This document shows, piece by piece, positions 1 to 64,000 of a stretch of DNA of 64,000 nt (positions are counted from its first letter, which is position 1; the number at the start of each line of letters is the position of its first letter). The stretch is from Phycisphaerae bacterium. Its GTDB lineage: Bacteria; Planctomycetota; Phycisphaerae; SM23-33. The stretch is from the NCBI GenBank assembly GCA_039683615.1, contig JBDKRA010000022.1, positions 197,146-261,145 of the forward strand, given 5' to 3'. Made by a program: the position numbers and the translations under genes. Under the pieces are notes generated by a model. The model made no database searches. It had not been told where the DNA came from and saw only the letters and a list, made by a program, of their open reading frames with translations.

Positions 1-1651
1 TCCGCTGACCAACTACAGCCAGATCGTCGCACGCCAGGACGCCATCGAAGAACTCGCCGAAGATCCGCGCCGCCTGCACGCCCTGCGCGAGCTGCTCAAG
101 AGCGCCTCGCAGATCGACCGGATCGCGGCCAACATCGCCCTGGCGCGCGTGCGCCCGCGCGAGGTCGTGGCCCTGGGTCAGACGCTGACGATGCTGCCCA
201 AACTGGCGGCCATGCTCGAAGGCATCGCCAGCGAGCTGGTCACCGAGCTGGCCCCGCACCTGACGGGGCTGGATGCTCCAGCCCAGCTCATCGCCGGGGC
301 GATCGATCCCGACTGCCCAAACATCTTGCGCGAGGGCGGCGTGATCGCGGCAGGGTACGACCTCGAGCTCGACCGCCTGCGGTCCATCGGCCACGACGGC
401 CAGCGGTGGCTGGCCGAGTACCAGGCGGCCGAGGCCCAGCGCATCGGCGTGCCCAACCTCAAGGTCGGCTTCAACCGCGTCTTCGGGTTCTACATCGAGC
501 TTTCGCACCTGACGGCCGACAAGGCCCCGCCGGACTACATCCGCAAGCAGACGCTCAAGAACGCCGAGCGATACGTCACCGGGCCGCTCAAGCAGTACGA
601 AAGCGAAGTGCTTACGGCCGAGGAGCGGGCCCGCGCGCTCGAGGCGGACATCTTCGAGAAGCTCCGCCTGGCGCTGGCGACGCATCTGGCTGCATTCCAG
701 GCGGCGGCCGAGGCGCTGGCGACACTGGACGTGCTGGGCTCGCTGGCGCAGCTCGCGCGGCATCGGGGATACAAGCGACCGAAAATCACGCAGGACAACG
801 TCCTGCGGATCATCGGCGGGCGCCACCCGGTGCTGGCCGAGCAGCTCCGCGAGCAGTTCGTGCCTAACGACGTCGTCATGGACGCCAAGGACAACCGCCT
901 GCTGATCATCACCGGCCCGAACATGGCCGGCAAAAGCACGTACATCCGCCAGGTAGCGCTGCTGGTGCTGCTGGCGCAGACGGGCAGCTTCATCCCGGCC
1001 GACGAGGCGATGATCGGCCTGGCCGACCGCATCTTCACCCGCGTTGGGGCGGCCGATGAGCTGACGCGCGGGCTGAGCACCTTCATGCTCGAGATGGTCG
1101 AAACGGCCAACATCCTCAACAACGCCACCAGCCGCTCGCTGGTGATTCTGGACGAAGTCGGCCGCGGAACCAGCACGTACGACGGGCTGGCGCTGGCGTG
1201 GGCGATCAGCGAGCACCTGGCGCTGCGCGTGAAGTGCCGCGCGCTGTTCGCCACGCACTACCATGAATTGACGGAGCTCGAGAGCCTCCTCGACGGCACG
1301 AAGAACCTCAATGTGGCCGTGCGCGAGTGGGCGGACGAAGTGATCTTCCTGCACAAGATCACCACCGGCGGAACTGACCGCAGCTACGGCGTGCACGTGG
1401 CGCGGCTGGCCGGCGTGCCGCGCGAGGTCATCGAGCGGGCGCGGGAAATCCTGCCCCAGCTCCAGGCACACCTGGCCGAAGGCCTCGACATGCCCGAGTT
1501 GGCCGAGCGCGCCCGCCAGGCCGCGGCGCAGCTCAACCTCTTCGCCGACGCCCCCGCGCGGATCGCCCGCGAACTCAAGGGCCTGGACCTGAACAACCTG
1601 ACGCCGCTGGAGGCGATGAACACGCTCAAGAGGCTTAAGAGTGAACTGTGA
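1..1651 (+). CDS. mutS: DNA mismatch repair protein MutS, C-terminal ~550 aa; the 5' end lies outside the window
   Basis: The frame is open from nt 2 (PLTNYSQIVARQDAIEEL...). Walker A GPNMAGKSTY, the MutS signature STFMLEM, and TGGTDRSYGVHVARLAG are present. The stop is at 1651. Confidence 0.9.
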   Translation, partial: PLTNYSQIVARQDAIEELAEDPRRLHALRELLKSASQIDRIAANIALARVRPREVVALGQTLTMLPKLAAMLEGIASELVTELAPHLTGLDAPAQLIAGAIDPDCPNILREGGVIAAGYDLELDRLRSIGHDGQRWLAEYQAAEAQRIGVPNLKVGFNRVFGFYIELSHLTADKAPPDYIRKQTLKNAERYVTGPLKQYESEVLTAEERARALEADIFEKLRLALATHLAAFQAAAEALATLDVLGSLAQLARHRGYKRPKITQDNVLRIIGGRHPVLAEQLREQFVPNDVVMDAKDNRLLIITGPNMAGKSTYIRQVALLVLLAQTGSFIPADEAMIGLADRIFTRVGAADELTRGLSTFMLEMVETANILNNATSRSLVILDEVGRGTSTYDGLALAWAISEHLALRVKCRALFATHYHELTELESLLDGTKNLNVAVREWADEVIFLHKITTGGTDRSYGVHVARLAGVPREVIERAREILPQLQAHLAEGLDMPELAERARQAAAQLNLFADAPARIARELKGLDLNNLTPLEAMNTLKRLKSEL

Positions 1652-1752
1652 GTTGGTTGACTGGGTTAACTGGTTGACTGGTTAATGGTAAATTGGGCAT
1701 CTCCAGTTAACGAGTTAACCGGTCAACGAGTCAACCAGCTAACGGAGTGCAT
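1652..1752. repeat. Intergenic imperfect hairpin built from GGTTGACTGG / GTTAAC units (family A, copy 1)
   Basis: ggttgactgggttaactggttgactgg is mirrored by ccggtcaacgagtcaaccag. It is AT-richer than its surroundings. The same unit family recurs at 15161-15245 and 20216-20340. Confidence 0.6.
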
Positions 1753-1754
1753 GC

Positions 1755-2567
1755 ATGCAGAACTACACGCTAGGTATCATCGGCGGGGGCAACATGGCCG
1801 AGGCCCTGGTCCGGGGCATCGTCAACAACAGCCCGCGCGTGCAGGCGTCCAATGTCGTGGTGTCCGATCCGGTATCGGACCGCCGCGAATTGATGACGGC
1901 CATCGGCGCCGAGGCCGTGACAGATAATCTCATTCCCGCCGCGTGTCCCTGCGTCGTGCTGGCGGTCAAACCCCAGACGATGACGGACGTGCTGACGGGC
2001 ATCAACGCCGCCGTCACCGACGGCACGCTCGTCATCTCCATCGCCGCGGGAATCACCACGGCCGCCATCGACCGCGGGCTGGGCGGCAAGGGACGCATCA
2101 TCCGCGTGATGCCCAACACGCCGCTGCTGGTGGGCGAGGGCATGAGCGCCCTGTGCGCCGGCCCGCGCGCCAGCGAAGGCGACATGCGCCAGGCGGAGGA
2201 GTTCTTCGCCTTCCGGGGCAAGACTGTCCGCGTGGAAGAAGACATGATGGACGCCGTGACAGCCGTCTCGGGCTCGGGTCCGGCATACTTCTTCTACCTC
2301 ATAGAGGCGATGATCGAGGCCGGCGTGGCCGAAGGCCTGCCCGAAAGCACCGCCCTGCTCCTGGCCACGCAGACCTGCGCCGGGGCCGCCAAGCTCCTGG
2401 CCGCCGGCACCCAATCTCCCCAAGCCCTGCGCGCCAAAGTCACCAGTCCCCACGGCACGACCGAAGCGGCTATCAAAGTCCTCGACGGCGCGAAGGTCAA
2501 AGAGAAGTTGGTCAAAGCTATCGCCGCCGCCGCCGATCGCAGCCGCGAGCTGGGCAAAAAGAAATAA
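1755..2567 (+). CDS. proC: Pyrroline-5-carboxylate reductase
   Basis: N-terminal Rossmann motif GIIGGGNMAEAL; C-terminal VTSPHGTTEAAIKVL motif; 270 aa. Confidence 0.9.
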   Translation: MQNYTLGIIGGGNMAEALVRGIVNNSPRVQASNVVVSDPVSDRRELMTAIGAEAVTDNLIPAACPCVVLAVKPQTMTDVLTGINAAVTDGTLVISIAAGITTAAIDRGLGGKGRIIRVMPNTPLLVGEGMSALCAGPRASEGDMRQAEEFFAFRGKTVRVEEDMMDAVTAVSGSGPAYFFYLIEAMIEAGVAEGLPESTALLLATQTCAGAAKLLAAGTQSPQALRAKVTSPHGTTEAAIKVLDGAKVKEKLVKAIAAAADRSRELGKKK

Positions 2568-2595
2568 CCGCGAGAATCCTGCGTCGCCCAAAGAG

Positions 2596-2706
2596 AACAC
2601 GAATGTCACGAATGGGGCGAATAGAAGAAACAACAAAACTGATGTGCGCGCTTCTATGCCGTTCCTTATTTCTGCATTAGCTTCATTCGTGACATTCGTG
2701 CTCTCT
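2596..2706. repeat. Hairpin with CACGAATGTCACGAATG arms (family D, copy 1), sited between convergent genes
   Basis: The arms are acacgaatgtcacgaatgg and cattcgtgacattcgtg, with an approximately 70-nt AT-rich loop. A second copy lies at 59605-59729. Confidence 0.55.
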
Positions 2707-2722
2707 TCCAGAACGCGGAAGA

Positions 2723-3988
2723 TCACTTCGCCAGGAACGCCTTAAATGCACCGCCGAAGAGGTTGCGAATGTCGCGGGCGATCTCGGGCTCGGTCGGCCG
2801 CCAGCCGTCGTTGAAGAGTTTCGTGTAGCGCTCGACGAGCACTTTCTCAGCGATGCGCTTGGCGTGGGCCCATTTGTAGATCACCTGGTCGACCACGCGC
2901 GCGTCGCTGTGCTGGAGCGTGAAGGCCGTCCCCAGCAGCTCCAGGCGCATGCGGGTCATCTCTTCGATGATGCTGGCGTTGTTGCAGAACCACCAGCAGC
3001 CCTCGATGTGCAGATTGCGGAACTTGCGGCCGAGCACCGTCAACTCGTGCTGGTTCGCCCGGGCGAGCATCGTCACGATGAACTTGGCGGAGGGGAACTC
3101 GCGGCAGAGATTTTCCACCGCCCGCACGTCGGCCACGCCCAGGCCGTCGCCGCCGTCGCGCAGCGGCGGGTTCACGCCGCGGCGCACGCCGATCATCATC
3201 GCCAGCGGCACGCCCAACTCCATCGCCACCGGCACGACGACATTCTGCACCACCTGCGGTGCGGTCGTGCCTTCGGGATACACGAACGTCGGCGGCAGCG
3301 AGGCCGCCAGGTACGTCGGCTTGAGAATCTTCGCCCAATCGAGAAGGAACCTGCGGGCCTCTGCGAAGCTGACGCTGCCGCCGGCGGGCTGGGCGTCGTA
3401 GCCCTGGGTCTGCAACAGCCGGCAGGCTCCGGGCCAATCCACAATCAGAGTGTCGATGCGCAGGGCGGTCTTGAGGAACGCCGGCACCGGCCGTACGGGC
3501 TTGGCCTTCCAGCACTTGACCTCTTCGGCCTTGAACGGGTCGTTGGTCATCACGGCGTAGTCGATGTGCGTCTGCTCGAAGACGCGGGCGAGATAATCCT
3601 CGGCCGTTTGCGCCGCGTACCACTTGCGGATGCTGCTCAGGTCGCGTGGGCCGGCGTCGATGCCCAGCAGGTTGAGGGTGGTCACCACGCCGCCGGCCAC
3701 TTCGCTCATTGCCCCGCCCTCGATGAACACGTGCTTCCAGACCAGGTCGGCCTGGGCGGCCTTGGGCATGGCCCAGAACTTTTCCGGAGTCAGCGACCGC
3801 GGGGCTACCATGAACAGTTCCGCAACCAGGTAGTGGTACGTCAGCAGGTCGTCGATACCCCATAGCATCAGTCCCCCGTGCGAGGGCGGGAAGAGGTGCG
3901 TATGGATGTCGGTGATGGGGGTCGACGCGATACAGCGGCGGACGGCCTGCTGCAGCGAAGCGGTATCAATCAGCGCGGCCATTGTCAT
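2723..3988 (-). CDS. Amidohydrolase-superfamily protein resembling uronate isomerase (UxaC-like)
   Basis: The N-terminus ITDIHTHLFPP...YHYLVAELF parallels the UxaC IDYHCHL...DHYKWR pattern. The start is placed at MTMAALID (ATG 3988), because the 160 aa the ORF track puts upstream are low-complexity R/P/G typical of a GC artefact. The start overlaps the lpxA stop (TAATG). Confidence 0.55.
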   Translation of the reverse strand: MTMAALIDTASLQQAVRRCIASTPITDIHTHLFPPSHGGLMLWGIDDLLTYHYLVAELFMVAPRSLTPEKFWAMPKAAQADLVWKHVFIEGGAMSEVAGGVVTTLNLLGIDAGPRDLSSIRKWYAAQTAEDYLARVFEQTHIDYAVMTNDPFKAEEVKCWKAKPVRPVPAFLKTALRIDTLIVDWPGACRLLQTQGYDAQPAGGSVSFAEARRFLLDWAKILKPTYLAASLPPTFVYPEGTTAPQVVQNVVVPVAMELGVPLAMMIGVRRGVNPPLRDGGDGLGVADVRAVENLCREFPSAKFIVTMLARANQHELTVLGRKFRNLHIEGCWWFCNNASIIEEMTRMRLELLGTAFTLQHSDARVVDQVIYKWAHAKRIAEKVLVERYTKLFNDGWRPTEPEIARDIRNLFGGAFKAFLAK

Positions 3989-4815
3989 TACTCCTCGCCG
4001 GTCATGACGCGGCGGCGCAGCGGGCACAGGCCGCGATTGTGGGGCTTGCGCGCCTCGCGCACGTTGCGGATGAACTGGCGGAACTCCGATGCCGCCCACC
4101 CCCACTCGGTATGGGCGTCCATCGCGGCGAGTGACTCCTTGGCCGACAGGTGCCGGCGATAGACCAGCTTGAAGGCTTCCTTCACCTCGGCGCGATCTTT
4201 CTCGGTGACCTTGGGGTTTCGCCGCAGGCCGATGGCGTTGAGACCGACGCAGCAGTTGATGTTTGCGCAGAGCGTGAAGGGCGCCACATGCGTGCTGAAG
4301 CCGCTCTGCCCCTGCGTCATGACGTTGCGACCGATCCAGCAGAACTGGTGCACCAGGGCGTGGGCTGACAGGATCGCGCCGGTGCCGACGGTGGCGTGGC
4401 CGCCGACAGCCGAGCCGTTGACGAGGATGACGTTGTCTTCGATGACGGCGTTGTGCCCGGCATGGGCACTGGCCATCCACATCGTGTTGTTGCCGACGAC
4501 CGTCGTGTTGCCCTCGCCGGTGGCGCGAGAGATGGTGACGTACTCGCGGATGATGTTATGGTCGCCGATGCGAACGTAGCTGACCTGCTTGGGGTCGAAC
4601 TTGAAGTCCTGCGGGTCGCCGCCGATGACGGTGTGGCTGTCGACGAAGTTGCCTTGGCCCATCGTGGTGTAGCGACGGATCACCACGCCCGAGCGCAGGA
4701 CCGTGCCGGCCCCGAGGGTGACACCGTCTTCGACGATGCAGTAGGGACCGATTTCCACGTCATCGCCCAGTTGGGCCCCGGCGTCCACGATGGCGGTGGG
4801 ATGTATTTTCGACAT
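3988..4815 (-). CDS. lpxA: Acyl-ACP--UDP-N-acetylglucosamine O-acyltransferase
   Basis: Left-handed beta-helix hexapeptide repeats (IHPTAIVDAGAQLGDDVEIGPYCIVEDGVTLGAGTVL...) plus the LpxA C-terminal helical region. The start is at MSKIHPT (ATG 4815), so the track's first 17 aa are an extension. Confidence 0.85.
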   Translation of the reverse strand: MSKIHPTAIVDAGAQLGDDVEIGPYCIVEDGVTLGAGTVLRSGVVIRRYTTMGQGNFVDSHTVIGGDPQDFKFDPKQVSYVRIGDHNIIREYVTISRATGEGNTTVVGNNTMWMASAHAGHNAVIEDNVILVNGSAVGGHATVGTGAILSAHALVHQFCWIGRNVMTQGQSGFSTHVAPFTLCANINCCVGLNAIGLRRNPKVTEKDRAEVKEAFKLVYRRHLSAKESLAAMDAHTEWGWAASEFRQFIRNVREARKPHNRGLCPLRRRVMTGEE

Positions 4816-4883
4816 TGCCAAAACTCCTGCGGGCCTGGCCCGCGCAACAAGGCCGCACATTATCACAGATTGCGGCGGAAAAG

Positions 4884-4976
4884 CTAGTAGCCGGTATGGT
4901 AGCCAGTAGCCAGTAGCCCGTAGCCAGTCAGATTCGCATTAATCCCCGTTACTGGCTACCGGCTACCGGCTACTGG
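4884..4976. repeat. Hairpin built from CCAGTAGCC / GGCTACTGG units (family B, copy 1), sited between divergent genes
   Basis: agtagccggtatggtagccagtagccagtagcccgtagccagt is answered by actggctaccggctaccggctactgg, with a 20-nt loop. The second copy is at 16068-16142. Confidence 0.55.
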
Positions 4977-4998
4977 TTTTTCTGGGTATAATCTCCAG

Positions 4999-5901
4999 TT
5001 GCATTCCATGACTCAGGAAAGAACAACACGCACGCTCCATGATCTGCTGGGCCCGTGCGGGCGGCGATTTGAGGGTGACCTGGCGAAGTGGCTGGTCGAG
5101 CCGGGCACGCCCGAGTCGCTGGCGGCGGCGATGCGATACTGCACCGAAGGCGGTAAGCGATTGCGCCCGTCGCTGGTGTACCTTTCAGCCACGGCCGTCG
5201 GCGGCGACACTGCGCCGCAGGCGGAACTCGTCGGGCGCTGCGCCGCAGCGGTGGAGTTGATCCACTGCTACAGCCTCGTGCATGACGATCTGCCGGCGAT
5301 GGACGACGACGCGCTGCGGCGGGGGCGCCCCACCGCTCACGTCAAGTTCGGCGAGGCGATGGCGATTCTCGTCGGCGACGCGCTGCTGACGCGGGCGTTT
5401 GGCCTGCTCGGCGGCGGGCCCCGCGCGGGGCAACTGGTGAGCGAACTGGCCGGCGCGGCCGGCGGGGCGGCGCTCATCGCCGGGCAAGTGGCCGACATGA
5501 ATCTCTGCGCCGTAGAAAAGGGAATCGAGGGCCTGCAGCGCATTCACCAGCGCAAGACCGCCGCCCTGATAGCGGCCGCCACAGTTCTGGGGGGTATCTG
5601 CGGCGGTGCAGCCGATACAATAGTGGAATCCCTGCGGGCCTACGGGCAGATGCTGGGCCTGGCGTTTCAGGTCGTCGACGACATCCTGGATGTCACTGGC
5701 AGCGCCGGCGAGCTGGGCAAGACGCCCGGCAAGGACAGCCGCCAGGCCAAGCGGACCGCCGTGACAGAACTGGGCATGCAGGGCGCGGCCGAACTGGCGG
5801 ATGCACTTGCCGCAAAGGCGGTCGCAGCCTTGGCCCCGCTGGGGCCGCGCGGCGCAGACCTGGCGGACTTGGCGGACCTGCTGACGCGGCGGACAAACTA
5901 A
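4999..5901 (+). CDS. ispA: Polyprenyl diphosphate synthase (FPP/GGPP synthase, IspA family)
   Basis: First aspartate-rich motif LVHDDLPAMDDDALRRG and second motif FQVVDDILD. Confidence 0.85.
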   Translation: MHSMTQERTTRTLHDLLGPCGRRFEGDLAKWLVEPGTPESLAAAMRYCTEGGKRLRPSLVYLSATAVGGDTAPQAELVGRCAAAVELIHCYSLVHDDLPAMDDDALRRGRPTAHVKFGEAMAILVGDALLTRAFGLLGGGPRAGQLVSELAGAAGGAALIAGQVADMNLCAVEKGIEGLQRIHQRKTAALIAAATVLGGICGGAADTIVESLRAYGQMLGLAFQVVDDILDVTGSAGELGKTPGKDSRQAKRTAVTELGMQGAAELADALAAKAVAALAPLGPRGADLADLADLLTRRTN

Positions 5902-5902
5902 A

Positions 5903-5950
5903 GTAGCATGGGCATCTTGCCCATGAGTCACACGGGCGTCTCGCCCGTGC
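5903..5950. repeat. Pair of GC palindromes CATGGGCATCTTGCCCATG and CACGGGCGTCTCGCCCGTG (family F)
   Basis: Two adjacent 8-bp-stem hairpins with tct loops sit between ispA and dxs. The related GTAGCACGGGCG elements are at 26876-26936, 28112-28245 and 49222-49322. Confidence 0.45.
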
Positions 5951-5965
5951 AGGCTTGAGGAAGAA

Positions 5966-7864
5966 TTGATGCCACAGCAACGGTTGCTCGACAGGATCGT
6001 CACGCCGCACCAGTTGCGCCGCCTCAGCGAGGAGCAGCTCGTGCAGGTCGCCGACGAGTTGCGGCAGCGGATCATCGAGGTCGTCTCGAGCAACGGCGGG
6101 CACCTGGCCAGCAACCTGGGCATCGCGGAGTTGACCGTCGCGCTGCACAACGTCTTCGATTTCTCGCACGACCGGCTGCTCTGGGACGTCGGCCACCAGT
6201 GCTACGCCCACAAGCTGCTGACGGGGCGCGGCGAACGGTTCTCCACGCTGCGCCAGGCCGGGGGCATCAGCGGCTTTCCCGCCCCGTCCGAGAGCCTGTA
6301 CGACCTGTTCGCCACCGGCCACGCCGGCACGGCGATATCGACGGCGGCGGGGATGGCCTGGGCCGACCAGATCGCCGGGCGCGACACGCGCGTGGTGGCG
6401 GTGGTGGGCGATGGGAGCATCGTCAACGGCCTGTCGCTGGAGGGGCTCAACAACGCGGCGCTGCTCAAACGGCAGTTCCTGATCGTGCTCAATGATAACT
6501 CGATGTCGATCGACCCCTCGCAGGGCGCCCTGGCGGGCATGTTGGACCGCGTCCGCACCTCGCACACGTACAGCGACATCAAGCAGTCGACCGAGACCAT
6601 GCTCCAGCGCCTGCCGCTGGGCGAGGAAATTTCTGAAGCCCTCCGCCAGATCAAGGCCGGCCTGCGGACCACGCTGCACGGGGGCAGCTTCTTCGAGTCG
6701 CTGGGCATCGCGTATTTCGGCCCCGTCGACGGGCACAACATCCACGCCCTGGTGCACATCCTGGGCCGCCTGGCGGCCGTCAACCAGCCCGTCGTCCTGC
6801 ACGTTCACACGCAAAAGGGCCGCGGCTGCCAATACGCCGTCGAAGACCCCTGCCGGTTCCACAGCCCGCCGGCGTACGTCATCGAGGAAGGCAAGGCCGT
6901 CTTCGCCAAGACCGAGAACCCCTCCTGGACGGCGGCGTTCTCGGAGATCCTGGTGGACCTGGCCGCGGCGGATGAACGCATCATGGCCATCACGGCTGCC
7001 ATGCCCGACGGGACGGGACTGTCGGAGTTCCGCGCGGCATATCCGGGCCGATTCGTCGACGTGGGCATCAGCGAGTCGCACGCGGTGGCGATGGCGGCCG
7101 GGCTGTCGCGCGCGGGGCTGCGGCCGGTCGTGGCGATCTATTCGACCTTCATGCAGCGCGCGGTGGACCAGGTCTTCCAGGAACTGGCGCTGCAAAAGCT
7201 GCCGGCGCTGCTGTGCATGGACCGCGCGGGCCTGGTCGGCTCGGACGGTGCCGTGCACCAGGGCTTCATGGACATCGCGATGTTCCGCGCCGTGCCGGGC
7301 ATGGTGCTGATGGCCCCCGGCGACGCCGAAGAACTGCGGGCCGCGATGACCTTTGCGCTGTCGCTGGAGGGTCCTGTGGCCATCCGCTACCCGCGCGACG
7401 AGATTCCCCCGCCGCTGCAAGGCCCATGCCCGCCGTTCGAGCTGGGCAAGAGCCGCTGCGTGCGCGAAGGCGCCGACGCGGCCATCTTCGCCTACGGCGC
7501 GATGGTCGAGCAGGCCCTCGACGCCGCGGGGGAATTGGCCGGCAACGGCATCGAGACGGCTGTCTACAGCGCCCGATTCGCCAAGCCGCTCGACGCGGCG
7601 ACCCTCGCAACCCTGATCGCCAGCCGCCGCCCGCTGCTGGTGGTGGAAGACCACGCCGTCGTCGGCGGGCTGGGCTCAGCCGTGCTGGAACTGGCCGCAC
7701 AAAAAGGGCTCGACGCCTCCAACGTCCGCCTGGCGGGCCTGCCCGATAAGTTCATCTCGCACGCCTCGCGCAGCGAGCAGCTAGGGCGAGTCGGCCTCGA
7801 CGGCACGCACCTGGCCGCGACCATGCGCGAAATGCTCAGGAAGAATGCAACCAACAGAAGTTAG
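5966..7864 (+). CDS. dxs: 1-deoxy-D-xylulose-5-phosphate synthase
   Basis: GGHLASNLGIAELTVALH, GHQCYAHKLLTGR, and the TPP-binding and transketolase-like C-terminal regions are present. The ispA-dxs order is the classical one. Confidence 0.95.
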   Translation: MMPQQRLLDRIVTPHQLRRLSEEQLVQVADELRQRIIEVVSSNGGHLASNLGIAELTVALHNVFDFSHDRLLWDVGHQCYAHKLLTGRGERFSTLRQAGGISGFPAPSESLYDLFATGHAGTAISTAAGMAWADQIAGRDTRVVAVVGDGSIVNGLSLEGLNNAALLKRQFLIVLNDNSMSIDPSQGALAGMLDRVRTSHTYSDIKQSTETMLQRLPLGEEISEALRQIKAGLRTTLHGGSFFESLGIAYFGPVDGHNIHALVHILGRLAAVNQPVVLHVHTQKGRGCQYAVEDPCRFHSPPAYVIEEGKAVFAKTENPSWTAAFSEILVDLAAADERIMAITAAMPDGTGLSEFRAAYPGRFVDVGISESHAVAMAAGLSRAGLRPVVAIYSTFMQRAVDQVFQELALQKLPALLCMDRAGLVGSDGAVHQGFMDIAMFRAVPGMVLMAPGDAEELRAAMTFALSLEGPVAIRYPRDEIPPPLQGPCPPFELGKSRCVREGADAAIFAYGAMVEQALDAAGELAGNGIETAVYSARFAKPLDAATLATLIASRRPLLVVEDHAVVGGLGSAVLELAAQKGLDASNVRLAGLPDKFISHASRSEQLGRVGLDGTHLAATMREMLRKNATNRS

Positions 7865-7950
7865 CGGTCGAGCCCCCAGGGGATCTGCGACTTGCTCGAC
7901 GCGGTTTCTCCTGCTCGACCGCCGCGTGGGGCAAGCCCCGCCGCCAACTT
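7864..7950. repeat. Conserved post-stop element GTCGAGCCCCCAGGGGATCTGCGACTTGCTCGAC, followed by GGGGCAAGCCCCGCCGC (family E, copy 1)
   Basis: It starts immediately after the dxs stop. A near-identical 34-nt core lies after the stop of the gene ending at 39913, and the GGGGCAAGCCCCGCCGC part recurs at about 43020. Confidence 0.5.
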
Positions 7951-7967
7951 TCGCTGCTGGCATCTTT

Positions 7968-9038
7968 CTATAGAATCAGCATGGCGTCGCCGTAGGAGAA
8001 GAAGCGGTATTTCTCGGCTACGGCTTGGGCGTAGGCGTCCAGGATCGTCTTGACGCCTTTGGTCGAACCGGGGCTGGCGAAGGCGGCTACCAGCATCAGC
8101 AGCGTGCTCCTGGGCAGGTGAAAGTTCGTAATCAGCGCATCGACGCAGCGGAAGTGCGCGGGGGGATAGATGAAGATATCGGTCCAGCCGCTATCCGCAG
8201 CGAGCGTTGAACCTTGTCTGGCGGCGAGCGTCTCCAGAACGCGCACCGACGTGGTGCCGACGGCCACGATGCGCCTGCCGGCAGCGCGGGCGGCGTTTAG
8301 TCTGGCGGCCGCGGGGACTGAGAGCTCGTACCATTCGCTGTGCATCAGGTGGTCCGCCAGGCGCTCGGCCTTGACCGGTGCGAACGTGCCGACTCCCACG
8401 TGCAGCGTTACGCTGACCTGCTCGACGCCCATGTCGGCCAGTTGCGCCAGCAGTTCCTGTGTGAAGTGCAGCCCGGCCGTCGGGGCGGCCACGGCGCCGT
8501 CGCAGGCAGCGTAGACGGTCTGGTATCGCCGGCGGTCCTGTTCGTCGCCGGCCTGGGGATCGCGGCGGATGTACGGTGGCAGGGGAATCGTGCCGGCGCG
8601 GGCAAGGATGGCGGCAGCCGGTTCCAGCGCCGAACCGTTCACGAGCCAGCAGCCTTGTCCGAGATTTCGCTCCAGGATCAGCGAGACGTCCTGGGCTCGC
8701 TCCATGACGAGCGTTTCGCCGGCTTTGCACCGCCCGGCGCCTTTGAGGAGGACTTGCCACTGGCGCGGCGGGGCCTGGTGAAGGAAGAGGCCTTCGATGC
8801 GTCCGCCCGAGGCGCGACGGCAGACGAAGCGGGCTGGCAGGACTCGCGTGTCGTTGACCACCAGCACGTCGCCGCGGCGCAGGAACTGTGGCAGATCGGC
8901 AAAGGTGCGGTGGCTGACGACACCGCCAGGGCGATCGAGAACCATCAGCCGCGACTGCCCCCTCTGCGGCGAGGGGAACTGCGCGATCAACCCGGCAGGC
9001 AGAGCGTAGTCAAAATCACTTGTGCAAGGCGTGTCCAC
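7968..9038 (-). CDS. queA: S-adenosylmethionine:tRNA ribosyltransferase-isomerase
   Basis: FDYALPAGLIAQFP, PLPPYIRR, and GTTSVRVLE motifs are present. Confidence 0.9.
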   Translation of the reverse strand: MDTPCTSDFDYALPAGLIAQFPSPQRGQSRLMVLDRPGGVVSHRTFADLPQFLRRGDVLVVNDTRVLPARFVCRRASGGRIEGLFLHQAPPRQWQVLLKGAGRCKAGETLVMERAQDVSLILERNLGQGCWLVNGSALEPAAAILARAGTIPLPPYIRRDPQAGDEQDRRRYQTVYAACDGAVAAPTAGLHFTQELLAQLADMGVEQVSVTLHVGVGTFAPVKAERLADHLMHSEWYELSVPAAARLNAARAAGRRIVAVGTTSVRVLETLAARQGSTLAADSGWTDIFIYPPAHFRCVDALITNFHLPRSTLLMLVAAFASPGSTKGVKTILDAYAQAVAEKYRFFSYGDAMLIL

Positions 9039-9223
9039 AGGGAAGTTACCTACGATCTCCTAGGTGCTTTCTCCTATCATTTTCCGATTTTCCTAACAGT
9101 TCACGCAAAGGTCAATCTTAAAGCAACTTGTTCTTCTGTAGTAAGTTACCGCCTTAGTACAAGGGTTATGCACAAATTGTTCACAGCCATTGCCCCGGCC
9201 TTCCGATAAAGAGTAAGTGCCTT

Positions 9224-9457
9224 TTGGCGAGGAACCCGATGCCCCCGAAGCATGCAATAAAGTTTGTCGCTGCCCTGCAGACGCTGGACCGCCCGGAGCT
9301 CGTCCGCCTGCTGCGGGCCATCCGATGCGATTTTGAGATGGATTTCACCGACGACTTCCTGGCCGATATCAGCATTGAGAGGCTTCGACACATTCTCACC
9401 GCCGCCAGCCTTCACGCCACCAATCTGGGGCGCCTCAGTCAGGCCGGCACGTCGTAG
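9224..9457 (+). CDS. Small hypothetical protein, 77 aa, of uncertain reality
   Basis: The ORF sits in an AT-rich divergent promoter region, has non-repetitive composition, and overlaps the 3' end of lpxI by about 23 nt on the opposite strand. There is no homology support. Confidence 0.25.
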   Translation: MARNPMPPKHAIKFVAALQTLDRPELVRLLRAIRCDFEMDFTDDFLADISIERLRHILTAASLHATNLGRLSQAGTS

Positions 9458-10334
9458 TCTTTTGCGACGTCGGGGCAACGCCCTTGCCGACCACGGCGAT
9501 TCCCAGCTTGTCCGCCAGCGCCAGCGTTGCGGGCTTGTCGACGATCAGCGTCTTGCCGGCCTCGACGACCAGGCAGGCGCACTTGGCGTCTTTGAGATTT
9601 CGGATGGTGCTGGGCCCGACGGTGGGCACGTCGAAGCGCATGTCCTGCTTGGGGCGGGCAACCTTGACCATGATCCACTTGCCCTTGCGGCAGACGCGCC
9701 CCGCGCGGCGGATCATCGCGTCGGTGCCCTCCATCGCCTCGACGGCGATGATGTCGCGCTCCTTGACGGCGATGCTCTGGCCGATGTCCAGGTCCGCGCT
9801 GGCGCGGGCGATGTACCAGCCGAAATCCACGTCGGCCGCCACGCCGCCGGGCAGCGGCTTGTGCGTCATCAGCCCTTCGTCGGCCAGATGCTCCTGACAG
9901 TATTTCACGCTCGACACCAGTTCGATCCCTTCGCTTCGCAGCTCGTCGGCCACTGAAAGCAGGACGGCGTTGTCGCGCTTGTCTTTCCGCAGCCGCAGAT
10001 ACCATATCTTAGCGGAGCGGATATCGGGAACATATCGTAAAAGCCTCAGCGGGGTGTAGATGGCCTGCTTCTTGACGCCGCCGACCATGACGGCCTCGTG
10101 CACGCCATGCTTCTTGAAGAAGCGGATCCACTGGCCGGCCCGCACGATGCCCACCCACTTGAAATCATCCGACAGCCCCTTGAGGCGAACCGAAGCGAGG
10201 CTGGAAAAGCCGATCGTGATCAGCGGGCGTCCGGTGGCGATGATCCCATTGGCCACCAGGAACGGCAGGCGTCCGCTGCCGGCGATCAGCCCCACGGGCT
10301 CGCGTTTGAGGTCGATATCCATCGCCGCCCTCAA
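9435..10334 (-). CDS. lpxI: UDP-2,3-diacylglucosamine hydrolase LpxI (DUF1009 family)
   Basis: GLIAGSGRLP N-terminal motif and a length near 290 aa. It is co-directional with, and 4-nt overlapping, the ABC ATPase gene. Confidence 0.65.
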   Translation of the reverse strand: MRAAMDIDLKREPVGLIAGSGRLPFLVANGIIATGRPLITIGFSSLASVRLKGLSDDFKWVGIVRAGQWIRFFKKHGVHEAVMVGGVKKQAIYTPLRLLRYVPDIRSAKIWYLRLRKDKRDNAVLLSVADELRSEGIELVSSVKYCQEHLADEGLMTHKPLPGGVAADVDFGWYIARASADLDIGQSIAVKERDIIAVEAMEGTDAMIRRAGRVCRKGKWIMVKVARPKQDMRFDVPTVGPSTIRNLKDAKCACLVVEAGKTLIVDKPATLALADKLGIAVVGKGVAPTSQKTTTCRPD

Positions 10335-11026
10335 CCGCCCAGCCGTCCGTCAGCGAGGCGAAAGACGGTATCGGCCTGCTGGGCGAGGTTGTTGTCGTGC
10401 GTGACCATGAGGATCGTCTGGCCGCGCTGCTGGTTGAAGCTTCGCAGCACCGAGATGATCTGCTTGCCGGTGACGCTGTCGAGGTTTCCGGTGGGTTCGT
10501 CGGCCAGCAGCACCTTGGGATTGTTGATCAGCGCCCGGGCGATAGCGACGCGCTGTCGCTCGCCACCTGAGAGCTCGCGCGGGCGGTGGCCCAGGCGGTG
10601 CGAGAGATTCAGCGACTCGAGGATTTCGACCGCCTGTTTGCGGGCGGGCCCGCGGCGGCGCGACCAGGCGAGGACCGAGCTGTCCACCTTCACCGGCAGC
10701 AGCACGTTTTCGATAATGTCCAGCTCCGGCACGAGGTGGTAGAACTGGAAGACGAAGCCCACGTCGCGGCATCGCACCCGATTGCGCTTAGCGGCGGGCA
10801 GCTTCGACGCGTCGATGCCGTCGAGCCAGACCGATCCGGCGTCGGGCTTGTCGAGCAGGCCCACCAGGTGCAGCAGGGTGCTCTTGCCGCTGCCCGAGGC
10901 CCCGACCACCACGGCGAACTCGCCCTTGCGCACCTGCACGTCCACCCCGCGCAGCACCCGCAGCGTCGAGCTGCCCATGTGGTAGCTCTTGGTCAGCCCT
11001 TGGGCCTTGATCGCCAGGTCATTCAT
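10331..11026 (-). CDS. lolD: ABC transporter ATP-binding protein, LolD/MacB-type
   Basis: Walker A GASGSGKST, ABC signature LSGGERQRVAIARAL, Walker B LLADEPTGNLD, and an H-loop are present. Confidence 0.85.
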   Translation of the reverse strand: MNDLAIKAQGLTKSYHMGSSTLRVLRGVDVQVRKGEFAVVVGASGSGKSTLLHLVGLLDKPDAGSVWLDGIDASKLPAAKRNRVRCRDVGFVFQFYHLVPELDIIENVLLPVKVDSSVLAWSRRRGPARKQAVEILESLNLSHRLGHRPRELSGGERQRVAIARALINNPKVLLADEPTGNLDSVTGKQIISVLRSFNQQRGQTILMVTHDNNLAQQADTVFRLADGRLGG

Positions 11027-13046
11027 AGCGAAGGGCCTCCACCGGCTGCATGCGGGCCGCCCGGACCGCCGGAATCATCGCCCCGATCAGCCCCGCCACC
11101 AGGGCGCCGGCGATGATCCACACCGCCGCGGACCAGTCCACCTCGTTGGGGATCTTCTCGAACATGAACGTCTCGGGGTCCCAGACGCGGAAACCCACTG
11201 TCGCATCCGTGAAGTCCTGGATGGCATTGATATTCCTGACGAAGATCCATCCCAGCACCGATCCCAGCACCGACCCGATCAGCCCGATGATCGCCCCGTA
11301 GCCGAAGAAGATGCCCGCCACGCCCCAGGACGAACCGCCCACCGCCTTGACGATCCCGATGTCGGCGGTCTTCTGCACCACGATCACGTACAGGATCACC
11401 ACGATCAGCAGCACCGACACGCCCCACATGATGCTGTTCATCACGATCGCCAGCGTTCGCTGCTGCTGGATGGGCCCGATCACGTGCCGCTGCAACTGCC
11501 GCCACGTCACGATCGAGACCTCGCCCGAGGCCCGGTGGCTGGGCTCGGCCGCGAAGGTCTTCCAGAGTTCCTGAATCTTGCCCGAGACATCCTGGAGAAT
11601 CTCTTCTTCCGAATACCGGTGCGGGAGCCACTGCCCCTTGGCGCCTTCCAGGAGCCGCGCCGAGGGCACCCACTTGTCGATGTCCACCTTGAAATGGATC
11701 TGCGAGCAGCGGGCCGGCACGACCACCCGCTTGGAGTCGTCTGCGTCGTACTCGGCGGCCATGTTGTTCATGGCCTGCAGCGTCTCAAAGGGAATGTAGA
11801 CGAACTTCGAGTCGATGCTGGAGACGTCGCTGTGATTGTCGTCGATGACGGTGAAGTCGGCCATCTGCACCTGCGGCATGGACGTGCCGGTCGCCTTGCC
11901 CAGCGGCAGCATCAGCAGCGAGATCTTGTTGCCGGGCACGACGTGGCGGATCGTCTCGCCTTTGGGCGAACGGAATGACAGCCCGCCGATGCCCAGGCCC
12001 AGAACGACGCGGTGCGCCGCATCGCCCATCAGGTACTCCTGCGTCAGGGCCAGGCAGCGGTCCAGGGCGTCGACGGTCTCGACGGTGGGCAGGTCCTGGC
12101 GAGCCCGCTTGAGCTCGTCTTTGAGACCGGGCAGCGCCGCCTCGACCGACTTGTTCGTGCGCAGAAAATCCTCGGCCGCCAGCGTCTCCAGCAGCACCAA
12201 GGCCTGACTCAGCGCGGCGGTGGTCGATGCGGATGGGCCTTTGTCCTGGGCCTGTGCCAGCACGTTGCGGAGGTCCGTCCACTGTTGGCGGTACTTCTGC
12301 GTGTTGAGGATGCATCGCTGAGCGCGGCGCCGGAAGACAAACGTCGTCTGGATCCGCTCGGCGATCGCCTGCGAGGCCAGGATGTCGCGCATCTGCGAGT
12401 CGGTCAGGTCGTCGGCCGTCTTCTGCGGCAGCGCGGCGAGCCAGGCCATATCGTCGTCGCCGACCGGCGGCGGCGAGTCCAGCAGCTTGTCCAGGCGCTG
12501 GCGCTGGATAGGCAGGAGCTTGTCCCGGTCGGTCTGCAGGGCGTAGACCTTGAGCGTCTCGCGCTGGCGGATCAAGAGCACCTGGTCATTGTCCTGCTTG
12601 ATCCTTTCCAGCAGCAGCTTTGCCGGCGGATCGAACGTGGGTCGCGGCACGCCGGCCTCGAAGTAGAGCCCCTGCTCGAAGTCGGACACGTCCACGCGCT
12701 GGGGCAGGCGGATGCCGGCGATCTGGATCGTCTGGCGAAAATCGGTGCCCGGCACCGGCAGGATGCCATACGCGAGAATGAAGGGCGAGCCGGCCTTGAC
12801 CTCGGGCACCTTCTTCGTCACCTCGGCGATGAACTCGTCGTAGTACGCCATGCCGGTGACGCCGCCGGACTCGACGACGACGTCGCCGAAAAGCCCCTTG
12901 GCCGCCCGCTCGATCTTCCACAGAAACCCGCTCATGACGCTGACGCTGACGAGCATCAAAAACACGCACGCCGACACGCCCAGCATCGCCAGGATCGCCA
13001 GGGCCTTGCTGCGCAGGTACGTCAGGAGTAGGTGGAGTTTGTACAT
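11019..13046 (-). CDS. FtsX-family ABC transporter permease (LolC/E or MacB-like) with a large periplasmic domain
   Basis: An N-terminal TM helix is followed by a periplasmic domain of about 470 aa and a C-terminal FtsX-type 3-TM bundle. It overlaps lolD by 8 nt. Confidence 0.8.
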   Translation of the reverse strand: MYKLHLLLTYLRSKALAILAMLGVSACVFLMLVSVSVMSGFLWKIERAAKGLFGDVVVESGGVTGMAYYDEFIAEVTKKVPEVKAGSPFILAYGILPVPGTDFRQTIQIAGIRLPQRVDVSDFEQGLYFEAGVPRPTFDPPAKLLLERIKQDNDQVLLIRQRETLKVYALQTDRDKLLPIQRQRLDKLLDSPPPVGDDDMAWLAALPQKTADDLTDSQMRDILASQAIAERIQTTFVFRRRAQRCILNTQKYRQQWTDLRNVLAQAQDKGPSASTTAALSQALVLLETLAAEDFLRTNKSVEAALPGLKDELKRARQDLPTVETVDALDRCLALTQEYLMGDAAHRVVLGLGIGGLSFRSPKGETIRHVVPGNKISLLMLPLGKATGTSMPQVQMADFTVIDDNHSDVSSIDSKFVYIPFETLQAMNNMAAEYDADDSKRVVVPARCSQIHFKVDIDKWVPSARLLEGAKGQWLPHRYSEEEILQDVSGKIQELWKTFAAEPSHRASGEVSIVTWRQLQRHVIGPIQQQRTLAIVMNSIMWGVSVLLIVVILYVIVVQKTADIGIVKAVGGSSWGVAGIFFGYGAIIGLIGSVLGSVLGWIFVRNINAIQDFTDATVGFRVWDPETFMFEKIPNEVDWSAAVWIIAGALVAGLIGAMIPAVRAARMQPVEALRYE

Positions 13047-13056
13047 TTCTTGAAAA

Positions 13057-13110
13057 CAGTAATCAGTAATCAGTAATCAGTAATCGGTAAACCGTAATCG
13101 GTATCGGTAA
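13057..13110. repeat. Tandem heptad array (CAGTAAT)n; left terminal inverted repeat of the four-helix-bundle cassette
   Basis: cagtaatcagtaatcagtaatcagtaatcggtaa... abuts the stop codon of the 13111-13494 gene. Its reverse complement forms the array at 13527-13606. Confidence 0.7.
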
Positions 13111-13494
13111 TCAGTCGCCTGTCTTCTGCTTCTGAAGGTAGGTGATATATCCGTTGAGGAGCTTCATCGTCTCAGCAGCAACCTTGCGGATCTCGTCCAA
13201 GCTTGGCTTATCCGCATAATTCCGATCTTCGCTGGTATTGAGATCATCCACTATTTCACACACAGAGCCTCGAGAAGTTCGGCAGAACTTCGTGTTGTCT
13301 TGCCAGCTGTACCGTCCATGACCTTCGGCAATATTGTTTGTCACAGAAACAGCAGCTCTTCGCAGTTGCTGTGCCAAGCCGTATTTCTCACAGTCAGGCA
13401 ACCGTCCAGCCAACGCATAAGCTTTGCCCCGCAGTTCCCTCGCCTTCCTGTATACCGCCAAATCTTCAAACCCAAACGGGCTTCTCTCTTCCAT
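13111..13494 (-). CDS. Four-helix-bundle protein (23S rRNA intervening-sequence protein family)
   Basis: 127 aa with the family motifs LRRAAVSVTNNIAEGHGRYS and KFCRTSRGSVCE. Confidence 0.8.
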   Translation of the reverse strand: MEERSPFGFEDLAVYRKARELRGKAYALAGRLPDCEKYGLAQQLRRAAVSVTNNIAEGHGRYSWQDNTKFCRTSRGSVCEIVDDLNTSEDRNYADKPSLDEIRKVAAETMKLLNGYITYLQKQKTGD

Positions 13495-13526
13495 ATCCTC
13501 ACCCCATAGAAGCGACTATCGATCAT

Positions 13527-13606
13527 CGGTTACCGATCCGATTGCTGATTACGTTACTGATTACTGGTTACTGATTACCGATTACCGATTACTGATTACC
13601 GATTAT
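13527..13606. repeat. Tandem heptad array (CTGATTA/CCGATTA)n; right terminal inverted repeat of the four-helix-bundle cassette
   Basis: ctgattacgttactgattactggttactgattaccgattaccgattactgattaccgattattg is the reverse complement of the left array. It overlaps the lysS stop codon. Confidence 0.7.
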
Positions 13607-15078
13607 TGCCTCAATAGCGGAAACAACACGACGTCCCTGATACTCTGCCGATTTGTCAGCAGCATCACCACGCGATCTATGCCGATGCCCAGTCCGCCTG
13701 CCGGGGGCATGCCGTGACGCAGGGCGGTTACGAAATCTTCGTCCATCTGCCGCATGGCCGCGCCGTCGCCTTCGCCCTTGACCTGCTGGAGGAAGTTGGC
13801 CTCCTGAATCGCCGGGTCATTGAGCTCGGTGTAGGCGTTGCCGATCTCCATGCCCGCGATGAACACCTCGAATCGCAGGGCGATGCCCGGGTCGTCCGGC
13901 TTGCGGCGCGTCAGCGGACAGATCTCGGCCGGGTAGTCCTTCACGAACAGCGGCGTGTTCATCTTGGCCATCGCCGGCTCGACGGTGGCCTCGAAGACCT
14001 CGTTGATCACCACCGCGTCGTCCTTGTTGGACTCCTGCAGTTGCAGCTCGCGAGCTTTGGCGCGCACGGCGGCCGCGTCACGCATCTTCACGCCGGCGTA
14101 TTTTTCCAGCAGATCGCCGTAGGTCGCCCGAGGCCACGGGCGGGTCAGGTCCAGTTCCATCTCGCCGTAGGGGATCTTCAGCCCGCCGGCGACCTTCTCG
14201 GCCGCGGTGGAGATCAACTCTTCGGTAATCTCCATCATGACCTCGTAGTCGGCGTAGGCCTCGTAGAGTTCCATCATCGTGAACTCGGGATTGTGCCGCG
14301 TGTCGATGCCTTCGTTGCGGAAATTGCGGCCGATCTCGAAGACCCGCTGCATCCCGCCCACCAGCAGCCGCTTGAGGTATAGCTCCGGGCTGATGCGCAG
14401 GAACAGGTCTGCGTCGAGGGTATTGTGGTGCGTCGTAAACGGCCGCGCCGCCCCGCCGCCGTAGATCGGCTGCAGGATCGGCGTCTCGACCTCGGCGTAT
14501 CCGCGGGCAGCCAGCTTGGCTCGGATGTGATTGATGATCGCCACGCGCTTCTGGAAGACGGCCATCGAGTCGGGGTTGGCCGCGAGGTCGAGGTACCGCT
14601 GGCGGTAGCGCGTCTCCGTGTCAGTAAGGCCGTGGAACTTCTCGGGCATCGGCTCGAGGCTCTTGCACAGCAGCGTCAGGCGCTTGGCCCAGACGGTGAT
14701 CTCGCCGGTCTTGGTGCGCTGCAGCGGGCCCGCGGCCGCCACGATGTCACCCAGGTCCAGCAGCTTGGCCAGGGCCCAGGACTTCTCGTCCAGATCATTC
14801 TTGCGCAGGGCGATTTGCATCTGCCCGCTCTGGTCGCGCAGGTGGGCGAAGATCATCTTGCCCATGTCACGAAAGAGGATGACCCGCCCCGCCACGTCGG
14901 CGGCCTGGCCTTCCAGGGCGTGACCTTGGGCGTCTTCCTTGTAGCCTTCCAGCACGGTGCTGATGGGCGCAGCGGTATCATACCGCCAGCCGTAAGGGTC
15001 GATACCCAGCTCGCGCACCTTATCGAGGTTCGCTTGCCTGTCTGCCTGCACTTTTTCCAGCATGAATGGACTTTCCAC
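13603..15078 (-). CDS. lysS: Lysine--tRNA ligase (class II)
   Basis: OB-fold N-domain; class II motifs FRNEGIDTRHNPEFTMMELY and GGLGIGIDRVVMLLT. Confidence 0.95.
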   Translation of the reverse strand: MESPFMLEKVQADRQANLDKVRELGIDPYGWRYDTAAPISTVLEGYKEDAQGHALEGQAADVAGRVILFRDMGKMIFAHLRDQSGQMQIALRKNDLDEKSWALAKLLDLGDIVAAAGPLQRTKTGEITVWAKRLTLLCKSLEPMPEKFHGLTDTETRYRQRYLDLAANPDSMAVFQKRVAIINHIRAKLAARGYAEVETPILQPIYGGGAARPFTTHHNTLDADLFLRISPELYLKRLLVGGMQRVFEIGRNFRNEGIDTRHNPEFTMMELYEAYADYEVMMEITEELISTAAEKVAGGLKIPYGEMELDLTRPWPRATYGDLLEKYAGVKMRDAAAVRAKARELQLQESNKDDAVVINEVFEATVEPAMAKMNTPLFVKDYPAEICPLTRRKPDDPGIALRFEVFIAGMEIGNAYTELNDPAIQEANFLQQVKGEGDGAAMRQMDEDFVTALRHGMPPAGGLGIGIDRVVMLLTNRQSIRDVVLFPLLRQ

Positions 15079-15160
15079 AAGACCCGCGGATATCCGTCAA
15101 CACGAATGATACATGATCCCCCATCGCCCGCGCGGCGTCAAGCGCCGGGGCGTATCTGGT

Positions 15161-15245
15161 GGATTGGTTAACTCGTTAACTGGTTGGCTGGTCGGCTGGT
15201 TGACCCATTAACCAATTAGCCAGTTAACCAATCAACCAACCAGCT
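15161..15245. repeat. GTTAAC/GGTTGAC-unit hairpin (family A, copy 2)
   Basis: ggttaactcgttaactggttggctggtcggctggttgaccc is mirrored by ccaattagccagttaaccaatcaaccaaccagc. Confidence 0.55.
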
Positions 15246-16026
15246 CGAACATACACCCGTGCGGCAGGTGCGTGGCTTTGACGGGCAGGTGCTCATTGAT
15301 CCACCGCGTCAGCGTGACCATGCCCGGCTCTTCGCTGGTGCCGTGGTTGACGCGGATGACCGGATGGCCGTCGTCGCGGGCCATCTGGATGCCCGACCAG
15401 TAGCACGAACCGTCGTCGCAAACGACCGAGCAGTCGCAACCCATCGAGCGATAGGTGTTGATGTCGCACCCGCAGCCGGTGCCCACGCCGATCTTGCTGA
15501 CGGTCTGCTGCAGGTCGCCGGTGACCTGCACCCGGGGCTCGCCGATGGTCGCACAGCGCTTGGCCACGCGGGCGGCAAAGGCGCCCAGCGTCGTCGGGGT
15601 GATGTCGTGGCGATGCAGATATCCGTCGGCCCCGAAAGCCACGGGCTTGTCGCCCAGTTGCAGAAACTGCCCCCACGCCCACGGAATGCCCACCGCCGGC
15701 CAGCGGTCCCACGTGTCGTGCAGGCGCACGATATTGAGGCCGCTGTCTTTGATGAACGCCAGCTTCTCCTGGACGATCTTGTACTCGGGCGGATGAATCT
15801 CGGGACGGTCGTCGTGATGGCAGTAGAACGTCGGCTCGTGGGCGACCAGCAGCTTGACGCCCTGGCGCGCCGCCTCGCGCACGTGGACGAAGCTTGGCAT
15901 CCACGTCACCAGGCAGCGGTCGGCGTCAGCCTCGCCGTCGCCGGCGATAATGCGGTCGACGGTATGCTCGCGATTGACCCAGTCGGCCTGGGCGAGGAAG
16001 TGCTCCAGGAAGTCTTTGATCTTCAT
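15232..16026 (-). CDS. Nif3-like dinuclear metal centre protein
   Basis: Collinear with E. coli YbgI/YqfO: MKIKDFLEHF, LLVAHEPTFY, NIVRLHDTWD, and C-terminal VNHGTSEEPG. Confidence 0.55.
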   Translation of the reverse strand: MKIKDFLEHFLAQADWVNREHTVDRIIAGDGEADADRCLVTWMPSFVHVREAARQGVKLLVAHEPTFYCHHDDRPEIHPPEYKIVQEKLAFIKDSGLNIVRLHDTWDRWPAVGIPWAWGQFLQLGDKPVAFGADGYLHRHDITPTTLGAFAARVAKRCATIGEPRVQVTGDLQQTVSKIGVGTGCGCDINTYRSMGCDCSVVCDDGSCYWSGIQMARDDGHPVIRVNHGTSEEPGMVTLTRWINEHLPVKATHLPHGCMFELVG

Positions 16027-16067
16027 GTTTCTATTCCTTCATTGTGAGCGCGCATGGTACAGCGTTT

Positions 16068-16142
16068 GGTAGCCAGTAGCCAGTAGCCAGTGAAAGCTGG
16101 TAGTCTTTCTTGTTGTTACTGGATACCGGCTACTGGCTACTT
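16068..16142. repeat. CCAGTAGCC-unit hairpin (family B, copy 2), sited between divergent genes
   Basis: ggtagccagtagccagtagccagtg is answered by actggataccggctactggctac. Confidence 0.55.
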
Positions 16143-16157
16143 TCTCAGAGGTCCCGC

Positions 16158-17669
16158 ATGAACGCACGTATTGAATTGCTGTCCAAGCAAACCCAGCACC
16201 GCATCAGCCCGTACATTGACGGGCAGTTCATCGAGCACCTGGGCGGCTGCATTTACGACGGCATCTGGGTCGGCGAGGGCTCGGATATCCCCAACGACGG
16301 CGGGATCCGGCTGGACACGCTTGAGGCCATGCGCAAGATCGCCCCGCCAGTTGTTCGCTGGCCGGGCGGGCAGTGGGCGGACAATTACCACTGGGCCGAC
16401 GGCATCGGCCCGCGCGATCGGCGGCCGGTGCGGCAGAACCTGGGCTGGAACGCCCTGGAAAGCAACCACTTCGGCACGCACGAGTTCATGCGGTTCTGCG
16501 AACTGCTCGGGCCGGCGACGCAGAAGTACCTCTGCTGCAACCTGGGCACCGGCACGGTGGAAGAGGCCCGAAGCTGGGCTGAGTACTGCAACTGCGCCAA
16601 GGACACCACGCTCACCCGCCAGCGCGCGGCCAACGGACACCCCGCGCCGTTCGACGTGATGTTCTGGGGCCTGGGCAACGAGGCCAACTATGCCCTCGAC
16701 GGGCTGATGGGCGCTGCCCAGTACGCCCTGAGCGTGCGGCGGTTCGCCGGGTACGTCAAGATGTTCGCCTCGCAGGCGCAGTTGCCCTGGAGCAAGAACA
16801 TCAACGACGCCAAGACCGTACTGGCGCTGATGCCCGGTTGGCTCGAGCCGTTCTTTGGCTCGATCCCCGAGGGCGAGCGCGACAGCGTCATGTGCTTCTG
16901 CGACCTGCTGGCGTACCACTTCTACGCCGGCGGCGATGCAACCGCCGACGACCCGCCGGCCGACAAGCACCGCAAGTTCATCGCCTCGCTCGATGGCATG
17001 GAGGCCAACCTCAAGCTTTACACCGAATACGCCGTCAAGTACACGCGCGACTATCACAGCGTCGACATTGCCGTGGACGAGTGGGGCCTGTGGCGCAAGG
17101 AAGCCGACATCACCGCCGGCCTCGGTCAGCCCTCCGACATGTGCGACGCCCTTTTTGCCGCGGCCGTGCTGCACGTGTTCCACCGCTTCGAGAAGGTGGC
17201 CATGGCCAACCTGGCCCAGACGATGAACGTGCTGCATTCGCTGGTGTACACGCAGGGCGAGAAGTTCTACTGCTCACCCAGCTACCACGTCTTCGAGATG
17301 CTCCAGGGCCACCGCGGCGGGCAGGTGATTCAGACGCGCATTGACTCCCAGCCGGCGCTGACGCTGCCGGGGGGTAAAACTCGCGCCGCCCTATCTGTCT
17401 CGGCCACCAAGAGCGATGAGGGAATCCTGGTTTCGCTGCTGAACCTCAGCCCCGATGCGGAAATGAAGGTGGACCTCGCCATCCCCGACGCCGCGCGCTG
17501 GAGCATCAAGCAGATGCGTCGCCTCGGCGGCGCCGGCCTCGATGCCAGCAACACCTTCGACCGCCCCACCGCCGTCACCCCGGCCGATCTGCCCGCCCCC
17601 GCGCCGGCGGACACAGTCTCTCTATCGCTGCCGCCGGCGTCGCTGACCACGCTGCGATTGAACGCTTAA
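16158..17669 (+). CDS. abfA: Alpha-L-arabinofuranosidase, GH51 family
   Basis: RWPGGQWADNYHW and FGTHEFMRFCE motifs, the catalytic Glu context GLGNEA, and a C-terminal beta-sandwich. The start is at MNARIE (ATG 16158), after the hairpin repeat. Confidence 0.85.
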   Translation: MNARIELLSKQTQHRISPYIDGQFIEHLGGCIYDGIWVGEGSDIPNDGGIRLDTLEAMRKIAPPVVRWPGGQWADNYHWADGIGPRDRRPVRQNLGWNALESNHFGTHEFMRFCELLGPATQKYLCCNLGTGTVEEARSWAEYCNCAKDTTLTRQRAANGHPAPFDVMFWGLGNEANYALDGLMGAAQYALSVRRFAGYVKMFASQAQLPWSKNINDAKTVLALMPGWLEPFFGSIPEGERDSVMCFCDLLAYHFYAGGDATADDPPADKHRKFIASLDGMEANLKLYTEYAVKYTRDYHSVDIAVDEWGLWRKEADITAGLGQPSDMCDALFAAAVLHVFHRFEKVAMANLAQTMNVLHSLVYTQGEKFYCSPSYHVFEMLQGHRGGQVIQTRIDSQPALTLPGGKTRAALSVSATKSDEGILVSLLNLSPDAEMKVDLAIPDAARWSIKQMRRLGGAGLDASNTFDRPTAVTPADLPAPAPADTVSLSLPPASLTTLRLNA

Positions 17670-17783
17670 TTTTTGGGCCACAGAGGCACAGAGAACTCAG
17701 AGAAAACATTTTGATAACGGGTGCCACGCACAATACAAGCTATATGCGGCACGCGTCCGGCGCGCCCCGCCGCTAGCTTTTGG

Positions 17784-18818
17784 CTACTCTCCCGATTCAA
17801 GCTTCGAACTTCGATCTTCGAACTTCGCACTCTTCTCCGGCCGCAGGAAGACCCGGTAGAGATAGGCGTTGTACAGCAGCATCACCGGGACCAGCGGGCC
17901 GATGCCGATGAGCATGAAGACCAGCGTCTCGCGCGAGGCGGCGGCCTGGGGGACGGTGATCGAGGGCGGGATCGCGTAGGGGTACATTACGGCGATACCG
18001 CCGGCCAGCGTCAGCAGGAACACCAGCAGGCTCAGGTAGAACGGCCAGTGCGTGCGGCTGCGGAAGACCGTCGTGACGATCAGCATGGCAAAGCCGAACA
18101 CCGCTCCGATGGCCAGGCCGGGCAGGAAGTACTGCGTCTTGCGGGCGATCCAGTTCTCGAGTACGCGCTGCTGCAGGAAAGGCATGACGGCGGTGGCGGC
18201 CAGCGCCGCTGCGGCCATCATGATCGACGCGGCGATGAGCCATCGCCGAACGGGCTTGGCCAGGTGCTCTGCGGTGCGGGTCTGCAGGTACGCCGCCCCG
18301 ATGGTGACATACGCCATCGTCACGGCCAGGGCAATCAGTGCCGAGAGGCCGTTGGCCCAGTCCCAGGCGCCGCCGGCAAAGGCGCCGTCGGAGACTTTCA
18401 CGCCGCCCAGCAGCCCCCCGACGGTGAAGCCCTGGCCCAGCACGGCCATCAGGCTGCCGACGCCGAAGGCCCGCTCCCAAAGCGCCTTGCGCCTCGAGTG
18501 GGCGCCGAACTCGAACGAGACCGCGCGAAACGCCAGGCCGAAGATCATGATCGAGATGGGAATGTAGAACGCGTTGAGGGCCACGCTGTAGGCCAGCGGG
18601 AACGCTCCGAACAGCGCCCCGCCGGCCACGATCAGCCACGTCTCGTTGGCGTCCCAGATGGCGCCGATATTGGCCATCATCAGCGGGCGCAGCCGCCGGT
18701 CCCGCGTCAGCAGCGACAGCACCCCCACGCCCAGGTCGAACCCGTCCAGCATGACGTACAGCGCCAGCATCAGGCCGATCAGGCCCGCCCAGACGTATGC
18801 GCCGGTGACCTGATCCAT
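17784..18818 (-). CDS. cydB: Cytochrome bd ubiquinol oxidase subunit II
   Basis: Multi-TM protein; the N-terminus YVWAGLIGLMLALYVMLDGFDLGVG is typical of CydB. Confidence 0.9.
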   Translation of the reverse strand: MDQVTGAYVWAGLIGLMLALYVMLDGFDLGVGVLSLLTRDRRLRPLMMANIGAIWDANETWLIVAGGALFGAFPLAYSVALNAFYIPISIMIFGLAFRAVSFEFGAHSRRKALWERAFGVGSLMAVLGQGFTVGGLLGGVKVSDGAFAGGAWDWANGLSALIALAVTMAYVTIGAAYLQTRTAEHLAKPVRRWLIAASIMMAAAALAATAVMPFLQQRVLENWIARKTQYFLPGLAIGAVFGFAMLIVTTVFRSRTHWPFYLSLLVFLLTLAGGIAVMYPYAIPPSITVPQAAASRETLVFMLIGIGPLVPVMLLYNAYLYRVFLRPEKSAKFEDRSSKLESGE

Positions 18819-20215
18819 CAGCGGCCCTCCGCGGCGGCGTCGTCATCATGGCCGCCGCCGTACGACAGTTCGAGCGTGTCGTCGGGCCCGCGCAGAATCA
18901 CGCGCCGCGCCAGCACGATGAACGCCACGAGGATCGCGACGTAGATCGCGGTGTAGCCCGCCAGCGTCCAGGCGGCGTTGGCGGCCGAGATGTTCGAGAC
19001 GCCGTGCTCGGTGCGCATCACGTTGTAGATGACCCACGGCTGGCGGCCGACCTCGCGCACCGCCCACCCGAGGTCGGCGGCGATGAACCCCAGCGGGATC
19101 GACCACATCCACGCCCGCAGAAACCAGCGGCTTTGGGCGGCGTGCTCGGCGCTGAGCCGCCCACGGAACCATTTGACCAGCGACCAGAGCATCAGAGCGA
19201 ACATCGCCATGCCGATGAGCACCATCCCGCGCAGGGCATAGAACGGCAAGACGACGGGCGGGCGGTCCTGCGGCGGGAAGTCTTTCAGGCCCGTCACCTG
19301 CGTGTCCGGCTGGTGGTGTACCATCAGGCTCAGCCCCTGCGGGATGCGCACTTCCCACGCGTTGCGCTCGTGGTCGAGATCCGGCCAGGCCGCAATCGCC
19401 CACGACGCCCCGGTGCCCGGCGGGTTGGTCTGCCAGTGGGCCTCCATGGCCGCGGTCTTGGCGGGCTGGTGCTTGGCCACGCCGCGACCCGACAGGTCGC
19501 CCAGGTAGATCTGCAGCGGCGTAATAACCGCGGCCGCCAGCACCACGCCCTTGAGGGCCTTGAGGAACGCCTGGCTCTGGCGACCCTTGCTGACGAACCA
19601 GGCGCAGATACCGCCGATGAAGAACAGCGTCGTCGCCAGGCACGCGGCCAGCATGTGCGTGAACGAATAGAACCACGCGGGATTGAAGATGGCCGCGAAG
19701 TAGTCCACGGGGACCGCGCGGCCGTCGACCATCATCGTGCCCGCCGGCGTCTGCATCCACGCGTTGGCCGACATGATCCAGAACGCCGAGAGCGTCGAGC
19801 CGAAAGCGACCATGATCGTGGCGAAGATGTGCATCCCGCGCGAGACGCGGTTCCATCCGAAGACCATGATGCCCAGGAAGGCGGCCTCAAGCATGAAGGC
19901 CATGCTGGCCTCGAAGCCCAGGATGTTTCCGAAGAACCCGCCGCCCGCCCGCGAGAACAGCGCCCAGTTGGTGCCGAACTGGAACTCCAGCGGCAGCCCG
20001 CTGGCCACCCCCACGCCAAACCCCAGCAGGAACAGCTTGCCCCAGAAATGCCGGTGGCGGTAGTACGCGTTTCTGCCCGTGATCAGCCAGGCGGCCTCGA
20101 GGGCGACCAGCCACCATGCCAGGCCGATCGTCAGCAACGGCCAGAACATGTGGAATGACGTCGTAATGGCGAACTGGATCCGCGACAGCGTCAGTGGATT
20201 GTAGAAGGCGTCCAT
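18818..20215 (-). CDS. cydA: Cytochrome bd ubiquinol oxidase subunit I
   Basis: IQFAITTSFHMFWPLLTIGLA and the Q-loop region are present. It overlaps cydB by 1 nt. Confidence 0.95.
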   Translation of the reverse strand: MDAFYNPLTLSRIQFAITTSFHMFWPLLTIGLAWWLVALEAAWLITGRNAYYRHRHFWGKLFLLGFGVGVASGLPLEFQFGTNWALFSRAGGGFFGNILGFEASMAFMLEAAFLGIMVFGWNRVSRGMHIFATIMVAFGSTLSAFWIMSANAWMQTPAGTMMVDGRAVPVDYFAAIFNPAWFYSFTHMLAACLATTLFFIGGICAWFVSKGRQSQAFLKALKGVVLAAAVITPLQIYLGDLSGRGVAKHQPAKTAAMEAHWQTNPPGTGASWAIAAWPDLDHERNAWEVRIPQGLSLMVHHQPDTQVTGLKDFPPQDRPPVVLPFYALRGMVLIGMAMFALMLWSLVKWFRGRLSAEHAAQSRWFLRAWMWSIPLGFIAADLGWAVREVGRQPWVIYNVMRTEHGVSNISAANAAWTLAGYTAIYVAILVAFIVLARRVILRGPDDTLELSYGGGHDDDAAAEGR

Positions 20216-20340
20216 GTTGGTTGGCTGGATAACTGGTTAATTGGTTCACGGGTTGATTGGTCGACTGGTTGAAAGGGCTGGCATTGAGCTGATACCCAGT
20301 CAACCGGTTAGCGAGTTAACGAGTCAACCAATTAACGACT
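20216..20340. repeat. GTTAAC/GGTTGAC-unit hairpin (family A, copy 3)
   Basis: tggttaattggttcacgggttgattggtcgactggttga is mirrored by cccagtcaaccggttagcgagttaacgagtcaaccaattaacga. It sits between the divergent cydA and esterase genes. Confidence 0.6.
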
Positions 20341-20390
20341 TCTCGCCTCCTCACGGGTTATAGTATGCGGTAAGACTGTAAGGAGCCATC

Positions 20391-21632
20391 ATGAATCGTA
20401 CTTTTGCATTGGCAATAGCAGGCGCCTGCTTGTGCTGCGCCGCGGAGGCCGCAATGGCCGACACCCTTAAGGCCGCCGCGACCGGCGCATGGACAAGCCC
20501 ATCGCTCAACAAAGACCTGGCCACCACGCTCTACGCCCCTGCCGACGACGCCCCGCAGCGGTCGCGCGCCGGGCGGCCGGGAATCTTCTACCTCAAGAAC
20601 CTTGCCTCACAGCGCGCCGGCACCGAGAGCGATGAGTCGATCATCGCCGACTTGCTCAAGGACGGCTACCTCGTGCTGGTCATCGACTACGCCAAGGACC
20701 CCAAGGCCGTCGCGCCGTATATGGACCTGGACATCCGCGCCATGCGGTCGAGCATGGGCGGGAGCAAGACCAAGCCCGGCATCTTCGGCCCCCAGCGCGT
20801 CGACGGCGACCACACCTACGTGCTGGCCGAGGGCTTCCGCCTCGTGCGCGACATCCTCTACTACGGCAGCGAAAAGGACGGCTATCGCCTCGACATCCGC
20901 TACCCCTCCAAGCCCAAGACGCCCGCGCCGGCGCTGATCCTCAACCCCTGCGACAACAAGAACCGCATGGGCAACTGGGTCATCACCACGTACAACGAAG
21001 TGATCGTCGAGTCGGCCATGACGCGCGGATACGCAGCCGTGCAGATCGACAACCCCGTCAAGTTCTACAAGGGCCGCGACCCCATGCCGGAGGTCGCCAT
21101 CATTATCAAGGCCGCCATCCGCACCGTGCGGGCCAAGGGCAAAGATCTGGGCCTGTCCGGCAAGGTCGGCCTGATGGGCTTCTCGCGCGGCAGCGGACAG
21201 TCCGGCCTGGCCGGGCTCTCAAGCGGCATGAAGGAACTTGAGCAGGGCCCGAACCTCGACCAGTCCTCGCGCCCCGACGCGCTGCTTCTTCACGCCGGGC
21301 GTATGGACCACCTGCTGCTGCTCAAGACCGATCCCAAGTTCGGCAGCTCGTACGGCGACCAGTTCGGCGACCCGGTGACCAACCGAAAGAAGTGGGAAGA
21401 GGGCAGCGCCGCGTTCTACGTGACCAAGGACGACCCGCCGGTGTTCCTGTCGGTGGGCGGCAATGATGAATACCGCGTCGCGCAGATCAAGCGAATGGAC
21501 GAAGCCCTGACCGCGGCCGGCGTCGAGCACACGCTGGCGATCACTCCCGGAATGGGTCACCGCGTCACCGGCGACGTCACGATCTTGGGCCAGATCTACG
21601 ACTTCTTCGACAAGCATTTGAAGAGCAAGTAG
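20391..21632 (+). CDS. Secreted alpha/beta-hydrolase (esterase/lipase, possibly a carbohydrate esterase)
   Basis: An N-terminal signal peptide, a nucleophile elbow GFSRG (GxSxG), and a C-terminal His context GMGHRV. The length is 413 aa. Confidence 0.65.
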   Translation: MNRTFALAIAGACLCCAAEAAMADTLKAAATGAWTSPSLNKDLATTLYAPADDAPQRSRAGRPGIFYLKNLASQRAGTESDESIIADLLKDGYLVLVIDYAKDPKAVAPYMDLDIRAMRSSMGGSKTKPGIFGPQRVDGDHTYVLAEGFRLVRDILYYGSEKDGYRLDIRYPSKPKTPAPALILNPCDNKNRMGNWVITTYNEVIVESAMTRGYAAVQIDNPVKFYKGRDPMPEVAIIIKAAIRTVRAKGKDLGLSGKVGLMGFSRGSGQSGLAGLSSGMKELEQGPNLDQSSRPDALLLHAGRMDHLLLLKTDPKFGSSYGDQFGDPVTNRKKWEEGSAAFYVTKDDPPVFLSVGGNDEYRVAQIKRMDEALTAAGVEHTLAITPGMGHRVTGDVTILGQIYDFFDKHLKSK

Positions 21633-21637
21633 GCGGC

Positions 21638-24600
21638 CTACTTCTGCTCGGCCTTGCCGAAGATCTTCTCGATCAGCACGTAAAACAGGGGCACGAACAC
21701 GACCACCAGCACGGTGGCTGACACCATGCCGCCCAACACGCCGGTGCCGATGGCCTTCTGGGCGCCCGCTCCGGCCCCGGTGGCAATCGCCAGGGGAACC
21801 ACGCCGAAGCCAAAGGCCAGCGAGGTCATCAAGATCGGCCGCAATCGCAACTTGGCCGCCTCCAGCGTCGCCTCCAGCAGCCCCACGCCTTCCTGGACCT
21901 TTCCCTTGGCGAACTGCACGATCAGAATGGCGTTCTTGGTCGTCAGCCCCAGCGTCGTCAGCAGGGCGATCTGGAAGTACACGTCGTTGGCCAGCCCGCG
22001 CTGTCCGGAGGCGATCACGCCGCCGATGACGCCCAGCGGCAGGGCCAGCAGAATCGCCACGGGGATCGTCCAGCTCTCGTACAGTGCGGCCAGGCACAGG
22101 AAGATGACGAGGATCGAGAAGGCGTACAGCAGCGGCGCCTGAGCGCCGCCCTGGCGCTCCTGGTACGACAGCCCCGTCCAGTCGTAGCCCACGCCCGTCG
22201 GCAGCTCGCCGACGAACTTTTCCATCGCGGCCATCGCTTCGCCGGAACTGCGTCCCGGCGCCGGTTCGCCCTGGATGTTGAACGACGGAAAGCCGTTGAA
22301 CCGCTCCAACTTGGGCGAGCCCGACGTCCAGTGCGACGAGGCGAACGAGGAGAAAGGAACCATCTGCCCGTTGCCGTTGCGGACATAGAGCTTGTCCAGG
22401 TCCTGCGGGAGCATGCGGTACGGGGCGTCGGCTTGGGCATAGACGCGTTTAACGCGCCCGCCCTGGACAAAGTCGTTGACGTACGCGCTGCCAAAGGAGG
22501 CGGAGATCGTGTTGTGGATCGACGAGATCGGCACCCCCATCGCCCCGGCCTTATCCCAGTCGACGTCCACGCGATACTCCGGGACATCCTCCAGACCGTT
22601 GGGGCGCACCCGCACCAGCCGCGGATCCTTGGCGGCCTTGCCCAGCAGTTGATTGCGAATGCCCATCATCGCGCTGTGCCCCAGTCCGCCGCGGTCGAGA
22701 AGCTGAAAGTCAAAGCCGGTGGCGTTACCCAGTTCCATCACCGACGGCGGAGGGAACACCAGGACCGTGCCTTCGCGAATCCGCGACAGCGCCATCATGG
22801 TGCGTCCGGCGACGGCCTTGGCCCGCAGCTCCTCACGGGAGCGCTGGTTCCAGTCCTTGAGTTTGACGAAGAGCATCCCGCTGCTCTGGGACCGACCCGA
22901 GAAGCTCATGCCGCAAATCGTCAGGCACGACTCGACGCTTTCCTTTTCCTTCTCACGGAGATACTGGGAGACCTGGTCGGCGAAACCCTGCGTCTGCTCG
23001 ATGGTCGAGCCGGTGGGCATGATGATCAGGGCCATCAGGATGCCCTGGTCCTCGTCGGGCAGGTACGAGCTGGGCATCTGTAGAAACAGCACGCCCAGCG
23101 CCGCGACGATCAGCACGTACATGGCCACAAAGCGGAACTTCCGCCGCAAGGCGTGGCTCACCAATCGCAGGTATACGTCTCGCAGACCGAAGAAGCCGCG
23201 GTCGAACCAGCGAAAGAACGGGCGCAGCAGCCAGAAGCCTCCCTCGGCCGGTTCATGCCCCTTGGCCACGGGCTTGAGGATCGCCGCGCACAGCACCGGC
23301 GTCAGCACCAGGGCGACGACGACCGAGAGAAGCATCGCGGCGGCAACCGTGACGGAGAATTGCCGGTAGATCACGCCGGTCGAGCCGGGGAAGAACGCCA
23401 TCGGAAAGAACACCGCCGAAAGGATCAGGCCGATGCCGATCAAGGCGCTGGTGATCTGGTCCATGGACTTGGCGGTGGCCTCGCGGGGCGAGAGCCCCTC
23501 CTCGCTCATGATACGTTCGACGTTCTCGACGACGACGATGGCGTCGTCGACCAGCAGGCCGATCGCCAGCACCATCGCGAACATGGTGAGCATGTTGATG
23601 GAGTAGCCCAGCATCGCCAGCACGCCGAAGGTCCCCAGCAGCACCACCGGAACGGCGATGGTCGGGATCAAGGTCGCGCGGACGTTGCCCATGAACAGGT
23701 ACATGACCAGGAACACCAGCACGATGGCTTCCAGCAGCGTCTTGACGACTTCCTCGATCGCCACCTTCGTGAACGGCGTGCTGTCATGCGGATAGAAGAC
23801 CTTCAGGCCATGGGGAAAATAACGGCTCATTTCCTCCATCTTGTCCCGCACGTTCTGGGCCGTCTCCAGCGCGTTGGCGCCCGAGGCCTGGCGAATCGCC
23901 AGCGCCGCCACAGGGAAGCCGTTGTAACGCGCCTGCATGTCGTAATTCTCGGTGCCCAGTTCCGTCCGGCCGACATCCTTGACGCGCACGACCGAGCCGT
24001 CGGGGTTGGTGCGGATGGGTATCGAGGCGAACTCCTCGGGCGTCTTGAGCAGGTTTTGCACCACGATCGACACGTTGAGGCGCTGCCCGTCAACGGCGGG
24101 CGTGCCGCCGAACTGACCGGCCGAAACCTCGACGTTGTACGCCCGCAGCGCGGCCGTCACGTCGGCGACCGTCAGGCGATAGCTCGTCAGTTTGTCGGGG
24201 TTCAGCCAGACGCGCATGGCGTATTGCGAACTGAAGCTTTCCACTTCACCCACGCCCGGAACCCGCGCCAGCACCTTCTCCAGGTTCGACATCGCGTAGT
24301 CCTGGATGTCAGCGATGGTCATGCTCCCGTCTTCGCAGGTCAGGCCCACGATGAGCAGATAGTTCCTCGTCGATTTGCCAACCTTGATGCCCACGCGCTG
24401 AACCGTCTCGGGCAGGCTCGTCATCGCCAGTTGCAGCTTGTTCTGAACCTGCGCCCAGGCCAGGTCCGGGTCCGTCCCCGGCGTGAAGGTCAGCTCGATG
24501 CGCGAGCTGCCGGCCGAGTCACTGGTGGCCGACATGTACAACATCTTGTCGAAGCCCGTCATCTTCTGCTCGATGATCTGCGTAACGCTGTTCTCGACCG

Positions 24601-24769
24601 TCTCGGCCGAGGCGCCGGGATACATCGCCGAAATGGCGATCGACGGCGGAGCGATGGGCGGATATTGCGAAATCGGCAGGCTATGAATGGCCAGGCCGCC
24701 CAGCACCATCGTCACGATGGCGATCACCCAGGCGAACACCGGGCGTTGCAGAAAGAATCTGGACAGCAT
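21638..24769 (-). CDS. RND multidrug efflux permease (AcrB/HAE1 family)
   Basis: 1043 aa with 12 TM helices and two large periplasmic loops. The N-terminus MLSRFFLQRPVFAWVIAIV is characteristic. Confidence 0.95.
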   Translation of the reverse strand: MLSRFFLQRPVFAWVIAIVTMVLGGLAIHSLPISQYPPIAPPSIAISAMYPGASAETVENSVTQIIEQKMTGFDKMLYMSATSDSAGSSRIELTFTPGTDPDLAWAQVQNKLQLAMTSLPETVQRVGIKVGKSTRNYLLIVGLTCEDGSMTIADIQDYAMSNLEKVLARVPGVGEVESFSSQYAMRVWLNPDKLTSYRLTVADVTAALRAYNVEVSAGQFGGTPAVDGQRLNVSIVVQNLLKTPEEFASIPIRTNPDGSVVRVKDVGRTELGTENYDMQARYNGFPVAALAIRQASGANALETAQNVRDKMEEMSRYFPHGLKVFYPHDSTPFTKVAIEEVVKTLLEAIVLVFLVMYLFMGNVRATLIPTIAVPVVLLGTFGVLAMLGYSINMLTMFAMVLAIGLLVDDAIVVVENVERIMSEEGLSPREATAKSMDQITSALIGIGLILSAVFFPMAFFPGSTGVIYRQFSVTVAAAMLLSVVVALVLTPVLCAAILKPVAKGHEPAEGGFWLLRPFFRWFDRGFFGLRDVYLRLVSHALRRKFRFVAMYVLIVAALGVLFLQMPSSYLPDEDQGILMALIIMPTGSTIEQTQGFADQVSQYLREKEKESVESCLTICGMSFSGRSQSSGMLFVKLKDWNQRSREELRAKAVAGRTMMALSRIREGTVLVFPPPSVMELGNATGFDFQLLDRGGLGHSAMMGIRNQLLGKAAKDPRLVRVRPNGLEDVPEYRVDVDWDKAGAMGVPISSIHNTISASFGSAYVNDFVQGGRVKRVYAQADAPYRMLPQDLDKLYVRNGNGQMVPFSSFASSHWTSGSPKLERFNGFPSFNIQGEPAPGRSSGEAMAAMEKFVGELPTGVGYDWTGLSYQERQGGAQAPLLYAFSILVIFLCLAALYESWTIPVAILLALPLGVIGGVIASGQRGLANDVYFQIALLTTLGLTTKNAILIVQFAKGKVQEGVGLLEATLEAAKLRLRPILMTSLAFGFGVVPLAIATGAGAGAQKAIGTGVLGGMVSATVLVVVFVPLFYVLIEKIFGKAEQK

Positions 24770-24781
24770 CTTGAGTCTCCG

Positions 24782-26080
24782 TCACTTTGAGCCAGGGGTG
24801 GCACGAGGAGCCTGGGCGAGTTTCATCGGGGTGTGCTTGACCAGAGAGCCCGGGCGCACCTTCTGGCCGCCTTCAACGATCAATTTCTCGCCTTCCACCA
24901 GTCCAGCGCTGACAAACCACTGGCTGCCGATGGCGCGATCGAGCGTCAGGACCCGTGCGGCGGCCTTGCCGTCGGCGTCGACGATCATCGCCATGGGCGT
25001 GCCGCGCGGATCGCGCGTCACGGCCTGCTGGGGAATCAGGATCGCCTTGCGGTTGACGCCCTCGACGATCGACGCTCGGACGAACATGCCCGGCAGCAGC
25101 GTCGCGTTGGGGTTGGGAAAGACCGCCCGCAAAATGACCGATCCGGTCGTCGGATCGACCGTCACGTCGCGGAACTGAAGAGTCCCTTCCAGCGGACAGG
25201 GACTGCCGTCTTCCATCGACAGCTTGACCTTCTCGCCGCCGGCGCCGTTGTGGTTGAGCGAACCGTCCTTCAGCCGCTGACGCAGCCGAAGCAACTCGGC
25301 CGTCGACTGGGGAACATCCACGTAGATCGGGTCCAGTTGCTGGATCGTCGCCAGCGCCAGCGGTTGATACGCCGTCACCAAGGCGCCGTCGTTGACGGTC
25401 GATTTGCCGATGCGCCCCGACAGCGGAGCGGTGATCTTCGTATACGCCAAGTTGATGTTGGCCGTGGCCAGGGCGGCCTGGGCCTGCTGCACCGACGCCT
25501 GGGCACCCGCGATAGTCTGGCGGCTGCTCTCGACCTGCGCGTCGGCCGCTTCGAGATTGGCTTTGGCGACATTGACCTTTGTCTTGGCGTCGTCCAGTTC
25601 CGACGCCGTCGCGGTCCTGGTGGCAAAGAGCTGCTCCGTGCGTTTGAGGTCGACCTGGGCCTGATCTAAGGTGGCTTTCTCCCGCGTCACACCCGCGACA
25701 CAGGCCGCCAAAGCAGCCTGAGCCTTGGCGACGCCCTTGACGGCCACCTCCAGATTGGCCGCGGCGTTTTCCTGCGCAGCTTTGAACGTGGCCGCGTCGA
25801 TCTCATAGAGCACGTCGCCAGCCTTGACGTCTGAGCCTTCAGTGAACAACCGCTTCTGCACGATGCCATTGACCTGGGGCCGGACTTCGGCCACGCGGAA
25901 GGATGCCGTGCGGCCGGGAAGGTCCGTCGTCAACACGACCTCCTGCGGCGTCACTGTCACAATGCCCACTTCCGGCACCGGCGGAGGCGGCGCGGCTTGC
26001 TGTTGCTTCTGGCAGCCCTGCAACATTGCCAGGCACACCAGTGCGGCAGCGAGATGGGAATTCGTTTTGACGATACTCAT
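24782..26080 (-). CDS. RND efflux periplasmic adaptor (AcrA/HlyD-type membrane fusion lipoprotein)
   Basis: A lipobox LAMLQGC, a coiled-coil hairpin, and beta-barrel and MP domains. Confidence 0.9.
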   Translation of the reverse strand: MSIVKTNSHLAAALVCLAMLQGCQKQQQAAPPPPVPEVGIVTVTPQEVVLTTDLPGRTASFRVAEVRPQVNGIVQKRLFTEGSDVKAGDVLYEIDAATFKAAQENAAANLEVAVKGVAKAQAALAACVAGVTREKATLDQAQVDLKRTEQLFATRTATASELDDAKTKVNVAKANLEAADAQVESSRQTIAGAQASVQQAQAALATANINLAYTKITAPLSGRIGKSTVNDGALVTAYQPLALATIQQLDPIYVDVPQSTAELLRLRQRLKDGSLNHNGAGGEKVKLSMEDGSPCPLEGTLQFRDVTVDPTTGSVILRAVFPNPNATLLPGMFVRASIVEGVNRKAILIPQQAVTRDPRGTPMAMIVDADGKAAARVLTLDRAIGSQWFVSAGLVEGEKLIVEGGQKVRPGSLVKHTPMKLAQAPRATPGSK

Positions 26081-26619
26081 GCGTTTACTCCAGTTCTGCG
26101 CTCAGGCGGAGCTTTCTGCTTCTTCTGCAATTCCCGGACGAGGGCGTCCAGGACCTTCTGGTATGAATTCAGCATCGCCGTCCGCTCCCTCTGGGAAAGG
26201 ACGTTCACGACGCTGCAGATCCTGCGATATCGCTCCGGCAGGTGGCGGCTGATGAAGCTGCGGCCCGAGGGCGTCAGCGAGACCGCGACCATCCGCCGGT
26301 CGCCGGGGTGCGGCGTGCGGACCGTGTGACCGAGCTTCTCCAGCGAGTCCAGGGCACTGGTCATAGCCGAGCGCGTCAGGGACACTTCCTCCGACAGCGC
26401 GGCCGGGGTCGACGTTCCGTCTTCGCTGTGGAAGAGCAACTCCATGATCTCGATCTGCCTGGCCGTCAACCCCCATCCTGCCAGATCGTTTTCGATCACC
26501 TGCTCTACCTGGTGATGAAGACGCGCAATTTCCAGCCCCTCCCGAAGGGTCGTTTGCTCGATCCCTTCCAGTCGGCCGGCAAACTGCATGATTCCGTCGA
26601 TCGTGTTCTTACTGGGCAT
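26077..26619 (-). CDS. MarR-family transcriptional regulator
   Basis: A winged-HTH region LTARQIEIMELL...LSEEVSLTRSAMTSALDSLEKLGHTVRTPHPGDRR. The start is placed at MPSKNT (26619), with the alternative MHGIV at 26664. It overlaps the adaptor gene by 4 nt. Confidence 0.85.
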   Translation of the reverse strand: MPSKNTIDGIMQFAGRLEGIEQTTLREGLEIARLHHQVEQVIENDLAGWGLTARQIEIMELLFHSEDGTSTPAALSEEVSLTRSAMTSALDSLEKLGHTVRTPHPGDRRMVAVSLTPSGRSFISRHLPERYRRICSVVNVLSQRERTAMLNSYQKVLDALVRELQKKQKAPPERRTGVNA

Positions 26620-26762
26620 GAGAGTCTCCGCCAGGCTGGTTCGACCAGATACAATACCATGCAATATAATATGGCGTCGAACTATATGGAAACATAATCT
26701 CCTGTTCCTTTGGTTCGTTGATGCATTGCCATGGGCAAGCTTGCGTTACTCCAGGGCGGCAC

Positions 26763-26875
26763 GGCGGCACGCACGCTGGCGATCACTGCCGGAATGGGTC
26801 ACCGCGTCACCGGCAACGTCACGATCCTGGGCCGGATCTACGACTTCTTCGACAAGCACCTGAAGGTGAAATGAC
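26763..26875 (+). pseudogene. Duplicated 3' fragment (last ~37 codons) of the esterase gene that ends at 21632
   Basis: About 95 nt are approximately 93 % identical to 21527-21632, encoding ...TLAITAGMGHRVTGNVTILGRIYDFFDKHLKVK* against ...TLAITPGMGHRVTGDVTILGQIYDFFDKHLKSK*. Confidence 0.65.
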
Positions 26876-26936
26876 GTAGCACGGGCGTCCCGCCCGTATT
26901 TCCCGTGCCCCGCCGCGGGCGAGACGGCCGTGCTAT
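26876..26936. repeat. GTAGCACGGGCGTCCCGCCCGT palindromic element (family F)
   Basis: gtagcacgggcgtcccgcccgt...ggccgtgctatgg lies downstream of the esterase fragment. The same 12-mer ends recur at 28112, 28223, 49225 and 49305. Confidence 0.5.
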
Positions 26937-28114
26937 GGTTTCTGCACCTTGAGCTTTACGCGGTTGGCGGTGATCTCAACGATGGCCAGTTTGACGGCTT
27001 TGACTTCCGTGAGGCGATCGGCCAGGGTTTCGTTCGAGTAGCGATATTCCACGTCGATGTTGGCGACGCTTTCGGTGATCTCCCGCAGGCGAAGGGCCTG
27101 CACGCCGCGCAGCGTCGAGGCCTCGGTCTTGAACGTCTTCCAGGTCTCGAAGTCCATCCCTGAAACGCTGATCGCCACGGTGCGAGAGACGTTGGCCCGC
27201 TTGCGCCACGCTTCGACGACGGCCGCCAGAAGCTGCGCGGCGCAGTCGTCGCCGAGCTTGGCCAGGGCCTTATCCTCGCCGCCGCCGCGCTGCAGCGTGG
27301 TGGTCGTGACGGGGCCGAAGGTCCTGCTGGCCAGCACTCGCGCCGAGTCGGTCTGGATCACCCGCACGTTGAGCGTGGCGGTGTACTGGTAGAGTGTCTG
27401 GCCGGACACATCGAGGCGTTTGCCGTACTTGGCGGTCGCCCGGCCGGTGACGACCACGTCGGCGTTGAACCGCGCCCCCAGCGAGGCCACCTCGGTCATG
27501 TCGTCCTTGATGGCCGCCAGCAGCACGTCTCGCTTGGAGACGCTGGCGGCGGTGTTCTTGTCCATGATGGTGATGCCCTTGGACAGAAAGAAATCCTCGA
27601 TCTTGCTCTGAATAGTGCCGCTGTCATTTTCCCGGTAGGTGGGACCCTCCGTGGTCTGGTGAACCGACTCGGCGATGGCCACGATCACGCGAGGATTATT
27701 CTCCTGGTGAATCGTGTGGATGGTCGAGGCCCAATCCTCCTCGAACTTCTGCGTCGAGACGCGGGCCCGCACCCGGGCGGTCGTCACGCCGTCTTCGATG
27801 CTCACTTTGACGACCTTGTGCTCCTTGACGTAGCCCACGGCGTTGGCGATGACCTTGTCATAGACAGCCTTGTAGTCTTCGCTCTTGGACTGGCTGGTCA
27901 GGAAGACGCCGCAGGCTTCTTCGACGGCCGTGCGCAGGGCCTGCGCGACAGCCTCGTCGCGGGCCTTGTCGTCGGCCCCGCTGGCGCGGCCGGTGGCATC
28001 GACCCATTTGTCAACGGGACGGGCGGCGATCGGCTGCGCGACGGCCGCTGACGAAATCGCAACAAGAACAGCTCCAATCTGAATGAGCGTTGTCATGCTT
28101 CGAGAACGATTCAT
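26933..28114 (-). CDS. Secreted three-domain protein: LPP20/FlgP-like N-domain, CsgG-like middle domain, and a C-terminal beta domain (paralogue A)
   Basis: The start is placed at MNRSRSMTTLIQIGAVLVAISSAAVAQ (signal peptide, ATG 28114). LPP20-like spacing: ATGRASGADDKARDEAVAQALRTAVEEACG...VKVSIEDGVTTARV. CsgG-like: PRVIVAIAES...FNADVVVTGRA...LNVRVIQTDSARVL. Confidence 0.6.
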   Translation of the reverse strand: MNRSRSMTTLIQIGAVLVAISSAAVAQPIAARPVDKWVDATGRASGADDKARDEAVAQALRTAVEEACGVFLTSQSKSEDYKAVYDKVIANAVGYVKEHKVVKVSIEDGVTTARVRARVSTQKFEEDWASTIHTIHQENNPRVIVAIAESVHQTTEGPTYRENDSGTIQSKIEDFFLSKGITIMDKNTAASVSKRDVLLAAIKDDMTEVASLGARFNADVVVTGRATAKYGKRLDVSGQTLYQYTATLNVRVIQTDSARVLASRTFGPVTTTTLQRGGGEDKALAKLGDDCAAQLLAAVVEAWRKRANVSRTVAISVSGMDFETWKTFKTEASTLRGVQALRLREITESVANIDVEYRYSNETLADRLTEVKAVKLAIVEITANRVKLKVQKP

Positions 28115-28245
28115 CGGCTGTCTCCCAAGTAGCACGACCCTCTTGCCCGTGAGCACCACGGCCATCCCGAGCGTGGCCTTTGCCATGCACGGGCGAGACA
28201 CCCGTGCTACTCATGGCCGAGACGGCCATGCTACGGAAAAACTAC
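28112..28245. repeat. GTAGCACG...CCCGTGCTAC element containing the nested palindromes CACGGGCGAGACACCCGTG and CATGGCCGAGACGGCCATG (family F)
   Basis: It lies between the paralogue A start and the paralogue B stop, and overlaps the start region of paralogue A. Confidence 0.5.
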
Positions 28246-29375
28246 GGCGCTTTGAATTTCGCTTTGATCACGTTGGCCGAGACGTCGGAGATATCCAGTT
28301 CCGGCATGGCGTCGGCGAGTTTCTCAGCCAGCTTTTCGGCGATCAGGTCCGATTGGAGCGAGCACTCGACGACCTGATTGTGGAAGGCGGCCGTGACGTC
28401 CTTGACATTCTTGACGGTCTTGAGCTTGGCCTTGATCTGCGTGTACTGCTTGAAGGTGACGCCCTCGACGTGCAGCTGCACCTCGCCGCGTCCGGCCAGG
28501 GCGTCCTGCCAGAATTGGAGCACGTCTTCGACGACCTTGGGGGCGACGATCTGGGCCTGGGCGTCCAGGGCCTTGGCGGCGGCGCTGCGCCAAACGCGGT
28601 CGACCCCGCGCGTCGACGGACCGGGCTGGCTGGCCAAAAGCTGCCCGGTGTCGCTGCGAAAACAGCGGATGTTCGATTCAGCCTGGAACGGGAACAACTG
28701 CAGCCCGCCGACGACACTCGTGGGCCCGGGCGTGGCGTTGGCCGTGCCGCTGATGAAGATCTGTGCGCCAAATCGTTTCGCCACCGCTTGCAGGCGGGCG
28801 GGACTGTCCTCGGCGGCCGCGGCGGTCAGGTCCTTCTTGTCGATCTCCTTGAGCTGCTCCTTGTCCACCAGGACAAATCCGCTCTTGAGCAGCAGGTTCT
28901 CGATTCGCGTCTGGACGGTCGAGTCGTCCTGCACCCGCTCGCCGATGCGCTCGCGGACAAAGACCATGATCTTGGGCCGCCCCACTTGCGCCAGCAGGTT
29001 GGTCACCACGCCCCAGGTGTCCTCGATGCCTTTGATCGACACGACGGCCGATATCTTCACCTGCCACGAGCCGTCGGGCAGTTCGCCCTTGGAGAGGATC
29101 TTCTTGCTCTGCAGGAACCCGGCGCTGCGCGACAGCACGGTGTCGCGCACGAGGGCGAAGTCCTTCATCTCCGAGTGCGAGCTGATGTATTGCCCCGCGC
29201 CATGCTCGACGGCTTTGCGCATGGCGTCGGCCAGTGCTTCCTCTTCGCTGGCTCCACCGCCGGTGACGGTCACTTCCACCAGGTTGTCGCCCTTGGGCGT
29301 GACGGTCTGGGCCGGCGCCGAAGCGGTCCAGAGCAGGGCAATGCCGATCACCGCAAGAATCCGTGTGAGTCTCAT
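28242..29375 (-). CDS. Secreted three-domain LPP20-like/CsgG-like protein (paralogue B)
   Basis: Signal peptide MRLTRILAVIGIALLWTASAPAQT. LPP20-like: VTGGGASEEEALADAMRKAVEHGAGQYISS. CsgG-like: IMVFVRERIG...LLKSGFVLVDKEQL...FGAQIFISGTA. The domain order matches the 26933-28114 gene. Confidence 0.6.
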   Translation of the reverse strand: MRLTRILAVIGIALLWTASAPAQTVTPKGDNLVEVTVTGGGASEEEALADAMRKAVEHGAGQYISSHSEMKDFALVRDTVLSRSAGFLQSKKILSKGELPDGSWQVKISAVVSIKGIEDTWGVVTNLLAQVGRPKIMVFVRERIGERVQDDSTVQTRIENLLLKSGFVLVDKEQLKEIDKKDLTAAAAEDSPARLQAVAKRFGAQIFISGTANATPGPTSVVGGLQLFPFQAESNIRCFRSDTGQLLASQPGPSTRGVDRVWRSAAAKALDAQAQIVAPKVVEDVLQFWQDALAGRGEVQLHVEGVTFKQYTQIKAKLKTVKNVKDVTAAFHNQVVECSLQSDLIAEKLAEKLADAMPELDISDVSANVIKAKFKAP

Positions 29376-29418
29376 ATCCGTGCCTCAGAGTACGAATGTC
29401 TTACCAAGGGCGTATGTT

Positions 29419-29829
29419 CTATCGCAGTTCCATGGTCCGGCGGACGGGCTCGGATACGTCGACGTTCTTCTCGGATTCGGTATGCACGTCGTTTTTGCCG
29501 TAAGGTCCGGCCAGCTTGCCGTCCTTGGTAATGTGGAACCAGAGCTTGGACGGGGTATCGTCGGTGACCGGGAAGCTCAGGTCCGAACCGGTGCCGGCCG
29601 CAATGCGGCACTGGGCGGGCATGTCGGAGGTCTTGACCGCCAACGTCATGCTCTGCCGCCCTTCGGCGCCGACGGTGCCCATAGTCATTGTTTCATCGGG
29701 GGTGCTGAGCCTGACCGTACGGGCCAGGTCGCTGTGGTTCATCACGGTGACCAGGACTTTCTTCTCGCATCCGGCCGCAACAGCCGCGCACGCCACCAAC
29801 GCCACAAGCAGTAATCTCGTCGATTTCAT
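29419..29829 (-). CDS. Small lipoprotein of unknown function
   Basis: The start is at MKSTRLLLVALVACAAVAAGC, which carries a lipobox. The mature protein is about 115 aa with no recognisable motif. Confidence 0.5.
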   Translation of the reverse strand: MKSTRLLLVALVACAAVAAGCEKKVLVTVMNHSDLARTVRLSTPDETMTMGTVGAEGRQSMTLAVKTSDMPAQCRIAAGTGSDLSFPVTDDTPSKLWFHITKDGKLAGPYGKNDVHTESEKNVDVSEPVRRTMELR

Positions 29830-29863
29830 TTCAGGTCTCCTTCGCGCCACGATTGCCGGGCGA

Positions 29864-31216
29864 TTAATTCAGCTTGAGAGAAAGCTTTTCCTTGTAGTAC
29901 AGCACCATGTTCCACAGCGGGGCCATCTCGACCTCGACGATGACCGAGGCGGTCCCGTCGGGGGCGATTTTTTCCGAGCCATTGACTCGCCGCGAGCCCT
30001 GCATGAACGTCAGCATGCTCGTGCGGATCTGGTCGTCCATGGCCACAAAATCCTTCACCGACGTCTGGCTGGAGACCACCAGCCCGTCGAGCTGCTCGGC
30101 CAGCTTGCGCTTGGCGTCGAGCTCGGCGGCGCGCAGGGCCATCAGCTTGGCCTGCGCGGCGTTGCTGTTTTCGGTGTCGATGGCGGCCTGGCCGGTAGCC
30201 TGGACGGTCGGCGGCCAGTTGGACATGGCCTTGCCGACCGCGGCGACGGCGACGTCATCGCCCTTGAGATAGTCGTCCGGCGGCACGCCCATGCCGGTCT
30301 CGCGGATGTCCTTGTCCTCGATGCGGGCGCTGATTCGCTCGATGTCTTCGCTGGCGATGCGGTTGCCCTTGTAGTATTCCTTGTGCCACCGCTGGAGAGT
30401 GACGATCAGATCCCGCACCGTGACTTCCTTGTCGACTTCCACGATCAGTTCCCCGTCGTGATATCGCACGCCAACCTCGCGGGCGCCACGGATGAAGGTT
30501 TGCATCTGGGTGTTGATCGTGTCGTTGGTGGCCACAAAATCCTTCACCGTGGTTTCCGAATTGATCAGGATGCCGTTGATGCGCTCGCCGAGCCTGCGCA
30601 TGGAATCGACTTCCGCGGCGCGCTTGGCCATCAGGCGCCCGCGGGCGGTGCAGTGGGCCATCCAATACGCCCAGGCCTTCCTGGACATGATGCCTTCGCC
30701 GCCGGCGGTGGGAGCGACGGTCTCGCCCCGGTCGGCGAACTCCGGGCGCGGCACGCCCGAGCCGGTCTCGCGCAGGGTGCTTTCCTTGGTGTTGGCGGAG
30801 ATCTTTTCGATGTCCGCGTAGGCGATCTTATTGCCCTTGTAATACTCCTTGTGCAGGCGCTGGAGCTGGACGACGAGCTCCTTGACCGTCACTTCGAGGG
30901 TGACCTGGCAGGCGCCGTCGGGGGTAAACGTCGGTTCGCCCACTTCCTTCATGCCGCTCAGCCACGAGGTCATTGCGGACTGGATCCGGTCGCTGGTGGC
31001 CACGAAATCCTTGACCGTCGTCTCGGAGGTGATGACCAGGCCGTTGATGCGTTCAGCGAGTCTTCGCATGGCGTCGACGCGGGCGGCCCGCATCGCCAGC
31101 AACTTGTTCTGGGCGGCCTGCTTTTCCGACAGCGCGTCGGCCCTTGCTTCGGCGCCCAGCGCCGACAGCACGCCCACTACCAGCATCCAGGTCAGGATTT
31201 TCCATTTGTCGCTCAT
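29864..31216 (-). CDS. Secreted protein with three tandem LPP20-like (FlgP/Lpp20 family) domains
   Basis: The start is at MSDKWKILTWMLVVGVLSALGAEARA (ATG 31216). Three repeats of about 125 aa each carry AKLLAMRAARVDAMRRLAERINGLVITSETTVKDFV, AKRAAEVDSMRRLGERINGILINSETTVKDFV, and AKLMALRAAELDAKRKLAEQLDGLVVSSQTSVKDFV. Confidence 0.7.
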   Translation of the reverse strand: MSDKWKILTWMLVVGVLSALGAEARADALSEKQAAQNKLLAMRAARVDAMRRLAERINGLVITSETTVKDFVATSDRIQSAMTSWLSGMKEVGEPTFTPDGACQVTLEVTVKELVVQLQRLHKEYYKGNKIAYADIEKISANTKESTLRETGSGVPRPEFADRGETVAPTAGGEGIMSRKAWAYWMAHCTARGRLMAKRAAEVDSMRRLGERINGILINSETTVKDFVATNDTINTQMQTFIRGAREVGVRYHDGELIVEVDKEVTVRDLIVTLQRWHKEYYKGNRIASEDIERISARIEDKDIRETGMGVPPDDYLKGDDVAVAAVGKAMSNWPPTVQATGQAAIDTENSNAAQAKLMALRAAELDAKRKLAEQLDGLVVSSQTSVKDFVAMDDQIRTSMLTFMQGSRRVNGSEKIAPDGTASVIVEVEMAPLWNMVLYYKEKLSLKLN

Positions 31217-31329
31217 CGCTCTCTCCTCTAGGTCCGCCGCGCGTCCGGCAGGGGCGGCGGTTCCTGCTGTTGCGGGCCATTCCCGCACGTGTGTCGACTG
31301 TACGATTCGCCATCGCCCGCGGCGATGGG

Positions 31330-32352
31330 TTATTTCGGCCGCGTCTCCTCGATCCTGAACGCATGGGTCATGACCGGCTCGGGACCCGAATAGAACTTGG
31401 CGATATACTCGCCCGCCCCGCCGCCCTTGGCGGCGATCTCCCTGGGGCTGAACCCGTACCCGAACGACCCGAACTTGCTGGACCAGAGAAGGTCGTGCGT
31501 CGCCAGGTCCACGCGCTCGCCGCTGCGGACGATCGTGAGGCGAAAGCGGTTGTTGTTGCACACCCCCGGCAGCTTGACGACCACGAACATCTTGTCGTCC
31601 TGCGTGCTGAAGCGGTCGGCGTATTCCCACTTGTTGTCGTACAGCGCCGCGGCCGTGCGGCAGTCCTCATTGGGGTTGACCTTGATCTGGCATTGCGTGA
31701 CGGCGAATTCGGCCACCATCTGCCCCACCACGCCGTCGACGGCGTTGGCCAGGCAGCCGTGGGCGTCGCGCGGCGGCGGCGAGCCCTGCGCCCAGCTGGT
31801 GGCCTTGAGCTGCTGGGGCGTGGCATGAATCGGCCGACCGTCCGCCACGCGGATGAGCGTGGCGGTCACGGCAACATTGGCCTCGTTGCGCGTCAGGACG
31901 TACTTGCGATAGCCCGAGACGTAGCTGTTGCCGTTGCCGTCGTAGCTGTAGATCGGGTCGCTCTTGGGCTCGTTGCGCGTGGTAGCCGCATAGGTCACAA
32001 GATTGCCCACGAGGATCGCCTGCACCTTGCCAAGCTTGCTGAACTGCGACGCCGCCGCGGCCGCATCGCCGCCGAAGGCCAATTGCAGGTCCTTCTCATT
32101 CATCAGGGCCGCCAGGTCGTTGCGGTTGTAGACCGCGTAGGTTCCGTTGGCGGCCATGGCCCCGGCCAGGGCGTCGGAGATCGCCAGCGAGGCGGCAGAG
32201 TTATTGCCGCGGAAGGGGACGACGGCCACGCTCTTGAGCGACGGATCGTAGAACGCGGGGTATCGCGTGATGGTGATGGTCTTGGTGCATCCGCCGCAGA
32301 GAGCGGCCAGGACCGCGGCGGTCACACACAGAAGAAAGAAACTCTGGCGCAT
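31330..32352 (-). CDS. Lipoprotein with an N-terminal CsgG-like domain and an uncharacterised C-terminal domain of about 190 aa
   Basis: Lipobox LAALCGGC. CsgG-like: SVAVVPFRGNNSAASLAISDALAGAMAANGTYAVYNRNDLAALMNEKDL...GKVQAILVGNL. Confidence 0.55.
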   Translation of the reverse strand: MRQSFFLLCVTAAVLAALCGGCTKTITITRYPAFYDPSLKSVAVVPFRGNNSAASLAISDALAGAMAANGTYAVYNRNDLAALMNEKDLQLAFGGDAAAAASQFSKLGKVQAILVGNLVTYAATTRNEPKSDPIYSYDGNGNSYVSGYRKYVLTRNEANVAVTATLIRVADGRPIHATPQQLKATSWAQGSPPPRDAHGCLANAVDGVVGQMVAEFAVTQCQIKVNPNEDCRTAAALYDNKWEYADRFSTQDDKMFVVVKLPGVCNNNRFRLTIVRSGERVDLATHDLLWSSKFGSFGYGFSPREIAAKGGGAGEYIAKFYSGPEPVMTHAFRIEETRPK

Positions 32353-32459
32353 CGATGCAACTCCTGGATCATATGCCTCGCGGAACGAATTGCGGGCTGA
32401 TAAGGAGGCGCCGCGGCGAAGAAGATCGCCGCAGCGGCCTCGGATATAACCGGACCGAA

Positions 32460-33089
32460 CTAATTCTTCGCCTCAGGCGCCTTCGGGGCCGACTGTCGCT
32501 GCGAGAAATACTCGCGCCACGGGCCCAGAGCCTCGCGGGCGGCCTTCTGAGCGGCGCGGGCAAAACCGGCGCCGTCGCTGCCGTTGCCCGTGCGGGTGTA
32601 GATAATCTGCCCGTCGCTGACGCGCACGGCCCGCACGCCCAGGCCGACCTTGTAGCTCGTGATAGTCGTGCCGCCGCCGAAGTACGGAACCGAAATGTTG
32701 GTCGGGTTGGCTGATTTCTCGTACTGGCTCACCTCGCCGACAATCACGATGTCGACCCCGGCGATCTTGCCGACCTCGGCGGCGCGGCCGCTGTTGCTGT
32801 ACAGGTCCTTGAGATCCTTCTCCTGCACGAGCTTGTCCAGTTGTGCCCGCTCCACGAGCTTGATGCCCGGCGAGAGCACCATCTCAGTGACCGGACCGAC
32901 CACCGTGCCTCCCGAGCCCGGCTGGCCGGAGGCGTCAGATAACGGAACCACCGCCACGCTCGAAACCTTCGACAAGGCCGCCTGCTCGTCGGCCGTCACC
33001 GCCAGTTCCTTCGCCTTCTCCTCGCATCCGATGGCCAAGAACAGGTTTGTCGTCACAATAACCGCCGTCAGGCTGATTCTCTTGAGCAT
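32460..33089 (-). CDS. CsgG-family lipoprotein (curli-channel-like fold)
   Basis: Lipobox LFLAIGC. SVAVVPLSDASGQ...GPVTEMVLSPGIKLVERAQLDKLVQEKDL...VGKIAGVDIVIVGEV matches the CsgG/LpoB/TolB-N-like pattern. The length is 209 aa. Confidence 0.6.
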   Translation of the reverse strand: MLKRISLTAVIVTTNLFLAIGCEEKAKELAVTADEQAALSKVSSVAVVPLSDASGQPGSGGTVVGPVTEMVLSPGIKLVERAQLDKLVQEKDLKDLYSNSGRAAEVGKIAGVDIVIVGEVSQYEKSANPTNISVPYFGGGTTITSYKVGLGVRAVRVSDGQIIYTRTGNGSDGAGFARAAQKAAREALGPWREYFSQRQSAPKAPEAKN

Positions 33090-33397
33090 GACGAGTTCCT
33101 TTCGTTAGGCAGCCCAATCGCGGGCTGATAGACAGACCAAGCCTCGCCCAATGCAATTGAGTTCAAGTTCAATGTGACCGCACGACCCTGGAAATGTACT
33201 TCCGGCTGACAACATGAAGCTCTTCCTTAAGCAACGTTGCACAGCAACATATGCACCTTATGCCCACACCATATTGCGATCCGAGGGAAAGTCAAGATGT
33301 CAATTGCAAAAAACTGCTGCCGGTCGAGCAAACTCGACCGCTGACAAAACAAGATTCGTTGTCACCTTCATTTGAACCATGCCCAAACAACGAATCA

Positions 33398-35131
33398 TTA
33401 TGGCTTCTCTTGGACCAGCGCGGCCTGCATGTGCCGGTATTCCTCGAGCAGGAAATCGCCTCGGCGATGGCCGGTGATGTGCGACCAAGGCAAGACGGCG
33501 TCGGTCGGAATTTCGCGATGCGCGATCGCGGCGATGTCGATGCCGGTCTCGGCGAAGGCCTCCTGCCACTTGGCCCAGTCCCAATGCTCCGACCAGGAAT
33601 CCATCCGTGCTCCGCGGCGCCAGGCGGCCTCGATCGCGGCGCCAACCTCGCGCCCGCCGCGGCAGATCACTGCTTCCAGGATGCTCTGCTCGATGCGGTG
33701 GAACTTGAACGTCACGGGGCTGCGTCGCGACAGGTCCAGCAGGCGCTGTCGCACGGCGAAGAAGTACTCGGCCGTCTGCATCGCGCACCATTGCATGGGG
33801 GTGTGAGGCTTGGGCACAAACCAGGAGACGCCGGCGTTGACGGTGCCGCTCTTGCCGTCGACCTCGCGCCGCGTGTGGCAGAGCTTCAGGCACAGGTCGA
33901 AGATCGCGTCAATGTCGGCGGGCGTCTCGCCGGGCAGGCCGGCCATGAAGTACACCTTCACGCTGCGCCATCCGGCGGCGTAGGCGGCCTGGACGCCGGC
34001 GAGCATGTTCTCGTCGGTGATATCCTTGCGGATGGCGCGGCGGAGGCGCTGGCTGGCGGCCTCGGCGGCGATGGTCAGGCCGCCCTTGCGGACAGAACTG
34101 GTCAGCTTGGGAAGCTGCGCCAGTTGGCTGTCGGCTCGAAGGCTCGGCAGCGAGATCGACACGTGCTGGGGCGCGAACTCGGCATTGAGACGCTCGATCA
34201 GCTCGTCGAGCTTGGGATAGTCGCTGGTCGAGAGGCTCAGCAGCGAGATTTCGCGGTAGCCCGTGGCGGCCAGGGCCTCGCGGGCGGCATCGACAATTTC
34301 ATCCACGCTGCGGCAGCGCACGGGCAGGCGGGTGGCGCCGGCCTGGCAGAAGCGGCAGCCGTTCGGGCAGCCTCGCATGATCTCTATGACGACGCGTTCG
34401 TGCACGCCCTCGGCCAGGGGCACCAGCGGGCACTTGATAGTCGGGCAAGCGTGCAGGTCTGCCAGATGGGACCGCACCACCGGCCCGGCGGCGCCTTTGT
34501 AGAAGCGCGGGGCATAGGCGGCCTTGATGGCGTGCTGGGCGGCGGCAATGATCTCGTCTCGCGAGGCGCCGGCCGGCTTGAGCTTGGCGACAAGTTCGGC
34601 CAGCTCTCGCAGGGGCTCTTCTCCGTCGCCGACGAGGAAGAGGTCGAAGAAATCCGCCACAGGCTCGGGGCTGTCGGCCAGGGCGTCGCCGCCGACGACG
34701 ATCGGGTCGCCCGGACGGCGCTCGCTTGCATGCAGCGGGATCCCCGCCAGGTCGAGCATCGTCAGGACGTTGGTGACGCAGAGCTCGTACGCCAGGGAGA
34801 AGCCCAGGATGTCGAAGTCGGCCAGTGCGCAGCGGCTTTCCCAGCCAAACAGCGGGACGCCCTGCTCGCGCATGACGGTTTCGGCGTCGACCTGCGGGCA
34901 GTACGCTCGGTCGCACGCGACGGCGGGCATGTCGTTGAGCATCTGGTAGAGCACCTGGCTGCCCAGGTGCGAGATGCCCACGCCGTAGGCGTCGGGGAAG
35001 GCCATCGCGACGCTGACGGCCGCGGCGGCGGGGTCTTTGCGGCGGGCGTTGATCTCCAGGCCGATGTACTGGGCCGGGGCGCTGACCCGCGGCAGCAGGC
35101 GGGTGCGGATGTCGTGTTCGAGATTCCTCAT
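33398..35131 (-). CDS. B12-binding-domain radical SAM protein (TIGR03960-like family)
   Basis: The CxxxCxxC motif is CPNGCRFCQAG, and the N-terminal B12-binding-like region is GFSLAYELCVTNVLTMLD. The length is 577 aa. Confidence 0.7.
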   Translation of the reverse strand: MRNLEHDIRTRLLPRVSAPAQYIGLEINARRKDPAAAAVSVAMAFPDAYGVGISHLGSQVLYQMLNDMPAVACDRAYCPQVDAETVMREQGVPLFGWESRCALADFDILGFSLAYELCVTNVLTMLDLAGIPLHASERRPGDPIVVGGDALADSPEPVADFFDLFLVGDGEEPLRELAELVAKLKPAGASRDEIIAAAQHAIKAAYAPRFYKGAAGPVVRSHLADLHACPTIKCPLVPLAEGVHERVVIEIMRGCPNGCRFCQAGATRLPVRCRSVDEIVDAAREALAATGYREISLLSLSTSDYPKLDELIERLNAEFAPQHVSISLPSLRADSQLAQLPKLTSSVRKGGLTIAAEAASQRLRRAIRKDITDENMLAGVQAAYAAGWRSVKVYFMAGLPGETPADIDAIFDLCLKLCHTRREVDGKSGTVNAGVSWFVPKPHTPMQWCAMQTAEYFFAVRQRLLDLSRRSPVTFKFHRIEQSILEAVICRGGREVGAAIEAAWRRGARMDSWSEHWDWAKWQEAFAETGIDIAAIAHREIPTDAVLPWSHITGHRRGDFLLEEYRHMQAALVQEKP

Positions 35132-35160
35132 TGAGTGAGACCCATCGGTTGCAGGGAAAG

Positions 35161-35310
35161 TCGCGGCGGAGGCACCAGGTGTTCTTCAAAGCCGTTTCGC
35201 CGGCTTTGATGAATACTTGGCCTTGATATCGTACCGGCACGAAACGAAAAAGTAATTCAAACAACGAATTACTTTTTCATTCCGTGCCTCCGCCGCGACT
35301 TTTCCCTGGA
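35161..35310. promoter_or_regulatory. Nested palindrome with a 16-bp perfect outer stem and two inner hairpins, in a divergent leader region
   Basis: Outer stem: gtcgcggcggaggcac ... gtgcctccgccgcgac. Inner stems: cgtttcgccggc/ccggcacgaaacg, and an AT-rich perfect stem gaaaaagtaattc-aaacaac-gaattactttttc. Confidence 0.4.
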
Positions 35311-35351
35311 ACTGAAGGCTACCGCCCAATTCGCTATGACTATCATATGGT

Positions 35352-35546
35352 ATGGCCAAGAACAAAGGCACAAGCACGCCGTGGGTTCTATTCTTCATCG
35401 CGCTGCTGCTGTTGATCGGATGGTTTCTCGTGAAGGGGATTTTTCTGGCCCTGAAGGTCGTCTGGGCGATTATTATCATCATCCTGGTCATTGCCGCGGT
35501 CTGGCGTTTCAAGGCGGGCAAGAGCAAGGACGATTGGCGGACATGA
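35352..35546 (+). CDS. Small 2-TM membrane protein, 64 aa
   Basis: Two hydrophobic helices flanked by K/R residues. Its stop overlaps the yjbQ start as ATGA, which suggests translational coupling. Confidence 0.45.
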
Positions 35547-35956
35547 AGTCGCACACGCAATACCTCACGATGAACACGCGCAAGCATCGCGAGTACGTGC
35601 TGATTACCGAGCAGGTCGAGCGGGCCGTTTCCGAAAGTGGGATCGCCGAAGGCATGGTGCTGGTCTCGGCGATGCACATTACGGCCGGGGTGTTCGTCAA
35701 CGACGCCGAGAGCGGCCTGCTGGGCGATATCGACGAGTGGCTGGAGGGCTTGGCGCCGTATAGAGAGGATTATCGCCACCATCGCACCGGCGAAAGCAAC
35801 GGCGACGCCCACCTGAAGAATCTGCTGGTGCATCACCAGGTAGTGCTGCCGATTACCAAGGGGCGGCTGGACTTGGGACCTTGGCAGCAGGTATACTATG
35901 CCGAGTTCGACGGGCAGCGAGCCAAGAGACTGATCATTAAAGCGATCGGAGAGTAA
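35543..35956 (+). CDS. yjbQ: YjbQ/UPF0047-family protein (secondary thiamine-phosphate synthase-like)
   Basis: Family motifs [18 protein letters not shown]...[17 protein letters not shown]...[14 protein letters not shown]. The start is at MKSHTQ (ATG 35543). Confidence 0.75.
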
Positions 35957-35959
35957 GCG

Positions 35960-36499
35960 ATGCCGATCAAATTCCGTTGCGAGCACTGCGGCAAATCGAT
36001 CCAGGCCCCCGACACCGCCGGCGGCAAGCGTGGCAAATGCCCCTATTGCAAGCAGGGAAACTACATCCCCGCGCCGGTCACCGAGGCCGACCTGCTCGAC
36101 GTCAGCGAAGACGCCGATCTCGAACAGGCCCGCCAGCGAGAGCGCCAGGCTCTGATCGACCAGGAACGCCAACTGCTGGCCGAGGTCGGCTCGGCCGCCT
36201 CCGTCCCCTTCGAGCAGCGCGACGACCTGACGCCCGAGGACCTGTACCCCTTCGTGGTCAGCTACTGCCTGGGCATCTTCAACGGCTCGCTCGATCAGTC
36301 GCAGGAACAGATCGACAAGCTCAAGAAGCACCAGAGCATGGGCCAGTCGGCGGTCGATGACTTCCTGGCCGACAAGACCTCCGACGAGTCCCTCACGTGC
36401 ATTCCCGGACCTGTCCTCAAAGGCCTGCTGCGCGACCTCAAGGGCAAACTCGCCGTCGGCGGACCTGCCGGCAAGGGCAAAGCAAAAGGCAAAGCCTGA
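35960..36499 (+). CDS. Zinc-ribbon-domain protein, function unknown
   Basis: CEHCGK...CPYCK is followed by an acidic or coiled region and a Lys/Gly-rich tail. Confidence 0.55.
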   Translation: MPIKFRCEHCGKSIQAPDTAGGKRGKCPYCKQGNYIPAPVTEADLLDVSEDADLEQARQRERQALIDQERQLLAEVGSAASVPFEQRDDLTPEDLYPFVVSYCLGIFNGSLDQSQEQIDKLKKHQSMGQSAVDDFLADKTSDESLTCIPGPVLKGLLRDLKGKLAVGGPAGKGKAKGKA

Positions 36500-36596
36500 A
36501 GCAGCTTTCAGCTATCAGCTGTCAGTGTAAGCAAGAACCTCGCACTCATCGTACCTGCTCTTGCTGATAGCTGACAGCCGATAGCGTCTCTGGTGA

Positions 36597-38552
36597 CTAC
36601 TTCATTTCCACCGGCGCCGGCGAAGGGTCGCCGCCCGCGCCGCCTTCGGCGCCGGCGGGGCGGGTCGCTGCCTCGGCCTGCGACTTCACCGAAGCGATGA
36701 TCTCCTTGATCACCACGCGGGGCACGAACACCGAGCCGCGGACGTTCGTCCCGCTGATCGCCGATGCCAAGGCAATGGGCGTGGCCGTCGTCACGGGGAC
36801 CTTCGGCGGGGCCTTGCCCGGCTCGGTCACCTTCTCGATCCTCTGGAACAGCGCGGAGGTATTGGGCACGTTGACCAGGGCGGCCATGAACGGATTGGCC
36901 GGCATGTACTTGAGCGACTCCGCGGCGGCGGGGCCCTGGCCGATGGTTCCGCCGGCGGCCTTGGCGGTCTGGATCGTCTGCGCGAGCATTTCCGTGCCGC
37001 CGCCGAGGCTGGCGACGACGAGGGTCTTGTCCGGCGCCGCCAGCAGGATCTCGATCTTCTTGTCGCCCAGGATCGCCAGGCGATTCTCCTGCTTCTGGGC
37101 GGGTTCCTCGATCTCCTTGGGTGGCACGATCTCGATGCTGTCGACGGACAGGTCGCCAAGTTTCAGGGCGTCTTTCTTGTAGACGATCTTGCCCTTCTGA
37201 TCGGCGGGCTTGTCGCCGGCCATCGCGTTGATCTGCGTTTCCATCATGGAGGCGTATTCCACCAGGGCGGCCTTGAGGGCAGCCGAGTCGTCACAGCCCA
37301 GTGCGGCGCCGACGCCCAGCACGGCCTTGGACTGCGGCGGGGCCTGCCCCACCACCACCTGCACGTTCTTCATCTGCCGCTGCATCGCCACGGCGTTGGC
37401 CTTGACCTTGGCCTTGTACTCCGGACCGAGCTTGGCGATGGCCGGGCTGTTCAACATCGCGTCCTGCAGATCAGAGGCGATCTTCTCCGTCTCGGGCGTA
37501 TGCGTGCCGCCCTTAAGGCCAAAGGCCGCGGCGTAGGACAGGTCGGGCAGGCGGTTGAGCAAAGCCGGAACGTCGGCGGCGGCCTGGTAGGCCGTCAGCA
37601 ACTTGGTGAAGCGGCTATCGGGCGACATGGCCACCATCGCCTCGCCCAGCAGCCCGGTGTTTTCGATCCGCAGCGACAGCGTCAGCGAGTCGGCGCTGGA
37701 GAGCATCTCGCGGTAGAGCGGCAGGATCGACAGGATGCCCTGCATCGAGGCGGCCGCCTCGGGCGGCATGCCCGCCTGGCCGCCCTCGCGCATCATCGAC
37801 CGCATCTGGTCTTCCTGCTGCTTGATCGCCTGGTTGATCTGCGGCGAGGCGATCTTCATATTCAGATGAATCGCCAAGGCCGACGACTTGACGAACTTGG
37901 CCTGGTCGGGCGCCATCTCGTCCAATACCATCTTTTGCGCACCCAGCGCCGCCGCCAAGACCTTCTCGCTGGGGCTGATGGCGATGTATCCTCCGGCCTG
38001 CACCGCCAGCACCGTGCCCATTCTCAGCTTGACGCTGGTGTACTTCCCCGCCGGCGTACGCTCGTAGCCGGGGAACACCTGCGCAACGTCCTGGCCGGGG
38101 ATGAACATCAGCCAGGGCAGCCCGGGCTTCTCGGCCGCCGGGGCTGTCTCGCCGGCCGGGGGAGCCTTCTTGAGACCCATCGTCTCTGCCAGATCCACCC
38201 CGAACTCCGTCGGGTCGAGCATGACGGCAGCGAACCCGCCGTTGGGATTGAATCCCGGACCCAACTGCGCCATCCCTTGCACCAGCGCGGCCATGCGACC
38301 GGGCTGCTTGGGACCGAGTTCCTTGTCGGCGCCCCATTCGGCGGCCAGATCGTCCGCCGACTGAAGAAGGTTCTGAACACTGTTGACCACGAAGAATCCC
38401 ATGGCCCCGGCAGGGATGTGGCCCAGCACCGGTTCGGCTTGGGGTTTGGGTTTGGCCGGCGGCGGTGCGGCGGCATCCTGAGCGTACCCCGCCATGCCGA
38501 TCGCCAGGACAGTCAAAGCCAACCCGCACGCCAATCGTTTCACTGAAAGCAT
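36597..38552 (-). CDS. Secreted hypothetical protein, 651 aa
   Basis: Signal peptide MLSVKRLACGLALTVLAIGMAGYAQDA; it is rich in A/G/P/K and has no recognisable catalytic motif. Confidence 0.5.
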   Translation of the reverse strand: MLSVKRLACGLALTVLAIGMAGYAQDAAAPPPAKPKPQAEPVLGHIPAGAMGFFVVNSVQNLLQSADDLAAEWGADKELGPKQPGRMAALVQGMAQLGPGFNPNGGFAAVMLDPTEFGVDLAETMGLKKAPPAGETAPAAEKPGLPWLMFIPGQDVAQVFPGYERTPAGKYTSVKLRMGTVLAVQAGGYIAISPSEKVLAAALGAQKMVLDEMAPDQAKFVKSSALAIHLNMKIASPQINQAIKQQEDQMRSMMREGGQAGMPPEAAASMQGILSILPLYREMLSSADSLTLSLRIENTGLLGEAMVAMSPDSRFTKLLTAYQAAADVPALLNRLPDLSYAAAFGLKGGTHTPETEKIASDLQDAMLNSPAIAKLGPEYKAKVKANAVAMQRQMKNVQVVVGQAPPQSKAVLGVGAALGCDDSAALKAALVEYASMMETQINAMAGDKPADQKGKIVYKKDALKLGDLSVDSIEIVPPKEIEEPAQKQENRLAILGDKKIEILLAAPDKTLVVASLGGGTEMLAQTIQTAKAAGGTIGQGPAAAESLKYMPANPFMAALVNVPNTSALFQRIEKVTEPGKAPPKVPVTTATPIALASAISGTNVRGSVFVPRVVIKEIIASVKSQAEAATRPAGAEGGAGGDPSPAPVEMK

Positions 38553-38762
38553 TCTCGATATCTCCTTTGCGGCAGAGAGCTTGTACGGTCGAAGTCTGGA
38601 ATATCATATACATGCGGGTCGGGGCTGCCAAAGAAAAACGCCCCGATGGCTCGCGCCGCGCGTATCCTGATTGAAATAACCTCCTCAGCGGTTTACGATG
38701 CCTTTGCGGCCGCCGTCGTGGGCAGCCGCCAAGCGCGGTTCCAGAGCGGATCGGCGGGTGCT

Positions 38763-39371
38763 ATGAGACGCAATTCCTCCACAGGCAGAACTGCCCGCTC
38801 CAGGCGGGTCCGCAGCACGCCGCTGCCGACAGCGGGGGCCATCGTCGTCTCCCGCCGGCGCATCGCCCAGCGCGTATCCGAGTTGGCCATGGCTATCGAC
38901 TCGCGATATGACGGACAGGAACTGACGCTGGTGGTGGTGCTCAGCGGCGCAGTCGTGTTCGCCGCCGACCTGGTCCGCCGCATTCACACGCCATTTCGCG
39001 TCACGATGGTGGAAGCCTCCTCCTACCGCGGCACGGCAACGCGCCCAAGCGGGCGGGTCTCGTGCGGACCGGTTCCCGGCGTCGTGGCCGGAAGAAACGT
39101 CCTGGTGGTGGACGATATTCTCGACAGCGGCGCCACGCTCAAGACCATCGCCGCGCGCCTGCGACAGCGGCGCCCGCTGACGCTGAGCTCGTGCGTGCTG
39201 CTTCGCAAAGATCGCTCTGACGGGCGGTGCGATTTCGCCGCCGACATGATTGGCTTTGACGTGCCCGACCGCTTCGTCGTCGGGTACGGGCTGGACTACG
39301 ACGACCGTTTTCGCAATCTGCCGGATATTCGCGTGCTGGAGATTGCCCCTGCCGGCAAGGACGCCCTATGA
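38763..39371 (+). CDS. hpt: Hypoxanthine-guanine phosphoribosyltransferase
   Basis: The PRPP-binding motif is VLVVDDILDSGATL, and LTLVVVLSGAVVFAADLVRRI matches the Hpt N-terminal pattern. The start is placed at MRRNSS (38763); the track's ORF starts at 38646. Confidence 0.8.
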   Translation: MRRNSSTGRTARSRRVRSTPLPTAGAIVVSRRRIAQRVSELAMAIDSRYDGQELTLVVVLSGAVVFAADLVRRIHTPFRVTMVEASSYRGTATRPSGRVSCGPVPGVVAGRNVLVVDDILDSGATLKTIAARLRQRRPLTLSSCVLLRKDRSDGRCDFAADMIGFDVPDRFVVGYGLDYDDRFRNLPDIRVLEIAPAGKDAL

Positions 39372-39913
39372 CCGGTTCGGCACAACCTACGGAACTGGAA
39401 GCGGTCGCTCAGCCGATCATGATTTCATCGGGCATCCTGCAGGACGGCGAGGTGATCCTGCTGGCCATCAAGCCCAGCGGATGGTACATCCTGCTGGCCT
39501 CGTGGCCGATCCTGCTGGTGGCGGCGTTGGCGGTGGTCGCTTCGAGCGTCGCCGACGGATTCATCGGCAGCGATCGCAGCGCCCGCGTGCTGTTTCCGGC
39601 GTGTCTGCTGCTGGCCGTGGCCTGCCTGACGGCGGCGTTCATCGGCTGGCTGGGACGTATGTACGTGCTGACCAACCGCCGCATCTTGCGGATCTACTCG
39701 ATGCGAAAGCTCGATGTGGCCTGCTGGGATTTGCGCAGCGTGAACCAGGTGCTGCTGACGGCCTCGCGGGCGGAGAAGCTCCTGGGCATCGCGTCGTTGA
39801 CACTGACGCTCGACCACCCCGACGACAAACAGCCCGCCTGGGCCCACATCTCCCGCCCGCTGGAAGTGCACAAGATCGTCCTGGAAGCGGTCTATCGCGC
39901 CAAAGGCATGTAG
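39368..39913 (+). CDS. Membrane-anchored bacterial PH-domain (bPH_2/YdbS-like) protein
   Basis: Two TM helices are followed by the YVLTNRRILRIYS...KLDVACWDLRSVNQV bPH motif. It overlaps hpt as ATGA. Confidence 0.65.
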   Translation: MTGSAQPTELEAVAQPIMISSGILQDGEVILLAIKPSGWYILLASWPILLVAALAVVASSVADGFIGSDRSARVLFPACLLLAVACLTAAFIGWLGRMYVLTNRRILRIYSMRKLDVACWDLRSVNQVLLTASRAEKLLGIASLTLTLDHPDDKQPAWAHISRPLEVHKIVLEAVYRAKGM

Positions 39914-39970
39914 CTCTGATCCCGGACGGAGGGAGTGGTCCTGACGTGCGCGTCTATATCGCGTTTTGTT

Positions 39971-40010
39971 AGCGATCGAGTCCCCAGGGGATCTTCGACT
40001 TGCTCGACGG
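39971..40010. repeat. Post-stop element AGCGATCGAGTCCCCAGGGGATCTTCGACTTGCTCGACGG (family E, copy 2)
   Basis: It has a 34-nt core with 2 mismatches to 7866-7900. Confidence 0.5.
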
Positions 40011-40055
40011 GTTGTTTCCCTGGTCCCCGCACTGCGAGCGATGATTCCGCCAACG

Positions 40056-41477
40056 TTACTTGCCCACGCAGAACCGCGAGAAAATGGACCCTAGCACGTC
40101 CTCGGTGACCACCTGGCCGCTGACGGCGCCGACCCCGGCGAGCCCTTCGCGAAGCTCGACGGCCGCCAGTTCCGCCACATCGGCCAGTTCGGCGGCGCTG
40201 TCGAGCAGTGCTGCCGCTGCCCGCGCGGCGGCGGCTGTCGATTCCAGGCTCCGTCGCTGACGCTGGTGCAGGCCCATCGCCTGCCCGCTGCGACCGGCCG
40301 ACAGGTGCAACACCTCGGCCAGGCGCGCTTTTAATTCCTCCATCCCCGCCCCCGTCAGAGCGCACGTCTCGACGACCGGGTGCCATGGCGGCCGTTGTTC
40401 AGCCGCCATGTCCTCGCTGGCTGAACTGACTTCATCCGGGGCGAGGTCTACCTTATTAATGACCGTCAGCATCGGGCAGTGCGGGTTGGCGGCGCGGATG
40501 GTTGCGATGATCTCATCGTCGCGATCTTGGTCGGCCGCCGAGGCATCGATCACCAGCACGACGACATCCGCTGCGGCTACCGCGCGGCGGGCGGCGTTGT
40601 CGGCCGCCAGGGCGATCGCGTCGCCGGGATCGGTCAACCCGGCCGCGTCCTGGATGATCACCGGCCAGCCGCCCAGCGTCATCGACGCCGAGAGCACGTC
40701 GCGCGTGGTGCCGGCCGTGGCCGAGACGATCGCCCGCGACGTGCCCGTCAGGGCGTTGAGCAGCGAACTCTTGCCCACGTTGGGCGCCCCGCACAGCACC
40801 ACGCGGGGGCACGCGGCCCCTTCGCTCACCCCGGCCGACCTGGCCAGAACGGCATCGATCCTGCCAGCCAACTCGCCCAGCCGCCCCGCCAGTCGCTGCG
40901 GGTTCTCTAACTCCAAGCCTTCCTCCGCCAGGTCGATCGACGCCTCAACCGTCGCCAGGGCCTCGACCAGTTCCGCCGAAAGCTGCCTGCACAGCTCGTA
41001 GATCCGCCCGCCGATGGCCGCCGCCGCCGCACGCACCTGCGCCTCGTCGGCGGCGTTGATGATGTCGGCCACGCCTTGGGCCGCGGAAAGATCAATGCGT
41101 CCCGAAAAGAACGCGCGGGCGGTAAACTCGCCCGCCTCCGCCGCCCGAGCGCCGGCGGCGATCACGTCGCCCTCGAGCGCACTGACAGCCGCGGGCGCCC
41201 CTGGAATATGCAGCTCCGCCACATCCTGTCGCGTATAACTCCGCGGCGCACGGAACACATACAGGCGCGCGGGAAGTTCGATCGCCCCCCCGCCGATGCG
41301 CACGATTCCCTCCCTGCTGGTGAACCCCCCCATCGCTTGCGGTGACGCGTTCGTCAGTCCCGCGAAAACCTTCCCCGCCAGCGCCAGCGCCGCCGGACCG
41401 CTGAGGCGCACGATCGCCCGCGGTCCGCTGCCCGCCGCGGAGGAAACCGCCACGATCGTGTCGTCGGTTTTGTGCAT
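40056..41477 (-). CDS. mnmE: tRNA modification GTPase MnmE
   Basis: G1 GAPNVGKSSLLNAL, the G-domain, and the C-terminal FCVGK motif. Confidence 0.9.
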   Translation of the reverse strand: MHKTDDTIVAVSSAAGSGPRAIVRLSGPAALALAGKVFAGLTNASPQAMGGFTSREGIVRIGGGAIELPARLYVFRAPRSYTRQDVAELHIPGAPAAVSALEGDVIAAGARAAEAGEFTARAFFSGRIDLSAAQGVADIINAADEAQVRAAAAAIGGRIYELCRQLSAELVEALATVEASIDLAEEGLELENPQRLAGRLGELAGRIDAVLARSAGVSEGAACPRVVLCGAPNVGKSSLLNALTGTSRAIVSATAGTTRDVLSASMTLGGWPVIIQDAAGLTDPGDAIALAADNAARRAVAAADVVVLVIDASAADQDRDDEIIATIRAANPHCPMLTVINKVDLAPDEVSSASEDMAAEQRPPWHPVVETCALTGAGMEELKARLAEVLHLSAGRSGQAMGLHQRQRRSLESTAAAARAAAALLDSAAELADVAELAAVELREGLAGVGAVSGQVVTEDVLGSIFSRFCVGK

Positions 41478-41561
41478 TCAACAATTCCCTTGAACTCCGC
41501 GCCGCGGCGCGTGATACTTCTTCGCTCAAGCTATACGATACCGTATGAGGGCTCTTTGACA

Positions 41562-42314
41562 ATGGCGCAAACGCTGGCAGGACTGCTCAGACTTCAAACG
41601 GTCGAACGCGACTTGGCTCATGTCAGAAGCAGACTGCGGGTGCAGCAGAACGCCGTGGCCATCCAGCAACGCAAGATCGATCAGGCCCAGCAGGCCTTTG
41701 ACCTCCAGGCCCAGCAGCACACCAACCGTCTCAAACGCGCCGACCAGCTCGACCTCGACCTCAAGACCAAGGAAGAGCACGTCGCCAAGCTCCGCGCCAA
41801 CCTCAACACCGCCAAAACCAACAAAGAATACGCGGCTGTCCTGACCGAGATCAACACCTTCAAGGCCGACAACGCCAAGCTCGAAGAGGAAGCCCTCGCC
41901 GTCATGGGCCAGATGGAGGCCAGCAAGGCCGAAGTCGCAAAGGCCAAAGAAGCCCTCGCCGCCGCACAGGCCAGGCTGGACCAGATCCGCCAGGCCAGCG
42001 CCGAGGAGATCGAACGCCTCTCGGCCTTGGAGAGCGAACTGCTGACCAAGCGGGACACGCTGGCCGGCGAGGTCGAACCCGAGGCCCTTCACCTCTTCGA
42101 CCGCGTCGTCGGCAAGTACGAAGGCGAGGCGATGGCCGTCATCGAAATCCACGGAAAGAAACCGCCGCACACCTATGTCTGCGGCGGTTGCTTTATGGGC
42201 CTGCGCGCCGAGCACGTCAACGCCCTGCGCGTCCGCGACCAGATCCGCACCTGCGACAACTGCGGCCGCATCCTCTATCTCCAGGAACAGGCCGAAAAGG
42301 CCGCCAAGGGCTAA
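41562..42314 (+). CDS. Coiled-coil protein with a C-terminal C4 zinc ribbon (COG1579/DUF164-like)
   Basis: A long heptad region is followed by CGGCFMG...CDNCGRILY. The start is placed at MAQTLAGLL; the track's ORF starts at a GTG at 41472. Confidence 0.65.
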   Translation: MAQTLAGLLRLQTVERDLAHVRSRLRVQQNAVAIQQRKIDQAQQAFDLQAQQHTNRLKRADQLDLDLKTKEEHVAKLRANLNTAKTNKEYAAVLTEINTFKADNAKLEEEALAVMGQMEASKAEVAKAKEALAAAQARLDQIRQASAEEIERLSALESELLTKRDTLAGEVEPEALHLFDRVVGKYEGEAMAVIEIHGKKPPHTYVCGGCFMGLRAEHVNALRVRDQIRTCDNCGRILYLQEQAEKAAKG

Positions 42315-42324
42315 GGCAGCTTCC

Positions 42325-42789
42325 ATGGCCCCCGACGCCTCAGCCGCCGCTGCCGCACCACAGCACCCCGACGTGATCGCCTGCATCGACGGCGGCGCCC
42401 GAGGAAACCCCGGCCCCGCAGCCGCCGGCGTGGTCATCAAAGACGCCGCCACCCGCAAAGTGCTCTACAAAGCAGGAATTTTCATCGGCCACGCCACCAA
42501 CAACATCGCCGAATATCAGGGCCTGCTCAACGCATTCAAGACCGCCGCAAAGCTCGGCGCGCAAAAGGTCCTGGTGCTGAGCGACTCGGAGTTGATGGTC
42601 CGCCAGATGACCGGCCGCTACCGGGTAAAAAACGCCGGCCTGCGCCCCCTGTTTGAACAGGCCGGCGAACTGGCCGAACAATTCAAACACGTAGAATACC
42701 GCCACGTCCGCCGAGAGCAGAACACCGAAGCCGACGACCTTGTCAACCGCGCGTTAGACATCAAAAAGAACGTCGGCGATGCGGTTTAA
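42325..42789 (+). CDS. rnhA: Ribonuclease HI
   Basis: IACIDGGARGNPGPAAAGVVI, the AEYQGLLNAFK context, and DSELMVRQMTG. The start is at MAPDAS inside the track ORF 42175-42789. Confidence 0.85.
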   Translation: MAPDASAAAAAPQHPDVIACIDGGARGNPGPAAAGVVIKDAATRKVLYKAGIFIGHATNNIAEYQGLLNAFKTAAKLGAQKVLVLSDSELMVRQMTGRYRVKNAGLRPLFEQAGELAEQFKHVEYRHVRREQNTEADDLVNRALDIKKNVGDAV

Positions 42790-43152
42790 TTAGCCGCTGA
42801 GGACGCTGCGGAAGATGGGGACAGGGAGAAACCTCGATGCGCCACGTTCCCCGGGCTTCGCGGCGATAAATCGCACGCTCCACCCGGGGCTACTATCAAT
42901 CGCCCCTGCCGGGGCGAGGACATGGCGGCTGAACAACGGCCGCCATGGCACCCCGGAGTTCCCTCAATTCCTTCTCTCTTCTCCGCGTCCTTTACGATCT
43001 CTGCGGTGAATCTCCTGCCGCAAGACGCGCGGGGCAAGCCCCGCCGCTAACGACCGTCCATTTCTCCAATCATCCATTCATCCACCCGTCCGCGTTTTTC
43101 CTTCTCCGTGCTCTCTGTGCCTCTGTGGTAGGTTGTCCGCTTTTCGGTTACG

Positions 43153-44943
43153 ATGTGCCCCATGGCGATGTTCTCGCAACAATTCATTGACCAGGTTGCC
43201 CAGGCCACGGACATCGTGGACCTGATCGGGCAGTATGTGGCCCTGGCCAAGAAGGGCAAGGAATTTGTCGGGCTCTGTCCGTTCCACCAGGACAAGCATC
43301 CGTCGATGAACGTCTCGCCGGCCAAGCAGATCTTCAAGTGCTTCGCCTGCGGGGCCGGCGGACAGGCGTTCAACTTCATGATGATGCTGGAGAACATGAC
43401 CTTCCCCGATGCCGTGCGCATGTTGGCCGAGCGGGCCAACATCCCCCTGCCCGTGCAGACGCCCGGCCAGCCTGCCCCCCAGGACGGCCTGGGCAAGAGC
43501 GACCTGGTGCGCGTCATGGGTGTGGCGCAGGAGTTCTTCCGCAAGTCGCTGCACACGGCCGCGGGCGAGTCGGCATTGGCGTACGCCCGCAAGCGCGGGC
43601 TAAGCGACGAATCGCTCGAGCGGTTCGGGATCGGCTTTGCCCCAGATGCTTGGGACGCGCTAATCAAGTTCACGCGCAACCAGCGCGTCAGCGAGGCGCA
43701 GCTTGTGGCCGCCGGGCTCGTCGCCCGGCGCGAGAGCGGCGGCTGCTACGACCGCTTCCGCAATCGCCTGACGTTTCCGATCTATGACGCGACCAATCAG
43801 ATCATCGCCTTCGGCGGACGTGCCTTGGGGGCGGACGAACAGGCCAAATACCTCAACAGCCCCGAGACGATCCTGTTCGACAAGTCGTCCAACCTGTACG
43901 CCCTGAACTGGGCGCGCCCGGTGATCGTTTCGAGCAAGCAGGCGGTGGTAGTCGAGGGCTATCTCGACGCGATCATGCCCCACCAATGCGGAGCGGCCAA
44001 TGTGGTGGCCACGCTGGGCACGTCGCTGACGGAGCGACACGTGCGGGTGCTCTCGCGATACGCCAGCGAGGTCGTGCTGGTGTTCGACGCCGACGTGGCG
44101 GGGGCGGCCGCGGCTGAGCGGGCACTGGAAATCTTCCTCTCCCAGCAGGTTCATGTGCGCGTGGCGACGATCCCGGCCGGCAAGGACCCGTGCGACTACT
44201 GCCTGGCCGAGGGCGGCGAGGCGTTCAAGACGCTGCTGGCCAACGCGCCCGACGCGCTGGAATACGTCTGGCAGAAGCGTCAAGCCGAGCTCGAGACGGC
44301 CGGAGGCAACCTGGCCGACCGGCGGCGGCTGGTGGAGAACTTTCTGGGCCTGGTGGCGCAGTCGCAGGCGTACGGGGCCATCGACACGGTGCGGCAGAGC
44401 CAGCTCGCCCAGCACATCGGGCACCTGCTGAACATTCCACCGGCCGAGCTGCAGCAGGAGATGCGCCGCCTGTCGCGGCAGGTGCGCCCCACCGCCCGCT
44501 CGGGCGCCGCGCCGCCCACGACGGGCTCGGCGATCGAGGGCACGCTTCGCCCGCAGCGGCACGTGCTGGAGGTGCTGTTGAACAAGCCCGATCTGTTCGA
44601 CACGGCGGCCGAGCGCATCAGCCCGCGCGACTTCACCGACGCGTCATTCGCGCGGATCGCGCAGTGCCTGTGGCAGGCAGCGGCCGAGGGCGTGACCGCG
44701 CCCGAGCAGATCACCTGCCGGGCAGAGATCGCCGACCTGGGCAACCTGTTAGCCGACCTGATCGCCACCGGCGAGCACCGCGGGAACTTTGAAGACACAC
44801 TGCGCGGCGCGCTGGACTTCATCAGCTATCAGCGCGGCCGCCAGGAATCGCAGCAAGGCACGGCCGCGTCGGAAGAAGAACGACTTCGTGCGGCGACCGA
44901 GAGACCCAAGGCGGATGTGAGACGAAGGCCACGCATCACGTAA
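43153..44943 (+). CDS. dnaG: DNA primase
   Basis: The zinc finger is CPFHQDKHPSMNVSPAKQIFKCFACGAGG, and the TOPRIM region is EGYLDAIM. Confidence 0.95.
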   Translation: MCPMAMFSQQFIDQVAQATDIVDLIGQYVALAKKGKEFVGLCPFHQDKHPSMNVSPAKQIFKCFACGAGGQAFNFMMMLENMTFPDAVRMLAERANIPLPVQTPGQPAPQDGLGKSDLVRVMGVAQEFFRKSLHTAAGESALAYARKRGLSDESLERFGIGFAPDAWDALIKFTRNQRVSEAQLVAAGLVARRESGGCYDRFRNRLTFPIYDATNQIIAFGGRALGADEQAKYLNSPETILFDKSSNLYALNWARPVIVSSKQAVVVEGYLDAIMPHQCGAANVVATLGTSLTERHVRVLSRYASEVVLVFDADVAGAAAAERALEIFLSQQVHVRVATIPAGKDPCDYCLAEGGEAFKTLLANAPDALEYVWQKRQAELETAGGNLADRRRLVENFLGLVAQSQAYGAIDTVRQSQLAQHIGHLLNIPPAELQQEMRRLSRQVRPTARSGAAPPTTGSAIEGTLRPQRHVLEVLLNKPDLFDTAAERISPRDFTDASFARIAQCLWQAAAEGVTAPEQITCRAEIADLGNLLADLIATGEHRGNFEDTLRGALDFISYQRGRQESQQGTAASEEERLRAATERPKADVRRRPRIT

Positions 44944-44944
44944 A

Positions 44945-45260
44945 AAGTTGTGAGTTGTGAGTGGTGAGCGGTGAGTAAGAAACAAGAAGCATCCTGCGGT
45001 GGAATCTCACAACTCACCACTGAGTTGTGGGTGGTGAGTTGTAAGTCCTCGCCCCGTACGGGGCGATGGGGATATAGCCGGGGGCACTGCCCGCCCGCTT
45101 CGGGGCGGGAACCTTATTACGCTTCATCCGGGCTGCGTGGCGGGAAGAACCCGCCGCTTGCCCCCGGCTATATCCCCAGCGGTCCTTCGGACCGCGTCTT
45201 GACCACTCACCACTCACAACTGCTTCTGGAGCTTCTCACTCACCACTCACCACACACAAC
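44945..45260. repeat. Composite element: inverted arrays of GTTGTGAGT/GGTGAG units bracketing a core of about 150 nt holding four GC-rich hairpins
   Basis: Left arm: gttgtgagttgtgagtggtgagcggtgagt. Right arm: ccactcaccactcacaactg...ctcactcaccactcaccacacacaactcacaac. Core: palindrome gccccgtacggggc, a 16-bp stem ggatatagccgggggc/gcccccggctatatcc enclosing cccgcc-cttc-ggcggg-type hairpins, and cggtccttcggaccg. Confidence 0.6.
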
Positions 45261-47882
45261 TCACAACTTCTGAAGCATTTGTTTCAGCGCCTGATAATCC
45301 GTCTTGCCCGTCCCGAGCACGGGGATCTCCTCGACGCGGATCACGCGGTGGATATTGTGCAGCGGCGAAAGGCCGATGCGGCGAATCTGGGCGTTGGCCT
45401 TTTCGCGATCGACGTCGAGGGCCGAGACAAGCACCAACTCCGGACGCTCGTGAGCTTCCTGGGCAACGACGGCCAGCTTCGGTGCGCCGTCATGGTCCGG
45501 TCCGGCCAGGGGCTCGAGTGCGGCCTCGATGGCCGGCAGCGACACCATCTCGCCTCCGAACTTGACGAACCGCCTCAGCCGCCCGTGGAAGGTCAGCACG
45601 CCGCCGGCGTCCTCGCTGACCAGGTCGCCCGTGCGATACCAGCTCTTGCCGTCGTGCTCGACAAACGGCGAGGGTCCGTCGTAGGCGAGGTATCCGCCAA
45701 AGACACTGGGGCCCCGCGCCAGCAGCATGCCCTTTTCGCCGCGGGGGGCAGGGCGGCCGGTGTCGACGTCGACGATGGCGTACTCGAGCGATTCCATCAC
45801 CTTGCCGATGGTGCCGGCCTGGGGGCTCTTGGGATCGTTGAGCGAGATGATCGGCGAGCATTCGGTGACGCCGTAGCCTTCGAGGATCATCGTCCGCGGG
45901 CAGGTGCGGGCGATGGCATCGTAGACTCGCGGCGGGCATTTTTCGGCGCCGGTGACAGCCATCCGCAGCGAGTCGAGCTGCCCGGCGCGGGCGGCCCGCA
46001 CGATCCCGCCCAGGAACGTCGGCGTGCCCATGAGGATCGTAGTGCGGTACGTTTCGATGATCAAGGCGAGGATCCCCGCCTCGTTGGGGTTGGGATGATA
46101 CACCACCGGCATGCCCGCCAGCAGCGGCGCGCACAGCGCCGCGGTGAGTCCGAAGGAATGGAACGGCGGCAGGATGCCCACCATGCGATCGCCCTGATGC
46201 AGGTCCACCATGCCCAGCACGTCGCGGAGGTTCGTCAGGATGTTGGTGTGCGTCAGCGGCACAGCCTTAGGCAGAGCCTCACTGCCACTGGTGAACAGGA
46301 CGGCCGCGGTCGCACTGACAGTCGCCTTGTCCAGGCTTCGCCAGCTCAGGCGCGACTTGAGCAGCGCGGCAATCTTTTGCCCTCGCGTGATCTTGCTGCG
46401 CAGGTCTTCCAGATACACGCACAGCGGCGCCAGGCTGCCCAGGTCCACGCCCTGCCCCGCCAGGCGCTGCACGAGGATGCGCGAGGTCAGCACGGCCGAA
46501 AGGCCGACGGCCTTGGCGGCGTGTTCGAGGTTGCGCCGCCCGATGGTCCAATTCAGCAGCACCGGCGTCTTGCCGGCAAAGGCCGTCGCCAGGTACGCCA
46601 CGCTGGCGCCCACCGAGGCCGGGAGCATCACGCCGACATTCTCGCCGGGCAGGACCTTGATGTGCCTCTGCAGGGCCATGATGCCCAGGATCGCGTCGCG
46701 ATACGTTCGTGCGCCGCTGGTCTGGTCGGCCATGCAGACGCGCCCCGTGCCACGACGGGCCTGCGTCAGAAACACCTGCGGGATCGTGTCGCCGGAGGCG
46801 AGCTTGACCGGCGCGCCGCGGGCGAACCAGCGGCGCGACGGTCCACGGATGGTCCGCTGCGACGCCGAAATGCCTTCGCCATACGCCGCCAGCATCACGT
46901 CGCCGACGGTCAGCAGCGAGTCGGTGTCGCCCTGGGGGTGGCCGAACTGCTGCTCGAGCCACACCAGCAGCTCCGTGCGCACCAGGGAGTCCAGGCCCAG
47001 GTCGCGGGCGAGGTGCTGCGAGTCGTCGATCTGCGCCAGGCCCGACAGCTCGAGCAGGTGCTCGGTGACGATCTGGCGCATCGCCGCGGGCACCGCTTCG
47101 AGCCGCCCGGCGTCGGCGTGCACCTGCGGCTCAGGCACGACGCGCGGGCCGCCACGCTCCCATATCGAGTACGGCACGTACGTGTTGCGCTGCGGGTCTG
47201 TGTTGTAGAACTTTTCGAGGTACTCGTTAATGACCGCGCGACCCTGGTCGCGCGGGAAATCGTCGGGCTCGATGGCTGTCAGGTCCACCCGCCGCCGCGG
47301 CGCGAAGAACACGCCGCTGGCCAGCAGCGCCAGCGCGCCCCGCTTGAGCGTGGTCGCCACGTCCGGAACGCGACCGGCGGCCCAACTGAACCCGCTGCCC
47401 CAGAGCCCCCTCTGGCGGATGAGCACTATCCGCGCGTCGGGTACTCGCGAGAGAACGTACTCCACCGCGCTGTTGCCGCGCACGTCTTCCATCGCCGTGC
47501 GGCAGAGCTGCCCGGCCGGGTAGAGCAGCGCGTTGCGTCCCCGGCGCAGCGACGCGACGATCCCGTCCAGAGCGGCCTCGACCTGCGGGGCGGCCTCGGG
47601 ACCGTACTTGGAGACGTCCGGAATGCCCAGCACGTGCATGCGTCCTGCCAGCCAGCGCACCAGGAAGCGGTCCACCTGGTCGCGGTCGGCCAGGAACCGC
47701 GGGACGAACGTCTTGTGCAGGCTGGCGGCCATGATGACCGGATCCATCAAGGCGTTGTGATTGGGCAGGAAGAGGATCTTCTTGCGCCCGCGCGCGGCCA
47801 CCGCGTCGAAGCCATGCAGGCGAATGCGATAGCGCAGCCACAGCAGCGACTTGACCCACCATCGCAGCAGCGTGTTAATCAT
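45261..47882 (-). CDS. aas: Tri-domain lysophospholipid acyltransferase / acyl carrier domain / acyl-ACP synthetase (Aas-like)
   Basis: The PlsC-type HX4D motif is NHNALMD. A phosphopantetheine-attachment-like LGLDSLVRTELLVWLEQQFG sits in the middle. The AMP-binding motifs are TSGSEALPKAVPLTH and YRTGDL. The start is at MINTLL (ATG 47882). Confidence 0.7.
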   Translation of the reverse strand: MINTLLRWWVKSLLWLRYRIRLHGFDAVAARGRKKILFLPNHNALMDPVIMAASLHKTFVPRFLADRDQVDRFLVRWLAGRMHVLGIPDVSKYGPEAAPQVEAALDGIVASLRRGRNALLYPAGQLCRTAMEDVRGNSAVEYVLSRVPDARIVLIRQRGLWGSGFSWAAGRVPDVATTLKRGALALLASGVFFAPRRRVDLTAIEPDDFPRDQGRAVINEYLEKFYNTDPQRNTYVPYSIWERGGPRVVPEPQVHADAGRLEAVPAAMRQIVTEHLLELSGLAQIDDSQHLARDLGLDSLVRTELLVWLEQQFGHPQGDTDSLLTVGDVMLAAYGEGISASQRTIRGPSRRWFARGAPVKLASGDTIPQVFLTQARRGTGRVCMADQTSGARTYRDAILGIMALQRHIKVLPGENVGVMLPASVGASVAYLATAFAGKTPVLLNWTIGRRNLEHAAKAVGLSAVLTSRILVQRLAGQGVDLGSLAPLCVYLEDLRSKITRGQKIAALLKSRLSWRSLDKATVSATAAVLFTSGSEALPKAVPLTHTNILTNLRDVLGMVDLHQGDRMVGILPPFHSFGLTAALCAPLLAGMPVVYHPNPNEAGILALIIETYRTTILMGTPTFLGGIVRAARAGQLDSLRMAVTGAEKCPPRVYDAIARTCPRTMILEGYGVTECSPIISLNDPKSPQAGTIGKVMESLEYAIVDVDTGRPAPRGEKGMLLARGPSVFGGYLAYDGPSPFVEHDGKSWYRTGDLVSEDAGGVLTFHGRLRRFVKFGGEMVSLPAIEAALEPLAGPDHDGAPKLAVVAQEAHERPELVLVSALDVDREKANAQIRRIGLSPLHNIHRVIRVEEIPVLGTGKTDYQALKQMLQKL

Positions 47883-49189
47883 GCGACCACCTCCGCGCTC
47901 TCTTGAGCCTGCCACCGGGCCGGACCTTTCTTGCGCAACACCAGGTGCAGCAGCAGCGCCGCCGGCAAGGCCGCCGCCGCCAGGGCGGCAAAAAGCGCCG
48001 ACGGCGCTATCCACGTGCATACCAGCGAATGCAGCAAGCCGGTCAGCATGATAGCCGCGAACACCAGGAAGTTGGAAGCGGCGATGGCACAACCCTTCTC
48101 CTGCGCCGCGGGCCGCACCTGGATGAAACTCTCGCAGGGAATCATGAACATGCCCCCGGCGATGCCGATCAATGCCAGCAGCACCATCAGCACCGGGAAC
48201 TGCGCGCCGGCGACCAGGAGCGGGACCGCCCCGACGGCCAAGGCGATGACGCCGATGACGGCCGACATTATCGGCAGCACGCGATACCATCGAGGGCCTG
48301 TGAAGAGCTTCGCCGCGATCAGCCCCCCCACCGCAATGCCCGTCAGCTCACTCAGCGCCAGCAGCCCGTTATACGAGTCGCTGAGCTTCAACTGGTTCGT
48401 GCCCATCTGCATGATGATCAGCACCTGCAGGTTGCCCATGCCCCAGATGAACGCGTCGGCCCAGAGCACGTTGGCCAACAGCCTGTCGCGACTGAGCCGT
48501 GCCAGGTCGAAGACCGTCTGCAGCGGCCCCAGCCTCGGAAAACGCGCCTTGGCGTCGGCCGCCCCACGCGATACCGTCCAGAGGCTGGCAACGATGCCCA
48601 CCGCCGCCACGGCCACCACCGACGCCGCGGCGATGTAACGACCCGCCAGCGGCGCTATGTCCGTGCTGGAGGACCCCAGCGCAAAGCCCGCCATCGCCAC
48701 GCCCAGGAGAATCGCCGCAGTGATCGCCGCCTTCAGGCGAGCATTGGCCGTGGGCACGAACGCGGGCGGGTACAGCTCCGGGATCGACCCGTTCAGCGCC
48801 GGGCTGAAGATCGCCGACTGCCAGCCCATGAAGAAGACCGTGATCAGCAGCAGAACGTAGTTCTGCGAAATGATCCCCACCGCGGCGATGCACATGGCCG
48901 CCAGTTCCATGATCTTGCTGGCGATGACGATGCGGCGCTTGGGGAAGCGGTCGGCCATCCACCCGCAGTATGCCGCGAAAACCACGAAGGGCAAGGCCAT
49001 GAGATTGGCCGCCAGGCCCGGCACGTATTGCCGCCCCGCGCGGTTGGCCAGCAGGATCACCACGGTCTTGAAGAAATTGTCGTTGAAGGCCCCAAGCGCG
49101 TACGTGCCGGCCATGGCAATAAACTTACCGCGGGCGCTAGCGATCTGATGTTTTGCGGCGTCGTCCATAGCGGCAACGAGTCCTTCCAT
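47879..49189 (-). CDS. lplT: MFS lysophospholipid transporter (LplT-like)
   Basis: A 12-TM MFS protein. It overlaps the aas start as ATGA, matching the conserved lplT-aas pairing. The start is placed at MEGLVAAMDD. Confidence 0.65.
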   Translation of the reverse strand: MEGLVAAMDDAAKHQIASARGKFIAMAGTYALGAFNDNFFKTVVILLANRAGRQYVPGLAANLMALPFVVFAAYCGWMADRFPKRRIVIASKIMELAAMCIAAVGIISQNYVLLLITVFFMGWQSAIFSPALNGSIPELYPPAFVPTANARLKAAITAAILLGVAMAGFALGSSSTDIAPLAGRYIAAASVVAVAAVGIVASLWTVSRGAADAKARFPRLGPLQTVFDLARLSRDRLLANVLWADAFIWGMGNLQVLIIMQMGTNQLKLSDSYNGLLALSELTGIAVGGLIAAKLFTGPRWYRVLPIMSAVIGVIALAVGAVPLLVAGAQFPVLMVLLALIGIAGGMFMIPCESFIQVRPAAQEKGCAIAASNFLVFAAIMLTGLLHSLVCTWIAPSALFAALAAAALPAALLLHLVLRKKGPARWQAQESAEVVA

Positions 49190-49221
49190 GGCCACGCTAC
49201 TATAGCGTCTAGCGGTCTCAA

Positions 49222-49322
49222 GTAGTAGCACGGACATCCCGCAAATAGCATGGGCGTCCCCGCGGGAACAGGGTCTCGCCCACGCTCCCTGAACTCCAAT
49301 CATCAGACGCCCGTGCTACTGG
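49222..49322. repeat. GTAGCACGG ... CCGTGCTAC element with an internal CATGGGCG hairpin (family F)
   Basis: gtagcacggacatcccg...catgggcgtccccgcggg...cagacgcccgtgctactgg lies immediately upstream of lplT. Confidence 0.5.
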
Positions 49323-49324
49323 TC

Positions 49325-49500
49325 ACTCTCGGACACCAAGGAAATTTTACCTATCTTTAATTCTCCTAAGTACTGGAAAGGACTAATGGTATGATTATGG
49401 ATTTTGTTATTTCTAGCGACTCCATGATTTTTTACTTGAAAGTACTAGGGGTTAGCCTGTAATATTCTCTCAACATTTACCCCACACCAGGGCATGGCAG
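49325..49500. promoter_or_regulatory. AT-rich island (about 35-40 % GC) in a divergent promoter region
   Basis: ggaaattttacctatctttaattctcctaagtactggaaaggactaatggtatgattatggattttgttatttctag... contrasts sharply with the genome background of about 68 % GC. It lies between lplT and the sigma-factor pair. Confidence 0.5.
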
Positions 49501-49578
49501 CCCTTCTCACGGGTTCCTGCGGCCAACCGGAGGCCGGAAGTCGGAACCACGAATCGGGACCCTTACGGAGATACCACT

Positions 49579-50157
49579 ATGTCCGTCGCCCCATGTGTAC
49601 ACGCTATGGATGCTCGCCCGCAAGTGGAGCAGTACCTCCCGCTGGCCCGCACGATCGCCTCACGCCTGAAACGCTGTTACTGCTGGGTGGATTCCGAAGA
49701 GCTCTACAGTTACGTCCTCCTGGGCCTCTCGCAGGCCGCCACGCAGTATGAAAACGATCAAGGCGTCACCTTCGCCGATTTCGCCGCCCGCAAGGCCATG
49801 TACCTGGCCATCGACCAGATGCGCAAGGACCGCGTGCTGTCCAAGGCCGGCGCCGCTCCGCGCCGCGTGGTCTTCAGCAGCGACCTGGCCGACGACGACA
49901 CCTCGCCGATGTCCATGACGGCTGTCGACCGCCGCTACGAAGAGCACTCGCGGCAGTCGGACCTGCGCGACTTTTTCTCGACCGTTCGCTCGCGGCTGTG
50001 CCCGTGGGAAAGCCTCTTGTTGAAGCTGCACTACGACAAGGGTCTGACGTTTCGTGAAATCGCCTGCCGCCTGGGCGTGGGGCAGCCGACCCTGAGCATG
50101 CGTCACAAACGCCTATTGTCCAAGCTCCGCCGCCTGGCGCAGCCTTGCTGGTGCTGA
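49579..50157 (+). CDS. Short sigma-70-family protein with regions 2 and 4 only (FliA/SigD-like paralogue)
   Basis: Region 2-like YVLLGLSQAATQYENDQGVTFADFAARKAMYLAIDQ. Region 4 HTH KGLTFREIACRLGVGQPTLSMRHKRLLSKLRR. GGAG lies 8 nt upstream of the ATG. Confidence 0.6.
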   Translation: MSVAPCVHAMDARPQVEQYLPLARTIASRLKRCYCWVDSEELYSYVLLGLSQAATQYENDQGVTFADFAARKAMYLAIDQMRKDRVLSKAGAAPRRVVFSSDLADDDTSPMSMTAVDRRYEEHSRQSDLRDFFSTVRSRLCPWESLLLKLHYDKGLTFREIACRLGVGQPTLSMRHKRLLSKLRRLAQPCWC

Positions 50158-50167
50158 TAAAGAGAGG

Positions 50168-50980
50168 ATGCCAGAGATGAACCCCAAAGCAATGCGTACG
50201 GATCCCGCGGCGGCCGATGAAAAACTCTGGAAGGATTTTCGACGCAGTGGCGACAGCCGCCTGCGCGGGCAACTGATCGAGCGGTACCTGCCACTGGTGA
50301 CCAGTACCGCCCAGCGCCTTTCCGCCCGCCTGCCCGGCAGCGTCGAGATCGACGACCTGGTCTCGGCCGGCACGTTCGGACTGATCCGCGCGGTGGCCGG
50401 CTATGACCCGCAGCGCGGCGTGAGCTTCGACGCCTACTGCATTCCGCGCCTGCGCGGGGCCATGCTCGACGAACTGCGGGCGATGGACTGGGTGCCGCGC
50501 GGGATCCGAAGCCGCGCCCGCGGCCTCGCCCGCGCCGGCGATACGCTGCGCGCCGCCCTGGGCCGCGCGCCCACCGACGCGGAACTGGCCCGCACCGTCG
50601 GCATCGACGAGCAGGAACTCCAAACGCTGCTGCCGCAGGCGAAGGTGGCCGGGGTCGTCTCGATCAATTGCCGCCCCAATGACACCGACGACGATCTGGA
50701 CATCACGGATATCGCCATGCGCGACGGCCGCGACCCGGGTCCGCTCGACGCCGCCATCCGCAACGAACTGCGCGACTACCTCGCGCGCGGGCTCAACCGA
50801 ACGCAGCGACTCATCATCGTGCTCTATTACTTTGAAGGCCTGACCATGAAGGAAACCGGCCTGGCAGTCGATCTGTCCGAAAGCCGCGTCAGCCAGATGC
50901 TCACGAACATCACCGGCCACCTCAGGGATCGCATGGAGCAGTACCGCCGCAATCAATCCCCCCCGCAAGAAGCGGCGTGA
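50168..50980 (+). CDS. fliA: RNA polymerase sigma factor, FliA/WhiG (sigma-28) family
   Basis: Region 2.x: RLRGQLIERYLPLVTSTAQRL...DLVSAGTFGLIRAVAGYDPQRGVSFDAYCIPRLRGAM. Region 3 is present. Region 4: LIIVLYYFEGLTMKETGLAVDLSESRVSQM. Confidence 0.75.
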   Translation: MPEMNPKAMRTDPAAADEKLWKDFRRSGDSRLRGQLIERYLPLVTSTAQRLSARLPGSVEIDDLVSAGTFGLIRAVAGYDPQRGVSFDAYCIPRLRGAMLDELRAMDWVPRGIRSRARGLARAGDTLRAALGRAPTDAELARTVGIDEQELQTLLPQAKVAGVVSINCRPNDTDDDLDITDIAMRDGRDPGPLDAAIRNELRDYLARGLNRTQRLIIVLYYFEGLTMKETGLAVDLSESRVSQMLTNITGHLRDRMEQYRRNQSPPQEAA

Positions 50981-50998
50981 ACAGAGGCTACGGGCTAC

Positions 50999-51634
50999 TT
51001 ACTTGCTCTTCCGTTCAATGCGCGAAGCGCAGCGGGCGTAGAGTTCGGCGACGCGATTCCAGTTCACTACCGACCACCATGCCGTAATGTAGTCGCTACG
51101 ACGGCTTTGGTACTTGAGGTAGTACGCGTGCTCCCAGACGTCCAGGCCCAGGATCGGCTGACAACCGTACATCAGCGGCGAGTCCTGATTGGGCGTGCTG
51201 AAGATGGTCAGTTGACCGTTGCCCTCGACCGCCAGCCATGCCCATCCGCTGCCGAATCGCGCCAGGGCGGCCTGCGTGAACTTATCCGACATCCTGCGAA
51301 AACTGCCGAACTGCTCGATCAGGGTCTGGCCGAGCGTTCCCTGGGGCGGCTCGGACCCGCCAGGGGTCATGATGCGCCAGAAGAAGCTGTGGTTGAGATG
51401 GCCGCCGGCGTAGTTGCGCACGTCCTGGCGGATGGCTTCGGGCACGCGAGCGATGTCGTAGAGAATTTCCTCCAGCGGCAGCGATTGCAGTTCCCTGTGT
51501 CCATCGAGAATCTTATTGAGATTGTTCACATACCCGCCATGGTGCCTGGCGTGATGAATCTCCATCGTCTCGGCGTCGATGTGAGGCTCCAGGGCGTCGT
51601 ACGGGTAGGGCAGGGCGGGCACTTCGTAAACCAT
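50999..51634 (-). CDS. Fe/Mn superoxide dismutase
   Basis: LPYPYDALEPHIDAETMEIHHARHH and the DVWEHAYY metal-ligand motif. Confidence 0.9.
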   Translation of the reverse strand: MVYEVPALPYPYDALEPHIDAETMEIHHARHHGGYVNNLNKILDGHRELQSLPLEEILYDIARVPEAIRQDVRNYAGGHLNHSFFWRIMTPGGSEPPQGTLGQTLIEQFGSFRRMSDKFTQAALARFGSGWAWLAVEGNGQLTIFSTPNQDSPLMYGCQPILGLDVWEHAYYLKYQSRRSDYITAWWSVVNWNRVAELYARCASRIERKSK

Positions 51635-51836
51635 TGATGCTCCTCACTTCCCGTGGAAACCGCCGCTGCCGATAGGCCGGCAGGCAGAGGCGGAACCGCT
51701 TCCACAGCACATTGTAGGGCCGCGTTCTCGCGGAACAAAAGACACACGCCAGATCGTCCGGCACTACTGTTCCATACGAATTAATCCGACCCGCGGATGC
51801 GACATGATCAGGAAAATACTTACTCCGCCATCTGCT

Positions 51837-52454
51837 CTAGAGCGCGACGAAGTTCGCCAGAATCTGCAGGCCTACCGCCTGGCTCTTCTCAGGGTGGAAC
51901 TGCGTGGCGAAGATGTTGTCTTTCCAGACGGCCGAGACGAAGTCGTAGCCGTAATCGGTGGTCGCGGCGACCACCGACTCGTCCATCGGCGCGACGTGAT
52001 AGCTGTGGGCGAAGTAGGCGTGCGAGCCGTCGGACACGCCGCGGAACAGGGGGCAGTCGCCCCGCAGGTGCAACTGGTTCCACCCCATGTGGGGCACGGC
52101 CAGCCGGCGCCCACCCAGGCCGTCCCAGTCGAAGCGCACGACCTTGCCCGTCAGCAGACCCAGGCCGGTGTGCTGGCCCAGCTCGTAGGAGACGTCGAAG
52201 AGCAACTGCAGCCCCAGGCAGAAGCCCAGGTACGGCACGCCGCGGCGGACGGCTTCAACGATAGGCTCGACCAGCCCCTGGCGGTGGAGTTGATCGATGG
52301 CGTCGCCGAATGCGGCCACGCCCGGCAGGACGATCTTCGAGGCGCCCGTCAGTTCCCCCGGCGTGCGCACCAGCCGCGCGTCGCCCCCGACGCGCTGCAA
52401 GGCCTTGTGGACGCTGGCGAGATTGCCCATGCCGTAATCAATTACTGCGATCAT
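51837..52454 (-). CDS. hisH: Imidazole glycerol phosphate synthase, glutamine amidotransferase subunit
   Basis: IAVIDYGMGNLASVHKAL, the catalytic Cys in GFCLGLQLL, and a C-terminal HPE. The start is at MIAVID. Confidence 0.9.
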   Translation of the reverse strand: MIAVIDYGMGNLASVHKALQRVGGDARLVRTPGELTGASKIVLPGVAAFGDAIDQLHRQGLVEPIVEAVRRGVPYLGFCLGLQLLFDVSYELGQHTGLGLLTGKVVRFDWDGLGGRRLAVPHMGWNQLHLRGDCPLFRGVSDGSHAYFAHSYHVAPMDESVVAATTDYGYDFVSAVWKDNIFATQFHPEKSQAVGLQILANFVAL

Positions 52455-52502
52455 GTTGTCTGTTTTACCACAGCCGCAGGCGCCGGCCAATACCTCTTCT
52501 GC

Positions 52503-54788
52503 TCAGGCGATGGCGATGATCGACTGCATTTCGCTCTGCATGCGCAGGAGTTTGGCGTACGTGCCTTCGGGCAATGCGGCCAACTCGTCGTGGGAGCCTT
52601 GCTCAATGATCCTGCCCTTTTCGAGCACGACAAGGTGGTCGGCCTTGCGCAGGGTCGAGAGGCGATGGGCGATGGCGATAGTAGTGCGGTTGGCCACCAG
52701 GCGGGCCAGGGCTTCCTGGATAAGCTTCTCGGTCTGTGTATCGACGGAGCTGGTGGCCTCGTCGAGGATCAGGATTGCCGGGTCGGACAGAATCGCCCGG
52801 GCAATGCTGATGCGCTGGCGCTCGCCGCCGGAAAGCGTGTGGCCGCGCTCGCCGATGAGCGTGTCGTAACCGTCGGGGAAGCTGACGATGAAGTCGTGCG
52901 CGTTGGCGGCCTTGCTGGCGGCGATGATCTGATCGATGGTCGCGCCGGGATGGCCGTAGGCGATGTTGCGCTCGACGGTCTCGTGGAAGAGGAAGGGCTC
53001 CTGCAGCACCACGCCGACGTGGCGGCGGAGGGTCTCGACGTCGTAGTCACGCACGTCGACGCCGTCGACGAGGATCTGCCCCTCCAGCACGTCGTAGAAG
53101 CGGCAGATCAGGTTCACCAGCGTCGTCTTGCCGCCGCCGGAAGGTCCGGCCAGGCCCAGCATCTTGCCCGGCTCGACGCGCAGCGAGACGTTATGCAGCA
53201 CCTTGCGAACGCCGTCGTAGCTGAAGCTGACATTGCGCAATTCGATGGCGCCGCGGACGGCCGGCGTCGCATGGGCGTCGTGCTTGGAGAAGATCGCCGG
53301 CTGGGCGTCGAGGATTTCAAAGATGCGCTGCACGGAACTGGCGGCCTTGTTGAACATGCGGTCTACGTGGGCGATCTGGTGAATCGGCTGGTAGAACATC
53401 CACATGTACCCGGTGAAGGCCATCAGCGTGCCGACGGTCATGGCCGGGTGGGCCTGGCCGTATTCCTTGGCGGCCCACCAGCCTCCGACGATCCACACCA
53501 GCAGCGAGCCCAGGTGCGTGCAGAACTCCATCACCGGGCCGAACAGCGTCCACAGGCCGATCATGGCCGTCTCGTCGCGGTAGTAGCTGGCATTGCGGTC
53601 GCTGAAGCGTTGGATCTCGCGCTTTTCCTGGCTGAAGGCCTTGATGACACGCACGCCGGGCAGGGCATCGGCGACGACGGCGGTCAGCAGGCCCCAGCGG
53701 TGGAAGAGGCGGTCGAAGCCGCGGTGCAGCAGTTTGTGGAAGATAATCGTCAGCACCAGCATCAGCGGCACCGGCAGCAGGACGATGCAGGCGAGCTTCC
53801 AGTTCATTATGAACAGCGCCACGCCCACACCGACGATGGTCAGCACGGAGGTGGCGACCTGCACGATCGTCCATGCCAGAAAATCCCAGATGCGGTCGCT
53901 GTCGCTGGTGATGCGCGTTACGAGCGAGCCGGTGGGGCGCTTGGAAAAGAAGCTCAGGCTCAGCTTGTGCAGGTGCGCGTAAGTGCGGTCTCGGATGTCG
54001 CGGCTGACGCGCGAGCCCAGCATTCCCATCAGGCGCTCGCGAACCGCGCCGGTCAGAGCGCCGACGAGCATCAGGCCGATCATGAAGAGGATGTATCCCA
54101 GCAGCACGTTGAAGTCCGGCCGGTGCGACCCGCCGGTGCCCAGGCCCTCGTCGAGCATGGGCTTGGTCAGGTACGGCCGCGCCAGCGCCGTGACCGTCGT
54201 CACCACCGCCAGCAACATGCCGATGACGGCCCGGCCTCGGTAGGGGCGCACGTAATCCAGCAGCCGCGTGAGCACCTTGCGTTTCGAGAGGCACGCCGGG
54301 CACGCTTCGGTCCAGGGCGGGATCACGCGGCCGCATGCTTCGCAGCGAATCTTCTTTTCTTCAGGGCGCGGCGCTTCCTCGGCGTGTTCGCCCTTGCCGT
54401 CGAGATGGCGTTCGAGCCGGCGGTGGATGGCGGCAATCTCGCGGGCACAGCGCAGCGTGTATCGCACCTCGCGCAGGACGCGCGAAGAATCGGCCAGGCG
54501 AAGGATGCTCATCCCCAGCCCTTCGACGATGGTTGCGGCCGCGACGGAATCCAGGTCTGTCCAGCACTCCTGCCAGGCGCCGCCGACGCATCGGAAGTCG
54601 CCCAGCCGCGAGGGCGTCAGCACCAGGTGCCCGTCGCAGTACATCCCGCAATCGTCGAGGTCGTAGTGGGCGCAGGCCTGCACGTCCGATTCGGCCGAGA
54701 GACGGGCCTGCAACCGCACAGCCAGTTCAGGCGGCAGGTGCGAGAGAAGCGGCTGCCCAGTCGGGTTGGATTGTTCCGTTGCCGTCAT
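52503..54788 (-). CDS. ABC exporter (fused TMD-NBD, MsbA-like) with an N-terminal Cys-rich cytoplasmic domain of about 170 aa
   Basis: Walker A GPSGGGKTT, signature LSGGERQRISIARAIL, Walker B ILILDEATSSVD, and 6 TM helices. The N-terminal extension has CAHYDLDDCGMYCDGH and a zinc-ribbon-like RCEACGRVIPPWTEACPAC. Confidence 0.8.
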   Translation of the reverse strand: MTATEQSNPTGQPLLSHLPPELAVRLQARLSAESDVQACAHYDLDDCGMYCDGHLVLTPSRLGDFRCVGGAWQECWTDLDSVAAATIVEGLGMSILRLADSSRVLREVRYTLRCAREIAAIHRRLERHLDGKGEHAEEAPRPEEKKIRCEACGRVIPPWTEACPACLSKRKVLTRLLDYVRPYRGRAVIGMLLAVVTTVTALARPYLTKPMLDEGLGTGGSHRPDFNVLLGYILFMIGLMLVGALTGAVRERLMGMLGSRVSRDIRDRTYAHLHKLSLSFFSKRPTGSLVTRITSDSDRIWDFLAWTIVQVATSVLTIVGVGVALFIMNWKLACIVLLPVPLMLVLTIIFHKLLHRGFDRLFHRWGLLTAVVADALPGVRVIKAFSQEKREIQRFSDRNASYYRDETAMIGLWTLFGPVMEFCTHLGSLLVWIVGGWWAAKEYGQAHPAMTVGTLMAFTGYMWMFYQPIHQIAHVDRMFNKAASSVQRIFEILDAQPAIFSKHDAHATPAVRGAIELRNVSFSYDGVRKVLHNVSLRVEPGKMLGLAGPSGGGKTTLVNLICRFYDVLEGQILVDGVDVRDYDVETLRRHVGVVLQEPFLFHETVERNIAYGHPGATIDQIIAASKAANAHDFIVSFPDGYDTLIGERGHTLSGGERQRISIARAILSDPAILILDEATSSVDTQTEKLIQEALARLVANRTTIAIAHRLSTLRKADHLVVLEKGRIIEQGSHDELAALPEGTYAKLLRMQSEMQSIIAIA

Positions 54789-54793
54789 AGCGA

Positions 54794-55651
54794 TCAGTCA
54801 GTTACGAACATACACTCAGCGGGGGCGCTGAACAAGAACGCCAGGTCATCTATCGCCGGGCGGCTGACCACGTCGCTTTCCCACCGGATCGACACGATGG
54901 TCTGTCGCGGCGGGGCGGCAAAGTAGAAGAATACATCATCCTTGCCAAACCCTCCGGCGATGGTCTCAGTCTGGCTCTGGCTGTGCCCGCCACTGAAGTA
55001 GACGGTGATGGTCATCACCTGTTGCTGCGCGGCAGAGAGGGCTGTGACTCCGATCTGGCGGATCTGGCAGCCGCTGAAGTTGAGTTTGCCGATCTTGTCG
55101 TTCTCAAGCCCCGTTCCACTGGTCAGAAACGCGCCGCAGGTCCCGGGCTTTCCATTGTTCTTGATCAGCGGCCCGGAGATCGGCTCAGGCCCGAGCCGGT
55201 TGCCCTGCCAGATGTCCAGCAGCGAATAGACGTGCTGTCCCCTGGCGCCTTTCATGACGGTAGAGTCGGCGCTGAGGTCCAGCGACGAGTTCGCGGCGGC
55301 CCCGAAGTAGACGCTCATCGTGCCGGAGGGATAGTTGCCCGAACGGCCGCTGCTGCCGTCGGGGTCAATGCCAGGCTCGGCCTTGTCGAACGTGATGACG
55401 CCGCCGGTGTTGTTCTGGAAGGCCGCTGCAACATCCATCTTGAACTGTGCCAGTGTCTTGGTGTTGCCGGCCGCCTCGCGGTCCACGGCGTTGCTCTGGC
55501 CGTCATTGTCATAGACTGCGGAGGTGAACAGGGCGCCGATGCCTTGGGCCCAGGCGAATGGCGCCATGAACAACACCATTGCCAGCCACAGCGCCAAGAG
55601 CTTTCGGGGCGTGATGGTCCGCCTCGGTCGCGATAGTGTCGGCCATTTCAT
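54794..55651 (-). CDS. Secreted hypothetical protein, 285 aa
   Basis: Signal peptide LLALWLAMVLFMAPFAWAQ. It sits 6 nt upstream of the ABC exporter on the same strand. Confidence 0.5.
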   Translation of the reverse strand: MKWPTLSRPRRTITPRKLLALWLAMVLFMAPFAWAQGIGALFTSAVYDNDGQSNAVDREAAGNTKTLAQFKMDVAAAFQNNTGGVITFDKAEPGIDPDGSSGRSGNYPSGTMSVYFGAAANSSLDLSADSTVMKGARGQHVYSLLDIWQGNRLGPEPISGPLIKNNGKPGTCGAFLTSGTGLENDKIGKLNFSGCQIRQIGVTALSAAQQQVMTITVYFSGGHSQSQTETIAGGFGKDDVFFYFAAPPRQTIVSIRWESDVVSRPAIDDLAFLFSAPAECMFVTD

Positions 55652-55666
55652 AGGAACTACTTTCGG

Positions 55667-58600
55667 CTACTGCCTGGCGGCGAAAAGGCGCACGCCGTTG
55701 ATATCCGTCACGACAATCGCACGATCCAGAATCTCTGCCTGGGTGTCATATCCTGACAGCCCGCCGGTCGAGTACAAAACTCCATCGAGCGTCTGCCGCC
55801 CGACATGCTGCCTGCTTCGACAGTCGAAGAAGTCGACGTACACCCGCGATTGCTCGGGGCGGTAGGACGGTCGCGGGCTGCCGGGGGCGTGGCCTTGCCA
55901 GCCGGTGACGCCGGAGATGACGATCAACCGCTCGCCGGCGATCTTGTGGGCCAAAATCTCGTGCACGCCCGGAGCATCGGGCTTGGGAAGTTGGTACGAT
56001 CCTGCCGCCCCGCGCGGCCCGATCCGCGCCGCGGGATCCACCCCGGCATAGACCAAAGCGTCGCCGGAGAACCAGATGTGGTCCGTCGCCGGCGGCGTGA
56101 AAGGCTCGATCCTGATGATGGCGCCGGTGGCCATGTCCAGTTCGCTGCGCCCAGCCTGCCAGCCGCCGTCAAACAGCGTCGCCAGGACAACGCCCAGCGA
56201 TGCCGCGCCGCCGTCCTTGCGCAGCAATTCGATGCGAGAGACGCCGCCGCGGAACCGCGCCGGCTCGGCTAGCCGGCGCGTCCACAGCAATTTGCCCGCC
56301 GCGGGAGCAATCGCCGCCACGTGCCCGGCACCGTATCTGCCCGGCGCCGCCAGCACGGCTTTGTCGCTGCCGCCGACGGCGAAGGGCACGAAGGGAAGCT
56401 CCAGCGTCCATTCCTGGGCGCCGCCGGCCAGTCCAAAAGCCGTCAGCCGCCGCTCGGTGCTGAAGAAGATGCGGCCGCCGACGATGTTCGTGCTCAGCGG
56501 GCGCAGCGGGAGCGTCCGCTGCCAGGCGATTTTGAACTGTGGCTCGGCTACCACGTGCAGCGCCCGGTTGTCCGAGACGATCAAGAACCCGTTGCCGGCT
56601 CCGGAGCGGGCGCGGTCGACCACCACGGTCGCACGCTGGCAGTCGATGCGGCCTGCCTGAACCAGCGGCAGCGCCAGCGGCGCGGTGATGGCCGCGGCGA
56701 CGAGCGGCTTGTCCGACAGTTGCGGCAAGGTCATTGCGACCAGCGTGCCGTCAGCGAGAAACGCGTACTCCGCATTGTCGGCCGCGTCCAGGGGTTTTTC
56801 TTCCAGCGTCTTGCCACTGCCGGCCGCAAGCAGATGAAGAGTGCGGTTTGACAGAACGACGACATTTGAACCAACCATGGCGCCTTTCAAAGCTGCGCCT
56901 TCGGCAAAGCGGCGAAACCAGAGGCCTTTTCCGGTGGCGGCATCGAGGGCGGCCAGCCACTGGCCGCTCATGGTGATCAGGGCATTGCCGCTGGCTCCGA
57001 GCAGGCGGTCGGAGGGAACCATGCTGGCCCTCCAGAGTAGTTCACCCGTGTCGGCCGAGAGGGCCATCACGCCGCTGCTGTCGCGCGGCGCGACGAAGAG
57101 ACGGGTTCCCGCCACCAGCGGCGAGCTGCCTTCGCGGCTGTAAACCAGTGCGTCGGCCGAGGACAGGTTCCCGCTGGCGGAGGGATAGCCCCTGACCCAC
57201 GCCACGCGGCCGTCGCGTGCGTCGCAACGAGCAAGCACTCCCGCCGCCGTGCAGCAGTAGATGTCGTCTCCGTGAATCGTCACCGGCGAGCCGCCGCAGG
57301 CGAGATCCACCGCGCCTTCGGTTTGCCAAGAGATCGCACTCCTCCACACCGTGCTTCCGTCGCGCCCATCCAGGCAGACCAGGCTCCACGGGCCCGTCGA
57401 GACATCCGTGGGCAAGGCAAGAACATACACGCAGCCGTGAGACGCGGCGGGATGATTCACCGGCGCGAGCTTGCGCCATTCCTCCCGGGCGGCGGTGGAC
57501 CAGAGCGTTCTGCCCGTTCTTGTATCCACGGCCGTCACGGCGCTGCCGTCAGTGAGCAAATAGACAATGTTGCCGTCAGCCGAAACCGCTCGCGAGGGCG
57601 ACCCCGAGGTCCCAACGGGACGGCGGTTGATGGGACGCCAGGGGTGCTGCATGTATTGGGACGCCGCAACGGCGCTGCCGCCGGCGGCACTGAGCGGCCA
57701 CGATACCTGCCATCGCTGGGCGGACGTCCCGGCGTTGAAGCATGCCGCCTGTCCCGCCCCGGTGACGACGCAGGCGCCGGCGATCTTCTCGATCCTCAGG
57801 ACAGGCCAGGGCGAGTGCAGGCCGTAACTGCCGGCGGGCCCTTCGCCTTGCCGCTGCGTCAGGGGCCAATCCGGCGGCAGAGCAAGAGACACGCGAGGCA
57901 GATCGGCCAGCGCGTTGGGCGCGGCGTCAGGGCCGGGCGCCGCGGCCAGCAGCGCCGCCTTGACGGCCCTGGCCTGCGTGCGGGCGCCGCGCCAAGGGAC
58001 CTCTGCGGTGTCGGGTATTGTCGCAAGAAGCGTCTCGATCTCATGGCGGTTTCCCGCCCCCGCTCGCAGCGCCATGCACAGACCGATGCGCGCCTGAGCC
58101 GATAAAGCCTGATCTTCCGAATGCCCCATCACCTCACGGAACGCCCCAGCAGCCTCCTCGAAACGCCCCTGGTGCAGCGCGCCCTCGCCCAGGTTGGCCA
58201 GCGCCTCATGCACCGACGCGGCGTAGGGATATCGCCGTGACAAGCGGGCAAACTCCCTGCGGTCATCGCTGTCGCGCAGTGCTCGCACCATCGGCTGCGC
58301 GGCCTTGTCCTGTTCCTGGCGCAGCGGGGCGAGACCAGCCTGCTGCAGCGAGCCGAGCGTGCCTCTGGCAGCCGCCCAGTAGGAGATGTAATGACTGTCG
58401 CTCTTTCTCAGGTATGAGTCTTTCCCCGCCTCCAGCGACAGATCGAGGATATTCTGAACCTGCGCGGGATCGACTGAAGGCGACGGACCGGCCCGCTCGG
58501 GCTCCCGCTGGAACACCTCCCAGCGAATTTCCAGCTCCCGATTGCCCGGCAGTTTTGCCAGACTCCCCGGCGCCGCCGGAGGGGCCCCTTCACCCAAGTC

Positions 58601-59386
58601 GTCGGCATGCGGCGCATGCGATCGGGCCAATTCCGTCTCCCCAAAATATCGCAGAAGCGACACGATCGCCGCGTTGACTCTCGGGTCCTTGGCCGCAAGC
58701 CTCTCAAGCCGCGCTAACTCAGGCTGAAATCGGTCGTACTGCATTTCATCGCAGATACGCCGGCACAGTGCTTCGCACGCCAGCGGCACCGCGTCATGGC
58801 CAGCCGGGATCGCGCCGCGCTCTGCGAAGTCCAGCGCCTCATACAGGGCGAACGTCCACTCATGGGCCGCGGCGGCGCTGCTGCCGGCCACGCCCGCCAG
58901 TTGAAGATACGCCTGTGCGAGCAGGTCGCCGCGGGCGGGGAACTCGCGCGTGACCTTCCATGCGTAGAACGCTTCCATGTCGGGCAAGCCGATCCGCTTG
59001 CAGATTGCGGCAATGGCCAGGTAAGCCTGGGCGTGCTGATCTTTGCGGCCGGGGAAATGTTCGACCAGCCCCCTGTACAGTTCAATCTCCCGCAGCGCCG
59101 CTGCCGTGGCGGAGGTGGGCTTGGCCACAGCCGCATCTGCGCCGGCAGCGGCGCGCACAACAGGAAGATTCTCAGCAAGCGTTTCTTCCCAAGTTGGCTT
59201 CCAGCGGATGGAAATCGTAGTCCATTGCGGGGGGACGAAGTCTTGCCGCGGAGGTTTTGGGGCCGCAGCGGTGTCGGCGGCCTCTGCAGCGGCGAGGGGG
59301 CCGAGAATTGCCCAAAGTAAAGCGGCCACCGCCAAGGCTGCCGCATTGGTGCGGTATGAGAATCGGTATTTGCAGGGCATGCTCAT
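55667..59386 (-). CDS. Giant secreted protein with N-terminal TPR-like helical repeats and PQQ-type (BamB-like) beta-propeller repeats
   Basis: The start is placed at MSMPCKYRFSYRTNAAALAVAALLWAILGPLAAAEA (59386), because the track ORF runs through the tRNA gene. Propeller repeats: AVTAVDTRTGRTLWS, LVCLDGRDGSTVWRS, VMALSADTGELLWRA, LAALDAATGKGLWFR. Confidence 0.6.
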   Translation of the reverse strand: MSMPCKYRFSYRTNAAALAVAALLWAILGPLAAAEAADTAAAPKPPRQDFVPPQWTTISIRWKPTWEETLAENLPVVRAAAGADAAVAKPTSATAAALREIELYRGLVEHFPGRKDQHAQAYLAIAAICKRIGLPDMEAFYAWKVTREFPARGDLLAQAYLQLAGVAGSSAAAAHEWTFALYEALDFAERGAIPAGHDAVPLACEALCRRICDEMQYDRFQPELARLERLAAKDPRVNAAIVSLLRYFGETELARSHAPHADDLGEGAPPAAPGSLAKLPGNRELEIRWEVFQREPERAGPSPSVDPAQVQNILDLSLEAGKDSYLRKSDSHYISYWAAARGTLGSLQQAGLAPLRQEQDKAAQPMVRALRDSDDRREFARLSRRYPYAASVHEALANLGEGALHQGRFEEAAGAFREVMGHSEDQALSAQARIGLCMALRAGAGNRHEIETLLATIPDTAEVPWRGARTQARAVKAALLAAAPGPDAAPNALADLPRVSLALPPDWPLTQRQGEGPAGSYGLHSPWPVLRIEKIAGACVVTGAGQAACFNAGTSAQRWQVSWPLSAAGGSAVAASQYMQHPWRPINRRPVGTSGSPSRAVSADGNIVYLLTDGSAVTAVDTRTGRTLWSTAAREEWRKLAPVNHPAASHGCVYVLALPTDVSTGPWSLVCLDGRDGSTVWRSAISWQTEGAVDLACGGSPVTIHGDDIYCCTAAGVLARCDARDGRVAWVRGYPSASGNLSSADALVYSREGSSPLVAGTRLFVAPRDSSGVMALSADTGELLWRASMVPSDRLLGASGNALITMSGQWLAALDAATGKGLWFRRFAEGAALKGAMVGSNVVVLSNRTLHLLAAGSGKTLEEKPLDAADNAEYAFLADGTLVAMTLPQLSDKPLVAAAITAPLALPLVQAGRIDCQRATVVVDRARSGAGNGFLIVSDNRALHVVAEPQFKIAWQRTLPLRPLSTNIVGGRIFFSTERRLTAFGLAGGAQEWTLELPFVPFAVGGSDKAVLAAPGRYGAGHVAAIAPAAGKLLWTRRLAEPARFRGGVSRIELLRKDGGAASLGVVLATLFDGGWQAGRSELDMATGAIIRIEPFTPPATDHIWFSGDALVYAGVDPAARIGPRGAAGSYQLPKPDAPGVHEILAHKIAGERLIVISGVTGWQGHAPGSPRPSYRPEQSRVYVDFFDCRSRQHVGRQTLDGVLYSTGGLSGYDTQAEILDRAIVVTDINGVRLFAARQ

Positions 59387-59484
59387 CGGGTCAGTTGTGA
59401 GGGCAGCGCCTGATCCGTCAAGCAGAGCGCACTGCTGCATGATGCCGCCTGCCTGGGCGTTTGTGAAGCTTCGCTCTTTGCCAA

Positions 59485-59572
59485 CGGAGAGGGCGGGATT
59501 CGAACCCGCGGTACCCTTTTGGGGCACACAGCATTTCCAGTGCTGCACATTCGGCCGCTCTGTCACCTCTCC
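59485..59572 (-). tRNA. tRNA-Ser (anticodon GGA), type II with a long variable arm; CCA is not encoded
   Basis: The reverse complement folds into a cloverleaf: acceptor GGAGAGG/CCTCTCC, D-stem ACA/TGT, anticodon stem CAGCA/TGCTG with loop CTGGAAA, a 20-nt variable arm, and T-arm GCGGG-TTCGAAT-CCCGC. Confidence 0.9.
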
Positions 59573-59604
59573 AGGAAACGCTTATCTTACTATATTGTAA
59601 AAAA

Positions 59605-59729
59605 ACTTACCACGAATGACACGAATGAAACGAATGCCACAAATAAAGAGAGAGGCGAAGAGACGGGGAAATACAAAGCACTCCTTCTTTTCGTGCCATT
59701 CGTCTTTATTCGTGACATTCGTGGTAAGT
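59605..59729. repeat. CACGAATG-unit hairpin (family D, copy 2) downstream of rho and beside the tRNA
   Basis: cttaccacgaatgacacgaatgaaacgaatgccac is answered by gtgccattcgtctttattcgtgacattcgtggtaag, with a purine-rich loop of about 55 nt. Confidence 0.55.
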
Positions 59730-59805
59730 TGTTTTTGCAAAGGAAGACGCCCAGGGATTGGTATCCCTGGGCGTGGGGCGTGAGCGTATTTGCGTCTTGC
59801 AGCGT

Positions 59806-60975
59806 CTACCCGCGGACGTCGAGCTGGCGCAGGAAGTCGTCGTTGGTGTTAAACTTCTTCAGCGCGGTGATCAACTGGGGCATTTCCTCTTCGGCGTTGA
59901 GGTTCGAGAGGAACCGGCGGAGCATGTGCAGCTTGGGCAGCTTCCACGGTTCGACCAGCAACTCTTCCTTACGCGTGCCGGACTGCGGGATGTTGATCGC
60001 CGGCCAGACGCGTTTCTCGGCCAGCTTGCGATCCAGCGAGAGCTCCATGTTGCCGGTGCCCTTGAACTCTTCAAAGATCAGGTCGTCCATGCGGCTGCCG
60101 GTTTCGATCAGGGCGGTGGCCATGATGGTCAGGCTGCCGCCGTTCTCGATGCGCCGGGCGGCGCCGAACTGACGCTTGGGCGTCTCGAGGGCGCGGATGT
60201 CCACGCCGCCGCTCATCGTGCGGCCGGAGCCTTCGATGCCGCGGTTGTACGCCCGGCCCAGGCGGGTGAGGCTGTCGAGCAGGACGACGACGTCCTGGCC
60301 GAACTCGGCCATGCGCTTGGCGCGTTCGATGGAGAACTCGGCCACGCGGATGTGCGAGGCGACATCCTGGTCGTTATTGGAGGCGACGACTTCGGCCTTG
60401 AGGCAGTTGCGTTTGAAGTCGGTGACTTCTTCCGGGCGCTCGTCGACGAGCAGGATCATGACGTAGCACTCGGGGTTGTTGACGGTCACGGCGTTGGCGA
60501 TCTGCTGGAGCAGGATGGTCTTGCCCGAACGGGGCGGGGCGACGATCAGTCCGCGCTGGCCCTTGCCGATGGGGCAGACCAGATCGAGCACGCGCATCTC
60601 CAGCGGGCCGCCGGGATACTCGAGCTTGAGTTGCGGGTGCGGATCGACGACGACCTGCTCGCGGAAGGGCACGACGTCATTGTACTCGTCGATGGCCTTG
60701 CCGTTGATCGAGACGACTTCCTCAAGCTTGGGTCCGCCCTTGCGCTTGGTCGGCGGGGCGACGCGTCCCTCGACATACAGGCCGCTGCGCAGCCCGCCGT
60801 GACGCACGAAGTCCTTGCCGACGAACACGTCGCCGGGCGTGGGCTTATAGCCGTTCTTGGCCTGACGCAGGAAACCGTACCCCTTCTCGGTGATCTCCAG
60901 CACGCCGGCGCCGATGATGTAATCGCTGTTCTTGAGCTTGGAATCGCCGTTGCCTGTTACGGGTGCTTCATCCAT
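59806..60975 (-). CDS. rho: Transcription termination factor Rho
   Basis: CSD-like RNA-binding region GVLEITEKGYGFLR, Walker A GKGQRGLIVAPPRSGKT, and the Q- and R-loops. The start is placed at MDEAPV; the track start is 61020. Confidence 0.9.
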   Translation of the reverse strand: MDEAPVTGNGDSKLKNSDYIIGAGVLEITEKGYGFLRQAKNGYKPTPGDVFVGKDFVRHGGLRSGLYVEGRVAPPTKRKGGPKLEEVVSINGKAIDEYNDVVPFREQVVVDPHPQLKLEYPGGPLEMRVLDLVCPIGKGQRGLIVAPPRSGKTILLQQIANAVTVNNPECYVMILLVDERPEEVTDFKRNCLKAEVVASNNDQDVASHIRVAEFSIERAKRMAEFGQDVVVLLDSLTRLGRAYNRGIEGSGRTMSGGVDIRALETPKRQFGAARRIENGGSLTIMATALIETGSRMDDLIFEEFKGTGNMELSLDRKLAEKRVWPAINIPQSGTRKEELLVEPWKLPKLHMLRRFLSNLNAEEEMPQLITALKKFNTNDDFLRQLDVRG

Positions 60976-61136
60976 TATCGAAAACTCCAATATCCACTGT
61001 GTGTGATAGGCACCTGGCACGCAATCTCGGGAAATTGGCCGGGCCAGGCCTTCTTAGAACCTCTTCGCCCCTCGTCGGCGTTATGATACCGACCCCGGAA
61101 GAAAAGCAAAGCCTTTTCCGGGAATTTTTTCCAGCT

Positions 61137-61868
61137 TTATTTTCCGGCCTCCGCCGCCAAGCGGCATGCCGCCGCCAGATCCACCGCCCCTGTGTAGTAC
61201 GCCTTGCCGATGATCGCGCCGGAGCAGCCGATGGCCTTGCACTGACGTACGTCCTGGAGATTGCTGACCCCGCCCGAGGCTATTACCGGTACGTCGGTTG
61301 CCGCGATTAGTTCGGCAGTAGCCTGGAAATTCGGACCCGTCAGCATGCCGTCGCGGGCGATGTCAGTATAGATGATAGCCCCCAGCGGCCAGCCCGTCAC
61401 GCGGGCTGCCAGGTCCACCGCGGCAACCTGCGACTGCTCGCGCCAGCCGGCCACGGCCAGCTTGCCCTCGCGGGCGTCCAGACCCAGGGCCAGACGCCGG
61501 TTCAGTTCCGGTCGCGATGCCAGTTGCTCGAACCACGGCCAGTCCTTCAGCGCCGCCGAGCCGATGACCACGCGATCGGCCCCGGCCTCGATCAGCCTGG
61601 CGACGGCCGCATCGTTGCGGGCGCCGCCGCCGACCTCCAGGCGCAGGGGCACCGCGGCGCGGATGGCCGCCACGGCCGCCAGGTTTGTCAGCTCGCCGCA
61701 TCGCGCGGCGTCGAGATCGACAATATGAATCCACGTCGCCCCCGCGGCCGCAAACTCGCGAGCCACCGCCGCCGGATCGTCGCTGTAGACGGTCTGGCGG
61801 TCGTAGTCGCCCATCGCCAGGCGAACGACCTTGCCGCCCCTCAGATCAATGGCTGGAAGAATGTCCAT
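61137..61868 (-). CDS. hisA: ProFAR isomerase (1-(5-phosphoribosyl)-5-[(5-phosphoribosylamino)methylideneamino]imidazole-4-carboxamide isomerase)
   Basis: ILPAIDLRGGKVVRL, the GGG loop, and VIASGGVSNLQDV. The start is at MDILPA. Confidence 0.9.
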   Translation of the reverse strand: MDILPAIDLRGGKVVRLAMGDYDRQTVYSDDPAAVAREFAAAGATWIHIVDLDAARCGELTNLAAVAAIRAAVPLRLEVGGGARNDAAVARLIEAGADRVVIGSAALKDWPWFEQLASRPELNRRLALGLDAREGKLAVAGWREQSQVAAVDLAARVTGWPLGAIIYTDIARDGMLTGPNFQATAELIAATDVPVIASGGVSNLQDVRQCKAIGCSGAIIGKAYYTGAVDLAAACRLAAEAGK

Positions 61869-61967
61869 GGTCAGGATGGATGATAAACGTAAACGCACCT
61901 CGCATGTAAATCTTTCTCACGCGAGTCGTGTCGCATGTCGCCATGCCACCCGTTTGCTGGCTACCGG

Positions 61968-64000
61968 CTACTTCGTCCCCTGCGGTCCGATGCGGTCCAT
62001 CGGAATCGCCTCAAACCCCAGCTTCCAGGCCGGTGAGGTTGCCTTGAGTCGCAAGTCGCCCTTGGCAATGTTCACAAACTGCGGATCAGCGGCCAGGCTG
62101 TGGCGCTCGACTCCGGCCTTGCGGGCCTTGGCCAGGTGACGCTTGCCCCAGTTCTTGTCGGCGGTGTTCCAGTAGAGGTTGTAGTCCAGGTCGCACTGGC
62201 CCAGCTTGGGCAGCGGGCGACCGTCGGGGGCTTCGTCGCCGAGGTAGGCGTTGTGGTCGGCCGCGCCGGCGTAGAGGATGTTGCCGCACACATGTGCAGC
62301 CGTGGCGTGCGGGTCCATCAGCGTCATGTACGCCCAGTGCTCCTGCTTGTCGTAGTGCATCTGGGCGATGATATTGCCCACGACGTACTGCGGGCCCTTG
62401 GGGACGATCCCGATCCCGGCCCCGCCGCATCGCCAGATGACGTTGCCGATGTACCGCGTGGTGTCCTGCGGCTGGTCCGAGCGGATGCCCGCCTGCATGT
62501 GGTGGCTGGGGCAGTCGTGGATGAAGTTCCAGCGGCACAACGTGTCGCCGGCGACGGTGGAGATGTAGATCCCGTTGCCATCGAAAATCTGCTGCATCAC
62601 GTGGTGAATCTCGTTGAGCTCGACGACGTTGTCCTTGGTGTAGAACCACCGGCTGTCCATGAACAGCCCGCCGTCGAGCACGTCCTTGCCTGCCTTGATC
62701 TCGTGCCATCGCACGGTCTTGAAGCCTTCGCCGGTCGTGCGGCTGCGCATGTCCAGCCGCGTGCTGACGACGATGCCGGCGTACGGCATGTGGTGGATCA
62801 GGTTGTGTGCGATGCGGTTGCGCCCGCTCTGCCAGACGATGATCCCCGGCGAGTGCCAGTACTCTCCGCCGGCGTGGTGGATGACGTTGGCGACCACCTC
62901 GTTGTCGTGGCTGACGTTCTTGGTGCCCGGGCCGTACCCGCCCACGCTGACGCCCACCCCGCCGATGTGGTGCATGCGATTGCCCGCCACGCGATTGCCC
63001 ACCGCGTGCAGGTCCAGCCGCACGGCGGCCGAGCCGGCGTACTCGAAGCGGCAGTTCTCGACGGCGCAATTCTCGGCCCCGCGTAACCGCACCATCGCGG
63101 TGGGCCGGTCGTGCAACTCCCAGTCGTGCTGCATGCCCCAGCCGACGTGGTCGGCGTCCCAGAGGTAGCGGTCGGCCCGCGTGAACGTCAGGCCACGGAA
63201 GACCAGCCCGCGCACCGGCACATCCGTCGGGCCGTCGTAGTCAGTTTTGCCCTCGACGCGGATCAACTCGGTCAGGCACGGGGCCACGATGTCGCGCGGC
63301 TGACCCGTGCGCGGCCAGAGGTACACGCGCCGGGCCTTGGTGTCCAGCACCCAGCGTCCGGGGCCGGTGAGGCCCTCGAAGGTGTTCTCGATGCACGTGC
63401 TGCCGCGACGGCCATGGCGCTCGAAGTCGGCGCCGTTGATCCCGTACGTCGGCGGGACAGCCACCGTCGCGGTGCCGGCCTTGACGTCCACCGATTTGAT
63501 CGGCAGGACGTTGGCCGACCATGGGGCGCCCATGCAGAGGCGCACTTCCACGTCGCGCAGGTTCGTCCAGTTGCGGATGAGCCCGTCGGGCATGCGGAAG
63601 GTGTCGCTTTTGCCGCCGCCTTCCACGCCCAGACGCTTAACAGGCCCGACCTTCGCCCGAGGCAGCGGCCCGCGAGCATCATAGAGCGTGAAGAACCGCC
63701 TGAGATCTTTCGGCATGGGCGCGACGTAGATCTTGCCGCGGGCCTTGGCCGGCAGACCGGGCAGATCGCCCGAGAGCTTCTTCCAGCCGCCGATCGCCAC
63801 GTCCGGCGCCAGCACCGCCTTCTGCCCGCGCGCCGCGGCGTAGGTGATCGAGTGCCCGTCGGCCGCCGAGTCGGCCAGACCGAAGACGAGCGTCTTGCTC
63901 AGCCGATACACGCCGCTGCCCAGCAGCACGATAAAGTCCTGTCCGGGATTCTTGCCCTTGAGCCGCCGCACCAGATCGCGAGCCGCCGCCAGCGTAGCAA
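61968..64000 (-). CDS. Right-handed parallel beta-helix (pectate-lyase-fold) protein; the 5' end lies outside the window
   Basis: Repeated NxxHH/GxxVxxN beta-helix rungs: NVIHHAGGEY, NLIHHMPYAGIVVS, NFIHDCPSHH, VIWRCGGAGIGIV. The frame stays open to nt 64000. Confidence 0.6.
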   Translation of the reverse strand, partial: ATLAAARDLVRRLKGKNPGQDFIVLLGSGVYRLSKTLVFGLADSAADGHSITYAAARGQKAVLAPDVAIGGWKKLSGDLPGLPAKARGKIYVAPMPKDLRRFFTLYDARGPLPRAKVGPVKRLGVEGGGKSDTFRMPDGLIRNWTNLRDVEVRLCMGAPWSANVLPIKSVDVKAGTATVAVPPTYGINGADFERHGRRGSTCIENTFEGLTGPGRWVLDTKARRVYLWPRTGQPRDIVAPCLTELIRVEGKTDYDGPTDVPVRGLVFRGLTFTRADRYLWDADHVGWGMQHDWELHDRPTAMVRLRGAENCAVENCRFEYAGSAAVRLDLHAVGNRVAGNRMHHIGGVGVSVGGYGPGTKNVSHDNEVVANVIHHAGGEYWHSPGIIVWQSGRNRIAHNLIHHMPYAGIVVSTRLDMRSRTTGEGFKTVRWHEIKAGKDVLDGGLFMDSRWFYTKDNVVELNEIHHVMQQIFDGNGIYISTVAGDTLCRWNFIHDCPSHHMQAGIRSDQPQDTTRYIGNVIWRCGGAGIGIVPKGPQYVVGNIIAQMHYDKQEHWAYMTLMDPHATAAHVCGNILYAGAADHNAYLGDEAPDGRPLPKLGQCDLDYNLYWNTADKNWGKRHLAKARKAGVERHSLAADPQFVNIAKGDLRLKATSPAWKLGFEAIPMDRIGPQGTK

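Follow-up and report, generated by a model that had tools for sequence, protein, structure and literature searches.

A four-helix-bundle gene bracketed by inverted heptad arrays between lysS and lolE in a Phycisphaerae bacterium

Introduction

Between the lysS gene and a lolE-like gene of a Phycisphaerae bacterium lies a small gene of the PF05635 four-helix-bundle (4HB) family, with an array of 7-nt repeats on one side and the reverse complement of that array on the other. What kind of unit is this, and how did it come to sit between these two genes? PF05635 proteins occur in thousands of copies in Cyanobacteria, Bacteroidota, Planctomycetota, and other groups, and are often annotated as "S23 ribosomal protein" or "four helix bundle protein". 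Avd, a member of the family, is a component of diversity-generating retroelements (DGRs) that binds both nucleic acid and the reverse transcriptase of these elements; we know of no role for PF05635 outside DGRs. The initial annotation of the locus, made from the sequence alone, described a mobile unit resembling a miniature transposon or an intervening sequence (IVS) of the 23S rRNA type. We evaluated this description in the window (the whole 64,000-nucleotide stretch of contig JBDKRA010000022.1, assembly GCA_039683615.1, positions 197,146 to 261,145) and among relatives of its genes.

Layout of the locus

The features of the locus are as follows.

13603-15078, minus strand: lysS (lysyl-tRNA synthetase), upstream neighbor; Pfam tRNA-synt_2 (E = 1.7e-90) plus OB anticodon domain
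13528-13608, minus strand: 5' arm in gene orientation, about 10 units of TAATCRG/TAACCAG; Tandem Repeats Finder 13540-13605, inverted-repeat arms to 13608
13496-13505, minus strand: Shine-Dalgarno-like GGGGTGAGGA preceding the 4HB ATG, read from the sequence
13111-13494, minus strand: 4HB gene, PF05635, 127 aa (Pfam E = 1.1e-28)
13054-13115, minus strand: 3' arm in gene orientation, units of CTGATTAC/CCGATTAC; Tandem Repeats Finder 13057-13115, inverted-repeat arms from 13054
11019-13046, minus strand: lolE-like FtsX-family permease gene, downstream neighbor (Pfam FtsX E = 4.6e-13)
10331-11026, minus strand: lolD-like ABC ATPase gene overlapping the lolE end (Pfam ABC_tran E = 6.8e-33; synteny)

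All four genes are encoded on the minus strand; read in their direction, the "right" array therefore forms the 5' arm. The unit occupies the entire gap from the lysS stop to the lolE start. As had been observed, the right array supplies the lysS stop codon (the TAA at 13603-13605 is its first unit) and the left array abuts the 4HB stop codon (the TGA at 13111-13113 falls inside it), such that the 3' arm begins at the 4HB stop and ends 10 nt before the ATG of the lolE-like gene. One nucleotide (T, 13495) separates the Shine-Dalgarno-like sequence from the 4HB ATG (13494-13492), and GGGGAG or GGAGG likewise stands ahead of the start codon in the six nearest 4HB homologues. The cassette consists of a 5' heptad array, a spacer of 35-70 nt with a strong Shine-Dalgarno sequence, the ORF of the PF05635 protein, and an inverted array at its 3' end.

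The surroundings are conserved. Orthologues of lysS with 50-78% identity were found in more than 40 metagenome-assembled genomes (MAGs) of Phycisphaerae and other Planctomycetota, and the order lysS-lolE-lolD is kept in about 40 relatives. A search of Rfam assigned neither the cassette nor a second array element of the window to a family; its only matches were a tRNA and one snoRNA below threshold. A scan of the gene strand of the cassette for sigma-70-like promoters and terminators found none, using a model that may not suit Planctomycetota.

The four-helix-bundle protein and its gene

The assignment of the 127-aa product to the 23S-IVS type of four-helix bundle was confirmed over the full length of the family model: residues 10-115 match positions 1-106 of 106 with a score of 100 bits (cut-off 33.8). 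An identical (100%) protein is annotated as "four helix bundle protein [Planctomycetaceae bacterium]", and the solved relative XCC0516 (2GSC, E = 1.1e-13) is a four-helix-bundle pentamer. The family forms basic toroidal pentamers (PMC4990558). Its conserved motif is given as RxxxSxxxNxxE (Lin 2006, as cited in PMC3936711); the copy in the window protein is QQLRRAAVSVTNNIAEG, and R46, S50, N54, and E57 are invariant in our alignment.

The base composition of the gene differs from that of its surroundings. The GC content of the window cassette is 47-52% vs. 60-69% for the host, and GC3 of the 4HB gene is 0.55 vs. 0.65-0.92 in the other genes. Among homologues, the flanks exceeded the 4HB gene in GC in 70 of the 71 loci compared; the mean difference was 7 points. 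The gene is under strong purifying selection, with dN/dS of 0.02-0.14 in six of the seven 4HB pairs that gave an unsaturated estimate; the value was 1.09 in the very close pair L065/L069, and synonymous sites were saturated between the window and L005 (57% identity). Among the homologous loci we also noted a tandem partial duplication of the 4HB gene (L111) and an unannotated 4HB copy (L075).

Paired heptad arrays

Tandem Repeats Finder reported both arrays with a period of 7: the left at 13057-13115 (8.6 copies, consensus CAGTAAT, score 76) and the right at 13540-13605 (9.7 copies, consensus GATTACT, score 83), the second consensus being the reverse complement of the first in another phase. 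An inverted-repeat search gave arms of 53 nt with 83% complementarity, 445 nt apart. The claim that inverted heptad arrays bracket the gene is thereby upheld; their description had to be refined, in that the arrays measure 59 and 66 nt and are not uniform, with CAGTAAT alternating with CGGTAAT. The units of the 5' array decay inward (TAACG, CAATCGG, ATCGG, TAACCGA). When up to three mismatches were allowed, GTAATCRGTAATCRGTAATC had 11 matches in the window, every one of them inside the two arms, with 0 expected by chance (100 shuffles).

The predicted RNA fold has a minimum free energy of -206.1 kcal/mol, compared with -159.9 ± 6.8 for shuffled sequences (z = -6.8), and in this structure the two arms pair and enclose the 4HB gene. 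Stem mismatches, counted as a wobble test for selection at the RNA level, comprised 62 G.U and 54 A.C pairs, a difference that is not significant. Because this gives no RNA-specific signal, the complementarity could be maintained in the DNA itself or through a copying process.

At least nine other inverted tandem-array hairpins, gene-less and built of other units, are present in the window; the mere presence of arrays therefore does not set this locus apart. Elsewhere in the window, a second stem of arrays surrounds a non-coding structured core, and short-period arrays are frequent in the source genome.

Conservation of the architecture

The array-4HB-array architecture recurs across phyla. 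Inverted tandem arrays of 7-9-nt units bracket 48 of the 78 evaluable 4HB homologues (62%), with periods of 7 (n = 31), 8 (n = 10), and 9 (n = 7), and are absent from the other 30. Of the control ORFs, 6 of 604 (~1%) were bracketed, i.e., 6 of 176 from the same loci and 0 of 428 from the lysS loci plus the window (Fisher p about 1e-24 to 1e-46; odds ratio ~45 against the other ORFs of the same loci). Arrays, typically of 3-10 units, were found in 69% of the intergenic regions beside a 4HB gene vs. 15-17% elsewhere. Terminal inverted repeats made of heptad arrays, which the initial annotation had described at this locus, are not peculiar to it but a widespread property of the family. Bracketed 4HB genes were identified in finished records (Nostoc punctiforme plasmid pNPUN02, Picosynechococcus PCC 7003, and Gemmatirosa plasmids) and in a Syntrophomonadaceae MAG, and an insert of the cassette type lies inside a type III-B CRISPR operon. 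Carriers include NPUN_RS35280 of Nostoc punctiforme PCC 73102 and AWQ21_RS15215 of Picosynechococcus PCC 7003, the latter located between cmr2 and cmr3. The 4HB gene shared its direction with the upstream neighbor in 84% of cases and with the downstream neighbor in 79%, values that are no more than suggestive.

The array unit follows the gene lineage

Pairs of the CAGTAAT type were also found elsewhere, and what they enclose is the nearest homologues of the window 4HB gene. All six of the nearest homologue clusters (60-64% identity) have GTAAnnn/nnnTTAC arrays and occupy at least four other genomic sites (beside a DUF4340 gene, between an amino-acid permease and a PPIase, between ybaB and recR, and between hom and pgm), each copy coming from a different genome in this comparison. 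Among 147 loci, GTAAnnn arrays were confined to the loci of these homologues and to a single gene-less hairpin (L019). Sharing of array k-mers also tracked protein identity: they were shared by 7 of 7 pairs with at least 75% protein identity and by 59% of pairs at 65-75%, compared with a baseline of 13%. At an orthologous site between ybaB and recR, the two arms covary (GTAACCA/TGGTTAC in L142 vs. GTAATTG/CAATTAC in L144). Orthologous cassettes may also switch unit, as L088 and L098 have done.

In another lineage, loci L102 and L107 carry 4HB proteins that are 90% identical between unrelated flanks, and their DNA homology spans from array to array only. The unit tracks the 4HB lineage and the homology breaks off within the arrays, so the gene and both of its arrays act as a single cassette that relocates. 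Unit and 4HB lineage are inherited and relocated together. Sharing of the cassette's unit with other arrays of the same locus was slight (33% vs. a baseline of 23%, at a loose threshold) and was clear only in L061, L107/L108, L111, and L128; in L107/L108, L111, and L128, gene-less arrays with the cassette's unit lie near the cassette.

Variation at the lysS-lolE junction

The site is polymorphic among relatives. Across the 41 related lysS-lolE junctions that we compared, both empty and occupied sites were found, as the proposal of an inserted cassette had anticipated. Several junctions have no insert at all, the two genes lying 9-60 nt apart; at least nine hold a gene-less array hairpin, which in L019 has the GTAA unit, as in the window; the near-identical loci L005 and L047 contain a different 4HB cassette with GGAACnC arrays; and further junctions have other inserts (hairpin elements or an ORF). 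Presence of the 4HB gene is patchy even among close relatives, and different cassette lineages were found at the same junctions. The initial annotation had reasoned that arrays with no such polymorphism would be local hairpin terminators, and occupancy of the junction does vary. Because gene-less hairpins are common, also at this junction and in one case with the same unit, arrays are not confined to the cassette and could be older than it. We considered whether the gene-less hairpins are remnants of cassettes and set this reading aside, as no decayed 4HB fragments were found in those of the window or the lysS loci.

Origin and spread of the cassette

Our best reading, held with moderate confidence, is that the unit is a selfish IVS-type 4HB cassette residing in a protein-coding operon, outside 23S rRNA. 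The cassette appears to lack a promoter of its own and would be transcribed together with lysS and lolED. In the operon transcript, the two arms would probably form a stem of about 55 bp from which the insert is looped out. By analogy with the 23S rRNA IVSs that carry PF05635, this stem may be cut by RNase III, which would part the lysS and lolED messages and free the 4HB message. For spread without a transposase, the simplest route that we infer is recombination or gene conversion via array homology, with resident array hairpins of a similar unit as the likely recipients. Such a route would explain both the reused junctions and the end of homology inside the arrays.

The mobile, IVS-like part of the initial annotation is retained in this reading; the comparison with a classical transposon is not. 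A terminal-inverted-repeat transposon or MITE-like element, with the 4HB gene as cargo and its transposase elsewhere, would account for the terminal inverted repeats, for the same unit at several sites, and for presence/absence polymorphism, but it is very improbable here. The outer flanks (...TTGAGGCAA on one side and TTTTCAAGAA... on the other) have no common direct repeat of 4 nt or more, and no target-site duplication was found at L102/L107 either. The arms are unequal and variable in length, and their units differ between lineages; the loops of gene-less hairpins are tiny, and these hairpins share no conserved ends. Within the cassette, the 4HB gene is the sole ORF, and the neighbors are housekeeping genes in the contexts examined, with no transposase or recombinase in or beside any cassette examined, although a partner may lie elsewhere in the genome. 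We also dismissed integron attC and DGR readings, given that arrays stand on both sides of the gene and that no integrase or reverse transcriptase is a neighbor. Local slippage with chance juxtaposition to a 4HB gene has next to no probability: short-period arrays are prone to slippage and frequent in the source genome, but the expectation of 0 matches by chance, the fold (z = -6.8), and the bracketing of 62% of homologues vs. ~1% of controls contradict it.

Two host-centered explanations deserve more weight, though we consider each unlikely. The hairpins could be resident host elements (insulators, terminators, or mRNA-stability or translation elements) in whose loops the 4HB gene lands or survives. 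This would fit the gene-less array hairpins in the window and at related lysS-lolE junctions (at least nine in each case, and with the GTAA unit in L019), the arrays in 15-17% of other intergenic regions of 4HB-bearing genomes, the differing cassette lineages at the same junctions, and the second window stem around its non-coding core; arrays placed just before start codons also recall the TAACTGA repeats of Beggiatoaceae (PMC4679880). Passive landing, however, gives no reason to expect an array unit that follows the 4HB lineage across unrelated sites, and the odds ratio of ~45 for bracketing likewise argues against it; a landing that needs array homology would merge with the selfish-cassette reading. 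The 4HB oligomer could instead be a trans-acting host protein that binds heptads genome-wide, with the flanking arrays as its own operators, a role that would be regulatory rather than selfish. Strong purifying selection, the GTAA core conserved among homologues that are only 60-64% identical, arrays of typically 3-10 units, gene-less arrays of the same unit near cassettes (L111, L107/L108, L128), and the basic toroidal pentamers of the family (PMC4990558) are consistent with such a protein. Against it, binding is putative, the lower GC in 70 of 71 loci and the patchy presence are more like a selfish or mobile gene, and the unit was switched in orthologous cassettes (L088 vs. L098). Repeat binding is compatible with the selfish-cassette reading rather than exclusive of it.

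Within our favored reading, the conserved, lineage-specific unit suggests that the ring-forming protein may recognize its own arrays. TRAP, for comparison, reads spaced triplets. A broader model, which we put forward tentatively and regard as improbable as a whole, is that each PF05635 lineage reads its own 7-9-nt unit as a ring oligomer (cf. TRAP); that the gene and its inverted arrays form a transposase-less selfish cassette of a new class, propagating among array hairpins and seeding or maintaining gene-less arrays genome-wide; and that 23S rRNA IVSs are the special case that landed in rRNA.

Relation to known systems

The closest parallel is the 23S rRNA IVS of Coxiella burnetii and Leptospira (PMC4990558). 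Both are about 430-550 nt long, carry a PF05635 ORF in the loop of a long stem, and have a GC content under the host's. The Coxiella IVS measures 428-444 nt, with a 28-bp stem of terminal inverted repeats around an S23p ORF, is excised by RNase III, and is lower in GC than its genome; IVSs are regarded as selfish and horizontally acquired (PMC4990558). Our cassette differs in its site, a gap between protein-coding operon genes rather than helix 25 or 45 of 23S rRNA, and in having a stem of about 55 bp built of tandem 7-nt units.

The arrays themselves resemble the TAACTGA heptamers of Beggiatoaceae, Cyanobacteria, and Bacteroidetes (PMC4679880), which are intergenic, have a period of 7, and often end a few nucleotides before a start codon; cyanobacterial STRR, Geobacter heptanucleotide elements (PMC2700814), and those of the SPADE survey (bioRxiv 10.1101/309039) belong to the same class. 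The 3' arm sequence CTGATTA is one base from CTGATAA (a TAACTGA phase), but the unit here is CTGATTA/CCGATTA, not TAACTGA. The reported heptamers are direct repeats, and those reports connect them neither with a flanked gene nor with PF05635, whereas the cassette arrays are inverted pairs around one gene family with lineage-specific units. Their function is acknowledged as unknown in those reports (PMC4679880, PMC2700814, bioRxiv 10.1101/309039).

REPIN/RAYT systems (PMC3116915) also combine a protein gene between inverted short repeats with gene-less hairpin doublets in intergenic DNA. However, RAYT is an HUH (Y1) tyrosine transposase with a REP that is uniform per genome; in the present system, the gene between the repeats belongs to PF05635 alone and encodes a four-helix bundle for which no catalytic activity is known. 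The flanking arms consist of tandem arrays, and many families of units occur side by side in a single genome. Foldback/Galileo transposons share long terminal inverted repeats of short tandem repeats but are eukaryotic, far larger, and transposase-dependent, and generate target-site duplications (PMC3573991). Avd, the DGR accessory protein of the same Pfam family (PMC10053308), is a homologous four-helix bundle that works on nucleic acid; unlike in DGRs, the window gene has lysS and lolE/lolD as neighbors, with neither a reverse transcriptase nor a template/variable repeat pair beside it, and the cassette contains no RT-like ORF.

The initial annotation held that heptad-array repeats had not been described for this family, and our literature searches on PF05635, S23p, and Avd agree, as none returned a described link with heptad arrays. 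Papers on CRISPR contexts in which 23S_rRNA_IVP is listed close to cas genes leave flanking arrays unmentioned.

Implications

These results link the enigmatic PF05635 family with the unexplained 7-base repeats that are common between bacterial genes, and the lineage-matched, statistically strong association offers an experimental handle on both. They also call for caution in annotation, since pipelines can mistake arrays of this kind for CRISPR-like repeats or terminators. The rRNA intervening sequence is generalized to a cassette type of ordinary operons, as at the lysS-lolE junction and in a type III-B CRISPR operon. If the broader model were true, PF05635 proteins would be the missing partners of prokaryotic intergenic tandem heptamer repeats.

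The 4HB cassette in the window

Two period-7 arrays lie within region 13040-13620, which confirms the inverted CAGTAAT arrays that the initial annotation described around a gene of the four-helix-bundle family (4HB, PF05635; 23S rRNA IVS protein or S23p). The genes and arrays are as follows.

Lines give window coordinates, strand and feature
11019-13046, minus: lolE-like FtsX permease, followed by a lolD-like ATPase (minus), last in the order lysS, 4HB, lolE-like, lolD-like
13057-13115: array 1 (3' arm in gene orientation), period 7, 8.6 copies of CAGTAAT
13111-13494, minus: 4HB ORF, 127 aa, matching PF05635 end to end (E 1e-28)
13540-13605: array 2 (5' arm), period 7, 9.7 copies, unit GATTACT (CAGTAAT reverse-complemented, in another phase)
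13603-15078, minus: lysS

The arms are 53 nt each, 83% complementary and spaced 445 nt apart, and a degenerate three-unit pattern had 11 matches in the 64 kb, all inside the two arms, against none expected from shuffles. The left array abuts the 4HB stop and the right array supplies the lysS stop, as had been proposed: in gene orientation, the 5' array (TAATCGG TAATCAG ...) has the lysS TAA as its first unit, the 4HB ATG is preceded by a spacer containing GGGGTGAGGA, and the 3' array (CTGATTAC ...) begins with the 4HB TGA and stops 10 nt short of the lolE ATG. The cassette has a GC content of 47-52% in surroundings of 60-69%, and the GC3 of its gene is 0.55, compared with 0.65-0.92 in other genes. 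In the predicted RNA fold the arms pair and enclose the gene (MFE -206 kcal/mol, z = -6.8). A scan of the gene strand of the cassette for sigma-70-type promoters and terminators found none, and the sigma-70 model may not fit Planctomycetota.

Stop codons are present in every unit of the window arrays: TAA in units of the 5' arm (13528-13608), TGA in those of the 3' arm (13054-13115). Because the period is 7, all three reading frames are closed by each array. This property fails in other lineages (e.g., AGTACCC units).

The lysS-lolE junction in relatives

A LysS scan gave 51 loci, almost all from Phycisphaerae/Planctomycetota MAGs (top identity 78%), among which the order lysS-lolE-lolD is kept. 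The initial annotation had proposed a comparison with empty sites at this junction, and the 41 readable junctions proved polymorphic. Some are empty, with 9-10 nt (L006, L007) or 28-57 nt (L018, L022, L026, L027, L045), and inverted array hairpins with no gene between the arms occupy at least nine others (L004, L014, L019, L021, L023, L024, L030, L031, L040), the one in L019 being built of the window's unit (TAATCAG TAACCGG ... TTACCGA TTACGGA). Two near-identical loci, L005 and L047, have a 4HB gene between arrays of another unit (GGAACCC/GGAACAC ... GTTCCTT), and other junctions hold unrelated inserts. In L015 a 4HB gene lies downstream of lolD, between CTCGTTAA octads.

A different hairpin insert (GTGCCACCCCCAAGCG ... 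GCTTGGGGG) is common to three junctions (L001 7464-7825, L008 7494-7797, L037 7665-7946), and the L036 junction (7470-8172) carries an ORF of ~230 aa that is membrane-protein-like.

Array units follow the 4HB gene

Array units differ at nearly every locus, yet they follow 4HB protein relatedness. Arm 6-mers were shared by all seven pairs at ≥75% 4HB identity and by 59% of pairs at 65-75%, over a baseline of 13%. The 4HB proteins of L102 and L107 share 90% identity, and synonymous sites between the two genes are saturated (dS >2); the flanks of these loci are unrelated, and DNA homology runs from the AGTACCC array to the GGGTACT array. The same pattern was repeated in L111/L124/L131 and L093/L097/L121.

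A database search with the window 4HB protein returned one 100% identical protein ("four helix bundle protein [Planctomycetaceae bacterium]") and no next-best match above 64% identity. The six nearest clusters fetched (60-64% identity) all lie between GTAAnnn/nnnTTAC heptads, in other contexts.

Junctions and array units of the nearest 4HB homologues
L136, L137: ?-DUF4340, unit GTAATCR
L138, L139: amino-acid permease-PPIase, unit GTAATCG
L142: ybaB-recR, unit GTAACCA
L144: ybaB-recR, unit GTAATTG
L145, L146: hom-pgm, unit GTAAACA
L147: hom-pgm, unit GTAACCG/GTAAGCA

A four-unit GTAAnnn pattern was present in 11 of 12 nearest-homologue loci and in 1 of 135 others (p = 1e-14; loci are partly non-independent, though all six clusters were positive). 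Among these 147 loci, other GTAAnnn array pairs enclose the nearest homologues of the window gene, the single exception being the gene-less L019 hairpin at lysS-lolE. L145 and L003 belong to one MAG, and the lysS-lolE junction of L003 is empty. At the orthologous ybaB-recR site both arms are altered in concert (GTAACCA/TGGTTAC in L142, GTAATTG/CAATTAC in L144). The GTAA core is retained among homologues of just 60-64% identity, which hints that the array unit may be recognised by its cognate 4HB protein; in the comparison of the window 4HB with that of L005 (57% identity), synonymous sites are saturated.

Generality of the bracketed architecture

A profile built from four 4HB proteins retrieved 80 metagenomic loci, in which 220 nt upstream of a gene were aligned to the reverse complement of 220 nt downstream and scored against shuffles; a significant inverted pair had z ≥5, an arm of ≥18 nt and tandem periodicity. 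Brackets were found for 48 of 78 evaluable 4HB genes (period 7, n = 31; period 8, n = 10; period 9, n = 7), compared with 6 of 176 control ORFs in the same loci, several of the six adjoining a 4HB gene (Fisher p = 2e-24), and with 0 among 428 ORFs of the lysS loci and window (4e-46). TRF arrays occupied 69% of intergenic regions adjoining a 4HB gene vs. 17% of others. The 3' array begins a median of 10 nt past the 4HB stop codon, and the median distance from the end of the 5' array to the aligned start is ~55 nt. The 48 bracketed cassettes of loci L015-L131 and the window show a chirality: in 39 of 47 the 5' arm is rich in G and poor in C, whichever the strand (stem pairs G-C 486 vs. C-G 165).

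Bracketed genes also occur in finished records: Nostoc punctiforme pNPUN02 (GGAGTCA units), a Gemmatirosa plasmid (CTCCTGC units) and Picosynechococcus sp. PCC 7003 plasmid NZ_CP016476.1 (L134, 1453-1882, GGAGATA heptads). One Nostoc 7120 copy beside IS elements had no inverted pair. The Picosynechococcus cassette sits between cas10/cmr2 and cmr3 in a type III-B CRISPR operon, a placement matched by a Pleurocapsa case (PMC3936711). Two CRISPR-context studies noted 23S_rRNA_IVP genes within cas operons, and cassettes so placed may explain the reported "CRISPR association" of PF05635. In L046 (Syntrophomonadaceae) the 4HB gene lies between TAGGTGT heptads. Further AT-rich heptad array pairs (AATTATT/AATTAAG) occur away from that cassette at 159-278 and 5290-5414, so the cassette has gene-less arrays alongside it beyond Planctomycetota as well.

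The 4HB genes are under selection: of the seven pairs giving an estimate, six have a dN/dS of 0.02-0.14 and the other, the very close pair L065/L069, has 1.09. In 70 of 71 loci they are poorer in GC than their flanks (mean deficit 7 points), and their GC follows host GC (r = 0.89). Shine-Dalgarno motifs before the start codons are strong, and neighbouring genes are mainly co-directional. These features indicate that the 4HB protein is functional and expressed, yet its gene has a selfish guest's composition. The closest solved relative of the window protein is the pentameric XCC0516.

Gene-less hairpins in the window

The window holds at least nine more inverted tandem-array hairpins with units other than the cassette's (TGGTTRAC, GTAGCCA, CACGAATG, CAGCTRT, AGTGGTG).

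Inverted tandem-array hairpins of the window
1654-1744: gene-less
2591-2707: gene-less
4885-4976: gene-less
15157-15245: gene-less
16065-16145: gene-less
20216-20344: gene-less
36502-36590: gene-less
59599-59735: gene-less
44940-45275: double nested array stem (AGTGGTG/GAGTTGT), flanked by convergent genes

The eight gene-less hairpins have short loops and occupy the entire intergenic gap between co-directional, convergent or divergent genes; TGGTTRAC recurs three times, and GTAGCCA and CACGAATG twice each. Most share the G-rich 5' arm bias. The nested stems surround a GC-rich structured core of ~140 nt (45050-45190; MFE of 44940-45275 -207.6 kcal/mol, z = -15.4). This element matched no Rfam family, and its core motif was absent from every fetched locus.

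Proposed origin and movement of the cassettes

Junctions are reused by different lineages. At hom-pgm the cassettes of L145 and L147 are of the GTAA type, whereas L115 has one unrelated to them (CAGGGAM units; 4HB identity only 36-38%). At ybaB-recR the 4HBs of L142 and L144 are merely 58% identical to each other, and the L144 protein is 77% identical to that of L138, at a different junction. The lysS-lolE cassettes of the window and L005/L047 likewise differ in 4HB lineage and unit. Hopping between resident hairpins would produce such a distribution, as would cassette exchange via array homology; the pattern is consistent with either, without being proof. In L111 a tandem direct duplication (2683-3113; 218 bp, 92% identity) spans the 4HB 3' half and the 3' array, and is a recombination footprint at the cassette end. 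Two more gene-less hairpins, built of the same CAGTGRY unit as the cassette, lie ≤800 nt upstream.

If the stems acted as RNA only, wobble pairs should exceed other mismatches, but no excess was seen (G.U 62 vs. A.C 54). A reading of gene-less hairpins as dead cassettes is opposed by the hairpins of the window and lysS loci, none of which holds a decayed 4HB fragment. The cassette-like reading of the initial annotation is supported by recurrence, array-gene co-inheritance and site polymorphism.

The nearest described system is the 23S rRNA IVS of Coxiella and Leptospira, in which inverted repeats at the termini make up a 28-bp stem whose loop contains an S23p ORF, GC is lower than the genome's and excision is by RNase III; it is regarded as selfish and horizontally acquired (PMC4990558). 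The window element shares the terminal-inverted-repeat stem, the PF05635-family ORF in the loop and the low GC, but lies outside 23S rRNA, in a protein-coding operon, and its stem is made of tandem heptads. Intergenic heptamers have already been described, without explanation, and the limited body of literature searched contained no description of heptad arrays bracketing PF05635 genes. Given the features in common with the IVS, the window element is most likely an operon-borne cassette of the IVS type. It would be co-transcribed with its operon neighbours and looped out in the transcript by its paired arms; by analogy, the stem would probably be cut by RNase III, and the cassette may spread without a transposase. 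The window cassette is one case of a widespread and apparently undescribed architecture.

Follow-up and report, generated by a model that had tools for sequence, protein, structure and literature searches.

How did an efflux operon come to lie between two in-frame copies of the 3′ end of an esterase gene in a bacterium of the Phycisphaerae? The question arises in a stretch of 64,000 nt (GCA_039683615.1, JBDKRA010000022.1:197146-261145), hereafter the window. A repeat search of positions 20000-28500 returned one outstanding direct repeat, pairing 21530-21623 with 26772-26865 (94 nt, 94% identity, spacing 5242). Carried on to the stop codons, the repeat comprises 21530-21632 (copy 1) and 26772-26874 (copy 2, plus strand), 103 nt with 12 differences (88% identity). 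Both copies are in the esterase frame, copy 1 ending in HLKSK-TAG and copy 2 in HLKVK-TGA. The edge of homology at 26772 is sharp, and the 150 nt on its 5′ side had no significant similarity to the esterase gene in a shuffle test. When the copy-1 region was compared with the whole 64-kb window by blastn, copy 2 was the single second copy (E = 4e-37); the remaining matches were 30 nt or shorter with E of at least 0.29. An earlier note on this DNA had described a direct repeat of the esterase 3′ end around the pump block, with an intact stop and the same frame in the second copy; repeat search, blastn and the in-frame copies confirm this description. Its coordinates were 1–3 nt off at each end, while its figure of 93% identity holds for the 94-nt core.

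Copy 1 closes an intact gene for an alpha/beta-hydrolase, called the esterase here (20391-21632, plus strand, 413 amino acids; Pfam BD-FAE, 1.4e-14, and Peptidase_S9, 2.2e-6), for which NCBI places the start at 20454, giving 392 amino acids. Its product is 100% identical to protein P0001 of a Planctomycetaceae metagenome-assembled genome (MAG). Copy 2 falls inside an ORF of 47 amino acids (26731-26874) that is annotated as a hypothetical protein. The pump and regulator genes lie exactly between the copies, as had been claimed, and Pfam assigns all three. On the minus strand, these are marR, a MarR-family regulator and the first gene of the operon (26077-26619; MarR and MarR_2); a gene for a periplasmic adaptor, or MFP (24782-26080; HlyD_D23, CusB_dom_1 and HlyD_3); and acrB, for an RND permease of the AcrB/HAE1 type (21638-24769; ACR_tran, full length at model positions 2-1020 of 1021, 1198 bits). 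The stop codons of the esterase gene and acrB are separated by 5 nt, and the start of marR lies 152 nt from copy 2.

With AcrAB/HAE1 RND operons under a MarR-family repressor, the present operon has in common its full-length permease (ACR_tran), its MFP adaptor and a MarR gene upstream, arranged as in homologous operons. It differs from these in its truncated AcrB C-terminal tail and in the absence of an outer-membrane factor gene at the locus. AcrB is cut short right after the conserved LIEKIFGK, continuing with AEQK and a stop, and most homologues have 15–20 residues more at this end. No outer-membrane factor (OEP/TolC) gene was found in 21632-26772, although a TolC elsewhere in the genome is possible; in two homologous operons (L024 and L025), OEP genes directly follow acrB. 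The MarR protein is 60% identical to that of the L025 operon. The right end of the insert (26620-26771) is the marR regulatory region, which contains divergent promoter-like hexamers and an inverted repeat, GTTCGAC...GTCGAAC, at 26639-26656 and 26665-26682, and has no homology to the esterase gene. This operator-like motif has a weak match upstream of marR in L025, which 16 of 300 shuffles equalled in score. Given the AcrB tail cut after LIEKIFGK, the missing OEP gene, the mere 152 nt beyond marR and the sharp boundary at 26772, the insert looks like a fragment of an operon and not like an element with its own ends.

The genes that flank the insert have, unlike the pump, 88–93% identical orthologues in the MAG of a sister species (L002, GCA_039680605.1), which is fully syntenic at ~87% nucleotide identity and served as the sole outgroup genome. 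Among the matches listed, the nearest AcrB relative outside the organism itself is 82% identical, and others, from Nitrospirae, Deltaproteobacteria, Lentisphaerae, Kiritimatiellota and other groups, are 75–79% identical. None of the listed matches above 82% comes from the sister species; the only such AcrB is the organism's own. On these relationships, the pump is foreign to the genus as sampled; no donor of the cassette was found. Comparing GC3 and codon usage of the cassette with those of its flanks, a check proposed earlier, yielded almost no signal. GC3 is 0.80 in the MFP gene and 0.79 in marR against 0.85–0.93 in the flanking genes, and the GC content and codon usage of acrB could not be distinguished from those of the host. 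Because acrB is host-like in composition, composition lends no independent support to a foreign origin.

The sister species retains the locus without the pump. At 83–91% nucleotide identity to the window, its gene order is cydB-cydA-esterase, followed after 83 nt by the same downstream gene. This gene (26933-28096, minus strand, 387 amino acids, weak FlgT_N similarity), which in the window lies beyond copy 2, is thus the immediate neighbour of the esterase gene in the sister, and its product is 91% identical to that of L002 11328-12428. Between copy 2 and this gene lies a REP-like palindromic element (26876-26936; predicted fold of −40.7 kcal/mol) that aligns to the sequence 3′ of the esterase gene in L002 and is common to the window and the sister species. 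A REP-like hairpin directly follows the esterase gene in both L002 and L003, and in L002 the downstream gene comes next. The element at 26876-26936 is probably the original esterase terminator; related copies occur at 5903-5948 and 28129-28210. The esterase is 91% identical to its sister orthologue (P0062) over the full length and 93% identical over a 380-amino-acid BLAST alignment, and beyond these two organisms the next homologue in a search of 5.8 billion proteins is 66% identical. The proposal of the earlier note that the cassette had inserted into or next to an esterase gene, with partial duplication of the target, is supported by this empty site. The two observations that it had named as speaking against insertion were not made: the repeat is not the 3′ end of a multi-copy esterase family, and the cassette is missing from this position in the sister.

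Judged by orthology to the sister, it is copy 2, not copy 1, that represents the displaced original end of the esterase gene, because its TGA stop, its last nucleotides and the hairpin downstream of it correspond to the end of the sister's gene. Copy 2 and the sister orthologue agree at 14 of their last 16 positions, stop included, and their downstream flanks agree at 56 of 61, apart from a single indel of 24 nt. The 5′ part of the esterase gene and the cydA flank are orthologous to the sister on the other side of the insert. In the 87-nt core (21530-21616 in copy 1), the copies differ from each other at 4 positions, whereas either copy differs from L002 at 12–14, and the two have in common 12 states that differ from L002. 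As the copies are closer to each other than to the sister, the sequences date the duplication to after the species split. Within the core, three changes are specific to copy 2, all in nt 1-63 and all non-synonymous (P>A, D>N and Q>R); copy 1 deviates from the sister at one of the four differences, and this change is synonymous. Such a pattern is expected of a pseudogene and a gene that were identical at the start. Site-by-site polarity draws on 12 informative positions and one outgroup genome, and gene conversion between the copies could have wiped the history in the 87-nt core.

The anomaly of copy 1 lies in its last 16 nt, T TTG AAG AGC AAG TAG (21617-21632, plus strand), which complete the esterase ORF. 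Of the 16 positions of this tail, 8 differ from copy 2 and 8 from the sister, whereas copy 2 and the sister disagree at no more than 2; the clustering of the differences is significant (Fisher p = 2e-5). The codons around it include the rare CAT (17%) and TTG (7%). The tail forms part of a palindrome that spans the convergent ends of the esterase gene and acrB (21602-21664), with an inner stem GAGCAAGTAGG-CGG-CCTACTT(CT)GCTC and an outer stem in which the FFDK codons of the esterase pair with the IFGK codons of acrB. RNA folding gave −24.3 kcal/mol for the plus strand (z = −1.7) and −27.7 kcal/mol for the minus strand (z = −2.4). Within this hairpin the copy-1 tail pairs with the end of acrB, and the copy-1-specific differences sit in the 3′ arm.

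We consider it reasonably probable that these features record a lineage-specific and probably recombinase-independent insertion of an operon, with duplication of the target, within the final 100 nt of the esterase gene after the split from the sister species. A 5.16-kb piece of a foreign marR-MFP-RND operon (~21617-26771) would have entered the resident gene at two junctions 87 nt apart, ordered so that the stretch between them was duplicated. The left junction would lie at codon His-409, 16–18 nt before the stop, and the right junction 103 nt before the stop. The left copy would then have received a 16-nt replacement tail that closes the ORF as HLKSK-stop, pairs with the end of acrB and keeps the esterase intact. 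The right copy would have kept the original stop, terminator hairpin and downstream neighbour and, no longer part of a gene, would now be decaying as a pseudogene fragment. Illegitimate or short-homology joining of a linear operon fragment may have sufficed without a recombinase, either by template switching at a fork or by repair that bridged two sister chromosomes, and the site may have been guided by a 24-nt block identical in copy 1, copy 2 and the sister, ATCTACGACTTCTTCGACAAGCA, together with a CAYYTGAAG patch. We infer the direction of gain, the mechanism of joining, the origin of the 16-nt tail and the excisability of the operon from these comparisons. That the tail still encodes LKSK-stop, close to the ancestral LK(V/G)K-stop, counts against an insertion of this kind; an origin of the tail in the terminator of the cassette would need a coincidence that we estimate at ~1–3%, assuming that both genes end in AAG-TAG and that the junction lies at the CAYYTGAAG patch.

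Displacement of this kind has precedents. [quoted passage not shown] 2017, PMC5361080; Jackson et al. 2009, as cited there). There, too, DNA anchored in a conserved gene part brings a new end and cargo, and the old end is orphaned downstream, no recombinase being required; here copy 2, with its ancestral stop and flank, is such an orphan kept downstream of the cargo. In those loci the incoming tip has a different function, being a new toxin accompanied by its immunity gene, and recurrent rounds build up arrays; here there was one event, an efflux operon forms the cargo, and the new and the old end hardly differ. Homology-facilitated illegitimate recombination is described for natural transformation and conjugation (de Vries & Wackernagel 2002, Prudhomme et al. 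2002 and Meier & Wackernagel 2003, as cited in PMC5361080; also PMC3240628). The likeness extends to the lack of mobile-element enzymes and to the junctions: the left one, at or after the 24-nt block, is perhaps homologous or of short homology, and the right one, sharp and non-homologous at 26772, is clearly illegitimate. Described events of this type usually delete recipient DNA, whereas here 87 nt of it were duplicated, for which either a second copy of the template or a switch between templates would be required. That the outcome was a duplication and not, as is usual, a deletion counts against the insertion proposed above.

Alternatively, a donor may have supplied the copy-1 tail as a genuine esterase end; a route anchored in homology or borne by an element would then be favoured. 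For the former, the incoming DNA would already have had an esterase-like 3′ end beside acrB, from an esterase homologue convergent to the pump, and would have recombined in the conserved IYDFFDKH block; the copy-1 tail would be that of the donor esterase and the copies perhaps reciprocal hybrids. Variants are a single Campbell-type crossover of an excised circle, or a homologous left junction combined with an illegitimate right one. We regard such an acquisition as possible but unlikely. It would explain why the tail keeps the C-terminal residues of the family with changes of mostly synonymous type, and why tail and acrB end form a common hairpin, as if they had co-evolved. Moreover, the match to L002 switches across the 24-nt block, from copy 1 at positions 17, 44 and 63 to copy 2 at 7 of the 8 sites after 87, as expected for a crossover inside this invariant block. 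Yet position 56 breaks the hybrid pattern, and the three copy-2-specific changes, all being non-synonymous, fit decay better than a functional donor allele. The donor esterase would also need ~95% identity over 63–87 nt yet 50% difference over the last 16 nt, and the pump adjoins none of the other esterase-homologue loci recovered (L002-L004 and L006-L022).

Integration of an element into the esterase 3′ end by a site-specific recombinase, with a surrogate end supplied, attL/attR remnants left behind and the integrase later deleted or acting in trans, is in our view improbable. Its model is icd-e14-icdC of Escherichia coli K-12, also used by phage 21, which has the same topology: a gene kept intact by a last part that comes from or with the insert, followed by the cargo and by the displaced original 3′ end as an in-frame pseudogene fragment. 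In MG1655, the e14 feature begins 165 nt short of the icd stop, and at its far end stands the displaced icdC, also 165 nt long and 92.7% identical, a repeat similar in length and identity to the present one. The 3′-end direct repeat and the empty site are found here as well, and the nearest relative of the cassette (that with the 82% identical AcrB) adjoins two Phage_integrase genes upstream of marR, which corresponds to the copy-2 side. However, e14 is a 15-kb prophage with intE and xisE, whereas the 5.2-kb insert has no recombinase gene. The earlier statement that no recombinase is present holds for what was scanned: a Pfam scan of the insert, of all called genes in 11638-34766 and of 20 other large ORFs of the window detected no integrase, transposase or recombinase domain. 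A deletion that removed the integrase would need to have ended precisely at the edge of homology, and the insert ends inside an operon, with its truncated AcrB tail and missing outer-membrane factor gene, not at the end of an element. Differences between icd and icdC are evenly spread and mostly synonymous; here they are concentrated in the final 16 nt, and the 87 nt before these look, unlike in e14, like a duplication of the resident sequence itself. A transposon or insertion sequence was also considered and rejected: no transposase domain was detected in the insert or in the called genes of 11638-34766, the repeat search found no inverted repeats pairing the two insert ends, and the duplication is 87–103 nt as opposed to 2–14 bp.

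The alternative raised in the earlier note, that copy 2 is the relic of a second esterase paralogue, is not supported, and we consider it very improbable. A second full-length esterase gene would once have stood on the marR side; the sister would have lost the pump by recombination between the paralogues, and the lineage of the window would have lost the 5′ 1.1 kb. Such a history, too, would leave the gene complete at one edge of the pump and reduced to its 3′ end at the other, and a deletion like that assumed for the sister can be mediated by direct repeats. It needs three events as opposed to one, however, and both pieces go back to a single ancestral gene, of which copy 2 and the flank downstream form one half, and the 5′ part of the esterase gene and the flank upstream the other. 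The copies, closer to each other than to the sister, place the duplication after the split, no esterase homology is left upstream of 26772, the protein search revealed no second close esterase, and no listed AcrB match with more than 82% identity stems from the sister. As to the assembly, two NCBI entries show this gene order, the 47-amino-acid ORF included, on a contig of 145 kb (proteins MCE5326692-96) and on one of 475 kb (MEN6664152-56), with accessions running consecutively in each, which makes an artefact unlikely. A chimeric join of strains at a repeat is conceivable, the window being taken from a MAG and a related species being present in the same batches of submissions, but can practically be dismissed. 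A mis-join would give one hybrid copy, whereas here there are two that have diverged and a junction at 26771/26772 that is unique and non-homologous; the five genes in a row, with the identical fragment ORF, recur on different contigs; and the copy-2 flank, only ~86% identical to the co-occurring species, was not borrowed from there.

The locus is therefore best read as a lineage-specific operon insertion with target duplication, a clean but ordinary scar of horizontal gene acquisition and an event of a known kind. Its 94%-identical direct repeats could in principle allow the operon to be deleted precisely by homologous recombination.

The 3′ end of the esterase gene, an α/β-hydrolase gene (20391–21632, plus strand; Pfam BD-FAE/Peptidase_S9), recurs beyond marR, and the space between the two copies is filled by an efflux operon. 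A repeat search over 20000–28500 returned one outstanding direct repeat, 21530–21623 and 26772–26865 (94 nt, 94% identity, 5242 nt apart). Extended to both stop codons, copy 1 (21530–21632) and copy 2 (26772–26874) align over 103 nt with 12 differences, and both keep the esterase frame, reading TLAITPGMGHRVTGDVTILGQIYDFFDKHLKSK and TLAITAGMGHRVTGNVTILGRIYDFFDKHLKVK, respectively, each followed by a stop. The esterase 3′-end repeat that the earlier note placed around the cassette was therefore recovered, at 103 nt and with both copies in frame. When copy 1 was searched against the whole 64-kb window by blastn, copy 2 was the sole match (E = 4e-37), the rest being noise. Between the copies lie, on the minus strand and assigned by Pfam, the genes for an AcrB-type RND permease (21638–24769), a membrane-fusion protein (MFP; 24782–26080) and MarR (26077–26619). 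The esterase and acrB genes are convergent, with a stop-to-stop gap of 5 nt. At the other end, the marR start lies 152 nt away from copy 2, which is enclosed in a 47-aa ORF with its ATG at 26731.

The esterase cluster contained a second member, P0062 (413 aa), from the sister-species MAG GCA_039680605.1. Its contig shares synteny with the window on either flank at 83–91% nucleotide identity: LpxI, an ABC/FtsX pair, a tRNA-synt_2 aminoacyl-tRNA synthetase, NIF3, an arabinofuranosidase, cydB and cydA lead up to the esterase, and two unknown genes, LPP20, two CsgG genes and a radical SAM gene lie past it. In the sister, the esterase stop (11242) is followed by 83 nt and then by the gene that in the window sits beyond copy 2, with no pump between the esterase and this downstream gene. 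A Logan contig of the same species agrees over its extent. Thus, a relative has the esterase locus without the pump, the empty site for which the earlier note had proposed a check. Elsewhere in the syntenic stretch, the window lineage carries, between the tRNA-synt_2 and FtsX genes, a gene of 127 aa whose product has a 23S_rRNA_IVP domain (PF05635; ~13111–13494, minus strand). The sister contig has no counterpart, its gap measuring 229 nt versus 563 nt in the window; this is a second small lineage-specific indel. The divergent cydA–esterase intergenic region holds a 50-nt imperfect inverted repeat (20228–20344; 70% complementary, 17-nt spacer, GGTT/AACC-rich), which may be a regulatory site.

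Copy 1, copy 2 and the sister locus were compared by three-way alignment. The last 16 nt of copy 2 (CAC CTG AAG GTG AAA TGA region) differ from the sister at 2/16 positions, and the 61-nt flank downstream, a REP-like hairpin, matches it at 56/61 positions, with a 24-nt indel in addition. In copy 1, the last 16 nt (T TTG AAG AGC AAG TAG) differ at 8/16, and acrB comes next. On the upstream side, the esterase gene body and the cydA flank are orthologous to the sister contig. Because the end of copy 2 with its flank and the gene body with the cydA flank are all orthologous to the sister, a single ancestral gene has been split: its 5′ 1139 nt now run into copy 1, and its own last 103 nt are copy 2. 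Four differences separate the copies upstream of the last 16 nt, three of them copy 2-specific and non-synonymous (P>A, D>N and Q>R) and one copy 1-specific and synonymous, as expected for a dead and a live copy that were identical at the start.

At the left end of the insert, AcrB terminates in a conserved LIEKIFGK followed by AEQK and the stop, most homologues being 15–20 residues longer. In two loci with homologous RND operons (L024 and L025, 79% identical), an OEP (outer-membrane factor) gene directly follows acrB; the window operon (21638–26619) has no outer-membrane factor gene. From the short AcrB tail and the OEP gene at this position in the homologous loci, the left end looks like a cut within an operon. 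At the right end, esterase homology breaks off abruptly at 26772; the preceding 150 nt have no significant similarity to the esterase gene. A residual homology seen by eye ('PVPLVR*CIAMGK..TAAR' ~ 'PVFLSVG..RVAQIK..TAAGVEH') was rejected by local alignment, as 97–387 of 500 dinucleotide shuffles scored as well. Upstream of marR (26639–26692), an inverted repeat GTTCGAC...GTCGAAC overlaps two divergent sigma-70-like promoter matches, and this motif has a weak match ahead of marR in L025; the 150-nt stretch is thus the regulatory region of the cassette. Since one of the two predicted promoters, at 26641–26670, is directed into the 47-aa ORF, the dead esterase end may give rise to a MarR-controlled transcript.

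The best AcrB match outside the organism itself is 82% identical (P0065, on ENA contig ERZ1426847), and there marR-MFP-acrB sits beside two Phage_integrase (tyrosine recombinase) genes, immediately upstream of marR. An OLD-like nuclease, DUF87 and an HTH/S24 repressor are also found near this cassette relative, a mobile-looking context. The next ~100 matches, at 75–79%, come from Nitrospirae, Deltaproteobacteria, Lentisphaerae, Kiritimatiellota and Pseudomonadota. The sister MAG has no close AcrB orthologue among the top matches, although other sister proteins are present in the database. The pump adjoins none of the other esterase-homologue loci recovered. A metagenome scan with the esterase alignment gave 16 loci (≤63% identity), 0 adjoining a pump; a genome-contig scan with the esterase gave a sole verrucomicrobial match, 27% identical; and the more distant homologues L004 and L006 have other gene neighbourhoods. 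A known plasmid cassette was rejected, the best AcrB match on plasmids being 60% (Azospirillum megaplasmids). GC content (~0.64) is flat across the cassette. The comparison of GC3 and codon usage with the flanks, also proposed earlier, gave little signal: GC3 is slightly low only in the MFP gene (0.80) and marR (0.79), and acrB (0.88) is host-like in codon usage. Compositional foreignness was dropped as evidence, its signal being too weak.

Very probably, then, a foreign efflux operon was inserted in this lineage into the esterase 3′ end, the gene end being rebuilt and the original end displaced. The empty site and the identity of copy 2 as the displaced end favour the earlier reading of an insertion with target duplication. 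Its statement that no recombinase is present held for the insert, for every called gene of 11638–34766 and for the other 20 large window ORFs scanned; those of the 20 with a Pfam match were housekeeping (MutS, IspA, Dxs, QueA, LpxI, MnmE, DnaG, a sigma factor and others). The insert ends carry no inverted repeats, and Rfam gave no match in the cassette region. Our preferred mechanism is a recombinase-independent event in which 87 nt of resident sequence were duplicated, because the insert is an operon fragment with a sharp illegitimate right junction, the core differences follow a pseudogene-versus-gene pattern and no recombinase was found. Both junctions would have fallen inside the esterase gene, in reversed order, thereby doubling the 87 nt.

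A homology-anchored variant, in which the donor DNA bore an esterase-like tail, is possible. Sliding divergence of the esterase gene against the sister showed no clear imported tract upstream of 21530. Also possible is an e14-like site-specific integration whose integrase was later lost. The icd-e14-icdC locus of E. coli K-12 has the same topology: the e14 feature begins 165 nt short of the icd stop, and the far-end icdC pseudogene is 92.7% identical to that stretch. Our locus lacks the recombinase that defines an integrative element, and it failed the tests for a transposon. It matches the '3′-end displacement' of rhs and T6SS loci, attributed to homology-facilitated illegitimate recombination (PMC5361080). 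We class the locus as an insertion scar in which a gene end was displaced, which is a known kind, and it reveals no new kind of system. We think it improbable that the pump operon is a recombinase-free yet mobile module, moving via the repeats and the 24-nt block. If it were, RecA would loop out a 5.2-kb circle with one hybrid esterase end via the 94%-identical repeats of this housekeeping gene's end, and one crossover within the motif-encoded 24-nt block could bring the circle back into any relative's esterase gene. The conserved protein motif would in that case play the part of a portable attachment site; the replacement tail and its hairpin would have evolved as a component keeping the target gene functional and terminating both convergent genes.

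The age of the duplication disfavours the other explanation in the earlier note, that copy 2 is the relic of a second esterase paralogue. Over the first 87 nt, the copies differ from each other at 4 positions and from the sister at 12 and 14, and 12 states are common to both copies and not in the sister. Being closer to each other than either is to the sister, the copies arose after the species split, with the caveat of gene conversion, and a paralogue relic is unlikely; under the same caveat, pump absence in the sister is most simply the primitive state.

The esterase matches a protein from a Planctomycetaceae MAG at 100% identity, and GCA_021371965.1 has a 23-kb stretch that matches window positions 11638–34766, likewise at 100%. 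Read from protein accession order, five genes are consecutive in two NCBI assemblies, MCE5326692-96 (145-kb contig) and MEN6664156-52 (475-kb contig), in the same order (47-aa ORF, marR, MFP gene, acrB and esterase), so the arrangement is reproduced by a second assembly. An assembly artefact is unlikely, as a mis-join at the repeat would give one hybrid copy, whereas two diverged copies and a unique junction were found. The same organism's AcrB (MEN6664153.1 and MCE5326695.1) is labelled Phycisphaerae bacterium and Planctomycetaceae bacterium, respectively, inconsistently between submissions.

The copy 1 tail is anomalous. The last 16 nt hold eight of the 12 differences between the copies (Fisher p = 2e-5), and 7 of these 8 are copy 1-specific. 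The tail encodes HLKSK and a stop, very similar to the ancestral HLK(V/G)K and stop, with rare codons (CAT 17%, TTG 7%). Together with the acrB end it makes up a palindrome, of which the tail is the 3′ arm; the inner stem is GAGCAAGTAGG-CGG-CCTACTT(CT)GCTC and the outer stem pairs esterase FFDK codons with acrB IFGK codons. The palindrome folds at −24.3 and −27.7 kcal/mol (z-scores −1.7 and −2.4); the hairpin lacks a T-run and was not called by a consensus terminator scan. The tail may be the cassette's own terminator arm, joined at a CAYYTGAAG microhomology, a true esterase tail from the donor or the product of later remodelling. A quasi-palindrome template switch is a minor possibility, since the arms differ by a 2-nt indel and a single templated event would not yield the tail sequence. 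The exact string CATTTGAAGAGCAAGTAGGCGGCCTACTT bears on the tail's origin.

REP-like palindromic intergenic elements occur at 5903–5948, 26876–26936 and 28129–28210 with the motif GTAGCACGGGCGTC(T/C)CGCCCGT, which has 6 matches versus 0.67 expected by chance, often as inverted pairs. The element after copy 2 is common to the sister species, with a 24-nt unit indel between them. They probably serve this planctomycete clade as terminators or REP elements. The only Rfam match in the window is a single tRNA gene (59485–59572, minus strand).

The locus offers a well-resolved natural case of an efflux operon entering a core chromosomal region without visible mobile-element machinery, with occupied and empty sites both in hand, the original gene end surviving as a dated relic, and repair of the target gene within the same event as the insertion. 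Given the flat GC content and host-like acrB codon usage, composition-based island detection would miss this acquisition. The direct repeats predict precise loss of the pump, making its presence or absence among strains testable.

Follow-up and report, generated by a model that had tools for sequence, protein, structure and literature searches.

A conserved six-gene cluster of Phycisphaerae encoding FlgT-like, FlgP-like and CsgG-type exported proteins, with a proposed role in an outer-membrane-associated ring scaffold

Background

The H-ring of the Vibrio flagellar motor is a concentric, outer-membrane-anchored assembly of FlgT and two lipoprotein rings, FlgP and FlgO (bioRxiv 10.64898/2025.12.02.691832). 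V. cholerae FlgT is a 377-aa protein in which the N domain extends to residue 109, the M domain covers residues 121-287 and the C domain residues 292-377 (bioRxiv 10.64898/2025.12.02.691832). In the basal disk of Campylobacter and Helicobacter (FlgP, FlgQ; PDB 9hmf), FlgP is arranged as trimers within the innermost ring, while FlgQ looks like two FlgP units in tandem. An insert at the position after the SHS2 helix of FlgP builds the ring, and within the family this insert correlates with ring formation (PMC12222027). Outer-membrane-associated disks are found on many polar motors. They have evolved repeatedly, with several origins likely; their composition is known for a few Proteobacteria only and that of some is still unreported (PMC5758724). 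Periplasmic disks are described as a general feature of polar motors (bioRxiv 10.1101/2023.09.08.556628). A polar flagellum is present in cultured and freshwater Phycisphaerae (PMC10945688; PMC6461901).

Other described systems share smaller parts with the locus presented here. The CsgG curli channel (PF03783; PDB 4uv3) is built from lipoproteins with a TolB-N-like alpha/beta fold, PelC is a lipoprotein that forms a ring beneath the outer membrane, and LipL46 of Leptospira is a lipoprotein studied as an outer-membrane adhesin. In this study, we describe a previously unstudied set of six genes that is conserved across a bacterial class.

Source sequence and gene set

The sequence is from Phycisphaerae bacterium (GTDB SM23-33), assembly GCA_039683615.1, contig JBDKRA010000022.1, positions 197,146-261,145 of the forward strand. 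The whole stretch of 64,000 nt is referred to as the window, and all positions are counted from its first letter (position 1). Six co-directional ORFs occupy 26933-33089 on the minus strand at the coordinates given in a preliminary description of this DNA, and their third-position GC of 0.79-0.89 is coding-like. These genes and the region upstream of them are as follows:

g1, 26933..28114, minus strand: secreted protein of 393 aa with the three-domain layout of g2; paralogue of g2
g2, 28242..29375, minus strand: secreted FlgT-like protein of 377 aa; N domain 25-113, M domain 135-293, C domain 297-374
g3, 29419..29829, minus strand: lipoprotein of 136 aa with lipobox VAAGC; no assigned fold
g4, 29864..31216, minus strand: secreted non-lipoprotein of 450 aa; three tandem LPP20/FlgP-like domains
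g5, 31330..32352, minus strand: lipoprotein of 340 aa (Cys22, ..LCGGC); CsgG-like N-domain and conserved C-domain of ~140 aa
g6, 32460..33089, minus strand: lipoprotein of 209 aa with lipobox LAIGC; CsgG-like domain
Intergenic region upstream of g6, 33090..33397, minus strand: low GC; sigma-70-like promoter candidate

The start codon of g1 is uncertain, its ORF being open to 28201, and the ATG at 29829 is the more likely start of g3. Export signals are present in all six genes, as the preliminary description had stated. Three products are lipoproteins (g3, g5 and g6). The other three, g1, g2 and g4, carry cleavable signal peptides, with hydrophobic N-termini and Ala-x-Ala-type cleavage sites and without a lipobox. 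The genes are separated by gaps of 13-127 nt, and a terminator scan located no terminator-like site in any of these gaps; the two minus-strand sites that it found lie inside g5 and g2. We tentatively regard the six genes as one operon and infer that they are co-transcribed. The database copies nearest to the six genes carry the label "hypothetical".

FlgT-like proteins g1 and g2

Tandem paralogy of g1 and g2 was borne out by BLASTP (26% identity across the full length, E=4e-41). The three-domain architecture proposed for the pair agrees with the AF2 model of g2, in which the N and M domains are of SHS2/LPP20 and TolB-N/CsgG type, respectively, and are followed by a small C domain of alpha/beta structure. 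The top Foldseek matches of this model were FlgT structures (8z5n_0, E=3.8e-10 over 359 columns; 3w1e, E=2.7e-9) that cover all three domains, with low TM-scores (0.28-0.40), since the domains of model and match are oriented differently to one another. Equal in length to V. cholerae FlgT and matching it in domain boundaries as modeled, g2 is predicted to have the N-M-C architecture of FlgT within a secreted protein of ~350-380 aa.

Sequence similarity to FlgT is marginal. In Pfam searches, g1 scored 23.3 bits with FlgT_N, below the cut-off of 28.8, and a sub-threshold 16 bits with CsgG; g2 had no FlgT_N match, leaving both proteins outside this Pfam family, and neither had a FlgT_M or FlgT_C match at E<=1. 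The FlgT_N threshold is passed by two more distant members of the family, P0390 (45.4 bits) and P0264 (41.8 bits). This FlgT-like family is a very large one that comprises 526 clusters at E<=1e-30, and its genes also adjoin a MacB-type ABC transporter in Halanaerobiales and elsewhere stand alone. Orthologues of g1 follow g2 in ~20 loci.

The M-domain fold is common to many non-flagellar envelope lipoproteins, and PelC (in an entry titled PelC dodecamer), LpoB, LptE, GNA1162 and HpaA were among the structural matches, as were H. pylori Lpp20 and HP1454 of the LPP20 family. CsgG pre-pore chains matched the g2 middle domain strongly. Unlike g2, PelC, LpoB, LptE, GNA1162 and HpaA are single-domain proteins, and their partners in polysaccharide export, peptidoglycan synthase function and LPS insertion are not encoded here. 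Residues 44-329 of g2 align with LipL46 (NCBIfam NF033164, E=7e-11) at 41.5 bits, which is far under the family cut-off of 400 and places g2 outside the equivalog. This alignment suggests, at the level of sequence, that g2 and LipL46 are members of one broadly defined multi-domain family, although LipL46 is a lipoprotein and g2 has no lipobox.

The triple-repeat protein g4

An internal triplication of an LPP20-like domain had been reported for g4, and self-alignment supports it, the three repeats being 41-51% identical in pairwise comparison. Pfam LPP20 (PF02169) matched two stretches of the protein at 42.3 bits, above the gathering cut-off of 25.9. The g4 family profile matched the PDB FlgP chains 9hmf, 9yds and 8z5n, with C. 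jejuni FlgP as the best sequence match (E=1.2e-6), and Foldseek assigned the AF2 model (pLDDT 73) to C. jejuni FlgP with a probability of 1.00 and to Lpp20 with a probability of 0.99. A database search returned 690 homologues at E<=0.001. The signal peptide of g4 ends in ..ALGAEARA and contains no Cys, in contrast to the lipidation typical of LPP20 and FlgP, and a lipobox-like motif occurs in only 1 of 25 members of the g4 family.

In the AF2 model, each repeat of g4 has an insert of ~31 residues between the long helix and the next core strand, and the alignment of g4 with FlgP is gap-free through the segment after the long helix. An insert after the SHS2 helix is common to FlgP and g4, but that of g4 is modeled in the monomer by AlphaFold as a short strand with helices and not as a long hairpin. 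The basal disk also contains repeats, FlgQ corresponding to two FlgP units and g4 to three FlgP-like units, although FlgP is a small lipoprotein and g4 is a soluble secreted protein of 450 aa.

Conservation, neighborhood and promoters

At least 80 genomes of Phycisphaerae/Planctomycetota, as well as one distant relative, share the core order of CsgG-like lipoprotein, triple-LPP20 protein and FlgT-like protein, which is kept down to 37-40% sequence identity in otherwise unrelated neighborhoods. The remaining content is variable, with g3, g1 and g5 each limited to subclades. Both the window and its closest relative contain g6, and in neither was the TPR lipoprotein of other relatives found. In every case the operon is surrounded by unrelated housekeeping genes, and recurring neighbors across 80 related loci are rplM, rpsI, argC and argJ. 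The statement of the preliminary description that the cluster has neither flagellar nor curli genes in its flanks holds: flagellar genes are absent from the 64-kb window and none recurs within 10 kb across the 80 related loci, and no CsgA-, CsgB-, CsgE- or CsgF-like gene was found among the annotated genes of the window or among recurrent neighbors. MotX and MotY were not found nearby in the window or related loci, and no PflA, PflB or FlgQ partner was seen.

The region upstream of g6 is low in GC, as previously noted (0.48-0.52 at 33000-33450, compared with ~0.65 in the flanks). A promoter scan identified a sigma-70-like candidate, TTGACT-16-TATGGT, at 33295-33268, and TTGAC-containing 8-mers were the commonest words shared upstream of the operon in 62 loci. 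Neither a sigma-28 nor a sigma-54 promoter was detected ahead of these genes, either in the window or among the 62 relatives, best-match scores being at background; a sigma-28 promoter had been suggested for 33090-33300. Two FliA-type sigma factors had been named as the only regulators nearby. One of these genes, at 50168-50980, scores 208 bits with the FliA/WhiG model, above the threshold of 189.6, and the genome does encode a bona fide FliA/WhiG sigma factor; the other, at 49579-50157, encodes a short sigma-70/ECF-type protein that does not pass this model. A MarR-family regulator gene is also near, at 26077-26664, ~270 nt past g1.

A possible ring or disk scaffold

We propose, with a probability of about 45%, that the operon encodes an outer-membrane-tethered periplasmic ring or disk scaffold, most likely around the polar flagellar motor of these Phycisphaerae. 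The parts list reads as one of H-ring or basal-disk type rather than of a curli-like pore, and the flagellar association is a proposal. The ring or disk explanation is supported because its parts match FlgT (g2) and FlgP/Lpp20 (g4), and because the core gene order is conserved so widely. A flagellar role is plausible because the genome has a FliA/WhiG sigma factor, the class is typically polar-flagellated, and periplasmic disks are general on polar motors and have arisen repeatedly. In the proposed assembly, CsgG/TolB-N-like domains would oligomerize next to one another, and g4 would act as a covalently fused trimer of FlgP-like domains, polymerizing by way of the insert behind the long helix to give a single ring or several concentric ones. 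FlgT-like g2 and g1 would form an inner ring joining the disk to whatever it encircles. That structure would most likely be a polar flagellar motor, with the assembly as a Phycisphaerae version of the outer-membrane-associated motor disk.

The Vibrio H-ring (PDB 8z5n, 9yef, 9yds, 3w1e) is similar in having a three-domain secreted protein of ~377 aa, with FlgT as the best match of g2, and an LPP20/SHS2-family ring subunit, FlgP, which is matched by the g4 profile. It is also similar in bringing together FlgT-like, FlgP-like and lipoprotein components, the genes for which are in one putative operon in the window. For this reason, the earlier view that the locus is unrelated to canonical flagella is doubtful as worded. 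The idea of an oligomeric outer-membrane-associated assembly is strengthened, the closest solved relatives (FlgT, FlgP, CsgG and PelC) being ring-formers. The two systems differ in that the FlgT-like gene is duplicated here, the FlgP-like protein is a fused, unlipidated triple repeat, the lipoproteins are of CsgG type with no FlgO detected, other flagellar genes are not near, and the host belongs to the Planctomycetota and not to the Gammaproteobacteria. An explanation of H-ring type is weakened because FlgT_N is sub-threshold, FlgT_M, FlgT_C and FlgO are unmatched and g4 is not a lipoprotein, and because a weak relative, LipL46, is described as an adhesin. The LPP20 and CsgG assignments of the preliminary description did pass their Pfam thresholds (in g4, and in g5 and g6, respectively).

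The operon supplies an entire class of the Planctomycetota with candidates for disk proteins and represents an unusual solution, in which CsgG-type anchors are combined with a pair of FlgT-like paralogues and with a FlgP-like trimer fused into one chain.

The flagellar reading is weakened because no flagellar genes flank the operon, because it has neither a sigma-28 nor a sigma-54 promoter ahead of it, and because the very large FlgT-like family also occurs in non-flagellar settings. The breadth of this family, together with the housekeeping neighbors and a promoter signal that is sigma-70-like alone, would suit a flagellum-independent ring or lattice of the same tethered kind, which would serve Phycisphaerae as a general envelope scaffold by stabilizing the outer membrane or linking it to the cell wall. 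Flagellar motors would then have recruited FlgT-, FlgP- and CsgG-type modules separately. The presence of Lpp20 and HP1454 among the structural matches, the treatment of LipL46 as an adhesin and not a motor part, and the sharing of the middle-domain fold with PelC, LpoB, LptE, GNA1162 and HpaA point in this direction. We nevertheless consider this scaffold less likely than the motor disk. A full-length FlgT-like protein combined with a FlgP-like protein that bears the insert at the position used for ring formation is so far known from flagellar motors only, and the organism has FliA and belongs to a class that is typically polar-flagellated. To our knowledge, FlgT and FlgP themselves are known solely from flagellar motors. 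In Campylobacter, flgP and flgQ are likewise located apart from other flagellar genes, which also counts against a flagellum-independent role.

Were such a ring or lattice to exist under the Phycisphaerae outer membrane, which is less likely, the H-ring and the basal disk would have branched off from an envelope scaffold that is older and more general. Planctomycetes would then hold a previously unseen outer-membrane-associated superstructure, with a bearing on the recruitment of flagellar accessories and on the debate over how the planctomycete envelope is built. With or without a flagellar motor, a testable function is offered for six genes labeled hypothetical and for a family that numbers several thousand proteins.

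CsgG-type lipoproteins and the question of a channel

The CsgG-like N-domains attributed to g5 and g6 were recovered by Pfam at 32.6 and 52.7 bits against a cut-off of 20.8, and both proteins are lipoproteins; neither matched FlgO (PF17680) at E<=1. Orthologues of g5 are 46-84% identical with an invariant Gly-Cys in the lipobox, and g5 is divergently oriented in eight relatives. A PDB sequence search gave no match to g5, and no relatives of its ~140-aa C-terminal domain were detected. An orthologue of g6 was seen solely in the closest relative (L084/L085). In the upstream lipoprotein family of relatives, the lipobox Cys is invariant and the Pfam CsgG threshold is passed.

These scores, and the strong match of CsgG pre-pore chains to g2, could indicate a curli-like (type VIII) secretion channel, with the CsgG-like lipoproteins as an outer-membrane pore through which g4, or some other substrate, would reach the cell surface. 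Residues 82-174 of g6 align with CsgG chains (phmmer), and both g6 and the upstream lipoprotein family carry an insert at the position of hairpin TM1, with TM1 and TM2 placed as in the 2014 structure of E. coli CsgG. Each CsgG subunit contributes two membrane hairpins to the barrel. In g6 nothing corresponds to TM2, and the protein ends ~45 residues after the TM1-like segment; the g5-CsgG alignment ends before TM1 with negligible probability. Charged residues are abundant in the insert that the upstream lipoprotein family has in place of TM1, and the N-domain profile of this family matched no PDB chain, neither CsgG nor FlgO, in a library that includes the FlgO-containing 9yds. Curli subunit and accessory genes are lacking, the partners here being LPP20 and FlgT-like proteins. 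We therefore regard a channel as improbable, so that from the earlier suggestion of a ring- or channel-like assembly the ring is retained.

The remaining lipoprotein, g3, had no match in Pfam or NCBIfam; its lipobox is present in 12 of 12 orthologues, and it sits between g4 and g2 in 14 loci, all confined to one operon subclade. Such variable content, including the presence of g6 where no TPR lipoprotein was found, and the widespread, functionally diverse folds would suit independently acting periplasmic proteins and lipoproteins co-located by chance, such as LpoB-like regulators of cell-wall enzymes or LipL46-like adhesins, but we consider this hardly likely given the short, terminator-free gaps and a core gene order that persists across divergence, as functional modules usually do.

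Organization and domain content of the cluster

The cluster consists of six minus-strand genes, listed here in the direction of transcription.

32460-33089, minus: g6, 209 aa, CsgG-like lipoprotein
31330-32352, minus: g5, 340 aa, CsgG-like lipoprotein
29864-31216, minus: g4, 450 aa, triple-LPP20 protein
29419-29829, minus: g3, 136 aa, lipoprotein
28242-29375, minus: g2, 377 aa, FlgT-like protein
26933-28114, minus: g1, 393 aa, FlgT-like paralogue of g2

All six ORFs of the preliminary description are real, with the third-position GC bias typical of coding sequence (genome 65% GC). They are separated by gaps of 13-127 nt in which a terminator scan found no terminator-like site; the two minus-strand sites that it returned lie inside g5 and g2. 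As had been proposed, every product carries a signal peptide or lipobox: lipoboxes were identified in g3, g5 and g6, and in g1, g2 and g4 a hydrophobic N-terminus is combined with a signal-peptidase-I-type site and the lipobox cysteine is lacking. The lipobox cysteine is invariant among g5 orthologues and in the upstream lipoprotein family, the CsgG-like lipoproteins that precede g4 in most related loci.

The proposed domains were confirmed above the curated Pfam cut-offs for CsgG in g6 (52.7 bits) and g5 (32.6 bits) and for LPP20 in g4 (42.3 bits), where three repeats with 41-51% mutual identity uphold the suggested triplication. The g1 and g2 proteins are indeed tandem paralogues over their full length (26% identity, E=4e-41). 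Against Pfam, g1 reached 23.3 bits for FlgT_N (cut-off 28.8) and was also sub-threshold for CsgG; g2 had no Pfam match and a weak match to LipL46 in NCBIfam. All window proteins fell below the FlgT_N threshold, and none matched FlgT_M, FlgT_C or FlgO in Pfam. Iterated profiles built from related loci matched the N-terminal domain (g4 profile) and the middle domain (g6 profile) of both g1 and g2, in agreement with the LPP20-like and CsgG-like assignments made previously, although these cross-matches come from a small local set in which profile drift is possible.

In sequence searches of the PDB, neither the g2-family and g5-family profiles nor a profile of the N-terminal domain of the upstream lipoproteins had a significant match, and the full-length profile of these lipoproteins matched TPR proteins only. 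The C-terminal domain of g5 (residues ~200-340, ~140 aa) is highly conserved in 10 orthologues, in which numerous Trp, Phe, Tyr, Gly and Pro positions never vary, and it matched nothing in Pfam, NCBIfam or the PDB sequences.

Predicted structures resemble FlgT and FlgP

An AlphaFold model of g2, generated from 40 sequences, has three domains (mean pLDDT 81.5). In a Foldseek search with this model, FlgT occupied the first two ranks, with alignments collinear over nearly the entire chain (8z5n_0, E=3.8e-10 over 359 columns; 3w1e, E=2.7e-9). V. cholerae FlgT has 377 residues, as does g2, and its domain boundaries (N to ~109, M 121-287, C 292-377; bioRxiv 10.64898/2025.12.02.691832) are near-identical to those of g2.

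The g4 model (pLDDT 73) matched the folds of Lpp20 and C. jejuni FlgP, and a search with the g4 family profile, using sequence only, recovered FlgP chains from three in-situ structures of motors (best E 1.2e-6). The FlgP ring owes its continuous sheet to an insert after the long helix, and across the FlgP/LPP20 family the ability to form rings correlates with the presence of such an insert (PMC12222027). In each g4 repeat, ~31 residues separate the long helix from the next core strand, a segment that is not folded as a long hairpin in the monomer model. FlgP is a lipoprotein, whereas g4 has no lipobox cysteine.

Distribution and synteny

The window belongs to a Planctomycetota MAG, and the database entries identical (100%) to g4 and g2 are annotated as hypothetical proteins of "Planctomycetaceae bacterium". 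When a genome collection was scanned with the g4 alignment, relatives were located at 148 places, and 80 loci were kept, all from Phycisphaerae or Planctomycetota MAGs. Related loci include L060 on the 3.6-Mb chromosome CP070685.1 and L048 on the 2.4-Mb contig CAXXMC010000004.1. In the synteny check, a CsgG-like lipoprotein gene preceded g4 in ~64 loci and a FlgT-like gene followed it in ~56. The closest relative (81% identity) shares with the window the six-gene co-directional layout including g6; a subclade alone has g3, a g1-type second FlgT-like gene and g5 in divergent orientation, and a lower-identity clade (L063-L083) retains the lipoprotein-g4 pair alone. The flanks are not conserved, with rplM, rpsI, argC and argJ the commonest neighbours. 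No flagellar gene recurs in the flanks of related loci, and the earlier observation that flagellar and curli genes do not flank the cluster holds for the window and, as regards recurrent neighbours, for its relatives.

One MAG (JBHGBE01) has two triple-LPP20 gene copies (loci L022 and L039), one with a lipoprotein and a FlgT-like gene and the other alone. At L061 (7500-14200) the whole operon is split into many short overlapping ORFs, which look like frameshift errors of a long-read MAG rather than pseudogenes; this locus was excluded from family alignments.

Upstream region and neighbouring genes

The low-GC region noted 5' of the cluster was recovered as a dip to ~0.5 across 33000-33450, upstream of g6, and a promoter scan placed a sigma-70-like -35/-10 pair at 33295-33268. 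Across related loci, the commonest shared words upstream of the operon contain TTGAC. The sigma-28 promoter envisaged at 33090-33300 was not found: the pattern TAAA-N15-GCCGATAA (up to 3 mismatches) had 26 matches in the window and none in 33090-33400, and upstream of the operon in 62 loci the best scores equalled background except for one 11/12 match (L053). No sigma-54 score exceeded background upstream of the operon. Since basal-body genes do not as a rule depend on sigma-28, the missing sigma-28 promoter is weak evidence against a flagellar role.

Other genes of the window are as follows.

21638-24769, minus: RND-pump-like gene, 1043 aa
24782-26080, minus: gene resembling a membrane-fusion protein
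26077-26664, minus: MarR-family regulator, checked against Pfam
49579-50157, plus: sigma factor, 192 aa, passing the general sigma-70/ECF model only and lacking region 3
50168-50980, plus: sigma factor, 270 aa, passing the FliA/WhiG model (208 bits vs 189.6)

Of the tandem sigma factor genes, both previously called FliA-type, only the 270-aa product keeps that designation; the 192-aa product, with partial FliA similarity (60.9 bits), may be a truncated paralogue. The MarR, fusion-protein and RND block (21638-26664) lies directly downstream of g1 and looks like an insertion, since it is missing among the called genes of the closest relative (L084), where a peptidase gene directly follows g1. 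Near the cluster, 35960-36499 encodes 179 aa with CxxC pairs close to the N-terminus and 36597-38552 encodes 651 aa that begin with a signal-peptide-like stretch; neither product has a Pfam match. A 1299-aa ORF (55667-59566) shares its 5' part with a tRNA-Ser(GGA) gene (59484-59573, minus), and its start is thus probably over-called.

Interpretation of the cluster

With FlgT as the nearest fold of g2 and FlgP/Lpp20 as that of g4, the products likely form an oligomeric outer-membrane-associated assembly, as the preliminary description had supposed. We found no paper describing the operon, or tying LPP20 or CsgG proteins to planctomycetes. On the best reading, the products would form an H-ring/basal-disk-type scaffold.

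Our leading, tentative reading, at a probability of roughly 0.45, is that this scaffold is associated with a flagellar motor. To our knowledge, no role outside flagellar motors has been described for FlgT or FlgP. The Vibrio H-ring consists of FlgT with the lipoproteins FlgP and FlgO (bioRxiv 10.64898/2025.12.02.691832), the examined Phycisphaerae have a polar flagellum (PMC10945688; PMC6461901), and outer-membrane motor disks evolved repeatedly (PMC5758724) and are common on polar motors (bioRxiv 10.1101/2023.09.08.556628). In the cultured relative Poriferisphaera heterotrophicis ZRK32, rich medium and nitrogen source affect the flagellar genes (PMC10945688). The window also encodes the FliA/WhiG-type sigma factor. 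The former claim that the assembly is unrelated to flagella is not justified. Against motor association, however, stand the lack of a flagellar neighbourhood in any locus, the promoter results, the Pfam results for the FlgT and FlgO models, the predicted absence of lipidation in g4 and the occurrence of relatives in non-flagellar contexts. A scaffold of the same kind that is independent of the flagellum is the next candidate, at a lower but still appreciable probability.

A curli-like channel, the other option raised earlier, is improbable. The g6 protein aligns with E. coli CsgG through the first membrane hairpin region but ends ~45 residues past it, with no candidate for the second hairpin of the curli channel. 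For g5, profile comparison with E. coli CsgG was uninformative (probability 1.4%), and the alignment stops earlier than that of g6. Most relatives have in first position another lipoprotein, with a CsgG-like domain and two TPRs, whose insert equivalent to the hairpin contains many charged residues. Neither the window nor the related loci yielded curli subunit or accessory genes, and these features combined make a curli-type pore unlikely. That the proteins form no joint complex at all is similarly improbable beside the synteny of g4 with its lipoprotein and FlgT-like neighbours.

Pel-type polysaccharide export (prompted by a PelC fold match), LpoB-type regulation of a peptidoglycan synthase and a Caulobacter holdfast anchor (Caulobacter HfaB is CsgG-like) were considered and dropped for want of partner genes.

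The wider FlgT-like family

An exhaustive profile search returned 8199 FlgT-like representatives at E<=0.001 and 526 at E<=1e-30, and cluster look-ups of distant members gave mostly unnamed metagenome proteins. In one distant case the FlgT-like gene is again preceded by CsgG-TPR and triple-LPP20 genes; another member has a CsgG-like gene after it, a third stands alone, and a Halanaerobiales member adjoins a MacB-type ABC transporter. In the latter case (a MAG of a diderm Firmicute), the gene for a 377-aa protein passing FlgT_N comes immediately after a MacB/FtsX-type ABC transporter pair and a gene for 199 aa, on two independent contigs (L086 and L087). Repeated or fused FlgT-like copies occur in the family members P0254 (841 aa) and P0335 (826 aa, 7 matched stretches), and members such as P0370 (949 aa) and P0377 (914 aa), as at locus L088 (10001-12745), join a FlgT-like region to a transglutaminase-core domain and TPRs; such fusions may give a clue to the binding partners of the family.
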